DNA from: Eledone cirrhosa
Taxonomy: Eukaryota
Length of the DNA: 64,000 nt
Assembly (NCBI GenBank): GCA_964016885.1
Contig: OZ024743.1
Span: 245,582,001-245,646,000 of the forward strand
Reading direction: 5' to 3'
The position numbers and the translations under genes are program-made. Below are positions 1 through 64,000 of this stretch, piece by piece. The notes under the pieces were generated by a model, which saw nothing but the letters and a program-made list of their open reading frames with translations, had not been told where the DNA came from and ran no database searches. Numbering within the stretch: position 1 is the stretch's first letter; the number at the start of each line of letters is the position of its first letter.

Positions 1-769
1 CATCTGATACAGGTGGAATTGATGCTTCTCATCATTTCATTGAGAGGTACTAAGATGCAATTGTTCGAAAACACTTCAGCTGGATTGTCGAATGAGGGGT
101 AGATGAAATCAATACATTCTTCCATAGTTGTTGCTTCGAGAACCATTTCTTTTGGCAAAATAATTTCCTCATTTTCAGTTTTTTTTATCTTATCTTTTCC
201 AATATCCAATAGGAACTGTGAATAGTCTCCTGCTCCCCCACCCAATCGCATGTTTGTCTTCAACTGAAATCTTTTGAAGTTTCGCCATAAGTAGGATTTT
301 TTAATGCAGGCGTTTTCCACGTCCGCTTCATTTCCCCTTTTCACTAATCGAAGAAGCTGACGGAAATCGCCACAGCAAATTGTCAAAATTCCACCGAATG
401 CCTCATTGTTGTCGCATATGTCACGCAGAGTGAAGTCAACAGCTTCGAGGCTTTCCTCCGAATCATAGGACACTCATCCCAAACAATCAGCCTTGTATGC
501 TGGAAGAGGTTTGCCGTCTTTGAGTTTTGATCAATGTTGCACAGACCATTTTCTTTCACTACTATCGGTATTTTGAACCTAGAATGCACTGTTCTTCCAC
601 CAGGCATCAGTGTTGCGGCAATGCCAGATGACGCAACAGCAATAGCCACGTCGCCGTTTCCCCTGACTTTTGAAAGAATTAAGTTAATCAGGAATGTCTT
701 TCCTGTTCCACCTGGAGCGTCAATGAAAATCAATGCAGATGTGTCCGTCCCTAAACTGTTACAAACCAA
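1..769 (-). pseudogene. Helitron PIF1-like helicase segment (frameshifted)
   Basis: GGTGKTF, ASSGIAA, GRTVHSRF and DECPM motifs; continues after a frameshift as GDFRQL...LKTNMRL. Confidence 0.88.
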
Positions 770-1375
770 GTCTTACACGTGTTTTTGTTCACTATTCAAT
801 AGAGACTCCGTCTCTTCTACAAATCGTCGCTGCTCTTCTCTGATGTATTGCAATTCATACAATAACTCCAAATTGCCAATATCCTAATTAGCAACAATAT
901 TATTTGGCCTTAGCAAGTTAAAGTCACTAAGACTTTTGCCCAGGTCGTTAAGTTTGTCTTCAAAATACAGAAGACATTGATCATAATGTCTCTCGCTAAT
1001 CAAAAGGTTAGAGTTTCTGGTAGCCCTTTTTTCTATTTGAAGGTAATCCTCAAACAGCGAATCGAGCTTAAATCGAGCCCATAAAGCACTGGAATTGTCA
1101 ATTTCCGTATTTGTGAGGAGCACGATGAATAGATCTCTCATGCCTTTGGGAAGCCTTGTTGGCTCAGCATCTTCCAGAGTCTGCTGCCAATGATCATCCG
1201 ATTGAAGCAAACCTTTCTCTCTGCAGACGTCTTTGAATAATGGCAGGAGTTCTCCATCACACATTTTCAAAGAGTTGAAGGATACTGGCCCTTTGACGTG
1301 ATGCAGAAGGAGTCTTAAATAATACAGGTCACCACTTCGTGGAGAAACAGTGTATACTCGTCCCAAAACGTTCGT

Positions 1376-3133
1376 CTAAAAAATCCCTGGACACTGCTCA
1401 ACTGTTTTCCCCACCTTTCTCCATTCCCATCTCTTATTACTCCAAGTGTTACTTTGGCACATCTGCATAATACAATGTTTTGCAAACGGATCGCGATCGC
1501 AAAGATCCATGAACTCAGTCAGAGTCGTCTTAACCATGTTATTGTTTACTTTAACAGCAGCATTGACCCGAAAGAAGATTTGATTTTCCTGAGGTAGATG
1601 AACTTGAAGGCGAACTACGACCGGTTCTCTCTCATGAATTGGAAATCCAAGTACCAAGGCAACAGCTTCTGAAGGACCGATATATCTTCCTGTTAAATAC
1701 TGTATTATCTCATCTGCTCTGTTCACTCCAAACATTGTTTGATCACTGCCCTTCATGGTATATTTGATAACGTATTTGATCGATTTCACGGAAGAGCACA
1801 TCTCTACGTTTAGGTGGCAGTTGAACAGTTTTAATAGTTTCATATTGTAGGGAACCACCCATTCCGAAGTTATATTTCGGCTTCCCCTTCCTTCTTGGTG
1901 CCCCTCAAATCCTCCCATTCCTGGAGACCGTCTTCTGTACACAGGATAAGAGTCCTCTCCACACAATGTATATTCATTGAAAGGTTTAGGGTACCGCTTA
2001 CTGTACGTTCCATCTTTCCAACACGGCGAATTGTTAGAGCAATTCGGACCATGGATCATGTGCTTCAGCACCAATTCATGACTCTTAGGATCTTTGTTTG
2101 GATCTGGTATTTCGGCTTGAACAAATTTATTGTATTCCTGCGGTCTGGGCTTGGAGGCTTCATTGAGCCATAGCAAACAGTGCACATGAGGAAGACCTCG
2201 CTTTTGATATTCGACTGTCAGCACGTAAGCAATACACTTACCAAATAGGCCATCTACTCCAGTAAGATACTTTCTTAACAGTTTCCGCTTCAGGTCAAAT
2301 ACTCTGGCAATTAAATCTGGCCTGTTGTGTGGCTTCTGATTCGGGAATAGGTTTTGCCAGTTTGGATTACATGTCATTGTGATGAAGAACGAAGGATTGC
2401 CGTACTTCCGTATGTACATCATGGCATCCTGGCATCGCTCCATCATATATCTCGGTCCACCGACAAATGTGGAAGAAAGTATGATTCGCCTGCCAATATT
2501 GCGAAAATCGTCATCATCATTCAATGCGTCAGTAAGGCCCTTGTATGTTGTAGATCGCAATGATGTTTGATTTATTCGGATGTATTGCAGTCTATCTCCT
2601 TCAATCTTCGCAGCCATGTCAACCAAATATTGCTGAAATAAACGACTGCCTCTGAGAAGTTGGTTGAATTCATTCTCATGGTTCATTATTCGATAGGCAT
2701 AGTAGCGCATTGGCGTCAACTTCTTGTTGTTGCTCATTAACAGCTCACGATGCCATCCGTCATCGCCAAAAAGAAAAAATAGACCGATGGACTGATGGGA
2801 CTCTGAGATTATTTGCAATTGTCCGCATTTTTCTTTCAACACAATGGGCCGTACTTTTGCTTGAAGTTTGGTGCTGTTTTGTATAATAATGGCAACTTCG
2901 TTTGCAGTTTGTGCATTGAATCTTCTCTCATGTTCCATTGCTTGTCTCCTATCAGGATCAATAATAATCGAAGTTTCGGGAATATTTTTAATTTGTTCTT
3001 TTGCCATTCGAAATGAAGCAACGTAAGGGTTATATTGTCTGAGTATTATTTCCAATAATTCAACTATGTCGCACTGAATGCCATCGTTATGGAGTATCCT
3101 GATCCTCAAATCAACACTATCCTGAAGATCCAA
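1376..3133 (-). pseudogene. Helitron Rep (HUH endonuclease) segment
   Basis: All three Rep motifs present in a 585-aa ORF; neighbouring segments are in other frames. Confidence 0.9.
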
Positions 3134-4574
3134 GAAGTAAATTTGAAGAAATTAGGGTTGTTCGTTGGGATTAGGGGTTAAGGAACCGATGTAATGGTGA
3201 ATTTGACCATGAATAACGATAGAAGGATTCCATCCACCCCTTGAGGAACGAACTTCTTCGGCCCCAAAAGATGTCATTTGGAACAGGCAGTTGTATTGTC
3301 TGAGGTTCTTCCTGAACTTGTTTGCCCTAGGTTGATCAGTACTAAATAAACTGTGAAGTTCCTGGGGTAAAGGCTGCAGATTCCCCAACCTGACTTTTCC
3401 ATTCATACAGCAAAAGTTAGCAGTTTCATCATGAAAAAGCATTACATGACAATAGACACAGATCTTATTCCTCTGTCCAACATCAGCAGAGAGGTCACGT
3501 CGTTGAACTGTCCTTGTTCTATCCCTAATGGTTTGTTGGCAAAGACGTTCAGTTCTCCGAGCGGCCGATTCATGATCTCTCCTTCTTCTGTCTCTTTCCC
3601 TCTGTTCCGCCAGACGTGCAGCCCTTACTTTATCAGTCTCATCGATCCTTCTATTCGCATGCCTGTCCCGATCTTGTTGGCGTTGACCACTATCTTGCTC
3701 ACCTTCTTCGGCTCTCCTTAGCCGTACTTTCTTTCCACTATCGCGATAGACCAACCAGATGTTTTCTTTCTTCCTTGTCGAGGCATTATTTAAGAATAGA
3801 AAATCGTATTCACCTTAGAAAAAATGCCTATTACCTCAACACATATTTTTTTTAAATCATCATTTAGAAATATTTCCAAATAATGAAAATATTGTCTGTT
3901 TAAACAACTCGTATTTTTCAAATCATATTCACTTAAAAAATACTTATTCTGTTTAAATACTTATTCTGTTTAAAGGAAGCTGAAATATATATACTCAGTG
4001 TACAAATAATTTTTATTTTTTAAGTCATTTTCACTTAAGAATATCTTTTAAATATACCAAGAAATATTTTTTCCATCGTATTCACTTGAAAATCATTTTT
4101 TTTAAAATGAAGATATTGTCTATGTAAATAAAGCTATTTGTGAAATCAAATTCACTTTAAAATATTTCTAAATAATTGAAATATTCTTTTTAACAAAAGC
4201 AAAAATATAAACACCTACTGTTTAAAACTAACTGGTATTTTTCAGTCATATTCACTTAATGCTTTTCTGATAATTAAAATATCGTCTGTTTAAAGAAAGC
4301 TCAAATATAGATACTTGAAGTACAAACAACTTGTAGTTTTGAAAACATATTCACTGAAAAATCTTTTTTTAATAATTATTAAAAATATTTCTCGAATGAT
4401 GAAAATAGTTTATGTCGATTTACGTCAAACTTGTTTTATCCCCATTTCAGGGTTATGTCACTTATTTCAGGGTTATGTCACTTATGTTCCCATTATGCAC
4501 CGTTTTGGTTATTTACGAAGGTATCCTACACACACACACAAATATATATATATATGTCTCTAACTTAAGTACTG

Positions 4575-4576
<2 letters not shown>

Positions 4577-4647
<71 letters not shown>
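4577..4647. repeat. (CA)n microsatellite
   Basis: Pure AC run. Confidence 0.95.
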
Positions 4648-4650
<3 letters not shown>

Positions 4651-5384
4651 CTCTAAGTACGTAAACACATGCACTGGCACACATACACATACAGATACAC
4701 ACGGTGGCAGTAGAACTGTGAAAGAGAGAGAAAGAAATAACGTTATGGATAGGAGAGTTAAAATAAATAAAAGTTAAGGACGCTGTCTCTTTCCCTATCT
4801 GTCAGCCCCCCTCTCTCTCTCTCATCTCTTTATCTCTCTCTCATCCCCTCACTCTCTCTCACCCTCACTCTCTCTTTCTCTCTCTCACCCCCTCTCTCTC
4901 TTTCTCTCTCTCACCCCCTCTCTGTCTCTCTTACCTACAGAATGGACAACCAAAAAACAAATGGATTATTTCTTTCGATATTCATTATAAAATAAGATAA
5001 ATTGAATTTAAATGAATTCCTCGATATTTTTGGAAAATTGAAAATATTGTCCATGTCCGATTTACGCCAAACTTGTTTTATTGAGAGTATTTTCTCATTA
5101 TGCAATGTTTTGGCTATTTACGAAGTTTTTCAGGGTTATGTTAATTTCGGGGTATTTTCCCAGTATGCACCGTTGTGGCTATTTACGAAGGTACCACCAA
5201 AACCCACGAATCTCAGGAACACGGGGTCCGATTTTCGCGAAACTTGTTTTATTCAATTTGTATTGCCATTTCAGAGCAAACTTGCTTTCAAAGTATTTGC
5301 CCATTATGCGCCCTTTTAGCTGTATTACATAACAGACAAGCAGGCACGCACGCAAGATCAGAGTTTTAGTAGTATTTAGATAGA

Positions 5385-6358
5385 TATATTTCTTTATTTG
5401 CCACAAGGGCGCACAAGAAAATGGGACAATACAAAGACACATGCCGGGGATTTTACATACAGTCGTGTAAAAAATATAAAACAAACAATTATAACAATCG
5501 AAATCCCCAATAAGGGGGAGGCGCCACAAATGGGTTGTTTAATACCCTGTCGATAGAACAACCCTCAATTTCAGGAGCGTGTTGTGCAAGTGCTCCTTTC
5601 TTCCTTTTGCTCTTTTCTTTAACCTATAGGCTTATAAACAGAGAAGGCCTAACCACTCGGGCCATTTTCGCTTCATTCACCCACCTTTCAGTAAATTTAC
5701 TGGGGTGCAGTGCCTCTCTCTCTACTCTGATTCTCCTTCTAAAGTGATACTTAAAGAAGGAAATCAATTGTTGTCCGGAGAGAAAGGTATCTGTCCTCAG
5801 TCCTCTCAATCTCGTCCACCATATAACCTCTTTCACCATAGCCACTATAGAGAGGAAAACCGTCTCTCTTTCATTTTTGAAAGAAGTTGGCGGTTTGATC
5901 CTTACTATGGACTCGGCAGTCAACTGGATTTGTCCCATACGCGACAGCCGTTGTTCTGCATAGTTCCACAGGTCAGTTACGCCCGGGCAGTGTACAATTG
6001 CGTGCAGGACAGTTTCAATGTCCTGCGCGCATCTTGGACACGTCCTCTTGGAAGGATCCCTGCCGGGGCGTCCGTGCCTGTAGATCTTGTCACGAACTGG
6101 TAGAGTTCCTCGGTAGCACTGCCAGGCCAGGGACCTCTGGAAGTTGTCCATGGGTCCCGGGCGGAAAGTCCTACCAAACAGAGTGGTGACTTCGTTGTCT
6201 TCGACGCCTAGAGTCTCTCCGAGCACGTCGTCGCCCTTGTGACGTACTAACCCTCTATAGAATGTCGAAGTGGAGTTTCCACTGATTGCCGTGCCCGCTT
6301 GACAGAGGATTGTGAGCGCCTGAGCGCATTGAATGTGCCAGGCGCCCATCTTCTTCGG
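5385..6358 (-). mobile_element. Tx1/L1-clade LINE, 5'-truncated 3' end
   Basis: ORF 5624-6349 has a zf-RVT-like motif (LPVRDKIYRHG..CPRC..ETVLHAIVHCP); 3' UTR ends in AATAAA; 5' end abuts (GA)n. Confidence 0.8.
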
Positions 6359-6366
6359 TCTTTATT

Positions 6367-6443
<77 letters not shown>

Positions 6444-7550
6444 ATAAAAACAATGACGTTACGTTATCCAAATATGTGGAAGAGCGAATCTCAAACCACT
6501 GCAATCCTTTTACGAGCGATTTGACTCAAGTATGGCTGTGTGGCTAAAATATTCGTTAGATCATGTCAGGTTCAGTACTACTGAGAGGCACATAATGTAT
6601 CTTCTGCCTTTAACTTCTAATGGAGTCATAGGGGCGCCTTTCTGATACACGACATCTTGATCATTCTGAATCTGACAGAGCCCATCCCACTCCACGTCTG
6701 AACAAAACCAATTTCTTCTTCTTTTTAAAGAGAGGGGTGGGGGAGAACCGATACCAGGGAGAACTGGAGTGATATTTTATTTATTGACCTCGAAAGATGA
6801 AAGGTATTTGAACTGAGAGCGCAGTGAACCTGAGCAAATATTGAAGCATTTTTAATCCAACGCTCTAAGGAGTTTTCCAATTCGACGCCTTAATGCATTA
6901 TTGCTGGAATAAAACAATACAGACATCGAGCTTATGCCCATGTGCATAATTCTACCTCACCAGGAGACTGAAAATATATTTTGTGGAGTCGTAGTGCACC
7001 GTAGTGACTTACAACTTGTCATAGGCATTTTAAACCTACTGGAGCCCCTCCCTCTCTATGTCTGAACATAGCCGATCTGTTCCAGAGAAGGAGAAAGTGA
7101 TAAACAAGAAGTGAGAAAGAGATATAAAGGAAGAATCGACTTCCGTACTAAACTGAAAAGTTGATTACATCGACCAATACTTTACAGGTACTTTATTTTA
7201 TGGTCGACGAAAGGATGAAAGGCAAAGTTAACCTCGACAGGATTTGAAATCAAAACGTAAAGAGTCGCAATAAAAATAGCTACAGCCGTTTAAAGACTGG
7301 ATTAATGTAATTTTAGCCAATCAGATTCATCTATTCTCTACACCTCACTTCAACAAAAATAACAACATAAACAACTACGGTAAGTGTTGACCAATGAATA
7401 TAGATCAGCTCACACCCGGGGATGAGGTGGGGGTTCGTGTAATCGAAATGAATGCAATAGTTCCACTATTTATTTTTGTTTTTGTCCAAAGCCTGATATA
7501 TGCCTGCTACCCGACGTGTTTGAGATACCTAGAAAGTCAAACCCGGGTGA

Positions 7551-7803
7551 AGGCGCATGGCTTAGTGGTTAGAGCATTGGGCTTGCAATCGAAAGGTTGT
7601 GAGTTCAATTCTCGGACCGGGTGATGTGTTGTTTCTTTGAGCAAGACACTTTATTTCACGTTGCTCCAGTTTACTCAGCTGTAGAAATGAGATGATAGGA
7701 CTGGGGTCCCTATCATTAAATTACCCAAGAGACCTCCAACGAGATATACCTTGGAGGAGGCCAGCTAAACCTGCAAAGGTGAGAGCTGTCACACACACAC
7801 ACA
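7551..7803 (+). mobile_element. tRNA-derived SINE (CORE-like) with (CA)n tail and 13-bp TSD
   Basis: A-box TGGCTTAGTGG, B-box GAGTTCAATTC; CAAACCCGGGTGA repeated at 7538-7550 and 7804-7816. Confidence 0.8.
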
Positions 7804-8049
7804 CAAACCCGGGTGACGACAGCTTAGAATATACATGTGGTGAGTTTGAATGAGTACACAGTACCTCTATAGATCCTTATTTCCTTTTAAACCAAACCTA
7901 GAAACATAAAACATAAATGCTGCAGCATGATATAAACACACTCACACATAACATTCCTGTTAAACTTGCTATTTATGTTATAGTTTTGCTTAACGGCTTA
8001 TGGTTAAAGTAGAAACTGTTTTCAATAAAACCTTTATTACCTGTTTGTT

Positions 8050-8250
8050 CAACTGATTTCTAATTTAAGCACAAGGCTAGCAAATTTTATGGAAAGGCAA
8101 GGTTAATTAAATCAACCCCAGTACTTGACTGATCCTTTATTTTATCGACCCCGGAAGGATGAAAAGCAAAGTTGACCATTGCAGGATTTGAACTCGGAAT
8201 GTAAAGAGCCAGAACAAATACCGCAATAGCTTTTTATCCGACGCCCTGCC
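8050..8250 (-). mobile_element. Older copy of the GTCGATAAAATAAAGTACCAG SINE family
   Basis: TTTATCGACCCCGGAAGGATGAAAAGCAAAGTTGAC..GGATTTGAACTC. Confidence 0.7.
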
Positions 8251-9360
8251 ACCCTTTTATGTGAAACATATCAAAGCTCAGTTATTCAAGACCATAGTTG
8301 TCATGAAATATATTGTATGTGTTGAATTAATTTTGAAAATGATCACGAATTTGGATATTTAAAGTGTTCATTAAGTTGTTGTTTAGAATATTAAAACATT
8401 CTTTAGGTGAAATTATGATGGAAGTTTTTAATTTAGATATGAACATTGGACAACTAGACAGTTTTATCACAGAAGCAGATACAGTTTCTGATGAGCTAGT
8501 GCCAAAAGGATTAATGCATCGAAATAGAATAAATAGAATGTCAAGTATATCAATTAGCATTAAAAAATAAATTAAAAGAAAATGAAGTAAATCTGTCCAT
8601 TTATCATGGTCATTCAAATTGATTATTATTGTAATTTGTTCAATTTAAAAGTGTATTGGATTTGAGAAGTATTTCGATTATTGGCTCAACCTCAAATATC
8701 CAGTCTGTTGAATACTATAGTAATTGACCAAGAGCTGAATAGCTGAATTGGAATTTATAGCCTGCAAGGATTTCATTTAAAATATATTGGATCTCGGAAT
8801 ATATTGCGAGTACTGGATCAATCATTCATAAAAGTTGAAGGTAGTATACTGATATAATAATAACAGACCTACCAACCTCTAAAAGCCCAAACGGGGAGTA
8901 CCACGTAAAAAAGTGCCCCACAACGGGGAGAAATCAGGCAAAATGGGAAGGTTTTACATAAGGAAAGCTATACCCCTTTTCACAAGAGTAGACATCTTTC
9001 ACCCACCCCAAAGTGGGTGGGTGATCTCCCCGTCGGACGGGGAGAGTTGACTGGTCTGTAATAAAGCTTTTAGTGCAAGACCCTAAAAGTGTGGAGTCCG
9101 TAGTACTGCTTTTAGGCTGTATTTTCCTTACATACATATATTCATTTAATGATTTATAAATATATACATAAACATTACAAATTGCTCACAATTCTTTAGA
9201 ATGAAAATATAAACTCATATAACAAATACAATTAACTATTGCTAGCAACCTCACAAATGCAATGCACCAAAATATACGACCAAAGCGAGAGAAAGAAAAC
9301 AAAGGGCTAAAGACAAAAACAACCATCAATTCACCACCAAGTGTGACAATCGGCCGGGTC

Positions 9361-9560
9361 NNNNNNNNNNNNNNNNNNNNNNNNNNNNNNNNNNNNNNNN
9401 NNNNNNNNNNNNNNNNNNNNNNNNNNNNNNNNNNNNNNNNNNNNNNNNNNNNNNNNNNNNNNNNNNNNNNNNNNNNNNNNNNNNNNNNNNNNNNNNNNNN
9501 NNNNNNNNNNNNNNNNNNNNNNNNNNNNNNNNNNNNNNNNNNNNNNNNNNNNNNNNNNNN
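9361..9560. other. Assembly gap (200 N)
   Basis: Run of N. Confidence 1.
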
Positions 9561-9836
9561 GCCATAAAAGGGAAATAACTCGCCTCTCATCTCTATTTAT
9601 ACATTTGAACTGAAAAATCAATACATTACAAATTAGATTTTTGCACTTGGCGTGGGTCGACTTGAAAATTCTTTTTGACTGATGTCTCCGCCGGACCTTC
9701 ATCTATAAGTGTAGCAATTTCACCAAAATTTGAACATACGGTTTAGGAGGAGATGTGTGCCGACCGTTTTAGTAGACAAACCTCAGTTTTATATATATAG
9801 ATTAAGATGATTCTAGATTTTTGAGGATGCCACGCC

Positions 9837-9892
<56 letters not shown>

Positions 9893-10142
9893 GCCTCTCT
9901 CTCTCTCAATGTGCGGTCTCTTTCAATTTCTTCTACTCCGCTATAAACTTCTCTCTCTGTTACTTTCTCTCTCACACCCTCTGTAACTCTTCCTCTCTTT
10001 ATGTCTCTATATCTGTTCCCCCCTCTCTCTCACCCCTCCCACTCATTCATTGGCATTAGAGACGCTGGTCGCGAAACAATCAAGAACGCGCAGATCTCTT
10101 CCCTTTCTGTCTCTCTCTTTGTATCCCTTTCTCTCTCTCTCT

Positions 10143-10201
<59 letters not shown>

Positions 10202-11344
10202 CGTGTGTGTGTGTAAACCAGCGTTCGTTGCCATTCTCTCTCTATATATCTGAATATCTAACACTTTAATTGTATCTCTCTCTATCTAATGGCCTATCTC
10301 TCTCTCTCTTTGCCCCCCCCCCCCTTCTGTGTCTTTCTGTCTTTAGATGTGTGTGTGTGTATGTGTGTGTTTGTGTGTGGTTTTCGTGTGATTAAACCAA
10401 CCAACCAACAAACCAAGTCCCCTGTTGGCTCGTTGTAAATATGTTGCTGCTGTTGTTTAGCCCCTCACATCAGCCCTGGTCAAACTGACCCATTGCCTAT
10501 ACTGTGGGAATTTACATGTTAGAATTACATTAACAAATTATTCAATTTCTCATCATTCACCACAAAAACCTCATCCTTTCCATCACGTCTAAATATAAAA
10601 TTATTTTCAGTAATTATATCCGATTTTCACTTGTTTTATTAATTATTATTGAATTTGTATTGTAACGATTTCGTTTCAATCTCAAGTGTATCCCCAAATG
10701 TTTTAGGTCTCAAAAATGAAATCAAACACCAAAATATTTTCATAGTAATTTAACTCCAATAATTGTTTTGATATTGATTAAATGTTTAACATACAAGGCG
10801 TCGAACTGGCAGAGTTGTTAGAACATCAGATAGACGGATTTGAGGCATTCGTTCCGACTCTCTGATTTCAACTCCCGCCGAGGTCAACTTTGCCTTTCAT
10901 CCTTTCGAGATCGATAAAAAAGTACCAGTCTAGTATTGGGGTTGATTCTTCCTCTATATCTATATCTCTTTCTTACTTAATCGCTCTTACTCTCCCTACT
11001 TCCTGGAAGAAGTTGGCTGTGTTCAGAACTGGAGAGAGGATGGATTCCGTCATGTTTGAAGTGTCCAAGAGATTTTATTTATACGTTGTTCGATTCCACT
11101 TAGCTCTACCGGTAATACAAAGGGCCCGCCTTGCCACACACTATATCACGTTGAGTCTCCTTGTCAATTACGTTAAGTGTACACGTGTCAGTGGAATGCT
11201 CAGATACTTGCGCGTAAATTTGACTGGAACACTCGTCGTCAGAAATAACGTCTAACATCAACAATATGGACCAAACTCATTTTGAGACTGTGTTAGAAAT
11301 CATTATCGAGAATTGGTCATAATATTATACGATTGGGATCAGAA

Positions 11345-11780
11345 CTACCATTAATGTCAACTAGGCAGCCGCTTAGGGTGCAGACTTTAGAGAGGTGCAT
11401 TGCTGAACCTTAAAGGATCACAGTTTTATACAAATCTGTATAATTCAATTCATTATATAATAATTTCCTCCGATCAATAAATATATTGCTAAATAATTTT
11501 GTTGCGTAGCAGCATAGTGGTCATGTCCAAAGCGGGGAAGATGGTAGTATAATGTTATGACCTGTCACATGATTTGGCGTGGATGAGAGTGGACTCTGTA
11601 GGGGAAATGCAAACTTAGTAATTTTCTTAGTGTGATCGGGGTAAGAAGTGTAAAAAACTAGATTCGCCAGCTTATCAAACTGTAAGATGAAATTATTCTA
11701 TTTGAAAGAGTGGGACGCATAAATGGGAGAAGGGATGCAGTGTCGAGCTAGACTTGAGCCTGAATATCCAGGCGCCAAAT
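11345..11780 (+). repeat. Unclassified dispersed repeat; other copies at ~21655-22080 and partial at ~42270-42420
   Basis: Shared CAACTAGGCAGCC..TAATTTTCTTAGTG..AAGAAGTG..AAAAACTA..AAACTGTAAG..ATATCCWGGCGCCA. Confidence 0.65.
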
Positions 11781-12082
11781 CCTTATATATAATGATCAAT
11801 CGAAATTATTCTTCGACTAGATTTCTAGTTCAAGTGTATGTTGACCTAAATTGTAAATTCTGATTTGATGCAGAGAAAATGAACTCGTCACAAACACTCT
11901 TTACAGTCTTTCTATATAACTACCATTTCTACTAAACTACCATTACAATATCACGCGTGTAACCAATCATGGGACATTTCTATATGACGTACATCAGTGA
12001 TTTAAGCTTAACTCTGTATAAATAGCTTTATATTTATCTTAGTTTATCGCTTCAAATCTTCACACATTGTTTCCCTTTCCTT

Positions 12083-12213
<131 letters not shown>

Positions 12214-12229
12214 TGGAGGTATAAACCCG

Positions 12230-14530
12230 ACCGCGATGTCAAGCGATGTCTGACTGCCTAAGGGGTAAATCGCCAGGTTTGGATGGTCTGCCCTACGAGC
12301 TTTATGCGTACATGCCAGACTTGTTCAGCAACCTTTTGGCAGACGTCTACTGCAACTGGCAGCAGAACGGGAGCATGCCCAGATTTGTGAGCCGGGGAGT
12401 GGTGGTGCTGTTGAGAAAAGACCCGAACAAAGGGGACGTTATAGACAACTTCAGGCCCATAATTCTGTTAAACACAGATTTCAAGATTTTGGCCAAGGTG
12501 TTAGCAAAGAGATTGGCGCTTGTGAGCGTAATCTGGTAGAAGAGGCGCAGACATGCGCCATTCCAGACAGATCCATCCACGACAACCTCCACCTCATGCG
12601 ATATATCATAGAGAGGGTGGTTAAGGAACCTGGCACGGGTGGGGCCCTGATCAACTTAGATCAATCTAAAGCATTTGATAGGGTCGACCATCGGTACCTG
12701 GCGGCGCTCTTCGAGGCGGCTGGTTTCGGGCCCATTTTCAGGTGTTAGATCGCTGCGATGCACAGCGACATCTGCTCAATTATGAAGGTGAACGGTCATC
12801 TGTCACAGCCTTTCAGCATCATGTGCTCGGTCAGTCAGGGTTGTCCCCTCTCGTCACTCTTGTACGTATTGGCCCTAGAGTCGTTACTGCAAAAATTGGA
12901 GGCGATGAGAGACGTCCCATGCGAACTGGGATGTGGGAGATCCGTATCGGCTTACGCCGACGACGTCACCGTAGTGGTGTCAAGCGCTGAACATATCCAG
13001 ATGCTCGGCACCGCTCTCAAGGAATATGAAGCAGTGACAGGAGCAAAGTTAAACCAGGAAAAGTCAGTGGGCTTGCAGCTCGGCACCTGGAGAGGCAAGT
13101 CCATGCCGCCCGACAGCGTCGTGGGGCGCTGGACGGAAGGACCGGTTAAATTGCTCGGGGTCTGGTTCGGTCCGGACCTCCAGATGCAAAAAAAACTGGA
13201 GCGAGGTAACGAACAAGGTGGCCTCTCTCACCCAGAAATGGGCCGAGAGGAGCTGTCCCTGAAAGGTCTGGCAGAGGTGGCGAATGCATTCATCGCATCC
13301 GTCATCTGCTACCGCCTAACCGTTGTGCCCTGCCCCGGCCCAACTCTGACAAAAATGGAGCGCCTCCTCTTCCACTTTTTATGGAAGGGACGTGCTCCCA
13401 TGGTCAGACGATCCATCTGCTGTCAACACCCGTTGCGTGGCGGGCTGGGCATGCCGTGGTTGATAATGCGCAAACACGCGCTGAGGCTGCGACATATCTG
13501 GTGCTTCCTTGACGGTGAACAAGTGTGGTCACCGTTTGCCAGATGTGTTTTTCCCCAGCTCGTCTCATTAATGGAGCTGCAGTCCTGGATCAGGAAAAGA
13601 CTGAAGGATAGCGTTTGGAAGCTGAAATGTCTCCAAGCGCTCACAGCCTTCTACCAGCTGGGCACTAGTATAGGTGGAACATCCACCTCGGCGTTCTATA
13701 GAGGACTAGTGGAGGGGAAGAGTGACGACGTTCTCAGGGAGACCCTGGGCATCGAAGACGATCAGCTGTTCGCTCTCTTCAAGAGAACTTTCAGCCCGGG
13801 GCCTATGGACAATTTCCAGAAATCCCTGACTTGGCGTTGCCGGTTCGAGAAAAGCTCTACAGGCACGGAAGTGCCGTCACCTCTCCGAGATGCGCACAGA
13901 GCCACGAAACCGTTGTGCACGCACTCGTTCAGTGTCCGAGCATTGCTGACTTGTGGAGCTATGTCGAACATTTGCTGTCACGTGTAGGACGGATCCGTCA
14001 CGTGTAGGCCCCTCCGTCCGCCTTTAAGGAGGAAGAAGGCAGGCAGTTTTCATCTGCCTAGTGGCCATGCCGAAAGAGATTGTGTGGTGGACATGGTTGA
14101 AAGAATTGAAAACGGACACTTTCCTCTTCGGCGAATCCTTGATTAACTTTTTCAAATTTCACTTGAAGAGGAAAATCAGGGTGGAGAGACAAAGTGCTGT
14201 CTTCTAGTAAGTTTGTTGAAAGGTGGGTGAAAGTGAATGGGCCCGCTCTGAGTATGCGCCTGTAGACTGAGGAAAGGAAAACTAAGAGAGTGCGCTTGCC
14301 CTGGTGGTCAGGGTGGCCTTTTGTGTGGTTTTCGCCCCGAGTGACCCTCGGAAGTTTCGCTCCTATTTTGTTTGAATTTTTTTTTATATTTGTATCTTCT
14401 TATAACCTTTTTTACACGGCCAAAACCCAATTTGTACCGTCCTGTACCGTTCTGTGCCGCCTGTAATGATTTTCTTCACGTTAGCCCTTGTGGCCAATAA
14501 AGAAACCATCATTTTTATTATTATTATTAT
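12230..14530 (+). mobile_element. Tx1-clade LINE, 5'-truncated ORF2 (RT plus C-terminus), decayed
   Basis: KSPGLDGLP, NFRPIILLNTDFKIL, DQSKAFDRV, QGCPLS and YADD motifs; C-terminus homologous to 5624-6349; flanked by (TA)n(GA)n and (CA)n. Confidence 0.9.
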
Positions 14531-14564
14531 TATATATTATATATACACACACACACACACGCAC

Positions 14565-14674
<110 letters not shown>

Positions 14675-14798
14675 GTAGGAGGTGAGTTTTATTGTAGTAC
14701 AATAAAGCAATGCAAATATCGGATAAGTAGCACTCTACAATTTGTAGGACTGGAGTATAAATAATATAAGATCAAAAGATGGTTAAAAGAGTTCCAAG

Positions 14799-14869
14799 TA
14801 TTTTATTATGCGCATTTCAAAAACAAATATCATTATGAGATGATATCTACGTTTTCATCAGATAAAATA
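14799..14869 (-). ncRNA. Type I hammerhead ribozyme (Penelope pseudo-LTR)
   Basis: On -: TATTTTAT-CTGATGA-hairpin-GAAA-TGCGC-ATA-ATAAAATA; 8-bp stem I and palindromic stem III. Confidence 0.75.
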
Positions 14870-15388
14870 GGGGTACATGATATGAAGGTTAAAAAACACT
14901 TGTGAATAGTGAAGTTTAAATCAACATATGAAAAATAATTTAAGATTGGTGTGTGATATTGGGAAAAAGTGAGGGAAGTGGGGGTGGAAAGGGTGAGAAA
15001 GAGGAGGAGATGAGAGTAGAGAATGGTGGGGGAGGAGTATAAGAAGGAAGGATGAGAGAGGAGGAGAGATGGGTGATAGAGAGAGAGAGATAGCCTTTAC
15101 AACTGAGAAAAATATATATTGTCTCACAGAGAGAAGTTAAAAAGCCGTTGGAATATAATAGATAATTTAAAAGAATTTGAAATTAAAAGTTGATGAAGAG
15201 AAAAAGGGGTTAAGAATAATATTAAATTAAGGTTTGTATATTGAAGGGTTTAATAATATGTGCGAGGAAAAGAAATTGTTAATATGTATTATTAAAATAA
15301 AAATATTAATGTTATTAAGGATATACTGTGAAAAGAAGTAGAAGAGTGGATGAGTTATGAATTTAGAGGTATTATTTAGTGTTTAAGT

Positions 15389-15586
15389 GGATTGGTGGAT
15401 TAGGCGGTGGATTGGCAGTATCGTTAGAGAGTCGGAAGCCATGCTTTCCAGCATAGTTACGTCCCTTTACGATCTGAGTTCAAATCCCGCCGAGGTTGAC
15501 TTTGCCTTTCATCCTTACGGGGTCGATAAAATAAAGTACCAGTAATGCACTGGGTAATTGCTCGCCTTGTGCCTAAAGTAGAAACA
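15389..15586 (+). mobile_element. Young ~185-bp SINE with 18-bp TSD
   Basis: B-box GAGTTCAAATCCC; ATTATTTAGTGTTTAAGT at 15371-15388 and 15587-15604. Confidence 0.85.
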
Positions 15587-15924
15587 ATTATTTAGTGTTT
15601 AAGTTTGTTTTTATGTAATGTAATATGTGTGCGTAATATATGTAAATAATTTGTTTACAAATGAGCGCAGAAAACAAAGAAGACAATAATAAGAAAGAAA
15701 AAAAATCTAACATCAAAATATATGTTTACGAAATATTTTCTAATGGTAATAATATAATATAATAAAGGAGATTAGTTAGGGTTTGTTTTTATGTATTGTA
15801 GTATGTAATATGTAAAAGTCAGACGAGCATGAAAGGAACACAAATATAAGGAACTAAGGAGGAAAAATCTAACGTAAAAAAAAAAATGTTTATGTTTACG
15901 AAGGATTATTAAAGATAATACTAT

Positions 15925-16110
15925 AATTGTTTCTACTTTTGGCACAAGGCCAGCAATTATCCAGTACATTACTGGTACTTTATTTTATCGACCCCGTAAG
16001 GATGAAAGGCAAAGTTAACCTCGGCGGGATTTGAACTCAGACCGTAAAGGGACGTAACTATGCTGGAAAGCATGGCGTCCGACTCTCTACTGATACTGCC
16101 AATCCACCGT
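15925..16110 (-). mobile_element. Same young SINE, inverted
   Basis: Near reverse complement of 15404-15586; GATAATA(A)CTATAAT flanks. Confidence 0.85.
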
Positions 16111-16861
16111 CCTGATAATACTATAATGTATTTAAAAGGTAATAATATTTTTTATGGCCAATGATATGAAGAAAGATGGAAGAGTGGATATGTTGTGGTG
16201 AGTAATAATAAGAATTGAGAAGTGGTTAGGAAGAAAAGTACAGATTAGAGGTTAGAAATTAAAAAGAAAAAAGAAGAAAGGAAAGTGATAAAGAGGAATG
16301 ATATAGAATGAGTAACTAGGATTATATAATGTATAATAAATAATATTGAAATAAGGTAGAAAGATGGGTATATTTTTAAAGAAATATATATATAAGCCTT
16401 TGAGAAAAAGGGTATTAAACTAGTAAAGTATTAGATATTAGCTGTATACTTTATAGAATGTTCTGTGGAATTTATGCAAGCAGAGAGAAAATAAATCAGT
16501 GCGTCTATTTATTATAGAATCTAAATTAGATATAATGGTAAATTTCTCAGATAAACAAAGATTACACGTTCTAGATAGGGAGGCATTCAAGTAGGGAGAG
16601 GCGGAACAAACTTTCCTCCAAGAGATGTTATAGTTAATATTTTTGTCTTTCAAGGACCATATGAGTTCTGAGAGTGCCGTGTTAGTTCTTTTAAGTTGGT
16701 ATTTAAAAGACGAATTGTGATTATAAAATATCACTTTGAAGGAGGTAAAGGAATTGGTATCAGTTATAACTTTACATTCATAGACTAAGTTTTTTTCAAG
16801 ACAATGGTTATTGAGAGGACATTTAGTTTTAACAGGGCAATTACAATTGTGATTAGAGAGA

Positions 16862-16924
16862 TTATCTGATGAAAACGCAGATATCATCTCATGATGATAT
16901 TTGTTTTTGAAATGCGCATAATAA
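16862..16924 (+). ncRNA. Type I hammerhead ribozyme (inverted copy, short stem I)
   Basis: TTAT-CTGATGA-AAACGCAGATATCATC/GATGATATTTGTTTTT-GAAA-TGCGC-ATA-ATAA. Confidence 0.65.
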
Positions 16925-17116
16925 AATACTTGGAACTCTTTTAACCATCTTTTGATTTTATATTATATATAAAGTTATAACTGATACCAATTCCTATGAA
17001 TGTAAAGTTATAACTGATACCAATTCCTTTACCTATTTCGGTTCCACTTCCACCTCCTTCAAAGTGAGATTTTATAATCACAATTCTCCTTTTAAATACC
17101 AACTTAAAAGAACTGA

Positions 17117-17189
<73 letters not shown>

Positions 17190-17232
17190 GAAATACAAAG
17201 TAGTTTAGATGCTAAAATTCCTTTATTGAAAG

Positions 17233-17310
17233 GCCGTTATATATTTTTCGATGACAGCAGAGGCCACGTAATTCCGTGTTAAATCCAATGCCATGATCTC
17301 ATCAGACAGC
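17233..17310 (-). ncRNA. Hammerhead-like motif, degenerate stem III
   Basis: GCTGT-CTGATGA-GATCATGGCA...TGCTGTCATC-GAAA-AATATA-TA-ACGGC. Confidence 0.4.
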
Positions 17311-17720
17311 TTCTTACATAATAAGATTATTTTTATTAGGCAATCCAAGTACGAAGTGACAAGGGAACGGACGAACACGATGTTTTTGAAGCGATCTTCC
17401 GTTCCCCTATGAGCTTCAATCAGCTCCTACGGCTGTGCGCAGGCGTAAAACAATACATTCCCCAAAAAACATTGTGTGCGTGCGTGTGTGGGTGTAGTGT
17501 TGGTAAGCTCGATGCACGGCTCTGCACACACACAAGCACCCAAACAGTCTTCTCTGATCCTGAATAACTGACAGTTGTTTTGTTAACTTGAATTTTTTTT
17601 GGATTGAAACTAATTTCAATGGTCTTGATTTCTACCAGGAATTGCGACCGGCAGATACGTAATGTCAGAAATAGAAAGACCTATGGAAACATCATTTCCT
17701 TCGTCCGATATAACGATCTG

Positions 17721-17919
17721 CAGCGCTGAATTTACCATTGTGCTTAGGTGTGTTTAAGCACAGGGCCCCGTTGGCCAGGAGGGGGGCATCTTCCAGCCCC
17801 CAAACATTTTTTACGATGAATTTTTCAAATGTTTTTCAAATGTTAAATGTTCAGGGCCCAAGTAAAGGGCTTCATAACTTAACAAGCACAGGGCCTCATT
17901 TGTCCTAAATCTGGCAGTG
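17721..17919. mobile_element. hAT-like MITE
   Basis: Imperfect TIRs CAGCGCTGAATTTA / TAAATCTGGCAGTG; flanks ACGATCTG and ACGATCTA (7/8 TSD match). Confidence 0.6.
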
Positions 17920-18141
17920 ACGATCTACTGTTACCTTACCCCACCCTCTTTTTACACGGTTCCTATGAAAGAAACCACAAACCACTCAGGCGAATCAGAT
18001 GTTTCCAAATATTGCAATAGACATTGGAGTAATACCTATACTCTCAACAAAGAACTGATGGAAAATGGTCAGAATATTGTATTTACTTTTATGTTTATGT
18101 TGATTGATGTCTTCAAATATTTGACATGTTTGTCATTGTTT

Positions 18142-18153
18142 AGTAGTAGCAGC

Positions 18154-18239
<86 letters not shown>

Positions 18240-18240
18240 C
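18142..18240. repeat. (AGT)n microsatellite
   Basis: Direct reading. Confidence 0.95.
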
Positions 18241-18700
18241 GTTATTGTTGTCTAGAGTTTGTTAGATATTTTCTCCAATAATTCCACTGTTCACTTTCAA
18301 CTGTCATTCAGCGCGGATTACACACAACAGTCCCAGACTGATGTCACGTGCTAGGCCAGGGTTTTTGTTGTTGTTCTCCCCCCCCCCCCCCCTCGTCATT
18401 GAATAATTAATTACAGGATAACTCAGCTTGTCAGTAGATTTCTCTTGAATACAATTTTGCTGGACTTTTTTTCCCCTCCTGTCTGTTTATAAGATTTCAA
18501 GAAATACTGCCTTGAATAGATAGCTGTAATTAGCTTGTCTCTTCTCGCCGTCTTTCCATCTCTCTATGGCCATTTCCACTTATACAACAAGGAGCTGTTA
18601 GGATCGATAGAGGACCGACACACTTTGGTACAACTGTTACTCTTTCACTGCTTTCAGTCGTTAGAATGTGGCCATTCTGGAGCACCGCCTTGATTTAGTA

Positions 18701-21366
18701 CACAGGTTCTCAGCCCATTTGGGCCAAACGCCCCCTTTTGTCCCTCGAAATCACGAAACGCCCCTACCCTATTTTTCCATTTTTCAATATACTACTGATT
18801 TTGATATCAGTAGATTACTAAAAAATTGATTAACGATATTCCAAAGATACCATTGCAGGCAGCTGAGAGTATAAATACATTCCTTGAAAGGAAATATATA
18901 AATTTCCAAAAAAGGAACATAAATGTTCTTTTTTATGAATAAGGACCAGATGAATCTGTTATATTCCCACCAGGCGATACCAACTATTTTGAACATTTAT
19001 ACAAGAGCAACTCTGTCTATCCAAAGAGTGCTCTTATCTGGAAAGAAAGTGGCAATTATATCATTTCAAAGCTTTCCAATTTTCTCTTTAATGAAACGGA
19101 CAGAATAAATGTTGATATCTAACTTGATGTCCCCTCTGTTTTGTGAACTTAGAGACCACGGAAGAGGGTTTTCCTGACCATATAAGAGGGTATATTTATT
19201 AGTAAATGGTAAAATATATACAACAAATGAGAAAGGAAATTGTAGTAGATGGTTTCCCATCCAGTCAGACTGCAACTACAAATAAAACAATAGCATATCC
19301 AAGTTTTCGGATAAATCAACTTACTTTAACTTTGACCTCATTTCAATAGAACCATTGAGCTTCATGGAGTCTAGCTAACTCTTTAACGTCAGGCTGAATT
19401 TTTGTAAGATGTAGCCAGAGATCTCCACATGTAATTACATTGTAGCGGTTGCGAGCCTTACTGTGCAGTCTGGAAACTGCACCAAACCTCCTCTTGACTA
19501 AGTATGAGCTTGGAAAAGGCAGAGCAAATCTCTTAGCCTCTGTATGTAGGTGTGGAAATCGACGCTGAATTTCCTCTTGCATCCAAAAGAGGGGTTCACC
19601 TATTTGGGGAAATCTAATTTTGATCATGTCATCTGCTTGAAGTTCAATGAATTCTTCCTGAAATTTAACATCGAAATCGTCGACGTTAGCTATGAAGGGA
19701 TCTGCTATACACATTGGGTGGTCCATCGGCAAAAGGTCGACAAAGCGTTCTCTCATGTTGTCTTGTAGCACACGGAGGTGAGTGGTATAAATTTGGAATT
19801 GGTAATCGCTCACAATGTTTTGAACATTGGCGACACTAGGAAAATTATAGAATTCCCATCTACAAAGATTCCTTTCGATGACATTCAATTTGGCCAGGAA
19901 TGTTTTCACAGAATTCCTTGCTTTAAGCAAGGTGATCTTCCCATGCAAAGCCAAAATGACGCTATTGCATTTGTCAAAGATGTCGGTGAGGTAGGCGCAG
20001 TTTTGCCTCACATCGAGGGTTTTCTTGTACAGTTCTGTGTTGCGTCATCGCAGAAACTCAACGATAGAGTCGAACAGTTCAAAGAAGTGAGTAAGGCACT
20101 TGCCCTTTGAAAGGCACCTCACTTCATTATGAAGGAGCAACTTGATAAATTCTTCGTCATTATCTTGGCACAGTTGCCGGAAAATTCGTTCATTGAGGGA
20201 ATGCCGTTTGATAAAATTGATGACATCAATGGCCACCTGCAAGGACTTGCTCAGCGGCTTACTGAGTTTCTTCGCAGCCAAGTGTTGTCGATGAATGACA
20301 CAATGAACAACAAATACAGATAGATTTTCTCTCTTCAGAAGAGTTACGAAACCCTTATGCTGGCCGACCATTGATCTTGCGTCATCCGTAGCACATGATA
20401 CAATGTGTGTTGTATGTGGTCCTAGATGTATGTATTACCTTCCTGTGTGTTGTATGTAGTCCTAGATGTATGTATTACCTGATTATGTATTACATGTGGT
20501 CCCAGCTGTATGTATTATCTGCTTGTGCGTTGTATGTGGTCCTAGATGTGTGTATTACCTCCTTATGTGTTGTATGTGATCCTAGATGTATGTATTACCT
20601 GATTATGTGTTGTATGTGGTCCTAGATGTTTGTATTACTGATTATGTGTTGTATGTGATCCTAGATGTATGTATTACCTGCCTGTGTGTTGTATGTGGTC
20701 CTAGATGTGTGTAATACCTCCTTATGTGTTGCATGTGGTCCTAGATGTATGTATTACCTGCTTATGTGTTGTATGTGGTCCTAGATGTGTGTATTACCTG
20801 CTTATGTGTTGTATGTGGCCCTAGATGTGTGTATTACCTGCTTATGTGTTGTATGTGGTCCTAGATGTGTGTATTACCTGCTTATGTGTTGTATGTGGTC
20901 CTAGATGTGTGTATTATCTGATTATGTGTTGTATGTGGTCCTAGATGTGTGTGCTACCTGCTTCTGCGTTTTTTCTTTTCTTTTTTTTATTTGTACAATA
21001 TCATTTATACAATAGGGAATAAAGTAGATCTACATAGTGTTAACTCGTTACGGTTGAGTCAATAATTTATAAGATTCTAACTGGCTACGCTCAAAGTGTC
21101 CTTGACCCAGTTGACTGTGAGTTTTTTTCCATTTTTAGGATCTCAATTGCCGGTTAATGTCTAGAAACGCCTGCACACCTGCTCACAGCTACAGTCAGAC
21201 CATAGTTATGCTGTCTGCATGCTCGTACAAATGCATTCACACTGGCTGTCTCAGCGACATACAAATATGGCTTATAAAACTTACCAAAGTAAAGAGCCTT
21301 CCAGTGCCCCCCAAAGCTCCAAACGCTACCCTGGAGTTCCGAAACGCCCCGTGTTGAGAACCTTTG
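18701..21366 (-). mobile_element. hAT transposon (Buster/Charlie, ZBED8/SCAND3-like), internally deleted
   Basis: TIRs CACAGGTTCTCAGC / GTTGAGAACCTTTG; TSD ATTTAGTA at 18693-18700 and 21367-21374 (central TA); ORFs with HCVIHRQHLA, LLLHNEVRCLS, YLTDIF and PFPSSYLV. Confidence 0.92.
20401..20960. repeat. 40-bp minisatellite, 14 units
   Basis: Unit GCTTATGTGTTGTATGTGGTCCTAGATGTGTGTATTACCT. Confidence 0.95.
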
Positions 21367-22435
21367 ATTTAGTAGATCATATCGACTCCAGTATTGTTTT
21401 TTAAACTCAGGTACATATTTTAGTGATCTCCTTTTGCGTCTACCAAATTCCACTCACAAGACATTTGCTGAAGGTGTCGCGCAACGAAACTGAACCCAGA
21501 ACCACATGATTGCGAAGCGAACTCCTTAACCACACGGCCACGTCTGCCTGTCTGTGTTTATCCGTTAACTGTTCATGTTCTATAAGAAAAGCTTCATTCT
21601 AAATGACTCAGTAGTCATTGTTGTAAATAGGTACTATAATCAGGATTGTCGCACCTATTAAGACCAACTAGGCAGCCACCTAGGGAGCATACCTCAAAGG
21701 AAAACATTACTGAACCGTAAATGATTACAGTTTTATCTAAATTCGTTTAATTTAATTAAATATATTTCCTTCGGTCAATAAATAAATCACTCAATAGCTT
21801 TGTCACGTAGAAGCGTTGTGGAAATATCCAGAGTGGAAGAGATAGTCGTATGATTTTATCACATGCCACGTCATTTGGCGTGGGTGAATGTGGGTTGTGT
21901 AGCAGAAAATGCAATCTTAGTAATTTTCTTAGTGTTATCAGATTAAGAAGTGTCAAAAACTAAGTTACCAAACTGTAAGTTGAAATTGTTTATTTGTTTA
22001 TTTGAGAGAACGGGGTATATAACTGAGAGTAGGGGCGCACATTGTAGGGATAATCAACGGCTCTAAATATCCTGGCGCCACTTTTGACTTTACGTCAGTA
22101 GAACAATCTCTAGGGTTAACAAAAAGAATAAAGGTTACGTTAGCTTGAAATTCTTAGTTCGACTTTTTACATAAGCTATGGCATCCTTCTAGTAGTTGTG
22201 GCTAATGAGAATATTCTCTGATTAGTGTTAAGAGGTTTTCTCATAAGTTCCGCCATTATAATCACAACATCTACAGGCAATATAGGAATAAAGGTTAAGT
22301 TAGCTATAGTTATATCTCAACTGTATGAAACATAAAAATCATTAACACAAGTAACATAAAACAGTCAAAATACTTGGATACAAACATTAATTATTACACA
22401 ATATCGTAAATAGATTGTTATGACCTTATGTAATA

Positions 22436-22764
22436 CCAGGAATTTTTTCAACACGCTGACGCGTATGTGTGTATGTGGATATGCATACATTTATATGTAT
22501 GAGTATATAAATATAAACGTGTTAACACAGACACACTTACAAAAATACACACTCAGACATACATTCACACAAACACATACAAAGCATAACAAATGGAACG
22601 CCAACCGCTGTTTTGCTATAGTTTCTTTTACCACTCCCTGCCTTCCTTTTGCACACACATACATTCACACAGACATCAGATGTAAAGCGAGAGGAGTAGT
22701 ATGAGGTAGTCAAACTCCTCTCTCTTTACGTGTTGTGACAGAATCACAGAAATTTATATATAGA
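22436..22764 (-). mobile_element. Non-autonomous Helitron-like element (uninterrupted copy)
   Basis: On - it begins TCTATATATAAA and ends CTGG; same family as the split copy at 27435-31337. Confidence 0.55.
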
Positions 22765-25010
22765 CTAATGACACGAAAACAGATTTCTGTTGAAGAGTTC
22801 CATTGCAAACACTCCTCGCTCATAAATTCGTATGAATGTGTAACTGTGTCAGTATGTGTGTGTGGGTGTGTGTGTGTGTATGTGCATGTGTATGTGTGCG
22901 TGCGCGCGGGGACATGGAAATACTCTAAGAGAAAGAAAACTCTGATGTAAAACCTGCGACTCGATGGCAGCTAATGATGTTGACCTGTTCTTCTTTTATG
23001 ATACCTGTCACCGTTGTTCAGAGAATGGGATTGGTCCAGTGCAAGGCCTTTTTTTTTCACTTAAAAAACGCTTCAAGTACAGGCCCCACTTGATCTAAAT
23101 GACTTTCACGTGTGTTGCGTGAACATGATCTTTCTTTTTTCTTTCACTGCAGCATATGCAGAAACGAATCTAAGTCTCTGACAAGGCTAACATGTCATGT
23201 TCGTGCCACCCAAGTATAAAAAAGGGTTAAGGGGTGTCAATTCTCAAAACTGAGATGCAACCATTATATATATGTGTGTGTGTGTGTATTTTTAGGGGGT
23301 GGGGTGGGGATGCTGTAGACATTGGTTTCTAATTTAGGTACAAGGCCAGTAAATTTTGGAAAGATTAAAGTTGATAAAAACAACTCCAGTACATAACTGG
23401 TACTTGACATCGGCAGGATTTGAAGTCAGTGTGTAAAGATCCAGAACAAATACCACAATGGTATTTTATTCGACGCTCTACCAATATCTTTTGGCTGTTG
23501 ACATTACTCTAACTATATTCAGACTGAACATCAACAGCAATAATCTCACCAATCTGGGAATGTAACCCTGCAAAAGTCATGGGCTCTAATCCCCTGCCTA
23601 TTGCATGTATAGACCCTTACTCCAGGGAGAGTCGTAGGAGCACCGAAGTGACATATGACGTGTCTTGGGCGTGTTAAACCTGGCAGAGCAAATCATTCTT
23701 CGGGTCTGAACACAGTCGATTTCTTCCCTAGAAGGAGAGATAGGGGAAGTAAGAAAGAGATATAGAAGAAAAATCAATCCTAGTTTTGGATTGGTACTTT
23801 TTTATTGACCTCAAGAAGATGAAAGGCAAAGTTTACTTCGGTGGGATTTGAACTCAGAGTGTAGAGAGCCGGAACGAGTACCGCAAATCATTCTATCTGA
23901 TGTTCTAACGACTCAGTCAAAAAAGTAATTCTTGCAATTCTTTTCATAATAAATGTTGATTTATTTCAGAGATTTCAAGGTTTGGGCTCGAAGTTAGTCC
24001 AATATATTATTGATAGCCCAGTGTATTATCGAAGGTGAGAGTAGACAATCAGAATAAATATTTTCTGTCTTCCAGAATATTCCGAATGTTAAACCGTTTA
24101 CAGACTAAATGTTCCTAAGGCAAAAATAGAATAGTCTATAAAAGTTATCTTTCTTGAATTAATTAAAAATATCTGTTCATGTATATTATCCTTTAACGTA
24201 GTCACATTTGTAATTATCTAAACTATATTACAAGTTTCTCTATATTGTATGTTATGTTGATTTAAATTAGTTTCCAAATTTCATTCAAACTTTATTTGAA
24301 ATATAACTGTACACAAGAATTTCTATTACAAATGTTACACTTTTCCCAGAAGTGTTTAAAGTTGTCTGTAAGTTAATTTGCATTTCTAGACAATTGTTTC
24401 ATTGAGCGGCAAGAAAATTGAAAATTTGATTAATTTGCGTTCTATGCCTGGGGCTGTAAGTTTTCGTTATGTATGGTATTGAAGTTAACCGAATAAAACG
24501 ATTTGGTTCTCAGAGATTTTTTTCTTCTCACATCGATTTAGTCGATTAAGACTCGAAAATAATTATTTTCGTAAGTCCAACGAGAAAGTCCCCCGAGACA
24601 TATTTCCACAGTGAAATACAACAATAAGAATGGAAACATTTCTTTTGCCACATCACTTTGACGACACCTCATGATAGACAATTACAGAGTGGACAAACAT
24701 TACTAAATTTTCTTGCTGTATTTCCAGACCCAACTCAACAACAAAGACTCACTCTACCTGCTAACTTCATCTCACCTTCAGTTTTCTGTCATATTGTAGA
24801 TTGTATTAACTGAAGTACTGCAATAGTTTTGTTACCTTCAATTGCATCTTCATCAAATATGTTTTTGTAGATTCCACTTAGAGAACAGCAACCAAGTAAA
24901 CATTGAATCTTATGTCACATTCCTACACAACACAACACACTGATGATGATATTGAGAAGAAAGTATTAGAAATCCATTTATTTCCAGGATCTCATTTGAT
25001 TATATTCAAC

Positions 25011-25100
25011 AGAGCCTTCTTCAGAATTCTTCATTGAATTTGAAACAGGCTATCACCATCCAAGCCCATTCTCTGAAAATTGCTCAGAGAAATGCAAAGC

Positions 25101-25173
<73 letters not shown>

Positions 25174-25530
25174 GCTAATAGAAGCCTTTTCAAGTCCAAC
25201 TCCTTCATGTCTCCTTGTTATAGCAACGATTGTAGATGTTGATTTTGTGGATCACTTTGATTGGCATGTTCATGAAATATGCTCAACCTTGTAGATGTGT
25301 CAAGTTTCGCTAGATAAATACACCATCCATGGTAAGGATCAGCACGAAAATAAAACCTTCATCTATAACCTGATTTGACATAGGCAGTGAATTCGTTGAC
25401 AAGAGTGCTTGATGCTAGTTTTTCTAAATTTCTAGGTAATCCTTTGCATTTCTCAGAGCAATTTTCAGAGAATAGGCTTGGATGGTGATAGCCTATTTCA
25501 AATTCAATGAAGAATTCTGAAGAAGGCTCT
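25011..25530. repeat. Inverted repeat with ~94-bp arms (25011-25104 / 25437-25530)
   Basis: AGAGCCTTCTTCAGAATTC..GCAAAGCATTA versus TAATCCTTTGC..GAATTCTGAAGAAGGCTCT. Confidence 0.9.
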
Positions 25531-25639
25531 CTCTCTCTCTCTCTCTCTCGACCTATGTATATGGTCCTGAATTATGCTCTTATATTTCTCAAGTAACACA
25601 TCTTAATTTAGGAACAACATTTGAATATATTTAAAATAT

Positions 25640-25830
25640 AGTCACGTAACGATCGAGAAAATTCCGTGAACACGCTTTTTTTATTCATATCTTGTAAAGA
25701 TTTTTCACCAATAATTATTTGTTTGTTTGTTTTTATATTTTTTACACGACTGTATGTAAAATCCCCGGCATGTCTTTGTATTGTCCCCTTTCTTGTTGCG
25801 CCCTTGTGGCTAATAAAGAAATCAATAATT
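25640..25830 (+). mobile_element. Tx1 3'-UTR fragment
   Basis: Near-identical to the reverse complement of 5390-5490. Confidence 0.75.
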
Positions 25831-25989
25831 ATTTGCGTAAAATGTATTATGTTCAACACATTAATATCTGCGTGTCACTTGATACAAAAAAAAGTATAAT
25901 TTCACTAGGTATTTATTATTTGGTTGAACATTTATTAATAATTGTACCAAAACATGTACACACCATATTAAGTTATTTTCATTGTAATT

Positions 25990-26174
25990 AATTGTTTCTA
26001 CTTTAGGCACAAGGCCAGCAATTACCCAGTGCATTACTGGTACTTTATTTTATCGACCCGTAAGGATGAAAGGCAAAGTCAGCCTCGGCGGGATTTGAAC
26101 TCAGATCGTAAAGGGACGTAACTATGCTGGAAAGCATGGCATCCGACCCTCTACTGATACTGCCAATCCACCGC
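25990..26174 (-). mobile_element. Young SINE copy
   Basis: Same family as 15389-15586. Confidence 0.85.
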
Positions 26175-26399
26175 ATGTTAGATTTATTGTGTTTATTTCT
26201 TTTTCTACGCAGTAATGTTACGTTAATCATATGTAGAGTAAATAAAATAGATTTTTTATACAGTTTTCTTTGCTTGTTATTGAACACACAAGGTTTTAGG
26301 CCTTCTGATTTTTCGCGCGGACATTTACTTGTTATAAATTGGTTTACAGACGTGCAAACATAATTTAGTTTATCTGTAAACTCTACCTAAAAATGGTGA

Positions 26400-27430
26400 C
26401 TGCGGACGTTTACATCTATTTCGGCAATGTCATTGTTGGCAAACATCCATTTGTTACCTAGGTTACAAATTAAAAAATCATTTTCTGCAACCCGATCTAG
26501 AAAAATTAAAACTTTTCGTTGATTACCCGACACCTACAATGCTAAAGAATTACAACAATTACTAGATGTGTGTCTCTTTTCTCAGTACTAATTCAACTTC
26601 TACCAAATCCTATTTTCCTATTGTAAAAGAAATTACACATAGATGCATACATCTACTCGAAATTTCAATGCCACTTTCATGCTTATCTTATTTGAAGCTG
26701 CACTACATGTTGGAACGGATGCTTTTGAAACTACAATTTAAGGTATTTTTTGATAATGTAATAAACCTATCGGTTTCTTCTCCAGACCGCTTTCTCGTCT
26801 GGAGTAAAATATTTCGTCAATTAAAAAGGAGGCTTTGGCTATCTTAGAAAGTGTTAGGAAATGGTAAAACATTTTATTTCAAGGTCATTTTACATCACAC
26901 ACTAACCAATAAATGATCTCAATCACATTTAACCACAAAATTGAGGGTAAAGCAAAGATTCTTCGTTTGCACAGAGAATTAAGGCTCTACAATTATGACA
27001 TCCAACAAAAATAATACAACTATTGGTTCTCTTATCAGATATTCCTCTGAAATCACAGATTTACATAAGCTTTTGTGCTGTACTGATGTGACTCGGTTAT
27101 GGAACAATGCTAAATTTAAGAATATATCATTTTCTTTGGAAAATGTTTTTAAAAGACTTATTACAAATGCATCACCCATGTGCCAAACTTCACACAATCA
27201 TTTGAGTACCTCAGTATCGACTTCAATGGTCTTCCGCCATCCTCTAAATCTAATCGCTACTTGACCGTAATTACTGATGAATATTCAATTTTCCTCTTTT
27301 TGTTTAAGTCTTCAAATATGTCAGTTCATACAGTAATTCAGAAAATATATTTTTCGTGCTGGTGCTCCAGCTTCGATTCACTCAGAACAAGGATCCCAAT
27401 TTACCTCTGAAAACGTTTGTACCGTTTTAG
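26400..27430 (+). pseudogene. Highly decayed Gypsy-like pol (RNase H/integrase N-terminal part)
   Basis: FEYLSIDFNG..YLTVITDEYS and GAPASIHSEQGSQFTSE resemble the rve integrase core. Confidence 0.6.
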
Positions 27431-27677
27431 ATAACTAGAATTTTTTTTCCATACGCTTATGCGTATGTGTATATGTGTATGCGTGTGTGTATGTGCATAT
27501 GCATACATTTATATGTATGAGTGTATGAATATAAACGCGCAAACACAGACACACAAAAATACACACTCACACATATATACTAACACAAACACACACACAT
27601 GGCGTTTCATCACCCCTTCCTTCCTTTTACACACAGGCAGCAGACGTAAAGAGAAAAGTAGTCTGAGGTAGTCAAAC

Positions 27678-28804
<1,127 letters not shown>

Positions 28805-30285
28805 TACTATATATTTTCAGCAGTAATATTATACTATATATTTACAACAGTAATACTATACATTTTCAACAGTAATACTATACTATACTATATATTTTCA
28901 ACAGTAATACCGTACTATATATTTTCAACAGTAATACTATACTATATATTTTCAACAATAATACTGTACTATATTATATATTTTCAACAGTAATACTGTA
29001 CTATATATTTTCAACAGTAATACTATACTATATATTTTCAACAGTAATACTGTACTATATATTTTCAACAGTAATACTGTACTATATATTTTCAACAGTA
29101 ATACTGTACTATATATTTTCAACAGTAATACTGTACTATATATTTTCAACAGTAATACTATACTATATATTTTCAACAGTAATACTATACTATATATTTT
29201 CAACAGTAATACTGTACTATATATTTTCAACAGTAATACTGTACTATATATTTTCAACAGTAATACTATACTATATATTTTCAACAGTAATACTGTACTA
29301 TATATTTTCAACAGTAATACTATACTATATATTTTCAACAGTAATACTGTACTATATATTTTCAACAGTAATACTATACTATATATTTTCAACAGTAATA
29401 CTGTACTATATATTTTCAACAGTAATACTATACTATATATTTTCAACAGTAATACTGTACTATATATTTTCAACAGTAATACTATACTATATATTTTCAA
29501 CAGTAATACTGTACTATATATTTTCAACAGTAATACTATATTATATATTTTCAACAGTAATACTGTACTATATATTTTCAACAGTAATACTGTACTATAT
29601 ATTTTCAACAGTAATACTGTACTATATATTTTCAACAGTAATACTATACTATATATTTTCAACAGTAATACTATACTATACTATACATTTTCAACAGTAA
29701 TACTATACTATACTATACATTTTCAACAGTAATACTACTATACAATACTATATATTTTCAACAGTAATACTATACATTTTCAACAGTAATACTATACTAT
29801 ACTATATATTTTCAACAGTAATACCGTACTATATATTTTCAACAGTAATACTATACTATATATTTTCAACAATAATACTGTACTATATTATATATTTTCA
29901 ACAGTAATACTGTACTATATATTTTCAACAGTAATACTATACTATATATTTTCAACAGTAATACTGTACTATATATTTTCAACAGTAATACTATACTATA
30001 TATTTTCAACAGTAATACTGTACTATATATTTTCAACAGTAATACTATATTATATATTTTCAACAGTAATACTGTACTATATATTTTCAACAGTAATACT
30101 GTACTATATATTTTCAACAGTAATACTGTACTATATATTTTCAACAGTAATACTATACTATATATTTTCAACAGTAATACTATACTATACTATACATTTT
30201 CAACAGTAATACTATACTATACTATACATTTTCAACAGTAATACTACTATACAATACTATATATTTTCAACAGTAATACTATGCT
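28805..30285. repeat. 27-bp minisatellite with higher-order duplication
   Basis: Unit TTTTCAACAGTAATACTRTACTATATA; variant blocks recur at a 914-bp offset. Confidence 0.95.
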
Positions 30286-30382
30286 ACACAGACGGCTTAT
30301 CATCTGTTTATCCAAGCGAAGCTAGGTACGTCAGCTATATATATATATATATAGTTATGTAATAAACAACATAAGGCAATTA

Positions 30383-30442
30383 TTCCATTTACCAGTGGTT
30401 TCTTAAAAGCAAAAGATTTTGCTTTCAATCCTCAGAATGAAA
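30383..30442 (-). ncRNA. Type I hammerhead ribozyme (inverted twin, CTGAGGA core)
   Basis: Reverse complement of 30532-30591, differing at the variable N7 position. Confidence 0.75.
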
Positions 30443-30531
30443 AAATCCTGGTCTGTTTATTGAATTTGGATTTAAAAAACCTTTTTTAAAACCTTTTTTA
30501 AAATCCAAATTCAATAAACAGACCAGGATTG

Positions 30532-30591
30532 TTTCATTCTGATGATTGAAAGCAAAATCTTTTGCTTTTAAGAAACCACTGGTAAATGGAA
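30532..30591 (+). ncRNA. Type I hammerhead ribozyme
   Basis: TTTCATT-CTGATGA-TTGAAAGCAAAA/TTTTGCTTTTAA-GAAA-CCACTG-GTA-AATGGAA. Confidence 0.8.
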
Positions 30592-30684
30592 TAATTGCCT
30601 TATGTTGTTTATTACATAACTATTAAGCTCTGTTACCTACATAGAGCACTCTTTTTTCCTGGACTTTTCCGACGGAATTACTTC

Positions 30685-30728
<44 letters not shown>

Positions 30729-31069
30729 CAGGAAAGAAGGTTGACATGGTTTGCTATACAAAAAAGGTTTTTAATCTCATAGCTGACAATTGTTTCTCTG
30801 AACTGGTAGGTCTAGAGATCGCTATTCGCTTGTTTTCACGTTACTCGATCGCCAATACAAAATTATAACCAGTCAGTTCTTCGGAGCATGCGAGAATGAA
30901 GAGAATACACAGGCAAGAAAAGAATATACAGGCTACTATATGAAGTAGTAATGGCATTCAGTTAGAACAATAACAACAATTACAACAATGCTATTAATAA
31001 ATTATTTGAGGAGACTCTGACATTACTTAGGTGGGGGGTATAGAGTATCTAAGATTTCGGCGTGTTACC

Positions 31070-31103
<34 letters not shown>

Positions 31104-31167
31104 ATGCCGTAGAACACGCCAATGGTAGCCGAGCGCCAGCCGGACGGGCCAGCTAGCATATATATGT

Positions 31168-31311
<144 letters not shown>

Positions 31312-31544
31312 CAGAATCGCAGAAATTTATATATAGATTAAAGAGGTTTTCCAATTCTCCTCGCGATATTGCTATTTTTTGCTCTGGCAGTGGTTCGTTT
31401 GTTCACCCTTTTCGCCTGCCTTTTGTTGTATGTGGTCCTTGATGTGTATATTACCTGCTTCTGTTGTTTTTCCTTTCCCTTTTCTTTCTTTTTTCTCTTT
31501 TTATTTGTTGTATTATGATAATGGTTATACTGACAATTAAAATA

Positions 31545-31800
31545 TATTATATTATTCAAATTAAAACACCTCCATGGTATCCTAGTGGAAACAGTCAAGT
31601 AGAATATCTAAATGGAACGCTACAAAAAGCAGTAAACGCATGCCTTTCATTTAAGAAAGCCGCCAGAAATACAACGGTGCATCTCTCCGAGTGATTAGAT
31701 TCCCCTTCGCATACTGACTAAGCTGACACCTCGTCAAAGGCTATATAACATTCAGTGGCACACATCAATGAAACCGTATTTACTTTTATGTCTCTTTGAA
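31545..31800 (+). pseudogene. Gypsy-like integrase continuation
   Basis: KTPPWYPSGNSQVEYLNGTLQK resembles the T.PY.P..NG..ER.N.TLK motif. Confidence 0.55.
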
Positions 31801-33329
31801 CCCGGAGAAGATTTTCTGTGACGGTTTAACGGTTTAACTATACATTTCGAACCAAAGGGCGATTGTGTTAAGCTATTTGAATATGTTTGAATTGTTACTG
31901 TCTCAACTAAAGATATCTGAAAAAGTGTATTCTGTCTAGACGGGGCTAAAACTTTAGTTCAGACTTTTTCAATTGGAAACTGTTCCATTAGTGTTTACTG
32001 TGATGTTGTAAGGGCGTGAGTCCGATTTCTGGCAGCGCATTGTGTCCCTGAGCAAGATACTTTATTTCAAGTTGATACAGTCTGCTCAGCTAGAAAAGAT
32101 GAATCATACCTAAAATTCAAAAGACCAACTTTGTCAAACGCTGAATCTTTCTGAGGTTTAGGATACATGTGCCTGTGGAATACTCAGCCACTTACACGTT
32201 AGGTTTTTACCATTGTTCAAACAACTAAAACAATCGTCGTTGGAATCGACATAGGTCCAAAATACATACAATACACATTGTGTTGTTGACATAATGCAGG
32301 ACCTGGTCCAAGCGAATGAGCTATTTATTTACTCAAAAATGTTCTGCCACAGTGACATGCTGAGAAATCGGACTTTACAAACACGTGGAGCAGATGGGAG
32401 GAGCGGCAGCAGTCTAGCGGTAATCTAGTTATTAATTAGGAAATCATGACTTCGTCAATCCAATTTCCTAGTCGCCCAATAAATATCCGGAAAGCACTCG
32501 AAAAACTCAATCGTAAAAATGCTGGTGTGTGCTTCAAAACAATTATTGTTAGTTCCTGTCTAGATGCATTTTGCTATACTTTAATTGAAAACTGGCAACT
32601 AACTATTTGTAATATATACAGACGTTGATCGTTTACACCGAATAAAATGATTTCAATTTCGACAATTCTTGTAGTACCCCCCCCCCCCCTTTCCAATATG
32701 GACTAGTTCCACAAGGAAGATGGATGAAGCTTTACTGCAGTGGAGAGAACTGGGTTTTTCAGTTCCCGTCAGCTCTAGAACGGAGGGGATATTTACCCGA
32801 GCCAGGGCTCGTTTAATGAGCAGGTTTAGCTCGGTGAGTCAGGCGAAACGACCAGCATTCAGGCGGCAGGACAAACCTGTTCATTACGTACTGAGTTCGA
32901 ATCCAGCCGAGGTCAACTTTACTTTCATCCTTCCGAGATCGATAAAATAAAATAGCAGTCAACTTATTGGGGTAGATATAATCAACTTTTGCTACCCACG
33001 AAATTGCTGGCCGCGTGCTTATATTGGAAACCGTTATTATTCAATGGGGGAAAACGAAATAAGTTGATGTAAATTTCTCGTAATAAACAATTTTGAAATA
33101 TTTTACAAAAATTCAAAACCTTTTCAATTAAATCATAATATCTTGTAATGATTTACCTAAAATCGCTTAAAATGAGTTTGTTAATTCAAATGTTTATAGT
33201 ATCTTTACTAGTGGATATATTAATATGAAAATGTTTAGTAAACTAAAGTAAAGGATTTAATTACTAATGTGACGCAGTCAAAATACTGTTTTGTATAATA
33301 CTTTTCAATTATGTGATTCTATGTGGTAC

Positions 33330-33903
33330 ATGACATAAAGGGTGACTTCTAAAACAATGAGAATGAACTCTATAGATAATGAATACAAACACAATGATAT
33401 GGTCCGAACGTGGAAGAGCCGAACTTCCACTGTCATCGCTTCCATCTCTCTCACCCTCCTCATCTCTCTGTAAGGTCAGCAAATGGAGTCCCACGTGCTG
33501 GCCGCTCCACAGCCCCGGCGGACAGAATGGAGAAGGCGTTTCCCCGGAGGATGGTAAGGGAGATGCGCTGGAAGAGCTATTCCAACTCGCGAGGCTCACA
33601 CCTGCGGCTGGCCAGCTCAGCGCCTATGGTGGTGAGTATGGAGGTAGCCCTAGGGCCAAGGACACCAGAAGTCTCCACTGTCAAGGGCACGACCGCCAAC
33701 CTGTTGGAGAGCGACCAGTACTTGGAGAGTTTGGCCTCCTCATCCCGACGTGCAGCAGAACCTGGGTTAGTCGCAGACTGCACCAGGTTGCGGCTGGAGA
33801 AAGTGTCGTTGCAAGTGGCATCCCAGACGTGGGGTTTGCCACCGCGGAACGAGAAGATGGTCATACCCTCTGGTCTTTTGCCGTCCTCTCGGCCCAGCCC
33901 CAC
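33330..33903 (-). mobile_element. CRE-like non-LTR retrotransposon 3' end (restriction-like endonuclease)
   Basis: DGKRPEGMT..WDATC..K..KY..VPLTVETSGVLG. Confidence 0.75.
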
Positions 33904-33966
33904 CCAAGAGTTAAGCTACGTTTTCACTCGAGTATTCTTATGAAAAACAGAAATAGTAAAATTATG

Positions 33967-34349
33967 TGTAAGTGTAGCGAAATCTGTCCACGCCTTGAAC
34001 CCTGGGTGACACCTAAAAGTCAAATTCTAGGTCACCATCCTTTTCGGCGTGGACAGGTTCATGCGTGGGCGATCCCCCCGAGGTGGGAGACAGAAAGCGA
34101 CATGTATATAAAGCCTGTATGATCCCACGTCTAACACACAGAGAGATCGGAGCCGCACTCTATAGACAAACTATGTAAAGATTCACCGCTACCCACGGGA
34201 TAACAAAATAACATCGTCAACCTTCGCAACTCGTGGTCACTTATTTGTTGTTCTTTTTGACTGAAGTGAAGTAAACCTTTTCATATATAAAGTAAATCAG
34301 CTATTCTTGTTATTTCATCTAACAACCACGACTAACACCCTTCCTTTCA
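33967..34349 (+). mobile_element. Probable solo LTR
   Basis: TGTAAG...CTTTCA termini, TATG 4-bp flanks, internal TATATAAA. Confidence 0.5.
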
Positions 34350-34401
34350 TATGTATGAGTGTGTGTACCCATCCATCCATCTGTCTGTTCATCCATATAT
34401 C

Positions 34402-34488
<87 letters not shown>

Positions 34489-34505
34489 ATATATATATGT
34501 ATGTA

Positions 34506-34575
<70 letters not shown>

Positions 34576-35183
34576 ATGTCAGGTCACCAGTTGGTGCTAC
34601 TGGTAACATGTATCCCAGTACAACCTGACTCATGGTCGGGCCGTTGGCGACTAAACTGGCAACCCCACCAAGGTTTCTTTGTGAGGAGGGTGACTTTGGA
34701 CATCCTGCACGACTAAAAACAAAACCTGTCAAAGGGCAAAGGAGCTCTTAAGAGTCAATGGCCATCCAAAATCACCGGGAGAGATGACCCCTTAGCCTTT
34801 GTCAAGGCAGAATTCTAGGAGAAGGAAAACTCTGATATAACACCTGCAACCCTGATGGTATCCAATGATGTTGACTTGTTCTTCTTTTTGGTAAATATCA
34901 TCTTGGTTAAGAGAGTGGGATTGGCTTTGTGCAGTGCCTTTGCTCACTATAAAAGCTTCACGGCACAGACATTGCTTTATATCTGGAGATCTCTCTGCAC
35001 TTGTCGTCACATGGTACCATGGGCCCAGCACTATGTGTCAATAATTGTCACAAGTGTAGTGTTTGTACCAGAGTTTTGAAATCGCTGGCTGGACTAAAAA
35101 GTCACACTCGTTCAGCGCATCGGTAGGAGTTCTCCTACATGGATATAAAGTAGTGGCCATACTCGAAAACGAGTTGGCAGCCA

Positions 35184-35259
<76 letters not shown>

Positions 35260-35386
35260 AAAAAGGGATGAAATCGAAAATGCAACTGAAGTCTTATTTT
35301 TTTAAAAAATATATATATTTATTTGGTTCCTTTACCGGTTTCGCAGTTCTTCTGCTTTTCAAAAGGTGAGTTGAGATGGAGGGTCT

Positions 35387-36214
35387 GTGGTTTTTCTCAC
35401 ATCTGGTTGGTCTCTAAATGTTACTTGTTTTATTTGCACAATTGTCTCCAATTATGAAACGCGAAATAAAAGACTTCAAGAATTAAAGGAAATTCTACTT
35501 GAGAGAGAGTACCCACTATTACTAATAAATAATGGAATAGAAAGGGCTAAAGCAATAGGCATTGATGAATTACGGAAACAGAAACAAATTCAAGGTACGT
35601 CCAATATTCTATCATATATCTCAACACACAACCCAAGAAATGCGGAAGCTTACAACACTATTCACAATAACATCCCACTACTAAAACAAAACCCAAGAAT
35701 GAAAAAAGCCCTTGAAACACACAAAATAATCAAAAGCAAAAGACAACCAAAATCACTGAAAACATTACTCACCAATGCCAAATTACCTACCACAAACCCA
35801 CAACCAAGTATCAAAAAATGTGGTCGCTCTAATTGTGGAACCTGCACTCACCTCATTGAAGGCAACACGTATACATTTAAATCAGGACAAAATTTTACTG
35901 TAAAAAATCACTTCACTTGCTCATCAAAAAATCTAATTTATGCCATTAAATGTAAAGGATGCAATGAAGATTATATAGGACAAACTAAACTCACACTCAG
36001 AAACAGAATGACAGTTCATCGCCAACAATTACGAGATCCAACCACGAGACAAATACCACTAAGTGCACATCTAGACATTTGCGCAAGTAATAAGACACCC
36101 AAATTCCAAGTCTTCCCATTTTACCTTTGCGCTAACAATACAACAGAACAAATGCGAATAAATAAGGAAAATATGTTTATTCAAAAATATAGACCAACAT
36201 TAAATAAGGTTTAA
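35387..36214 (+). mobile_element. Penelope-like element: RT thumb, CCHH linker and GIY-YIG endonuclease (5'-truncated, open for 275 aa)
   Basis: CGRSNCGTC, FTCSSKNLIYAIKC..YIGQT..RMTVH, E..FI....PTLN. Confidence 0.9.
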
Positions 36215-36229
36215 TATACATTATGTCAA

Positions 36230-37100
36230 CACCACAATATGACATGCCCTCGGACAGGTTAGCGTGTCAGCTCGGCCAGCACCCATTCGTATGTTTTCGC
36301 TTGGCTTCGCAACTCCACAGTGGTGCCTGGCTCAATATCCTACCCCCCCCCCCCCTTCGACTGGCACGCAGATGGATAATGAGAGCCTGCGAATCGGAGT
36401 TTCCCTGAGGATCTGCGAGCCACACAAATATCATTGCGGAACCACTGTAAACTTTTTCGGCCTCCACACGCTGTCCACTCGCTACAGTGCTGGCCGCCTT
36501 CCACGCCACGTTGCTCTCAAAGAAATCATAAAGCATGGCTTGGATGCTGCAGGCTTCCCGTCCCAGCTCAAGTCGGCGGGGCTGGACTAAGGGGGCGGCA
36601 AAAGGCCAGACGGCATGACCATCTTCCCGTTCCGTGGTGGTAATCCCCTCACCTGGGGTGGAGCGGCACCCTTGTGCAGTCAGCGACTAACCCATGCTCT
36701 GCTGCACTTCGGGCCGAGGAAGGTAAACTCTCCAAATATCGGTCGCTCTCCGACAGATTTGTGGTCAAGCCCGTAGCAGTGGAGACTTCTGGTGTCCTTG
36801 GTCCCAGGACCGCCTCCCTACTCATCACCACCGGCAAGGAGTTGGTTACCAGCAGGTGTTTGCTTCGCGAGCTGGAATAGCTCTCCTAGCGCGTCTCCCA
36901 CACCATCCTCCGGGGAAACGCCTTCCCCATTCTGCCCGCCGGGCAGTGGTGCGGCCAGCGCGCGAGCCCCTATTTTCTCATAATACTGACAGATGGGGAG
37001 GGCGGACGAGACAGAAGTAGTGACATTGGGAGTTTGGTTCCATTGTATTCGGACCTGGTGTATATGTATATATTTATTTACTACAATACATTAATAATTC
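36230..37100 (+). mobile_element. CRE-like non-LTR retrotransposon 3' part, decayed
   Basis: SGAWLNILP, CEPH..C, RH..L, GKRPDGMT and PVAVETSGVLGPR; homologous to 33330-33903. Confidence 0.75.
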
Positions 37101-37475
37101 ACATACACTTCCGCTGATTCTTATCTCCAGAGTGATTTGATCACAGCATCAACCTCATCGGTCCCGGAGTGCCTCCAAATGTCATGGGTACAGCCGTTTT
37201 CTCCGTTCGGAGAAATAAAAAATATAAGCATATTTCTTTTTTTTCACAAAAACCTGAAGTTCGTTTCGTTGTTTACTTTTTCAATTGTCTTTCTCTAATT
37301 ATCAATTTCATGGAACATGTAAACAGTACTATACTCGATATAGTTTATCAAAGTATAATAAATTTCTTTTTAAGAAAAAACAAAAACAAAAAAAAACAAC
37401 ACACGGCTGAGTGTTGTCCGGTTTAGGGCAACTTGATCTAACAAAATAGCAAAACTGCGCAAACTCCAAAAGTCT

Positions 37476-37490
37476 ACTTCCGGTATAAAT
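37476..37490 (+). promoter_or_regulatory. ETS-type site ACTTCCGGT with adjacent TATAAAT just upstream of the SDR39U1 ATG
   Basis: Motif lies about 30 nt 5' of ATG 37510; common in housekeeping promoters. Confidence 0.4.
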
Positions 37491-37509
37491 AAAAACATCT
37501 CCTGCCAGC

Positions 37510-37525
37510 ATGAGTGTTGTTGTCG
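37510..37525 (+). CDS. SDR39U1: SDR39U1 exon 1 (MSVVV-G)
   Basis: ATG AGT GTT GTT GTC G|GTAAGT; phase 1 joins exon 2 to give MSVVVGGGSGFIG (Rossmann beta-1). Confidence 0.8.
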
Positions 37526-37708
37526 GTAAGTAAAATGAAATTTGTTAACAAAAGCCCTCAAAACCAATTATATCATAATTTGTTATTGAATTAACAGTTA
37601 TATGTAACGTAACAACGCCTTTGTGTATATTTATATATTTCGCCAGTGTTCAAAGGTTATATAACATTAACTTATTATAACTGTTCAAATCGTTATATAA
37701 TGCTGAAG

Positions 37709-37801
37709 GTTAACTTTGCGTTTCATCCTTACGGGGTCGATAAAATAAAGTACCAGTAATGTACTGGATAATTTGATGGCCTTGTGCCAAAAGTAGAAAC
37801 A
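37709..37801 (+). mobile_element. 5'-truncated SINE with 17-bp TSD
   Basis: GTTATATAATGCTGAAG at 37692-37708 and 37802-37818. Confidence 0.8.
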
Positions 37802-38711
37802 GTTATATAATGCTGAAGACGCCGGTTTAATTAGGGGAAAATGTTGATAGAAGAGGAATTTCTGATATCAAACTTTCGTTATAGCTATCGTAAGTATAAT
37901 ATCGCCATAGCTTCATTATGATTTCACAACGTATTTTTTTACCTTGCACGTCGAAATCATTTGTGTGACATTGTGCTATGTATTATATAAGGAGAGTAGT
38001 GAATGTCATCCGGTTGTTGTTATCATAAGACAATTTCTATGATATTTGTGTTTTAATCTCAATCTAAGTGCTCCCTTGGGCGATATTTAATTTTAGCGGC
38101 CTAAATGCCGCTTACTTGCTGTAGTTGCTGCTTACTTCAATGTATGAGGCTATTCCAACAAATTTACATTCCCCCTTTTTTAGCTGTTAAAAGAAATATA
38201 GATTTATTTATTGTTTTTTTTTTTACCATTTCTCCACCTTGATCCTTCTTTCGAAGTGGTATCGGAGGAAGAGGACCATTTGTTGGCCGGCGACATATCC
38301 CCACAGTTTCCTCGTTGCAAACGCATCTGGGACATTTCTTTTCCAAGGGGTTTCCGTCCCGGAATCCGTGTCTGTAGAGCCTTTCCCGAACGGGCAGGGC
38401 CCCTCGGTATAATAGTAAGTATTAGTGGTTGTAATAAAAATGCAATCAAAATGTAATAAATACCTTCACTGATTTCTTTCCTTATATTATCAACAGAAGT
38501 TGGTATGTCACCCAAAGTTCGCTTTGTATGTTCCCGAATAGCAGTGAATTTTGATAAAACTGTGTAGTTGAAGAGGATAAGTATGAAAGAACAGTCATTT
38601 AAATTTACAGATGGACAGATGTGGTGTTTGGCAGGGTTTGAGATATATAGAAAAATAATTATTTACAGAAAAAGAAAATAATAATAAAGAATTATTATAA
38701 TTTTTTTAAAG

Positions 38712-38870
38712 ATTTATATCTTTTTGGACTACACATGGATATTTGTCTTACTGTGGAGAAGGAATTAGAAACAGTTTTATCAAAATTCACTGCTATTCGG
38801 GAACATACAAAGCGAACTTTGGGTGACATACCAACTTCTGTTGATAATATAAGGAAAGAAATCAGTGAAG
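38712..38870 (+). pseudogene. RMND5: Captured RMND5 (GID2/CTLH E3 ligase subunit)-like first coding exon
   Basis: MDICLTVEKELETVLSKF resembles the RMND5A N-terminus as recalled (MDQCVTVERELEKVLHKF); AG at 38710-38711 and GT at 38871; no other RMND5 exon seen. Confidence 0.72.
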
Positions 38871-38924
38871 GTATTTATTACATTTTGATTGCATTTTTAT
38901 TACAACCACTAATACTTACTATTA

Positions 38925-39390
38925 TACCGAGGGGCCCTGCCCGTTCGGGAAAGGCTCTACAGACACGGATTCCGGGACGGAAACCCCTTGGAAAAGAAAT
39001 GTCCCAGATGCGTTTGCAACGAGGAAACTGTGGGGATATGTCGCCGGCCAACAAATGGTCCTCTTCTTCCGATACCACTTCGAAAGAAGGATCAAGGTGG
39101 AGAAAAAGGCACTCAGTCCCAGCCAATTCCATGAAAGATGGGTGAAAGTAGCAATTATGGCCTGTGTAAGTGGGCCATCTCTCTATATCGGCTTGTACAG
39201 GTAAGAGAAGAAGGGAGCATCCCCCTCTCTCTGTGCTCCCTGGCAGAAAGGTCGCACACTTTCTACGGGGGTGTGTGTGACCCCAAAAGGCTAATAAATC
39301 GCAAACAAACAAACAAACAAACAGGGGGCAAATAAAGAAATCTATGCCCCAGTGGCAAATAAATCGCAAAAAAAAAACAATAAATAAATC
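38925..39390 (+). mobile_element. Tx1 3' fragment inside the fold-back arm
   Basis: YRGALPVRERLYRHG..CPRC..EETV and FFRYHFERRIKVEK; homologous to 5624-6349. Confidence 0.75.
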
Positions 39391-39467
39391 TATATTTCTT
39401 TTAACGGCTAAAAAAGGGGGAATGTAAATTTGTTGGAATAGCCTCACATTGAAGTAAGCGGCATTTA

Positions 39468-40775
39468 ATAATAATAATAATAATAATGAAATTGTGTACA
39501 GTGCTCAGGTGCACTACAACTCATCAAAAGTGCATGTATAGTACATAGAATAATGTACAAATGTCAGGAAAATGAACAGTGTACGAGTCATGATATAACA
39601 ACAATAATGAAATATTGTGTACAGTGCCCAGGTGCACCACAACTCATCAAAAAAGTGCATGTACAGTACATAGGGCAATGCACAAACATCAGTAAAATAA
39701 ACAGTGCACGAGTCATGATACACACGTGTGCATGTATATGGAAGGGGTACATCAGGTGTAGTTTTGGCATATTTCGGGAAGCATGAGTGTCTTAAAGGAT
39801 GCAGTGTCTCGGCAGCTAACAATTGACGCAGGCAGTTTGTTCCATGCTTCAGCAACTCTGAGCGTGAAAAAATGTCTACGAAAGTCATGGGAGCTGTGCT
39901 GTTTTCCCGATCTTGTAGGCATGTCCACGTGTGTTAGACACATGGAGATCAAAGAGGCGCTCAGGGTTGCAATTGGCGAGATGGTTAAAAACTTTGTGGG
40001 TATTCACCAAGTCCATTGCCAGACGTCGGAGCTTCAATGAATCCATGCCCAGGGAAGCAAGGCGTTCAGAGTATGGTAGGTGTCTGATGGAGGGTATGCG
40101 CTTGGTTGCACGTCTCTGAACAGTTTCCAGGAGGTCAATGTTCTGAGCAAGATAGGGGTCCCAGACTGATGATGCGAATTCCAAGTGTGGTCGTACCATA
40201 GCTGTATACAGTTTTAAATAGATGGCTGGAGAGCGGCTAACAAAGGTCTTGCTGAGTGATGCCAAGACACCCTCGGCCTTCTTGACAATCTTAGAGTCAT
40301 GCTTTGTCCAACGCAAATCGTTGCTGACAGTAATGCCCAGGTCACGTTCACAAGAGGACTTTTTGATCTCAGTGTTGTGGAGGGAGTATGTGGACGCTGG
40401 ATTTTTTCTTCCAAAATGCATGGTGGTACACTTGTCCACAGCCAGCTTCAGTTGCCAGTCTGTGATCCATTGCTGCATTGTGTCCAGGTCTGATTGTAGG
40501 AAAGAGTTGTAAATTTCAGGATCAGTCCTTTTGATTTCAAGGTACAGCTTGATGTCATCTGCATATTTTAGTACCGTGGCATTCTGTAAGTTGGCATCTA
40601 TGTCGTTAATATATGCCACAAACAAAAGAGGACCAAGAACAGATCCCTGTGGTACACCAGATGACATCTCATATGGTGAAGAATGCTGTCCTAGAACCGT
40701 GACTACTTCTTTTCGGCTGAGAATTAAGGATTTCAACCAGTCGAAAAGATCATCCCTCACACCCATTGCAGAGAG
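39468..40775 (-). mobile_element. CR1-group LINE, 5'-truncated, with (ATT)n tail
   Basis: SGVPQGSVLGPLLF, YADD and VRPHLEFA motifs; TTTA on both sides; same family as 61450-64000. Confidence 0.92.
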
Positions 40776-40939
40776 TTTAGGCCGCTAAAATTGGATATCG
40801 CCCTCCCTTGTTATAGAAGACTGAGTTACTCTTTTACAAATATGGGGATCGTCAATTATACAGGCCTCTTTCTGTGACTCCAGCGTTTGCAGCATTTAAT
40901 ACTCTTACTATTTAGATACACCTGCTGGAGATGCTACAT

Positions 40940-41290
40940 TTAGACACTTATGTCTGTATTTTCCCGCTAGGATAGAGTCAGGAGCCTGTCACCTTTCCTC
41001 GGACGTTTCCACCCTAAACCAACTAGTCAGCAATGATGGCTTGTCGCTGCCCATTTTCTCCTAGCTTCCAATTCAACTCCTGTTTACTCCAAAACCGGTA
41101 TGGTGGGGATGAGGATGTCCTTTGCTTACCCCAACCTGCGAGCAGCTGTCTCCTATCCCTCCCTCCACACATACTGTGTTGAACAACCCCTGTAGTCAAC
41201 CTCAACTGGAAATAGCGATGCCTATCGCCATTTTTCTCACATTGTTGGATCAGGTCCTGATAGTTAGTGGGCTTCGCACGCGACCGCCAG
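40940..41290 (-). mobile_element. Decayed RLE-type (HERO-like) non-LTR 3' fragment
   Basis: K..NYQDLIQQCEKNG followed by a frameshifted P.EV..RG-like motif. Confidence 0.4.
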
Positions 41291-42468
41291 CTCAATCAGG
41301 ATGATGTTTTTTTGCCTACTACGACCATATAACTGTCAGATATGGAAGTTTTGGACAGCCCGAGGAAAATGTTTTCTTCCCACGCTCACCCTCATCTCCC
41401 ATGATTGGGCTGTTTGCAAGAGGATCTTAGTCTGTTTTTACTTATATTGTGGCACATGTGGTTGTATGGCGTGGTTTCATTAGCTACGCCATAAAAATAA
41501 ATACATGTGGTTGATCACACTTTGTGTGTGTAACAAGATATATTGGCACATGCCTAGATATAGTATAATATATTACAATTTTGTAAGTGTCTCATTCTAG
41601 ATGTACCAAATTCTGCCAACTACAGCAGCTATTTTTCAAAATAAATATTACAGAATACTGTTATACTTAGGGAGGGTCATGTTGCTGATAAAAACATATG
41701 CACCAGTTGAGTTTCATTTGGGTTTTATCATTAGTTAGGTAAGTAATCCTTTCTCGGTTAGTTTAACACTTTACCTCACATAATTATTTCCCATAATATC
41801 GAATCTATGAAATGTTGATGTCATTTATTTTGAGAACAATACCTTAACATAAGTATGAACAGAAAGAGGTTAGAAAATTCTGGCCGTATACGGCTGGTTT
41901 AAATGCTAAAGGGTTAATAACCAGGTGGTTAAGTGCCAAAGCACTTTCATCACACATTCTTTGTGACTATTCTTGTTCCTTTGTGTCTTCTCATTATTTA
42001 CTCCATCTTAGAGGTTTACTATGTTGGTCTGTCAAGGCTTACAACACTGGCTGGAGTAACTTTATTACAGATGATTTGGTATGAGTTAGTGGGGGATTAA
42101 GAGATGGAAGTAACTGGGCTGACAGGGGACCCCACATTATTTAACAAACCCTAAATTAATTTTTTTTGTTATCATAAATAATACACTGGTCCCAATGAAA
42201 TTTTCAGTCAGGGGCCCCATACAAGCTGAATCGACCCTTGATGTGAACTATGTAGTAGAAATGTAGGCTTTGTAATTTTCTTAGTATGATCAGAGTAAGA
42301 AGTGTCAAAAACTAGATTCATCAATTTACCAAACTGTAAGATGAAACTATTTTATGTGGGAGAAAGAGGTGTACATTATAGGACTAGCTGAGCAGCACCA
42401 AATACCCTGGTACCAGCCCTACTCACACTGTTTTTCTTTATTATATTATTTTCTACTTTTACCTGTAG

Positions 42469-42575
42469 GTGGTGGAAGTGGTTTCATTGGACGTAATCTT
42501 TGTAAGAGATTAAAGTCTGTTGGTTATAATGTAATAGCTGTGTCCAGATCTGCAGGGTTGAACAAAATTACTTGG
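42469..42575 (+). CDS. SDR39U1: SDR39U1 exon 2
   Basis: tag|GT GGT GGA AGT GGT TTC ATT GGA..KITW|gtgagt; GxGxxG NAD(P)-binding motif. Confidence 0.93.
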
Positions 42576-43279
42576 GTGAGTCATTACTATAAAACTTCAC
42601 TACATATACGTTTTTTTACTACTCTTAGTCATTAGACTGCGGTCATGTGGGGGCACCATATTGATTTAATCAGTCATATGGACCCCAGTATTATTTTTTC
42701 AAATCTGGTACTTAATTTATCTATCTTTTTTTTTTACGAACAGCTAAGATAAAACACAGACACAAACATAAACATGAATATACACATATCTACATACATA
42801 CATTGTATATATTTGTCAACCTGCTGAATTACAGGACACAGACACAAACCCCTTCTTCCTTGCAGAAAGAACTCTTCAGTTGGGACAATAACCTTTCTTG
42901 TGTTGGTGCCACGGAAATGCACCTGGTATACCTTGTAAAGGGGTTGGCAACAGGAAGGACACTCAGCTGTAGAAACCATGTCTAAAAGGATTAAGAGGGC
43001 CCTTCAGTTGTGTCAACCACACAACGACCTCTTTGGTGATGGTGATCTACATGATGATCGGACCCAGTACATGCTGTAAAGTGGTTGGTGATAGAAATGG
43101 TATCCAGCTGTAGAAAGCTTGCCAAACAAAGGTTTGAGAGGGCCCTTCAGTTATGTCAAAGACATAACAACCTCTCTTGTGCTGGTATACACAGTAGAAT
43201 ATGGGACTATATAAATGAGATGCAGAGTCCCCGGCCTGTCTGGGAAATCAGTAGCCCCGCTTCTGTCCAACTCTTGCTA

Positions 43280-44300
43280 GAAGGGAAAAAGACTTAAGGT
43301 GGTGGACAGTTTTGTGTGTCTCGGAAGTACACTTAGTAGAGATGGTATCCTCGATGTTGAAATAGATCAAGGATTGCAAAAATGAGTCTTGCCTTCAGGA
43401 AGCTTGAGAAGCGAATCTGGTCAAATCGAGGTATCACTAGAAACACAAAGCTCTCTCTGTATGTGGCCTGTGTTCTTACAGCCTTGCTATACAGATGTGA
43501 GACATGGATAACTTACAGGAATCATATCAGGCAGTTGGAAAGATTTCATCAGCATTGTATAAGATACATCCTGAACATCAAGTGGTCTTCTTACACACCT
43601 GATGCTGCTGTATTTGAGAAAGTGGGTAGCACCAGTATTGAGAGGAGGATTATTATGAACCAGATGTATTGGGCTGGACATGTGGTCAGGATGAAAGAAG
43701 GAAGGCTGCCTAAACAGTTATTTTATGGGGAGCTGACCAGAGAAAAAAGGCCACTGCATAAACCAAAGAAGCAGTTTAGAGATGTCATAAAAGACAATTT
43801 TAAATCCCTGAAGATTGATATGGAGAACTGAGAGAGACTGGCTGCAGGCCATACATCATGGAGAAAGATCATCAATTATGGATGTGATATCTTTGAGAAA
43901 AAGTGAGTGGAGCATGCTGTTTTGAAGCGTTGACTTTGTAAGCGGGTCTCAAGTGCAGTGCCTTCAAAAATCCAGCAGGAACTGAAGTGCAATGTATATG
44001 GTTGATTTCTTCTAATAAGAGCTGGTTTTATTAATCATCTGAAATCACATGAGCCAAGGAGAAATCGAGCCAACTGTGAGATGGTTCTACCGCCACACAC
44101 TCCATGGTACATTTGCAGTGAGTGTGGTTAAACTTGCAAGTCAGCGGGTGCACTGACCAGACATGGTAAAATGCATGAAGACAGCCGGTATTGCCAGTGT
44201 CACATCTGTGAACGTACCTGCAAAACAAAAGCGGGTCTGAAAGGTCACCTGCGTGCACATGATCGTGCAATGTTCAATGGAGGGGTGGCACACTTCTGAC
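43280..44300 (+). mobile_element. RTE (BovB-like) LINE 3' part with C2H2 finger remnants
   Basis: LLYRCETW, LERFHQHCIR, WAGHVVRM and RLPKQLFYGEL; CHICERTCKTKAGLKGHLRAH. Confidence 0.85.
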
Positions 44301-45049
44301 AAGAAGTAGCAATCAACATGTATATGTTTGTATATACAACAGACTTCTGCAGTTTCCATCTACCAAATTTTACTCACTAGGCATTGGTAAACCCAAGGCT
44401 ATTGTAGAAATTACTTGCCCATGGTCCTGCACAGCGGGACTGAATTCAGAACCATGTGGTTGCAAAGTGAACTCCTTAACTACATGCCCATATTCACATC
44501 TTGAAACATTTTCTCAATCAAGTCAAAACTGGGCTTCTTTATTTCCCCCAAAATGTTATATCCTCTTTTGTCGCACATGAGAATCTGGTTTTCCCTTGAC
44601 CCACGGTCAGCCTTATAGCCAAACAGCAGCATCTGGCTCATTTCAGTGCCTTCTTCATCAACTGGTACTCTTCTTGAGGATAAGTACACTCACATTGGAG
44701 TCACCCAACACCTTAAGATCTGCATGTGTGAATCATATAAATGCTACTATTGAAAATTTATGCTACATCTATTTTCTTGTCATCACAGTATGAATCATTT
44801 TCTTCACTGCGCCATTTTAAATGATGTCATCACTGCCTGTTCTTGATGGGAATACTTTTGCCATCTTATTTGTACATTGCAACTAAGATTACCATTCAGC
44901 TGAGGGTGTAGTAGTGTCTCCTCTCCATTCCACTCCCTCTTTTTCATGATATAAACATATTTTGAAATTAAAGTTGCATAACATGTATACATACAAAAAC
45001 AAATTCTCTCCACTGTTTATGTTTAACTTTGACATGTTTCTTCACCCAG

Positions 45050-45135
45050 GAAGAGCTACAGAGAAATGGACTTCCAAATGGCTGTAAAGTTGTTGTTAAT
45101 TTAGCGGGTGAAAACTTAATGAATCCTTTAAGAAG
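45050..45135 (+). CDS. SDR39U1: SDR39U1 exon 3
   Basis: cag|EELQRNGLPNGCKVVVNLAGENLMNPLRR|gtgagg. Confidence 0.92.
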
Positions 45136-45449
45136 GTGAGGGCTGTCATACTTATTGCTTATTTAGTATGATGGGTAGTGCCTATGATCCTTTTTCAAAT
45201 GCCTGGTAAGCAAGAAGGAAGAAAGTATTCTCAAACTGGTGACAGCTCAAATACAAGTAACAAATTGGATTCCACTAAAGACACCCAAGGGCCAGGTGAA
45301 ATGTTAATGTGTGTTTGAACTGCATCAGTTACAACAGTGAGTGTTCCCCTTAATCAACAGAGCAGCCTGCTTGTGATATTAAAATACAAGTGGTTGACCA
45401 TTCCACAGATACTTGTATCCTTAACGTAACTCTCGGGGAGATTCAGCAT

Positions 45450-45635
45450 AATTGTTTCTACTTTTGGCACAAGGCCAGCAATTACCCAGTGCATTACTGG
45501 TACTTTATTTTATCGACCCCGTAAGGATGAAAGGCAAAGTTAACCTCGGCAGGATTTGAACACTGAATGGCAAGGGCCGTAACTCTATGCGTCAAAGCAT
45601 GGCGTCCGACCTACCGACACTGCCAATCCACCGCA
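45450..45635 (-). mobile_element. Young SINE in intron 3
   Basis: Same family as 15389-15586. Confidence 0.85.
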
Positions 45636-46899
45636 TAATAGTGTGTAACTAGCCTGGCTCTTTGAATTACAGATCAACTTGTTTTTTCCAGCTGAGTGGA
45701 CTGGAGCAGTGTGAAATAATGTATTTTATTCAAGGACACAAATGCTTTGTCCAGTCCAGAAATTAGATGCATGACTTTATGATCATAAGCCGAACACCCC
45801 AACCACTAAGCCATACTCCTTCATGGTATTGTTAAACCAGGTGATCAATTAAATAATTTTATTGCTCAAGTAGGTCACATTGGAATTTGAAATCAGAATA
45901 CAACAAACCCTGGAGCAGATACCACAACAAATACTACAAGGTATCTCATCCAATGCTCTAACAATTTTGCCAATCCATCGCCCTGGACTGATACCTTATT
46001 TTATTGACCATAAATTGTTGTTTAGTTCCATGTCAGCTCTTACCCAGTATAATCAAAAATATTCTAGCAGTAACTATCCTGTCTTTTTATACTGACAGTG
46101 TATCTAGAACTGCTTTATTTAATGTCCTTCCTTTTTCAAGATGATAGAATATAATTTGAGAGAGATTTAACAGCTAGTTCTAGCAGGTTGAGCTACTGCA
46201 TAAAGGTCTTCTTGTTGGCTCAAGTATGGTTAAGTTGTCTGCTTTGATTGAGCAGACAATAAAAAGACATGACATTCTAGTTATGACCATCCTATCTTAA
46301 TATATCTGTGACTATCTTATTCAGTGAATCTCTTTTAGAGACAGTAGAGCATGATTTGAAACAAATTTCATTTTTATTTCATAACCACATAGATGCTCTC
46401 TTATTGACTGATGTGCAGTAACGTTATCATATTTGGTATGATACACAGGTGGATTAAATCATTTTGTGTGGTAACTACTAAGTTTATCTGAACACCAGGG
46501 ACTAAACTTTGTTGAAGCTAGGATTAAATATTTTAATATATTTCTAGTTGATTATCCTTTTTGATGCCAAATTGCAAGAAGCTGTCCTGGGTTGTTTTAA
46601 AGTGTTTATATCTAGTTTGTGATAGATTTGTTTATATCTATTTAAAAACCTTTCTTCATAATTTTATGAAAGGACCTTTAAGTTATGCTCCAGACACAGG
46701 CTTGAGAAGGAAGTTAGATTATTAAATTTCTCCAAATTCTTGATTATTTTCAAAATGATTTGAAAATTATAAGCAGTGCATTTCAATAGAAATATTGTAA
46801 TGAATGGGATAAATGTAGCCTTAACGTTAATGTTGGCACTTTCAACAAGATATAATGCTGGTGTTATTTAAGTCCAATTTATGTTACTACATCTTTCAG

Positions 46900-47021
46900 A
46901 TGGGGCCCAGCTTTTAAGAAAGATCTTTATGACAGTCGCATTAGCACCACCAAAGCCTTGACAAAAGCTATTTCTGAAGCACAGACACCACCTGAAGTAT
47001 TTGTAAATACCTCTGCTGTAG
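46900..47021 (+). CDS. SDR39U1: SDR39U1 exon 4
   Basis: cag|WGPAFKKDLYDSRISTTKALTKAISEAQTPPEVFVNTSAV|gtaagt. Confidence 0.92.
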
Positions 47022-47424
47022 GTAAGTAGAAACTTGAAAATCATCCTTACAAGACAAAATAGTATACATAAAGTTTTCTCAGGGAATAGATACAATGTAG
47101 AATAGGGAGAACTCTTTAGGATAGCTGAGGGCATGAAAACATCTCTAGTACATGATGAAATGTACCTAGTACACATTTAAAAAGGAGTAGGTAAATAAAT
47201 GGTGATAATGTACAGTAGAGAGAACTCTTTCTTCTTGCTAAGGACAATCAACCTCTCTAGTACTAATATCACAATAAAATGTACCAAATACACTTTGTAA
47301 AGAGGTTGATGTTAAGGAGGGCATCCAGTCACAGAAACCATAACAAAAATGGAATGTACAAGCAATGATTCACCTCATTGAAAATAATTTCCGGATAGTT
47401 TTGTAACTAATGTTATATTTATAG

Positions 47425-47607
47425 CATTGGCAGTATCGGTAGAGGGTTGGACGCCATGCTTTGACGCATAGAGTTACGGCCCTTACTATTCTGAGTTCAA
47501 ATCCCGCAGACTTTAACTTTGCCTTTCATCCTTACGGGGTCGATAAAATAAAGTACCAGTAATGTACTGGGTAATTGCTGGCCTTGTGCTAATAGTAGAA
47601 ACAATTA
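47425..47607 (+). mobile_element. Young SINE in intron 4
   Basis: Same family; inverted relative to 45450-45635. Confidence 0.85.
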
Positions 47608-48173
47608 TTTTATAATCTGAAATAAATTGTTACAATGAGAGTCAATCACTGTAGTGTTGATAACATTTTTGACAATTGAATTCATTACTTGGATTCCCTT
47701 TGTGATTGTAGTCATTTCTCTACAATTATGTCACTAATAATCTTGAGAAGGGCATGAACATCATATAATCTTTTTCATTAATGTTATCACCGTCATCATT
47801 TAAAACCCATTTTCCATGCTGGCATCGTCATCACCGCTTTGCATGAGTTAGCTCTACTCTAGCACTGCCTCCCTCCACCTGTTGCATTTCTTCGTCATCT
47901 CCTCTATGAGGTTCAGCAATTTGAAATCAGCTCTCATCACTTCAGCCAAAATTTTCCTTTGTTTTCCTTCCACTGAGATCACTCAGTACTTCTTCACCTA
48001 ACAATCATCATCCATACCAGTGCAATCTTCTCTCCTGCATACAATATCTGATTCCTCTTATGCCAAGTTTTTTCTCTTAGTTCCTCCATGCTTCCTCTTT
48101 CATACACTCAAATAAATGTGTTGGACATTACACTAAGGTGTTATTCACATAGATCAAATTCTGAAAATTGCAG

Positions 48174-48326
48174 GGTTCTATGCTCCTGATGCCAATAAAT
48201 GTTATACAGAGGAAAGCGAAGGGGGTAATCATGACTTCTTGTCTCGTCTTTGTTCTGAATGGGAAGCAGCTTCAACATTGAAACCTCTTCTATCTGACAC
48301 AGTACGGCAGGCTATTGTTAGAGTTG
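48174..48326 (+). CDS. SDR39U1: SDR39U1 exon 5
   Basis: cag|GFYAPDANKCYTEES..DFLSRLCSEWE..RQAIVRV|gtaagt. Confidence 0.92.
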
Positions 48327-49269
48327 GTAAGTATTGCCTTTTTTCTTTCTCTTTTATTATTTTACTGGTTTCACCACCTTGAAGGAGTTTAGGTGATGAT
48401 ACCGACTTGGTTGTTTGGGATTGTTTAAATAAGGTGAATATGCGAAGTGAAATGGATTGAAACAATATTACTTGATTGGGGTAGTCCGTTATTGGTAGTT
48501 AGCATTTGTAGGGTCGGTATTCCTGAATGATAGGGCCGAGAATGTTGTGTTTCTGACGTGTTGGCATCTCAGCAATATGTTACTTGGAGGACTGCGCTTC
48601 ACATCGATATGGGTTTTCGCAATGTTGTGCTTTTGCGATCTGGTGGTTCAGCAGTTTTCCCCACTTCACGATTTGAGGCTGTTGTTCACTCCTCATCTGT
48701 TGCCTTCTGTGGTGTGTTCATGGGTGGATTTCAGTACTTTCATCATCATCACAATCATATTCACCATAAACAACACAACCACCACTTCTTCCTCCTCCTC
48801 TACTTCTCATCCCCTTTCTCCTTCTTCTTCTCCTCACTTGTATGCTTACCATTATCCTTCATAGCAATATGGCCCTACCTGTCATTCTTGTCATTATACT
48901 GGTCGACCTTCGAATTCCTGCTGACCACTTAACAGATGCTTCTCCCCCCCCCCCCAACTTTTCCCCTTTCATTCTTTCCAATTTTGATATTTATAATTTC
49001 ATCTAAAGAAAATGTTATGCCCATCCCAATTACAATTCTTTACAATTCATCGCCTCTGTCATACTGAAAACCACTATTCACCATCTACCCCACTCCCGTC
49101 TTGCACCCACCCACTGTAAACTCTCATATCTGAAGAAGTGCCAATTAAGAGTCAGGATCCGATCAGATGATCAAACCCAAGCTGATCGATATGGAAACAA
49201 ATTGTAATAAAGTTTACAAAAAGCTGCAATTCTTATTGTCACTTTATATATATATATATATATATATAT

Positions 49270-52200
49270 CATCATCATCATTTAACGTCTATCTTCCACG
49301 CTAGCATAGGTTAGACGGGAGTTGTCCCAATTTGAGGCAAGATTGGTCGGGTGACTGTGTCTCGCACCTATAGGACTGTCTGGCAGGTTTTCTACAGCTG
49401 GATGCCCTTCCAAACACCAACCACATTTACAGTGTGGACTGGGAACTTTTTACCGTGTTACCTACACGGCCACATTACAGTGTGGACTGTGTTATTTTTT
49501 TCTCGTGACACCTACATGACCTCGATCTCATTATCTCATTTATTTGAACTGGATGTTGTGGTACGGAGAAAGGGTGGTGTTGGTGGGAGTGGGAGGATTG
49601 AGTAGGGGTAGTAGGTTGGGGTGTATATTTGGTTAAGAGGTGCCTACTGACTAGGTTTCGCTTTGTACATAGGCAAGGCAGGTCTTCTGTATTACTGCGT
49701 AGCGCCAAAGATCTCGGTCCAGTGACATTGTCTTAGAGAGGTGCAAGTGTGTAAGGTCGGAATTTATCAAATCGTCCCAGGTTTTTCTGGGTCTACCTAC
49801 TCCGTAACTTCCATCAATTTTGATCGCTCTGCACTTTTTTATACAGCTGACCGTACCAACGTAGTCTTCTCTCGAGTAAACAGCATCTGATCCCTCTTAT
49901 TCCTAATTTCTCCCTTAGTTCGTTCATGCTTTGCCGTTCACGTATATTACTATTACACATCCAGCGGAGCATGCAAGCTTCGTTCCTCTCCAGTCTGCGT
50001 ATATCCTCTGCACACAATGCCCAGGTCTCACTGCCATGTAACATTGCTGTTCGTATACAGGCATCATACAGCCTGCCTTTCATTTTTAGAGAGAACCCTT
50101 TAGCGGCCAATAGTGGTATAAGCTCTCTGAACTTTTTCCATTCCATTCTGACTTTGGCTACTGTACTTTCAGAGCACCCTCCACCACTGCTGATTTTGTC
50201 ACCCAGGTAACGGAAAGTGTCCACTATTTCTATAGAACCATCTGGGCAATAGAAGGAGCTAGTTTCCTTTGGGCACTTGCTACTTATTGCACCTGAGCAT
50301 CGGCCACATATAAAATCTACGTTCTTAGATAGCTTACCTGTGATTCCACTACATCTTTTATGAACCCATAGTTTTCATTTGGGACATAAAATGGAATTTC
50401 TACCTACTCCTTTCCTACACACTGAGCATGGCTATTTTCCTTTCTACATACTAGAACTTTAGTCTTAGACAAGTTAACTTTAAGGCCTTTTGATTCTAGG
50501 CCATGCTTCCATGTTTGGAATTTCTTCTCTAGTTCAGCTATGAGAGTTAGATCATCTGCGTATAGAAGTTCCCATGGGCAGCCAGTCTTAAACTCCTCTG
50601 TTATAGCCTGAAGGGCAATAATAAATAGGAAGGGACTAAGGACAGAGCCTTGATGAACACCAACTTTTACACTAAATTCTTCACAATATTCATTGTTAAT
50701 CTAACCTTACTGACCGTTTCATTATACATAGCTTGTATAGCTCACACAAGCCATTCATCTACACCTAGTTTTCTAAGAGCCCACCAGATAATGGAGCAGG
50801 GGACTCTGTCAAAAGCTTTCTCCAGGACTACAAAAGCTAAGTAGAGGGGTTTACCTTTAGCTAGGCACTTGTGTAGTTGTCGTACAAGGAAAAGAGCGTC
50901 TGCGGTACTTTTACCTGACACAAACCCAAACTGCATTTCATCTAGATCAATTCGATCTCTAATTAGTTGTGCTATAACTCTTTCTGTGATCTTCATGACC
51001 TGGTCAATTAACTTAATGCCTCTATAGTTTCCCCTATCTAGAGCATCCCCTTTACCCTTGTAGCAGTTAATGATGATGCTGCTACGCCAGTCATTTGGTA
51101 TGACTCCATTATGTATTACTTGGTTTACTATCCGGGTGACCATAGTATGTATCACCATTCCAGATGCTTTCAACATCTCAGCAACTATCTCCAAAGGCCC
51201 AGCTGCCTTGCCTGTCTTCATATCTTTGATTGCCTTACTTATTATACTACCTTTAACTTGCACCGCTGGTCCTTCTATTGGATCGATTTGGGGCAGACTA
51301 TCTTTTTCCCATTTATTCTCCTCATTTAGTAGTCTCTCATAGTGACACTTCCAAGCTACGTTCTTATCAGTATCAGTGAGGGCAAGTACACCATTATCAT
51401 TACGGACACACTTCTCCCCGACAATATCACGGTTTTCCTTGACACATTGTTTAGCAATCCTGAACACCTCGCGTTTTTTATCCTCGCGTTGTAGAATATG
51501 CTTGAACTTTCTATCCTCTGCTTCCCTTCTTGCAAAGTACACTTGTGTCCTGGCCACTTGATAGTGTTCTGTAATTCCCCCATCCTGCCATACTTTCCAA
51601 GCCTGCTTTTTGGCCTTGATTGTCTCCTCCACCTTACTGTTCCACTACCAAGTTACTCTCCTCCTGCCAATAGGTCTGCTCTAGCCACAGATTTCATCCA
51701 TCGCCTTCAGCAGGTTAACTTTCAAGAATTGCCACTGTTCCTCTATATCGTATGTCTCTAATTTCTCTTCCTTACTCTCAAAAGCATCAAGTAATAAGCT
51801 TTTAAATTTGTCACTGGTTGTGGGGTCCTTCAACTTCCATATTTTTCTCCTCAAGGTAGTCCTCCTCTGTTGTCGAGTACGTCTATTCCTGACTATGAGG
51901 TCACTAACTACTAGGCTATGTTGGGAGGTGCATTCTTCACAGGGGAGGGATTTGTCACGTCTTCTAGTAAGGATATAATCTATCTGACTGGCGTGTTCCC
52001 CTGATCTATAGGGGATCAAGTGATTGTCTCATTTTTCGAAGTTTGTGTTACAGATAGTTAGGTTATTAGCGTCACAGAAGTCCTAGATTCTGAAGCCTTC
52101 CTCATTTCTATTACCAAACCCATAGTCTCCATGGATTCCATCATAGCCATCGCTATGTTGTCCAACGTGACCATTTAGGTCGGCAGCAATAATTAAGTAG

Positions 52201-52690
52201 TCACTGTCGGTTATTTGGGAGGTAATGTACATTAGCGACTCATAGAACCTGTTCTTTATATCGTCAGGTAGACCAGATTGGGGTGCATAAGCGGATATTA
52301 TTGTCACAGTAGTTCTATTTAGAACTAGTCTTATTTTAATTATTCTGTCATTCACTCTATTTACGGCAATTACCTTATCTACCCATTTTTCAGTTAACAT
52401 AATTCTTACACCATCCAGTCCATTGTCATTTCCCACCCAGAAAAGTTTATAGCATCGTTTTTTACCCACAAAAAAATTAATCTAGCAGACCCACCTCTCC
52501 ACCTAGTCTCTTGAACACAACAAACATCAACTTCCTTACGTACAATCATCTCTACAACCTCATTTGAGCAACCTTTCAATGTGCCTACGTTCATGGTACC
52601 AACTCTGAAGTTGGGTAGATGGAATGGATGGGTTGCAGGGAAAGGAAGGGTGTGGGAGACGGAATTATGTTGGTCATCCATGACTGAAAT
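49270..52690 (-). mobile_element. RTE-clade LINE, near full length, decayed (APE plus RT)
   Basis: TMNVGTL, QETRW, SAYAPQ, DLNGHVG, IDYIL, NYRGIKL, LEKAFDRV and MLHGSETW motifs; (GAT)n tail. Confidence 0.92.
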
Positions 52691-53089
52691 AAAGAGGGGT
52701 CCTTGCATATATATATATACACACACACACACACAAACTGGTGAACCCAAGGTTATATTAGAAGACATTTGCCCATGGGGCTGTGAAATAAGTCTGAACC
52801 CGGAACCACATGGTTGCAAAACAGCCTTGCCCCTCATTGTAGTAGTTTGATAGATTAATCCAGTGTTAGGCTTTTCATTACTATATTTCTAATAAATGAC
52901 ACTGCCTATGATTTTCAAATAATTTTGAAAACAATCGTGAATTTGGAGGAAGTTAGAGATATAACTAACTTTATTAAGCTGGTGTTCGAAACATATTTAA
53001 TTACATGGAATTAGGATGCAAGGTTTCTACATAAATACAAACATTTTGAAACAAACAGTTATGTATCAACTAGGGGCAGTTCGCACACA

Positions 53090-54450
53090 GGCATCATACA
53101 ATCTACCCTTCACTCTGAGAAAAGCATTTTGTTGTTAGCAGCGGAGATAGATCTCTAAGGATGAGTCTTCTGTATTACTGCACAGCGCCAGAGATCACAG
53201 TCCTGTGTCATTGTGTTTGAGAGGTGCAATTGAGCAAGGTCAGCTTTTATCACCTCATCCCAAGTCTTCCAGGGCCTTCCCACGCCATAGCTTCCATTGA
53301 CTTTGTACAGCTGTCATCCTTCATACACATCACATGTCCATACCAACGCAATCTCCTCTCCTGCACACTGCATCTGATCCCTCTTATGCCTAATTTCTCA
53401 CAGTTCATATATGCTTTGCCGTTCACATATATTACTGTTGCACATCCATCAAAGCATGGAGGCTTCATTTCTTTCCAATCGTCATAGGTGCCCAGGTCTC
53501 ATTACTGTGCAACGTTGTTGTTTGTATATATGCATCATACAGTCTGCCTTTCGTTTTGTAGTTAGCAGCAATAGTAATTCACTGATCTTTCTCCAACCCA
53601 TTCACACTCTGGCTACTGTGCTTTTGGAACACCCTCCTCCATTGCTGATTTGGTCACCTAAGTAACAGAAACTATTTAGTAATTCTACAGATTCTACTGG
53701 GCATTTGAAGGAAATAGTATCCTGAGTGCTCTTGTTACTTACTACTCCTGTACACCGACCAAATGTAAAATCTGCATTCTTTGTTAGCCTTTCTGACATC
53801 CCACGGCATCTCTTGTGTACTCATAGTTTGCATTTGAGACACAGGATGGAAATTCTACCTACTCCTTTTCTGCACACTGAGCAAGGCCATTTCCCTGAGG
53901 AGATCTAGGCTCTCTTTTCCTTTCTACTGACTAGAACTGCATCTCATCCAGGCTAACTCATTCTCTGATCAGCTGTGATCTTCATAACCTGGTCAACCAA
54001 CTTTAAGCCTCTATAGTTTTCTCTGTCTAAAGCATCTTCTAGACTGCCTTTGCAGCAATTGACAATGATGCTACTATGCCAGTCATTGGATAGGGCACCA
54101 TTCTGTATTACCTAGTTTACAATGCGGATGACTATGGTGTGACCCATCATTCCTGATGCTTTCAGCATCTCGGCAACTATCCCTGAGGGTTCAGCTGCCC
54201 TGCTTGTTTTCATATCCTTGATTGCCTTACTACTGCTGACTTGTACAGCTGATCCCTCTGTTGGGTCGACATGGAGCAAACTATTTTCATCCCATGCATT
54301 CTGCTCATTCAGTAATCTTTAATAGTAGCACTTCCATGCTACATTCTTTTCAGCATCAGTGAGGGAAAGTTCACCATAATCATTTTAGACACATTTCTCC
54401 CCACCAACATCGCAATTTTCATCCTGAACACCTCATACCTCTGGTCCTCA
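53090..54450 (-). mobile_element. RTE-clade LINE, internally deleted
   Basis: Fragments homologous to the two neighbouring RTE copies. Confidence 0.8.
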
Positions 54451-54519
54451 TGCTGTGAAACGGGAAAACATTTAGTCTGGAGGAAAGCAAGTTGTTTGAC
54501 CCGAGGAGGTAGTATATGG

Positions 54520-55055
54520 GATGCTCAAAGTCGATGGAAGCCTTGGAGTGGGGAGACCCTGGAAGACTTGGGATGAGGTGAAAAAAGCTGACCTTGTCCA
54601 ATTGCACCTCTCAAAGGCTATGACACAGGACCGAGACCTCTGGCATTATGCTATAATACAAAAGACCTGACTTCACACGGGCACAGGCTGAAGCTGAAGC
54701 ATATATACAGTATTCCCCACCCTACACCCCTATATATTTCCCATGAGCACAGGCCGAAGTATGCATCCAGTGAAACCCCCAACCCACACTGTAAAGTGCT
54801 CGTGTAGGTGTCATGACAAAAAGCACCCAGTTCACACTGTAAAGTGGTCTTGTAGATATCATGACGAAAAGGACCCAACACCCACTGTAAACGAGGTTGG
54901 CGTTAGGAAGGGCATCCAGCTGTAGAAACCAAGCCAAAATCAGTTCTGTATGAGCAAGACATGGTCACCTGACCTAGCATTGCCCACAACAGGACAACTC
55001 ATATAACCAATGCCAGCATAGAAGAATAGATATAAAATGGTAATGATGATGATGA
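54520..55055 (+). mobile_element. RTE 3' end fragment, sense orientation
   Basis: GRPWKTWDEV..; GGCGTTAGGAAGGGCATCCAGCTGTAGAAA; GATGATGAT tail. Confidence 0.8.
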
Positions 55056-55096
55056 CTCATCTACCTTACTATTCCACCACCAAGTCACTTTCCTTC

Positions 55097-57950
55097 ATCA
55101 TCACCGTTTTACGTCCGTTCTTCCACGCTAGCATGGGTTAGACGGGTTGTCCTGTTGTGGGCAGTGTCTGGTCGGCTGACCATGCCTTGCTCATACAGGA
55201 ACTGATCTGGCTTGATTTCTACAGCTGGATGCCCTTCCTAACACCAACCTCATTTACAGTGAGTGCTGGGTGCTTTTTTGCCGTGGCACCTCCACGACCA
55301 CCTTGCGGTGGGGGGTGTGGGGGCATATTGTCTATATGCTTCAGCTTGTACCCATGGGAGGTCGGGTACTCTGTATTACTGCGTGACGCTAGAAGTCACG
55401 GTCATGTGTCATTGTCTTTGAGAGGTGTAATTGGGTAAGGTCGGCTTTTATCACCTCATCCCAGGTCATCTTGGGTCTCCCCACTCCGCGGTTTCCATCA
55501 ACTTCTAGTGCTCGGCACCTTTTTATGCAGCTGTCATCCTTCATACGCATCACATGTCCATACCAGCGCAACCGCCTCTCCTGCACACAGCATTTGATTC
55601 CTCTTATGCTCAGTCTCTCTCTCAATTCATTTATACTTTGTCGTTCACGTATATTACTGTTACACATCCATCGGAGCATGCAGGCTTCGTTTCTCTCTAA
55701 TCTACGTAAGTCTTCCACCTTCAGCGCCCAGGTCTCACTACCATGCAACATCGCTGTTCGGATACACGCATCATACAGTCTGCCTTTCATTCTGAGGGAG
55801 AAGCCTTTTGCAGCTAGCAGTGGTAGTAGTTCCCTAAACTTCTTCCATCCCGTTCTTACCCTAGTTATTGTACTTTCTGAACACCCACCTCCGTTGCTAA
55901 TTCGGTCACCTAGGTAGCAGAAGCTGTCTACTGTTTCTACAGGGCCCTCCCAGAGATTGGTGGTACTTGTTTCCTGTGGCTGTTTGCTGCTTGCTGTCTC
56001 AGCACAGCTGCTGCATGTGAATCCTACATTCTTAATTAAGCTTCCTGAGATCCCGCTACATCTCTTGTGTACCCATTGTTTGCATTTGGGGCAGAGAATG
56101 GAGTTCCTACCTTCACCTTTCCTACATACTGAGCAAGGCCATTTCCCTGAGGGGATCTGGGTTCTGTTTTCTCGTCTACTTACAAGGACCTTAGTCTTTG
56201 TCATGTTGACTTTGAGACCCTTTCTTTCTAGTCCCTGCTTCCAGGTTTGGAATTTATTCTCTAGTTCTACCATAGATTCAGCTATGAGTGCGAGGTCATC
56301 AGCATACAGGAGTTCCCATGGGCATCCGGTCTTAAACTCCTCCGTTATTGCCTGCAGGACTATGATGAACAGGAGAGGGCTAAGAACAGAGCCCTGGTGG
56401 ACCCCCAACCTGTACGCTAAATTCCTCGCTATACTCATTGCTAATCCTAACTTTGCTGACTGCTCCCCTATACATGGCTTGTACCGCTTTCACAAGCCAT
56501 TCATCTACTCCTAGTTTTCTAAGAGCCCACCAGATTACAGCACGTGGAACTCTGTCAAAGGCTTTCTCAAGGTCGACAAATGCCAAGTAGAGTGGCTTAC
56601 TTTTAGCTAGGTACTTTTCCTGTAATTGCCTCACAAGGAAGAGGGCATCAGTGGTGCCTCTTCCTGGTACAAACCCAAATTGCATCTCGTCTATTTTCAC
56701 CCGGTCCCTAATCAGCTGTGCTATAACTCTTTCTGTTACTTTCATGACCTGGTCCATCAACTTTATACCTTTATAGTTTCCTCTATCTGGTGCATCGCCT
56801 TTACCTTTGTAGCAGTTGACAATGATGCTACTGCACCAATATTTTGGTATGGCCCCTTCTAGTATTACCTGGTTAACGATACGTGTGGTTATAGTGTGAC
56901 CTACAGACCCAGATGCCTTCAGCATCTCGGCAGCTATACCCGATGGACCGGTTGCCTTCCCCATCTTCATATCTTTGATTGCCTTACTTACTACGCTGCT
57001 GCTGACTTGTACTGCTGGTCCCTCTATTCTCCTTAGAAACCTACTCCAACCACAGATTTCATTTATCGCCTTCAGTAGGTTATCTTTCAGGAACTTCCAC
57101 TGCTCCTCTACATTGTATGTCTCTATTTGCTCTTCCTTACCCTCAAAAGTGTCACTCAACATACTTCTAAATTTGTTACTGGTTGAGGAGTCTTTTAGCT
57201 TCTATATTCTTCTTCCTCAGGTCTCCCGTTGCCAGCCTCTTCTACTACGTTATGTTGAGGTCATTCTTCACTAGGGAGGTACTTTGTGTTCACAACAGTC
57301 GCTCTTGTCTTCTGGTAAGAATATCTATCTCGCTGGCATACTCACCTGATCTAGAAGTGATTAAGTGGTTGTCCCATTTATTGAAGTTCATGTTACAGAT
57401 ACATAGGTCATTAGCGTTGCAGAATTCCAAGAGCCTGAAGCCTTAATCAAACCCATAATCACCATGGATCTCGTTGAAGCCAACATACCCATTAAAGTTG
57501 CCTGAATATGTATGATGTATGAGGTCGCTGTCACCTACTGGGGAGGTAGTGAACATTAGGGACTCATAGAACCTGTCTTTTAGTACGTCTAGCAGTCCAG
57601 ATTGAGAGGCATATGCAGATATGATTGTCATGGTTCTATTTAGTACAGATCTAAGTTTAATTATTCTGTCATTTACTCTATTTACATAAATAACTTTGTC
57701 TACCCATTTTTCTGCTACAAAAATCTCTACTCCATCCAGCCCATTGTTATTTAATACCCAGAAAAATTTGTAGCATCGTTTTTGGCCCACAAGAAATCTA
57801 GCTGACATTTCCCTCCATCTAGTCTCTTGTACACGGCGCACATCAATTTTCTTTCATTCAAGCATCTCTACAAGTTCTCCAGATCTTCCTTTCTTCGTGC
57901 CTACATTGATGGTGCCAGCTCTGAAGTTATGGAGTTCAGTGCAGAAGAGT
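55097..57950 (-). mobile_element. RTE-clade LINE, decayed (APE plus RT with PHD-like insert)
   Basis: ORFs 57443-57841, 56380-57162 and 55389-56438 (VHQGSVLSP, LYADD). Confidence 0.92.
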
Positions 57951-58868
57951 GAGAGTGAGAGGGCTTAGAACTTGGTAGAGAGTGTGAAAGATGAGTTGGT
58001 GGTGGTTTTCCATGTCTAAAATAAAGAAGTGTGTTTGCGTGGTCATCCAGAGATGGCCTGTGGATTCATATTCATTGATAAGAATGCTCCAGTTTTGTAT
58101 TCCATTTGCCATACAGAACAACATCAGGCCCATAACAACTGTATTACAAGTAGTAGTGGTTATTGCAATAGAGATTGAGTTAGCAGTTACAATATATTTG
58201 TGCTGTGGTGTTTTGATTGGTCTATGTGGCAATAGTGGTGTGAGGGTGGGAGGGAAATGGGAATATGGCAGATGTGAAACGGTAAAAAATTTAGTCTGGA
58301 GGAAAGCAAGTTGTTTTATCTGAGAAGGTAGTGTATGGGGATGGGCATGGTTGGAGAGAAAAAGCAAGAGATTACATTATGTTTGATGAATGAATGACTT
58401 TCTTGTGGTTATGTTAGTAAGTGGAGTGAGAGGATGAGGGTAGTAGGAGACAGGGAAGAGAGAAAGAAGCATGAAGGTTCATTTTTGTTATTTTCTAGAA
58501 CAATCTAAGTGAAATCAAATGGACCAATCAGAATGAAGCTTTTTGAATCCATAAATATTTCTTTTGTATATGAATGACAGTTTATTGGAAGAATTGTTAT
58601 TGTTAGATAATATCTCAGCATTTTTCTGGCTTTCTGCATCTTTAGCTCAGTTGTGAGGCTGTAGATTGGTAGAATTGATAAAGAGTTGTTGTAGAAGCTG
58701 ATTTTGTGCATTCCTAGTTCAAATCCTACCTCCTACAGATAGTATCAGCAATGGAAACAATAATTTCCTTGGTTCTGATGGTTGGCTCCTTTTTTTTTCT
58801 TTTAAATTTTGTGTTTTTTCTCAAAAAAAAAAAGCAAAACAAAAAACATTCCATTTTACTACTTTCAG

Positions 58869-59278
58869 GTATTGTTCTAGGAAGAGACGGTGGAGTTATT
58901 CAGAACATGTACCCTATCTTCTACATGGGACTGGGTGGAAGACTTGGCTCTGGTAAGCAATGGTTTCCATGGATACACATCAGTGATATTGTTGGCATCT
59001 ACCAATATGCCATCTGTAATTCCACCATAAAAGGTGTCTTAAATGGAGTAGCACCACAACCTCAAACAAATTCTGAATTCACACAAACTTTTGCAAAAGC
59101 CATCAATCGTCCAGCTATTTTCCCTGTACCAGAGTTTTCCATAAATCTTATCTATGGCCAAGAGAGAGCCAGTGCTATACTTGAAGGCCAAAACGTTTTA
59201 CCAAAAAGAATGTTAAAATCTGGTTATAAGTTTGAATTTCCTGATTTGGTTTCAGCCTGCCAGAATCTTTGTCAATAA
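58869..59278 (+). CDS. SDR39U1: SDR39U1 exon 6 (last coding exon, DUF1731-type C-terminus)
   Basis: cag|GIVLGRDGG..GLGGRLGSGKQWFPWIHISD..NGVAP..LEGQNVLPKR..FEFPDL; spliced CDS is 894 nt. Confidence 0.95.
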
Positions 59279-59898
59279 TTTTTTACTATGATGTTTGCAT
59301 AGTTGACAGAATTTGGGGATTTACTAAATGATATCAGCCTGGGACCTTTGGTAAACTTTCCAGTATAAGTTCATGATAGTATATGTTTTAGATGCTATGT
59401 AAGAAAGATTAAAAAATAATAATTAAAATGTTCAAATTGAAGGGAAAAAAATTAAATTGGATTTGTTTTTATTGATTTGATACTATTAATTTATGAAATT
59501 AAATGAAAATGGCGTAGGCATTACAATACAACGGGAGGAAACATAATAGTACCACAGATGTGAGACAAAAGAACTTTGATAGACTATATATATATATTTA
59601 TATCTGTATTTTTAAACGTTGGTGAATCAATGATAAATATTGATTGCCAGATAAATTAACTATAGAGGTATAAAAAATACAGAAGCGAAAACCAACCCAA
59701 ACAGTGAGTGTGTTCTGTTATTATTTCTGGCAATATTATAACAATATGACCCTCCCCAAATATACCAATATATATATATATACAAGTTGAAATAAAATGA
59801 AAACGAAATTTCATTTCTCACTCTTAGTACGGCACTTACTTAAATGTAAGTATGTGTGTATACGTACATACATATATGTATACAGACGTACAGTAGCA

Positions 59899-59952
<54 letters not shown>

Positions 59953-60146
59953 TATACATATATACATACATACATATATATACATATATACATACAGGTA
60001 CACATACATATATGCACGTATCAGTTTAGCGGACGCTTATTATAACGCCGCTTTGTTCGTTTGTAAACAAACTGAACAGCCTGAATGTTATGCCGTACGG
60101 TGTTAAGGCAACCACGTCACCTTTTTGTTCAACACTGACACAGGAA

Positions 60147-60187
60147 CGATGTACTAGTTTCAAGCTTGTTAGCTATCATCAGCACCG
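60147..60187 (-). ncRNA. Minimal type I hammerhead ribozyme (inverted twin)
   Basis: Exact reverse complement of 60443-60483. Confidence 0.85.
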
Positions 60188-60442
60188 TATACCCATCTGC
60201 CAGATAGTTGAACGTTCAAAAGTATATACTTTCCTTATGAAAATTAACGGCTGAGCAGCCTAATTTGCATGCCGTACTAAGAGTGAGAAATGAAATTTCG
60301 TTTTCATTTTATTTCAACTTATCGTTCTCGGTATGCCTGACCGACATAACTCACTCGATATGCAAATTAGGCTGCTCAGCCGTTAATTTTCATAAGGAAA
60401 GTATATACTTTCGAACGTTCAACTATCTGGCAGATGGGTATA

Positions 60443-60483
60443 CGGTGCTGATGATAGCTAACAAGCTTGAAACTAGTACATCG
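60443..60483 (+). ncRNA. Minimal type I hammerhead ribozyme
   Basis: CGGTG-CTGATGA-TAGCTAACAAGCTT-GAAA-CTA-GTA-CATCG; palindromic CTAG stem III. Confidence 0.85.
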
Positions 60484-60632
60484 TTCCTGTGTCAGTGTTG
60501 AACAAAAAGGTGACGTGGTTGCCTTAACACCGTACGGCATAACATTCAGGCTGTTCAGTTTGTTTACAAACGAACAAAGCGGCGTTATAATAAGCGTCCG
60601 CTAAACTGATACGTGCATATATGTATGTGTAC

Positions 60633-60667
<35 letters not shown>

Positions 60668-61449
60668 TGCTACTGTACGTCTGTATACATATATGTATGT
60701 ACGTATACACACATACTTATATATATATATGCATATTTGTGTAGATATGGATGTATTTATGTATATATGATGTGTTATGTGTTTTATGCTTGTATATGTA
60801 TAGAAAAAAAAAATTTCCTACGTGTCTAAACTGAAGACTGACAATGTAAGTTACCTCCCTTTCGTTGATATTTTTAATCCTTTTTGTTACTTTGACAGGG
60901 TTTCCCAACCTTCTCTCAGCCAGTGCCCCCTTTGGGCGCAAACTTTTTTGTCAACACCCCCAGCAAATTAAATTTCAAATAAGATACTGAATTCATCTTA
61001 CATCAAATGGGTACAAAACCTAAAACAAATGTGTGTGTGTGCACATCTGTGGTTGGGCCTTTAATCGCTAGGGGTCAATTTAAGTTCAATCGCAGAAAGG
61101 AATTCATCTTTGCATGCTTGTGTACATGGGTTGGTCAAGTGGGGTGCCTCAGTGGTTGTGGAGGATGCATGTATATATTTGTGTATATAAGTGGTCGTGG
61201 AGGTGCCATGGCAAAAAAGCACCCAACACTCACTGTAAATGAGGTTGGTGTTAGGAAGGGCATCCAGCTATAGAAATCAAGCCAGAATCAGTTCCCGTAT
61301 GAGCAAGACAAGGTCAGCTGACCGGACACTGCCCACAACAGGACAACCCGTCTAACCCATGCTAGCGTGGAAGAACGGACGTAAAACGGTGATGATATGT
61401 ATATATATACATACTTATATGTGTGTGCATGTATGTATATACTCGTGTA

Positions 61450-64000
61450 TAATAATAATAATAATGCAATATTGTGTACAGTGCTCAGGTACACTACAAC
61501 TCATCAAAAAGTGTATGTATAGTACATAGGGTAATGTACAAACGTCAGGAAAATGAACAGTGCATGAGTCATGATATACACGTGTGCATGTGTATGGAAG
61601 GGGTACATCAGGTGTAGTTTTGGCGAATTTCGGGAAGCATGAGGGTTTTAAAGGATGCAGTGTCTCGGCAGGCAGTTTGTTTCATGCTTCAGCAACTCTG
61701 AGCGTGAAAAAATGTTTCCGAAAGTCATGGGAGCTGCGCTGTTTTCTGATTTTGTAGGTATGTCCACGCGTGTTAGACACATGGAGATCAAAAAGGTACT
61801 CAGGGTTGCTGTTGGCGACATGGTCAATAACTTTGTGGGTGTTTACCAAGTCCATTGCCAGATGTCGGAGCTTCAATGAATCCATGCCCAGGGAAGCAAG
61901 GCGTTCAGAGTATGGTAGATGTCTGATGGAGGGTATGCGCTTGGTTGCACATCTCTGAACAGTTTCCAGGAGGTCAATGTTCTGAGCAAGATAGGGGTTC
62001 CAGACTGATGATGCGAATTCCAAGTGTGGTCGTACCATAGCTGTATACAGCTTTAAATAGATGGCTGGAGAGCAGCTAACAAAGGTCTTGCTGAGTGATG
62101 CCAAGACACCCTCGGCCTTCTTGACAATCTTAGAGACATGCTTTATCCAATGCAAATCGCTGCTGACAGTAATGCCCAGGTCACGTTCACAAGAGGACTT
62201 CTTGATATCAGTGTTGTGGAGGGAGTATGTGGACGCTGGACTTTTTCCTCCCAAAATGCATGGTGGTACACTAGTCCACAGCCAGCTTCAGTTGCCAGTC
62301 TTTGATCCATTGCTGCATTGTGTCCAGGTCTGATTGTAGGGAGTTGTAGATTTCAGGATCAGTCTTTTTGATTTCAAGGTACAGCTTGATGTCATCTGCA
62401 TATTTCAGTACCGTGGCATTCTTTAAGTTGGCATCTATGTCATTAATATATGCTGCAAACAAAAGGGGACCAAGAACAGATCCCTGTGGTACACCAGATG
62501 ACATCTCTTTTAGGCTGAGAATGAAGGATTTCAACCAGTTAAAAAGATCATCCCTCACACCCATTGCAGAGAGTTTTGCCATAAGTCTTTTGTGTGGCAC
62601 AGAATTAAAACCCTTAGCGAAGTCAAGGTAAACAACATCCACCCATGAGCCGCTGTCAGTGATCCGGGTAATGTCTTCAAGGAACTCGATAAGCTGATCA
62701 CAACAGCTGGAGTTAGGGATAAATCCAAACTGTGAGAGCTCCAGAAGTTCCAAAGTGTTTCTCTGATACAGGATTCCATCAGTTTGGCAATACAGCTAGT
62801 AAGACTGACTGGGCGATAGTTGACAGGTGACGTGCGGTCACCCTTTTTGAACAGGGGAATGACACTGGCAGTTTTCCACTGCTCCGGAGTAGCACCATTG
62901 TTGAGACAGTATTGAAAGAAGAAAGAAAGCTGGTGCAAAAGGAAGTACCCGCCACGTTTGAGAAGCAGGTATGTAACACCATCAAGACCAGGGGAGGCAT
63001 AGTTGCGCTTATTCTTAAGGTGACGTCGCAACATTGCAGGTGTAAATTCCATAGTTCTTATGGAATTTGATGTTAGAGATGGTAGAGATGGTACATTCTG
63101 GTTTTCAACAGTAAAAGTGCTTGCATAGCACTCAGCAATGAGTTCTGTGGATTTGGGATCGTCAGTGATCTGGCTTGTGTGAGGATTGCGAAGAGGACCA
63201 ACTGGAGAGTGAGGTCTCTGCTTTGAATGAACATATTTCCAGAACACCTTACTGTCAGGATTGGTGGCTATGCACTGTTCAAATTCAAGCACTGCCTTTT
63301 TTGTCACTTGCTTGAGATGGTTGGAAGATTTATTCCGCTTTTTTCTGTTGGCATCTGATTTATGCAGTTTATATTCCCGTTCAGCGTTCCGACGTTCTTT
63401 CCTGGCAAGTCGGACCGCTGAAGTTTCCCAAATTGCACTTTTGGGTGGTTTTTTTTCTGCTTACGTGGCACCGATGCTGCACACGCTATCCATATTGAGT
63501 CCAGGATGCTCTGGAATATAGTGTTCACATCTCCAGAGTTATAGAACTCATGCCAGTTTGGGCGCTGTCGCTCAGTACAGTACAAGTTCCAATCTGCTTT
63601 CTTCCAATCAAAGCAAGCAGATTGGAGATGGTTCTGGTTTTTGTTGCTGCCCGCAAGAGCCAGATTGGCAATGATCATAGCATGATCAGGGTCGCCTAGA
63701 GGTTCCTCAGTAGTACAACTGATAACCACTTCAGGAGTAGTGGTGAAGATCAGGTCCAAAGTGTTGTCACCTCTTGTTGGAGAGGTGACTACTTGTTACC
63801 AGTTTGAGTCCAGCACTAGCTCAAGGAAATCGTTTGCACTTTGTGGCTAACGAAAGGTTTCCCAATCGATCTCAGGATGATTGAAGTCACCTGCAATAAA
63901 CACATAAGTGGCTGTTTTCCTGGCAGCAGCTCTGAGGATATCGCAAAGCTGTGTGTCCTGATGGTAGTTTGGGGGGCGATAAACAACACCAAGCAGAAGT
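61450..64000 (-). mobile_element. CR1-group LINE (APE plus RT), frameshifted; runs off the right edge
   Basis: GDFNHP, LDLIFT, DH, SPGLDG, NYRPVSLT, YLDFAK, YADD; (ATT)n tail. Confidence 0.93.

Follow-up and report, generated by a model that had tools for sequence, protein, structure and literature searches.

A multicopy fold-back Merlin transposon family with a captured RMND5 exon in its inverted arms in Eledone cirrhosa

A stretch of 64,000 bp of the Eledone cirrhosa genome (GCA_964016885.1, contig OZ024743.1, positions 245,582,001 to 245,646,000 of the forward strand; hereafter the window) contains an element that had been described, from its letters, as a fold-back transposon with Merlin-like ends and a captured RMND5-like exon, and we were interested whether this element belongs to a mobile family and where its palindrome had arisen. 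The element occupies 38079-40802 (2724 bp) between exact 8-bp target site duplications (TSDs) of CTCCCTTG at 38071-38078 and 40803-40810 (both + strand), and its termini read GGCGA, both as proposed. The 27-bp terminal inverted repeats (TIRs) at 38079-38105 (+) and 40776-40802 (-) start with 5'-GG and agree at 25 of 27 positions, with GGCGATAT present at both ends of the element.

Inwards of the left TIR follow, all in minus orientation, a mirror of the right-end subterminal region of the family (38106-38223), ending at a deletion of ~260 bp at 38223/38229, and mirrors of a Tx1-like LINE fragment (38229-38407), of the start of RMND5 intron 1 (38408-38462) and of the first coding exon of RMND5 (38463-38563), whose ATG end was removed in this copy by a ~38-bp deletion. 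The single-copy centre (38564-38727, -) consists of DNA upstream (5') of RMND5 with some bases from the 3' flank of the transposase and is 83% identical, with gaps, to positions 6172-6336 of the host locus L127. Across the central fold-back or deletion junction, with its AGT microhomology (38716-38738, not oriented), the right arm continues in plus orientation with the captured first coding exon (38735-38870; ATG, 45 codons and one base, the GT donor coming next), the start of intron 1 (38871-38926, matching the host), the 3' end of a Tx1/L1-like LINE shortened by internal deletion (38927-39367; a zf-RVT remnant, followed by what is probably the 3' UTR and by A-rich tails, with a presumptive extent of the LINE tail in this interval) and the right subterminal region (39368-39466). 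Just inside the right TIR lies a later, 5'-truncated LINE insertion of 1.31 kb (39467-40775, -) with an RVT_1 domain (Pfam E 1.3e-17), a (TAA)n tail and TTTA flanks, which is foreign to the family and has a 92% identical copy at window 61449-62576. The cargo is thus as given in the preliminary description, which however did not mention this LINE, about half of the copy. A transposase is absent from the window copy, as had been stated.

The main arms (38229-38563 against 38771-39105) are 99.7% identical over 335 nt and the outer arms (38126-38223 against 39368-39463) 96% over 98 nt, to which the TIRs are added. The near-identical arms of ~480 bp proposed earlier are therefore real, but they are interrupted, and arms of the family measure ~785 bp. 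A stretch of ~260 bp (about 39106-39367) is found in the right arm only, and because other copies keep it in both arms, it was deleted from the left arm of the window copy. Folding of 38229-39105 led to a predicted hairpin of -688 kcal/mol (z -95), which merely restates the palindrome. Tandem Repeats Finder detected no tandem arrays in the arms, its sole hit in the element lying within the LINE. Elsewhere in the window, minisatellites were observed at 28805-30286 (27-bp unit, 53 copies) and 20406-20970 (40-bp unit, 14 copies), and a 591-aa ORF at 1379-3151 (-) presumably represents a fragment of a Helitron replicase/helicase.

Searching the 3.0-Gb genome with the TIR pattern, allowing at most two mismatches, led to 422 matches (210 forward, 212 reverse), and the reversed control pattern gave none; the family size is roughly 200 copies. 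The central junction of the window copy occurs 43 times in the assembly and, together with the TIR counts, rules out a chance or single-copy artefact. Among 62 distinct end pairs drawn from the fetched loci, an exact 8-bp TSD was present in 42 and one within a single mismatch in 51, none fitted a TSD of 7, 9 or 10 bp, and 11 had no TSD even at one mismatch, so that the ends seen in the window turned out to be those of a genome-wide family with 8-bp TSDs. Element sizes across these pairs range from 374 to 4909 bp, the window copy being a member of a class of ~1.73 kb with arms of ~785 bp and a centre of ~165 bp. Distinct 8-bp TSDs across copies indicate that these element forms have transposed. 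Family members are often nested in or adjoin each other or transposase copies (L099, L010, L012, L048, L033, L132), which suggests local hopping or self-insertion.

Public sequencing runs also speak against a misassembly of the palindrome, a worry of the preliminary description: in three of four runs (X1, X4 and X6; not X5), contigs join 38569 to 38728 on opposite strands, and the junction is thus present under two organism labels (X1 and X4 organism A, X6 organism C). In the right flank of the window element X6 shows 22 differences over 235 bases, so that a diverged genome has the fold-back, too. Contigs of X1, which may be the assembly's own sample, cross both end junctions of the window copy with 0 differences, no listed piece covering the whole element. 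No joint that skips the element, as an empty site would give, was seen among the joints listed from public-run contigs.

The same ends were found around a transposase. Pfam model PF12762 (DDE_Tnp_IS1595) gave 150 scored matches in the genome, some of them between these very TIRs, including those of L097, L098, L099, L100, L102 and others. The family transposase scored above the cut-off (E 3.8e-15), the domain is carried by 92 of 93 transposase homologs, and the best named matches were hypothetical proteins of snails (44-46% identity). At its N-terminus (L139:2048-2518, -), two CxxC pairs accompany a weak Zn_ribbon_IS1595 match (PF12760; E 0.0033, 17.8 bits against a cut-off of 25.4). A DNA search with one family transposase, in which 40 of 268 candidates were scored, led to 18 annotated elements at an identity of at least 90% (L146 and L155 being one element with a common TSD). 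The 3' end of the transposase is kept in 16 of the 18, L152 and L154 lacking it, and in all 16 it runs on into RMND5 DNA (for 59 bp only in L151). The order in these members is transposase, RMND5 upstream DNA, exon 1, intron start, Tx1-like fragment and right TIR, so that the transposase-bearing partner, too, carries the cargo. No intact transposase ORF was found in 14 loci (longest 283 aa), which is no requirement for membership of a non-autonomous copy. Merlin elements are defined by TIRs with 5'-GG and a TSD of 8 or 9 bp in the accessible part of a survey (PMC8101967). As the transposase inside the ends is of the DDE_Tnp_IS1595 type, the termini start with GG and the TSDs measure 8 bp, the family is a Merlin, in agreement with the type proposed from the window alone.

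The source of the cargo lies at C5:79.536 Mb (exon C5:79536336-79536473), and what was captured there is the first coding exon (136 bp) with ~165 bp of DNA preceding its ATG and the first 55-80 bp of intron 1. Exon and intron start match the host locus with 96% identity over 191 nt (87% in protein), and the match includes the upstream DNA, confirming the reading as an RMND5-like exon with its following intron. Taken by itself, the translated exon matches residues 1-42 of human RMND5A weakly (E 0.036), showed no significant Pfam match, and gave nine candidates, none significant, when its 45 aa were searched in a large protein collection; its identity therefore rests on the host locus. There, 9.4 kb downstream on the same strand, an exon at C5:79.5458 Mb matches human RMND5A 174-229 (E 2.9e-16), and a CTLH search of the genome gave seven matches. 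Only cargo matches were found in the 130 kb of host region fetched; the parental locus is unlinked to the transposon. The captured piece retains the GT donor and the start of the intron, which indicates capture at the DNA level and rules out a retrocopy. A motif from the exon start occurs 136 times in the genome including the host, thus about 135 times outside it; it is the larger family members that carry the exon, many of them with a mirrored copy in each arm. The commonest letters of the copies differ from the host exon at six positions, each of which alters an amino acid, and the elements contain no subsequent RMND5 exon; a coding role is unsupported, with no sign of constraint in numbers too small for a selection test, and the exon is most likely a passenger. 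Behind the intron piece follows the LINE 3' fragment, which we take to be Tx1-like. A zf-RVT domain was recognised in the longer copy L148 (E 1.9e-7), as expected from the Tx1 assignment made for the window; the short piece of the window copy itself, however, gave no significant Pfam match. Its free-standing relatives were sought without success: all ten new top loci were family members (40 of 6466 candidates scored). An ORF at window 5627-6361 (-) resembles the fragment by eye, so that LINE relatives also exist outside the transposon. Taken together, further copies, a Merlin transposase, an RMND5 match and a fold-back junction that recurs in the assembly and in public-run contigs were all found, the four points on which the preliminary description had staked itself.

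The origin of the palindrome is best seen in L102, a palindrome of 3828 bp with 97.6% identity between its arms and an 8-bp TSD, in which two divergent, mirror-image transposase genes are present and both arms carry the cargo. All 13 mapped elements, including the window copy, are collinear with L102 apart from gaps and insertions (L099 holding a nested copy and L154 being mapped in part only), and long inverted arms around a variable middle, as in foldback elements, were found in the family. In copies with a short left arm, the left end consists of the mirrored right end and the mirrored transposase 5' region, folded at the central loop of L102. We therefore consider it probable that the window copy is a transposase-less member of the Merlin family and a deletion descendant of a palindromic, cargo-bearing founder with two right ends. 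The captured DNA does form the arms, as had been suspected, but the fold-back most likely happened a single time, in a founder that carried a transposase, and not in the window copy. While the gap left by an excision was being repaired, template switching may have brought RMND5 and LINE DNA into a founder Merlin, 3' of its transposase. The full palindrome would have formed when synthesis folded back from a break 5' of the transposase, so that the native left end was replaced. Central deletions may have produced the series of 0.4-3.5 kb, one of them, with AGT microhomology, the 1.73-kb class, and the family transposase would have moved the deletion derivatives in trans. The arms of one element would be kept alike by gene conversion between them or by repair from a hairpin template, and the window copy later lost ~260 bp and ~38 bp of its left arm and gained its LINE. 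Among the elements examined there was no cargo-free member and none with a clearly native left end, and for this reason the order of capture and fold-back was not observed.

A different history would be a stepwise TIR extension as in Galileo, with an asymmetric Pack-Merlin like L148 as the ancestral form, L102 as end product instead of founder, and long arms that grew repeatedly by conversion, the right end being copied over the left to varying depth. L148, L149, L151 and L154 do have short left arms, L148 and L149 hold the longest Tx1-like piece as well as transposases of 91-92% identity and so look older, deletions common to both arms indicate recurring arm copying, and TIR extension by recruitment of internal sequence is described in the available part of PMC3573991. 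Yet the short-armed copies, too, contain the inverted transposase 5' region folded at the central loop of L102, and the left arm of L151 includes LINE-tail sequence from the right end, so we regard this course as unlikely. For the cargo, the RMND5 piece and the Tx1-like fragment could have been captured jointly, from an older host allele with a LINE in intron 1, instead of by two template switches. The LINE fragment indeed directly follows the intron in the longest copies; the present host intron, however, continues into unrelated sequence at this point and the LINE part of a 1.73-kb member was unmatched in the 130 kb of host region, which makes joint capture quite improbable. An 8-bp TSD alone is not diagnostic of a superfamily, and the ends might be mobilised by hAT or a similar superfamily with the Merlin ORF as a passenger. 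This is extremely improbable, given that DDE_Tnp_IS1595 is the sole transposase seen within these ends, that a relative of ~70% identity (L160) has a similar GGCGATA end, and that GG termini with an 8-bp TSD fit Merlin.

For 23 elements of the 1.7-kb class from the fetched loci (one of a tandem pair omitted), a 466-bp arm segment was compared. Variants restricted to two arms were shared within the same element in 15 cases (23 pairs) and between elements in 9 (1012 pairs), an excess with a binomial p of 1.7e-19; a CpG transition accounts for just one of the 15. Arms of one element diverged by 0.99%, those of different elements by 1.40%. As 77 variants stay in one arm, homogenisation is partial. 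In addition, identical deletions are present in both arms of L097, and likewise of L102, L144 and L150. These patterns point to gene conversion between the arms, or else to repair templated by a hairpin. Assembly and polishing are difficult where inverted repeats are long and nearly perfect, and the point variants common to both arms could partly be an artefact of this. That the homogenisation signal as a whole, in an otherwise real family, reflects reads of one arm overwriting the other seems rather improbable to us, considering the majority of variants remaining in one arm, the shared deletions of at least 100 bp in four elements, and the central junction in public-run contigs under two organism labels.

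Mirror elements were also observed outside the RMND5-carrying family. A second Merlin family with GGCACTAC (GGCAC) ends forms palindromes of ~3 kb with two mirror transposase ORFs (L101:2254-5534, L103:1442-4491 and L104:1972-4808), which suggests that Merlins of this genome are prone to fold back whether or not they carry the RMND5 cargo. In L101 a portion of the TIR sequence lies at the centre, a hint that folding started from the native left end. Loci L078-L096 represent an abundant third family of the IS1595 type with open ORFs of ~330 aa, and many of them show long local inverted repeats.

With the Merlin/IS1016 elements (IS1595 family) as described in the accessible part of PMC8101967, the family has GG termini, an 8-bp TSD and a DDE_Tnp_IS1595 transposase in common. 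The TIRs reported there measure 24-462 bp, whereas here the core TIR of 27 bp continues into arms ~785 to ~1900 bp long that consist of host DNA and transposase; Merlins are described there as having no N-terminal Zn_Tnp_IS1595 domain, whereas the family transposase shows the weak, below-cut-off Zn_ribbon_IS1595 match. In the same part of that survey, 'palindrom' and 'foldback' do not occur and 'captur' occurs in one reference title only. Animal Pack-TIRs, including Ssk-FB4, likewise contain an intron-containing host fragment from an unlinked locus and have distinct TSDs, according to the available part of PMC8277862, and an unlinked parental host copy, a retained intron and several copies with distinct TSDs were all found here. 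In that source, 4 of 370 are multicopy, with three copies in the example given, hAT and TcMariner account for most, and the main text never mentions 'Merlin', a table header being its one occurrence in 12 supplements. Here, by contrast, the exon start is found ~135 times outside the host, lies in the arms and is carried by transposase-bearing members. Galileo and Tetris/FB resemble the family in their long variable arms, variable middle and inverted repeats that have taken in internal sequence, and conversion among foldback copies has been proposed for them, as far as the accessible parts of PMC3573991 and PMC4079207 go. Foldbacks are there assigned mostly to Mutator or P, with exceptions (PMC4079207), and Galileo arms recruit the element's own flanks, its longest-armed copies being without transposase (PMC3573991); the arms of our family, in contrast, contain host exon DNA, to which the largest form adds two complete transposase genes. 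As the window-copy arms have no outer domain of internal tandem repeats, the element behaves as a foldback without being classed with the FB/Tetris type. Plant Pack-MULEs are alike in capturing gene fragments from several sources and in multicopy spread (PMC8277862, in the part available). They belong to another superfamily and kingdom than the RMND5-carrying Merlin family. Their cargo normally lies between the TIRs. An octopus repeat annotation names Merlin in a table only, in its accessible part (PMC13282606). Titles and abstract openings in mostly freely readable literature, Repbase and Dfam aside, contained no gene-carrying or palindromic Merlin. The multicopy fold-back Pack-Merlin is thus real and well supported; each ingredient has precedent, and in the literature so delimited we did not find in print the combination of a Merlin, a family-wide host exon, cargo as arms, a mirror founder with two transposases and arm conversion.

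Two observations in the public runs bear on expression and on spread beyond this genome. None of the runs listed as containing the element is an RNA dataset. Run X4, not on record as RNA, contains a contig of 1435 nt with the six host alleles of the exon, whose match ends exactly at the splice donor (window 38742-38870), as expected of a spliced RMND5 mRNA; X4 barely covers unique flanks, and both the element-type exon and the fold-back junction are present in it as well. This is a weak hint at transcription at most, or DNA carry-over of a multicopy element. In run X5 (organism B), pieces of the element agree with this genome without a single difference over 197 and 142 nt (depth ~3; window 38561-38869), and the apparent own RMND5 exon of organism B differs at 13 of 146 positions; the pieces may stem from cross-contamination or horizontal transfer.

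With this finding Merlin joins the gene-capturing superfamilies, and the family represents a rare animal case of a captured exon amplified more than 100-fold, compared with about three copies in most multicopy animal Pack-TIRs published, as far as the available part of the survey goes. The near-complete series from a two-transposase palindrome to MITE-sized copies makes foldback origin and arm conversion directly measurable. It is conceivable, though on the whole unlikely in our view, that Merlins here spread as self-made palindromes with two right ends, their arms kept alike by copying, and that the scattered RMND5-exon hairpins yield small RNAs acting on this CTLH/GID subunit or on the transposase. 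The structural half of this reading is largely borne out by the elements described above, and the regulatory half is hypothetical. If it were true, the genome would hold the RMND5 start exon in dozens of scattered, near-perfect hairpin templates; transcription of the element is predicted to give a hairpin RNA, and such hairpins would offer a transposon a route to silence an essential host gene.

Follow-up and report, generated by a model that had tools for sequence, protein, structure and literature searches.

An in-frame RMND5A exon copy in intron 1 of Eledone cirrhosa SDR39U1 is carried by a fold-back element and is probably skipped

Introduction

Intron 1 of SDR39U1 in Eledone cirrhosa holds a copy of a coding exon from another gene, RMND5A. 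This copy (hereafter the cassette) has the orientation of the host gene, keeps both splice sites and could be read in the host frame. Is it raw material for exon shuffling, as the original prediction proposed, or is it a passenger that the host gene ignores? We analysed this locus within a stretch of 64,000 nucleotides (the window). Our reading, to which we give a probability of roughly 0.75, is that the cassette is a skipped and decaying passenger: an RMND5A exon copy within a fold-back element that likely exists in dozens of copies, its donor predicted to be locked in an RNA stem.

The host gene and the frame of the cassette

The SDR39U1 coding region spans positions 37510 to 59278 of the forward strand and is composed of six exons (Table 1). 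The model without the cassette has 297 amino acids, 223 of which are identical in Octopus sinensis SDR39U1 and 225 in the Argonauta protein. Identity in the last exon is 78% with Octopus bimaculoides and 74% with Argonauta. Intron 1 is one of the 3 phase 1 introns among the 5 introns of the gene. Two O. bimaculoides SDR39U1 models (P0001 and P0190) diverge at the N-terminus from the remaining octopods, as would be expected had the 16-nt exon 1 been overlooked in both; neither contains an RMND5A-like insert. A CTTCCGG motif at 37475-37485, directly upstream of the start codon, is presumably ETS-like. Directly downstream of the stop codon lies a long imperfect inverted repeat (59865-60767, about 900 nt, 86%), and region 54835-55310 in intron 5 is palindromic too.

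The cassette is 159 nt long, sense to SDR39U1 in intron 1, and is bordered by an AG at 38710-38711 and a GT at 38871-38872. Coordinates, splice sites, orientation and phase-1 symmetry are all as originally predicted. Of the three intron phases, only phase 1 leaves the cassette free of stops (two stops in phase 0, four in phase 2). The symmetric phase and the open frame expected of an alternative cassette exon are both present. Splicing of exon 1, cassette and exon 2 gives a model of 350 amino acids with no internal stop, and the boundaries proposed earlier for host exons 1 and 2 proved right. We located the insertion point on a structure model (pLDDT 92.6) of the orthologous protein in O. sinensis. 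There, strand beta-1 comprises residues 2-6, and the insertion falls at its end, just ahead of the glycine loop. Inclusion would split beta-1 from the GxGxxG motif and would therefore likely impair the enzyme, in agreement with the earlier proposal.

Intron 1 contains 63 AG..GT pairs that pass loose splice filters fixed at the cassette's own values. Only one of them is in frame and open, the cassette itself, because it is the copy of a real exon. For the same reason, the frame match is not improbable. The a priori chance of symmetry plus frame is about 0.23 at the family level, and with assumed intron fractions 1-4 sense phase-1 insertions are expected among 40-60 copies. The original caveat that in-frame status may arise by chance was fair. 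The parent exon is the likely source of the open frame and of the two splice sites, and the match to SDR39U1 is likely due to chance.

Table 1 Features of SDR39U1 and of the element in its first intron (window positions)
Feature	Position	Strand	Basis or remark
SDR39U1 exon 1, coding part	37510..37525	+	16 nt, phase-1 donor; N-terminus as in O. sinensis and Argonauta SDR39U1
Left target-site duplication, 8 bp	38071..38078	.	6-bp reading with ends one base outward fits too
Non-autonomous fold-back TIR element, ends GG..CC, exon cargo	38079..40802	.	both junctions crossed by 0-difference X1 contigs (records 1, 7)
Outer left terminal inverted repeat	38079..38223	.	includes 20-nt internal duplication
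Inner left arm	38229..38563	-	antisense copy of 38771-39105, 334/335 identical
Spacer (loop) of family form, 159 nt	38569..38727	+	holds acceptor; joint 38569/38728 and X6 record 24
Cassette	38712..38870	+	23 nt upstream of ATG and 136 coding nt of RMND5A first coding exon
Inner right arm	38771..39105	+	exon 3' part (last 100 nt), donor, ~50 nt of intron, part of LINE fragment
3' fragment of LINE ORF2 (zf-RVT type), internal deletion, A-run end	38925..39377	+	51-58% identical to LINE ORF at 5627-6361
Outer right terminal inverted repeat, inner part	39368..39467	.	repeat comparison
Second LINE fragment, RT-bearing, inside right TIR	39468..40775	-	TTTA on both flanks; 89% to copy at 61452-62576
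Outer right terminal inverted repeat, terminal 27 nt	40776..40802	.	repeat comparison
Right target-site duplication	40803..40810	.	sequence match to left duplication
SDR39U1 exon 2 (glycine-rich loop)	42469..42575	+	spliced gene model
SDR39U1 exon 3	45050..45135	+	spliced gene model
SDR39U1 exon 4	46900..47021	+	spliced gene model
SDR39U1 exon 5	48174..48326	+	spliced gene model
SDR39U1 exon 6, coding part up to stop	58869..59278	+	spliced gene model

Origin and divergence of the captured exon

From the ATG at 38735 onwards, the 45 codons of the cassette share 87% identity with the start of the RMND5A proteins named as such in Octopus and Argonauta, in support of a captured RMND5A exon. A first protein search with the cassette gave no match among 9 candidates, and a Pfam scan of the cassette gave no hit. 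A HMMER search gave 65 hits, and a follow-up search with the best of these (1 of 20 candidates) led to RMND5A.

Contigs of four sequencing runs (X1, X4, X5 and X6, of 16 listed, none of them labelled as RNA) were compared with positions 37400-42700. X1 is from the same organism, possibly from the assembly's own sample; X5 is from organism B and X6 from organism C. The library kind of X4 is unrecorded; a long parental contig that ends at the donor and an uneven ratio to X1 suggest that it is RNA-like. This contig (record 9) is 1435 nt long; it differs from 38742-38870 at 6 of 129 bases and departs from the window exactly at the donor. We infer that it is the parental RMND5A mRNA. A parental-type contig is also found in X6, with 13 differences in 146; its match reaches 8 nt into the downstream intron, but on the upstream side it begins only at 38733. 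Both contigs point to an intact parent that is separate from the cassette.

The cassette peptide carries six residue changes with respect to a sequence shared without change by all 3 octopod-type proteins compared, and each change takes one base. The first lies 30 nt past the start of the X4 contig, as a 31-letter graph would give. Six base differences and six single-base residue changes thus imply six replacement and no silent substitutions, the differing letters being deduced rather than read directly. This 6:0 ratio has a P of 0.13-0.21 under neutrality, and a borderline P of 0.03-0.06 when the silent sites of the parent are counted; the latter value could mean selection for change. The original prediction had suggested a comparison of dN/dS with the parental exon. 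Made on these deduced letters, the comparison gives no indication that purifying selection preserves the peptide and, as judged from sequence, would fit neutral decay.

Could a functional RMND5A-SDR39U1 fusion have recruited the cassette or its ATG? The ATG at 38735 is in frame, and changes that are all replacements can be read as adaptive. However, a fusion is predicted to lose or displace beta-1, four of the six changes fall on residues common to all 9 cephalopod sequences compared, and one of the six brings in a proline. Moreover, a high-depth family contig with no difference to the window carries the same changes, which must then predate the insertion into SDR39U1. There is also no promoter evidence. 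We consider such a recruitment very improbable.

The fold-back element

The skipped passenger that we favour belongs to an element with termini GGCGATAT..ATATCGCC. The last 100 of the 159 nt of the cassette, together with the donor, are inside a 335-nt inverted repeat, a context that the original prediction left out. The 159-nt spacer likely derives from the parental upstream intron and 5' UTR, on the assumption that its origin is parental. Two stretches, of about 262 nt (at 38228) and about 38 nt (at 38563), appear to be missing from the left arm; the shorter loss sits at a short microhomology. In the LINE fragment at 38925-39377, about 75 codons are missing from between the zinc-finger and C-terminal parts. 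Since the left arm mirrors some of this fragment, the fragment was in place before the arms were homogenised. The related LINE ORF at 5627-6361 gives a weak zf-RVT hit (E 2.4e-5, below the curated cut-off). The copies at 39468-40775 and 61452-62576 represent one very high-copy LINE, and the insertion of the former inside the right terminal repeat would likely immobilise this copy of the element. Within the 64-kb window we found no second copy of the TIR end, and 38079-39467 contains no tandem array at score 50. Elsewhere in the window, long ORFs on the minus strand (3-3814) resemble, by motifs that we take to be characteristic, a Helitron replication initiator and helicase. Two minisatellites (28805-30286, 27 bp, 53 copies; 20406-20970, 40 bp, 14 copies) and an assembly gap of 200 N (9361-9560) are also observed.

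In X1, a contig covering the exon (38728-38925) has no difference to the window and a depth of 641, against 7.4-11.8 for three unique flank contigs. Two of these three cross the element junctions, again with no differences. The fold-back joint, which links 38569 and 38728 on opposite strands, has a depth of 478. From the depth ratio we estimate about 40-65 near-identical fold-back copies in the genome, although depth of contigs does not translate directly into copies and a single insertion site was read. We read the family form as one whose arms reach 38728 around the 159-nt loop, mirroring the whole coding exon. The same joint is found in X4 at a depth of 67, where arm depth is lower than loop depth. 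Some unique intron bins have no cover in X4, which alone proves nothing.

Long-read assembly can generate long inverted repeats, so the palindrome might be an artefact. The target duplication, the arm-specific deletions and the nested LINE argue against it. So does the presence of the fold-back loop in four runs of three studies, as the joint in X1, X4 and X5 and as a loop contig in X6. Of all the explanations weighed here, we regard an artefact as the least probable.

The hairpin might also act in trans, its copies giving rise to double-stranded or antisense RNA against the RMND5A mRNA and tuning the parent gene. The arms of the family form, starting at 38728, mirror the whole coding exon; stem runs of 22 and 21 nt are deduced to match the parent exactly; and the joint occurs in the RNA-like run X4. 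Yet the long parental-type contig assembles readily in that same run, and molluscs are reported, in the available text of two papers, to be without a dedicated endo-siRNA pathway (PMC11114477, PMC12479628), which leaves the piRNA route alone. We regard an action in trans as improbable.

A plausible history for the passenger copy would run as follows. First, a Merlin-like non-autonomous element would have taken up the RMND5A exon with flanking intron. The captured piece would then have been built into both arms, and the resulting fold-back form amplified. One copy would have inserted, in sense orientation, into the phase-1 intron of SDR39U1. Finally, this copy would have lost parts of its left arm and gained a LINE in its right end.

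The cassette donor is predicted to be buried

RNA folding predicts that the region forms one long stem. Opening the donor is predicted to cost 20.1 kcal/mol when the left arm is present, against 3.0 kcal/mol when it is removed; host donors 1 and 2 require 3.1 and 6.1 kcal/mol. In nascent prefixes, the donor would be unpaired with a probability of 0.001-0.06, compared with 0.52 without the left arm. These are equilibrium predictions, and editing or proteins could open the stem. With its donor predicted to be buried in a 335-bp stem, the cassette is likely skipped. As far as the available text of one preprint goes, RNA stems formed by inverted intronic repeats such as inverted Alu favour exon skipping (bioRxiv 10.1101/2025.03.07.642063). 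There, the flanking repeats loop the exon out, whereas here the 3' part of the exon and the donor themselves form the stem.

The splice sites are otherwise of the native type. The cassette donor matches U1 at 6 of 9 positions, as do the donors of host exons 2 and 3. The acceptor ends with AAG and has 12 pyrimidines out of 20, versus TAG and 16 of 20 for the exon 2 acceptor; the tract of host exon 5 is poorer (8 of 20). The long stem does not include the acceptor, which is predicted to be at least as accessible as the exon 2 acceptor (opening at 7.2 versus 11.6 kcal/mol). The joints listed (15 of 531, from contigs and mostly from high-copy repeats) include no inclusion joint, and the exon 1-exon 2 joint is not among them either.

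Intact sites and an open frame make low-level inclusion in some tissues conceivable, perhaps through A-to-I editing that loosens the stem. The resulting 350-aa isoform, likely inactive, would escape decay because it has no stop. Octopus editing is indeed described, in the part of PMC9699675 available, as concentrated in intronic and UTR hairpins; the same text reports that it very rarely alters splice sites. Places of A>G and T>C type are no more frequent in X4 than in X1 (32+38 vs 33+38), in a count that covers the whole stretch and mostly other repeats. Pack-TIRs often yield chimeric RNAs with their hosts, but the chimeras in the relevant section of PMC8277862 are retained introns, UTRs or non-coding RNA. 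As the donor is, moreover, predicted to be paired on emergence, we hold such inclusion to be unlikely.

We return to the skipped passenger. The predicted pairing of the donor, the apparent drift of the peptide and the likely dozens of copies do not support the view that the cassette is usable material for exon shuffling. On the same grounds, its ATG is not supported as the start of an RMND5A-SDR39U1 fusion.

The fold-back joint and loop in other organisms

In organism B, the fold-back joint has a depth of 250, compared with 13.7-22.3 for unique contigs, which corresponds to about 11-18 copies on a depth basis. Unique contigs and introns of this organism differ from the window by 6-13%. Contig matching ends at 38022 and resumes at 40835, with unmatched letters beyond each point and no joining contig among those listed, which does not establish that the element is absent there. 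No difference falls in 38569-38925 among 40 of 444 differences listed, which does not by itself prove identity. In organism C, a contig of 219 nt (X6 record 24) consists of the 159-nt loop plus 30 nt of each arm and shows no difference in 197 nt, at a depth of about 3. An arm piece of 142 nt, at about the same depth, has no differences either, whereas the parental-type exon differs at 13 of 146 positions. Because of their low depth, the organism C pieces may be carry-over from a high-copy sample and give no proof of transfer.

These data raise a broader idea: a fold-back transposon with a host exon in both arms, in which the exon masks its own donor, could have inserted at dozens of sites with no harm to the host genes, and could have passed from one octopod species to another. 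The case for crossing rests on the exact match of the organism C loop and arm (197 and 142 nt) beside a divergent parental-type exon, and on the shared joint in organism B beside divergent introns. We put this idea forward tentatively, and it is rather unlikely to hold in full.

Comparison with known elements

By its terminal inverted repeats (38079-38223 versus 39368-39467 plus 40776-40802), its target duplication (CTCCCTTG) and its fragment of a host gene, the element is a Pack-TIR. It resembles multicopy Pack-TIRs of animals such as Drosophila Ssk-FB4, which, as presented in the available text of Tan et al. 2021 (PMC8277862), combine non-autonomous TIRs, a target duplication and an intron-bearing gene fragment spread by transposition. 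Ssk-FB4 is a fold-back element too. According to the same text, multicopy Pack-TIRs amount to four cases (1.4%) in 100 reference genomes, and the examples given occupy 3-4 loci with the cargo between the TIRs. In contrast, the exon is here built into both arms, with an estimated 40-65 or so copies. The words octopus, mollusc and Merlin are absent from the main text of that paper.

As far as PMC8101967 is available, Merlin elements share with ours a terminal 5'-GG and a target duplication of 8-9 bp; we count 8 bp, and 6 bp is possible. The arms are longer, about 770 bp in the family form versus 24-462 bp described. Merlin elements are recognised by a DDE_Tnp_IS1595 transposase or by TIRs common to an autonomous Merlin, and the element here is non-autonomous. 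For O. vulgaris, the portion of PMC13282606 available annotates Merlin as a superfamily with recent activity. MULE, Pack-MULE and fold-back elements, in the accessible part of PMC5499845, also have TIRs of more than 100 bp, a target duplication of 8-10 bp and captured gene fragments. Unlike in MULE fold-back elements, no subterminal tandem repeats were found in the present TIRs at score 50. The element has no transposase; its GG ends and 8-bp duplication would fit Merlin, and its long TIRs and the length of the duplication would also fit MULEs.

Our literature search, over main texts in a collection with few subscription papers, found no paper on this element. In one set of 356 matches, none of the 15 papers listed contained RMND5A or SDR39U1.

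An in-frame captured exon alone is likely an example of known gene-fragment capture, and likely silent. What is new with respect to known Pack-TIRs is the combination of a cargo in both arms, copies estimated in the dozens and more than one species. The carrier may matter: in the single survey of animals considered, to the extent of its available text, multicopy Pack-TIRs are rare and have few copies, and here dozens of near-identical copies are estimated for more than one octopod. If self-masking is true, erosion of the left arm, already begun here, would unmask in-frame exons such as the cassette. The family offers a natural experiment in which one real exon is placed in many introns, phases and states of arm erosion, and which could test a self-complementary arm as a means of keeping captured exons out of host mRNAs.

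Follow-up and report, generated by a model that had tools for sequence, protein, structure and literature searches.

Penelope-like elements (PLEs) are known for insertions in which an inverted, 5'-truncated copy lies head-to-head with an adjacent copy, with palindromes at the junction, a tail at one end only and, as target, TA microsatellites that show no evident duplication (PMC3846280, PMC8557442). Most PLE insertions are reported to be 5'-truncated (PMC8557442; bioRxiv 10.64898/2026.07.22.740005), and the tail is usually given as 30-40 nt long (PMC8557442). A purified PLE protein has been reported to cut and extend both target strands and to start reverse transcription at two RNA sites bounding the tail; the ribozyme in that study needed the protein for activity and was dispensable for insertion (PMC11167929). 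In truncated PLEs, Cervera and de la Pena (2014) described dual hammerheads on opposite strands, 100-700 bp apart (PMC4209133). The link between PLEs and animal retrozymes has been argued mainly from vertebrates, and in one study 8 of 9 Xenopus retrozyme dimers were reported without cleavage (bioRxiv 10.64898/2026.07.22.740005). With respect to the ribozyme itself, a U10.1-U11.1 mismatch is a described natural hammerhead variant, reported as the most active mismatch (PMC3088659). Amongst cephalopods, 235 Hammerhead_1 loci have been reported for a squid genome (PMC6962438), and Penelope expansions have been noted in surveys of their repeats (PMC8967140).

The window analysed here, i.e., the whole stretch of 64,000 nucleotides from Eledone cirrhosa, contains at positions 59784-60719 a large palindrome with one hammerhead in each arm. 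With a probability of about 0.8, we consider it to be a single head-to-head insertion of a very abundant, non-coding hammerhead repeat of ~460 nt, which is likely a non-autonomous, retrozyme-like passenger of a Penelope-like retrotransposon.

Anatomy of the palindrome

The palindrome and its immediate borders comprise the following features.

59767-59783, unstranded: left TA run, the likely target site; a target duplication is not discernible
59784-59834, minus strand: 51-bp segment A, serving as tail in the left copy and having the same sequence as 60270-60320; AATAAA at 59791 on the plus strand
59835-59846, minus strand: spacer of 12 nt between the end of segment B and segment A, forming with A the one-sided tail of ~63 nt
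59847-60270, minus strand: left arm, a 5'-truncated segment B whose TA-rich tract exceeds that of the right arm by 64 nt
60146-60188, minus strand: minus copy of the type I hammerhead, core 60182-60152, predicted cut after 60152
60267-60272, unstranded: head-to-head junction, a 6-bp palindrome with a 1-nt overlap at 60270
60270-60320, plus strand: segment A as the 5' start of the right copy, according to the 51-bp inversion and the family contigs
60321-60359, plus strand: segment C, single here; throughout the family it directly adjoins A and B
60360-60719, plus strand: right arm, segment B with its TA-rich 3' tract and without the tail
60442-60484, plus strand: plus copy of the type I hammerhead, core 60448-60478, with U10.1.U11.1, CUAG and a predicted cut after 60478
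60720-60730, unstranded: right TA run, likely target site

When the left arm (59847-60270) is read on the minus strand and aligned to the right arm (60360-60719, plus strand), 360 aligned positions contain one substitution, of the CpG-to-TpG type (60218 vs 60412), and one gap of 64 nt, which sits in the TA-rich tract. The 51-bp pieces at 59784-59834 and 60270-60320 are 100% complementary to each other. With A denoting this 51-bp piece, C the 39 bp following it and B the arm, the plus strand from 60270 onwards has the order A-C-B, and the minus strand has the order B, 12-nt spacer, A, ending at 59784. The two copies are thus permutations of one ~460-nt non-coding unit, joined at their 5' ends. 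The left copy alone carries the ~63-nt extension, TA runs flank both sides, and no direct tandem of units is present at 59784-60719. Within segment B, the stretches 60360-60379 and 60529-60548 form a near-repeat (part of repeat family D12, 78% over 27 nt).

Several claims of the preliminary description could be confirmed at this level. It had placed the palindrome 0.5-1.4 kb past the stop codon of SDR39U1, and the element does begin 506 nt after the TAA at 59276-59278. The inverted arms and a second, 51-bp inversion containing AATAAA were borne out by the alignment, with the amendments that the arms differ by the substitution and gap given above, and that the outer piece of the second inversion (59784-59834) is the one-sided extension of the left copy. 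An open reading frame had been said to be missing, in agreement with the longest non-microsatellite stop-to-stop frames of 59784-60719 being 86 and 74 aa long and without a Pfam match. Since this interval also contains neither a PLE reverse transcriptase nor a GIY-YIG open reading frame, the insertion is not an autonomous PLE. ARAGORN reported 0 tRNAs and hence gave no indication of a tRNA-derived head.

The hammerhead ribozymes

Both hammerheads have identical 31-nt cores (60448-60478 on the plus and 60182-60152 on the minus strand). The GUA triplet is located at 60476-60478, and CUAG lies between GAAA and UA in the place of stem III, which in a monomer comprises 1 bp only. Stem I has 6 bp, and stem II has four positions closed by a 6-nt loop and begins with the mismatch U10.1.U11.1, where a G-C pair is usual; the conserved core and the NUH triplet are intact. 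The mismatch was considered as a new variant and rejected as such, being already described (PMC3088659). A structured descriptor found six hammerhead motifs in the 64-kb window, compared to 0.03 on average and never more than one in 200 dinucleotide shuffles. At the gathering score, Rfam yielded 0 matches in the window, and at relaxed thresholds there were weak full-length matches to Hammerhead_HH9 on both arms (18.6 bits vs 52 required; E = 0.15 and 0.036); microRNA matches at relaxed thresholds were rejected as TA-microsatellite noise. An exact search with the ribozyme pattern gave 0 hits in metagenome and 0 in viral contigs.

In folds of the whole 940-nt region (-691 kcal/mol for the plus and -715 kcal/mol for the minus strand), all 43 ribozyme bases (43/43) pair with the opposite arm on either strand. 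The minimum free energy structure of the monomer (-11.0) is an inactive fold, compared to -3.5 for an active-like fold; for the dimer, the double hammerhead reaches -23.8 versus -27.7 for the cofold minimum, which is not the double hammerhead. According to these predictions the monomeric ribozyme would be inactive, and cleavage would require a dimer, as provided by tandem transcripts of source copies. Read-through transcription, whichever side it comes from, produces the antisense arm first; the hairpin is therefore predicted to win over cleavage, and in read-through RNA of this locus a hairpin of ~360 bp would be expected to mask the ribozyme. A free ribozyme is predicted only for RNA starting inside the central loop, and it would then need a partner in trans.

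The earlier claims on the ribozyme have had mixed fortunes. The identical hammerheads with GUA and palindromic CUAG are present as described, with the U10.1.U11.1 mismatch as an additional feature, and the proposed cleavage as a dimer agrees with the predicted folds. However, Hammerhead_1, the Rfam model that had been suggested for a scan, is not among the matches listed, Hammerhead_HH9 staying below its gathering score. Nor does the suggested switch between self-cleavage and double-stranded RNA hold up well: it would be lopsided, with all ribozyme bases predicted to be paired in the hairpin, and opposite-strand pairs of hammerheads occur three times in the window and again at further loci of this family. 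A special status of the palindrome is not supported in this respect; head-to-head insertion usually leaves such pairs behind.

Further inverted repeats in the window

Two more inverted pairs with twin hammerheads are found in the window, both upstream of SDR39U1. The first of them is a palindrome at 30351-30686 with hammerheads at 30435 (minus) and 30539 (plus), arms of 136 bp (96%), a long stem II, a near-palindromic stem III and a one-sided extension of ~63 nt between TA runs; a 27-bp minisatellite array (28804-30290) lies immediately to its left. The other one (14756-17120) has hammerheads at 14861 (minus) and 16866 (plus) in 110-bp arms ~2 kb apart, which enclose a GIY-YIG-like frame of 140 aa (16441-16860, minus strand). 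This frame falls into an Atlas cluster at 0.93 in which 33% of the members carry GIY-YIG; it has no match in Pfam or NCBIfam, and an adjoining 48-aa frame has a sub-threshold Pfam match (E = 0.0096). By its motif pattern the remnant is presumably Neptune-like. The plus copy of this pair continues with a stretch of the endonuclease region that is partly duplicated, followed by a TA run, and two SINE-like copies lie inside the pair. Sequence kinship among the three twin-hammerhead families did not rise above that of shuffles. Therefore, with three unrelated pairs in a single window, the layout is common in the Eledone genome.

Other repeats of the window include a young inverted repeat at 38126-39463, with inner arms 38229-38563 and 38771-39105 (99.7%), outer arms 38126-38223 and 39368-39463, an AT-rich centre of 207 bp and an insert of ~260 bp in the right arm; it contains no canonical hammerhead, and four frames tested in it have no Pfam match. 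A 94-bp inverted pair (25011-25104 and 25437-25530, 96%) encloses a long TA run and ends at a CT run, likewise with no hammerhead by the structured descriptor, and a hammerhead-like word at 8488-8540 fitted a relaxed pattern only, failed that descriptor and was rejected. A frameshifted LINE remnant (61450-64000, minus strand, RVT_1 with E = 1.8e-26) ends ~730 bp to the right of the palindrome, a LINE-related 3' fragment (89%) is located at 39471-40778, and a further tandem array at 20404-20970. The window's only gap consists of 200 N (9361-9560).

The repeat family in public sequencing runs

Core words of the repeat reach a share of 0.21-0.60 in 19 runs among the 24 listed (14 studies, 15 organism codes). 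For the family comparison, a 392-nt stretch (60245-60636) was matched at ≥80% likeness in the runs X1, X23, X5 and X15; the flanks and the 3' UTR lie outside this stretch, the small-share run X20 was left out, and the runs listed include no RNA run and thus say nothing on expression either way. The stretch is matched by 4,899 contigs in X1, by 82,758 of 12,467,656 reads (0.66%) in X23, a RAD library with the species label of X1 from a different study, and by five contigs in X5, which has another organism code; X15 yielded 0 contigs despite a word share of 0.24 (44% of the run read). The family is very abundant, these run counts not being copy numbers.

The order A-C-B is contiguous in X1 contigs (60276-60387 and 60285-60400) as well as in an X5 contig (60278-60385). 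Letters of the end of segment B and the spacer precede A in 55 X1 contigs, which confirms the permuted unit and fits tandems or tails alike, and no family contig spans a whole ~460-nt unit. Family contigs stop at the end of segment A and then run into TA, with loose ends behind 60310 in six and behind 60303 in 64 of them, in confirmation of the tail end. In X23, 31,440 reads match only from 60544 on, with diverse letters upstream and a depth several-fold that over the ribozyme, and 60544-60636 may be a 3' module common to other families or to an autonomous partner.

The head-to-head junction recurs elsewhere with 60270 as fixed point and a variable partner. Among 15 joints listed for X23, at least four lead from 60270 to the opposite strand, at 60418, 60487, 60496 and 60566, and record 9 of X5 joins 60270 to 60354 on the opposite strand. 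The depth at the palindrome's own junction (60245-60258) is 3 in X23 and 0 in X1. As the reference left of 60270 is the inverted arm, the depth edge at 60270 was rejected as evidence of a start site when taken by itself, and the fixed point rests on the repeated joints instead. An origin of these joints from restriction-ligation chimeras is unlikely, since the window sequence reveals no site common to the four partner positions, and the same junction is found in an X5 contig and in the Eledone cirrhosa assembly.

Ribozyme variants among those listed fall on N7 (60452) and loop 2 (60462). In stem I, a change from G60445.U60481 to U.G is seen in X23 at 5.0/5.8% in one mate class and 51.3/48.9% in the other; the change is not phased, amounts to a single event in one subfamily, and disagrees with the contig depth sums of X1 (4% vs 38%). 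Changes at 60435, 60436 and 60489 would convert wobble to Watson-Crick pairs in one register. Amongst the variants listed, none falls into the core (P = 0.23, 12 core positions), and none into core, stem II and CUAG taken together (P = 0.05, 24 positions), which on its own is weak evidence. All T changes of ≥8% in X1 are placed elsewhere, and the family in that run is therefore characterised by U10.1 and U11.1; in X23, four T changes have no assigned position. Judging from X1, in which no change of ≥8% affects it, the mismatch seems to be carried by most copies of this high-copy repeat family.

In the open literature on octopus retrozymes, Penelope and hammerheads, a body of work distinct from Repbase, Dfam, subscription papers and supplements, no account of the ~460-nt family was found; the family may already be catalogued.

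Probable origin by a Penelope-type insertion

The insertion consists of an inverted, 5'-truncated copy head-to-head with a direct copy, and it has a tail at one end only, the ~63 nt of spacer and A on the left being longer than usual. It carries a type I hammerhead with a palindromic short stem III in the position of the terminal repeat, and an AT-rich microsatellite target is indicated by the TA runs on both sides, again with no discernible duplication. All of this is in line with Penelope-type integration, and the view of the preliminary description that the unit is non-coding, hammerhead-bearing and Penelope-derived is supported to the extent of this anatomy. Some hallmarks of a non-LTR retrozyme are found as well, namely a non-coding unit of ~460 nt that has a single type I hammerhead and is present in 4,899 contigs and 0.66% of reads. 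Reverse transcriptase or endonuclease sequences tied to the family were found neither in the 64-kb window nor in metagenome or viral contigs, and we infer the Penelope partner from the anatomy and the ribozyme only.

In the mechanism that we propose, an RNA starting at ~60270 and spanning more than one unit would be bound in trans by a Penelope-type protein with reverse transcriptase and GIY-YIG domains. The protein would nick both strands of a TA-rich site and prime two cDNAs at points ~63 nt apart. The right cDNA would extend from the point without the tail to the 5' end of the RNA (60270), and the left cDNA would start from the tail point and stop early at 60360, after which the 3' ends of the two cDNAs would be joined with 1 nt overlap. 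A 7-bp inverted repeat (60281-60287 and 60351-60357) surrounds the central loop near the truncation points 60360 and, in X5, 60354; it could aid the joining of the two cDNAs. A simple fold-back from the tail-bearing cDNA was rejected, since A-C in the loop lies in sense orientation relative to the tail-bearing strand. Because both arms carry the same alleles at the sites that vary within the family, one template and one event are suggested, with the proviso that later conversion between the arms would look alike. That the ribozymes face apart is likely no more than a consequence of the two arms having had a common template.

Alternative explanations and the neighbouring gene

The best surviving alternative, improbable as we judge it, regards the unit as the 5'-truncated pseudo-LTR of an autonomous element of the Penelope or Neptune type, with the fold-back stubs as failed insertions. 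It would account for the many X23 reads that match from 60544 on and have diverse upstream letters (31,440, see above), for the 74 and 128 unaligned upstream bases of records 3 and 4 of X1, and for the endonuclease-like remnant that the sister pair at 14.7-17.1 kb retains, and it would suit the reported prevalence of 5'-truncation amongst PLE insertions (PMC8557442; bioRxiv 10.64898/2026.07.22.740005). However, the present unit closes on itself at ~460 nt, with A-C-B contiguous in two organism codes and B-spacer-A in 55 contigs, and a closed unit of that size has no space for an open reading frame. Moreover, the 5' junction recurs precisely at 60270.

With the head-to-head insertion of a non-coding repeat as the preferred reading, the question of a role for the adjacent gene can be addressed, for which two further features are required.

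58871-59278, plus strand: last coding exon of SDR39U1 with DUF1731 and TIGR01777 matches; neighbouring gene, outside the element
59408-59503, plus strand: the variant poly(A) signal ATTAAA in four copies (59408, 59422, 59451, 59498), a candidate native 3' end of SDR39U1

SDR39U1 consists of five exons from 42465 to the stop codon, the four upstream ones at 42465-48328, and the best named matches of its last exon are SDR39U1-like proteins of Octopus bimaculoides (79%) and Argonauta (74%), which marks the host as an octopod. It might be assumed, along the lines of the preliminary description, that the gene has co-opted the insertion, using its AATAAA as a distal poly(A) signal or being tuned by ribozyme cleavage or by an edited or silencing hairpin. 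The short distance to the stop codon is compatible with this, as is the fact that the element's AATAAA at 59791 is the sole one on the plus strand from the stop codon to 61500; a near-perfect duplex of ~360 bp is predicted in read-through RNA, and Xenopus retrozyme copies that overlap exons are reported to tend toward 3' UTRs (bioRxiv 10.64898/2026.07.22.740005). However, AATAAA occurs on the plus strand of the 64-kb window at 1.16 per kb, the four ATTAAA signals lie 130-220 nt past the stop codon and upstream of the palindrome, and the central base of the element's signal (60311 in segment A) is altered or absent in about half of the X23 reads. Polyadenylation at this AATAAA would imply that the mRNA ends upstream of both arms, and in read-through RNA the ribozyme is predicted to be wholly masked. 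In addition, with 1 difference in 360 the arms seem to be of recent origin, and the twin-hammerhead layout is present twice more upstream of the gene. Co-option is therefore highly improbable in our view; an effect of the palindrome on SDR39U1 looks unlikely, and this copy is most likely neutral for the gene.

Even less credible is an assembly or library artefact, i.e., a fold-back chimera of a single-copy repeat, despite the difficulty of assembling long near-perfect palindromes beside TA runs (PMC8557442) and despite the near absence of reads across the 60270 junction (depth 3), since one substitution and the 64-nt tract distinguish the arms, the one-sided spacer-A tail typical of the family is not what a fold-back chimera would add, and the same type of junction is seen in independent runs and another organism code; the 6-bp palindromic site at the junction may be cut by a RAD enzyme. 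Least tenable of all, and in large part refuted, is a DNA transposon of the foldback or MITE type whose long terminal inverted repeats contain a hammerhead-like word by chance, an element that would share the long inverted arms, the TA flanks and the lack of an open reading frame, but not the variation of arm length by locus around one fixed breakpoint, the asymmetric ends with their tail, the circularly permuted unit, or a ribozyme motif far above chance whose variation is compatible with its structure.

Significance

Taken by itself, the palindrome is a commonplace retroelement remnant of a type already described. A regulatory role in SDR39U1 would matter more; however, nothing found points that way. 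What is of value is the family, which is very abundant, free of open reading frames and ribozyme-bearing, and whose copies seem to have in common a 5' junction at a fixed point and a tail on one side. It offers, if modestly, a large natural sample of Penelope integration. The formation of tandem and inverted PLE structures was named as unresolved by Craig et al. 2021 (PMC8557442), and a genome-wide tally of the family's ends would probe the two-cDNA model and carry the link between retrozymes and PLEs to cephalopods.

A bolder picture, tentative and on balance doubtful, is that hammerhead RNAs of ~460 nt make up a huge, so far undescribed family in octopod genomes which is both retrozyme and Penelope passenger, with a fixed transcription start and dimer cleavage despite U10.1.U11.1, and which spreads by two head-to-head cDNAs. 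If this were true, the combination of one fixed and one variable junction per copy would make the formation of Penelope inverted structures directly testable, and the palindromes would supply long double-stranded RNA to octopod editing or silencing wherever genes like SDR39U1 read through.

Comparison with known systems

The closest likeness is with the EN+ Penelope-like elements (Penelope/Poseidon, Neptune and Hydra), as described in PMC3846280 and PMC8557442. It comprises the inverted truncated copy, the head-to-head arrangement and the junction palindrome, and furthermore the extension at one end, the TA-microsatellite target and the hammerhead within the repeat. In contrast to these elements, the Eledone unit has no open reading frame between repeats, its tail is ~63 nt rather than 30-40 nt long (PMC8557442), and the repeat closes on itself at ~460 nt.

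The dual hammerheads reported from truncated PLEs of Schistosoma mansoni and other metazoans (PMC4209133) share the location on opposite strands (266 bp apart here), the palindromic 15.2-16.2 region and a predicted dependence on dimers. However, the Eledone hammerhead has a canonical 6-bp stem I and a 4-bp stem II with a 6-nt loop, whereas the minimal hammerheads of that report have a long stem II, and it has U10.1.U11.1 where theirs have a conserved G-C pair (PMC4209133).

Like the animal non-LTR retrozymes described from coral, mussel, axolotl and Xenopus (PMC7229834; bioRxiv 10.64898/2026.07.22.740005), the Eledone repeat is short and non-coding and has one type I hammerhead per unit. Its ~460 nt fall inside the range of 51-972 bp reported for animal retrozymes, with which it further shares the low GC content, the very high copy number and a proposed status as PLE passenger, and its short stem III resembles that of the amphibian retrozyme forms described as dimer-dependent. 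The Eledone locus differs in being an inverted pair known here from DNA alone, whereas the described retrozymes form direct tandem arrays. Finally, its stem II opens with U.U, as it does in the natural U10.1-U11.1 hammerheads reported previously (PMC3088659).
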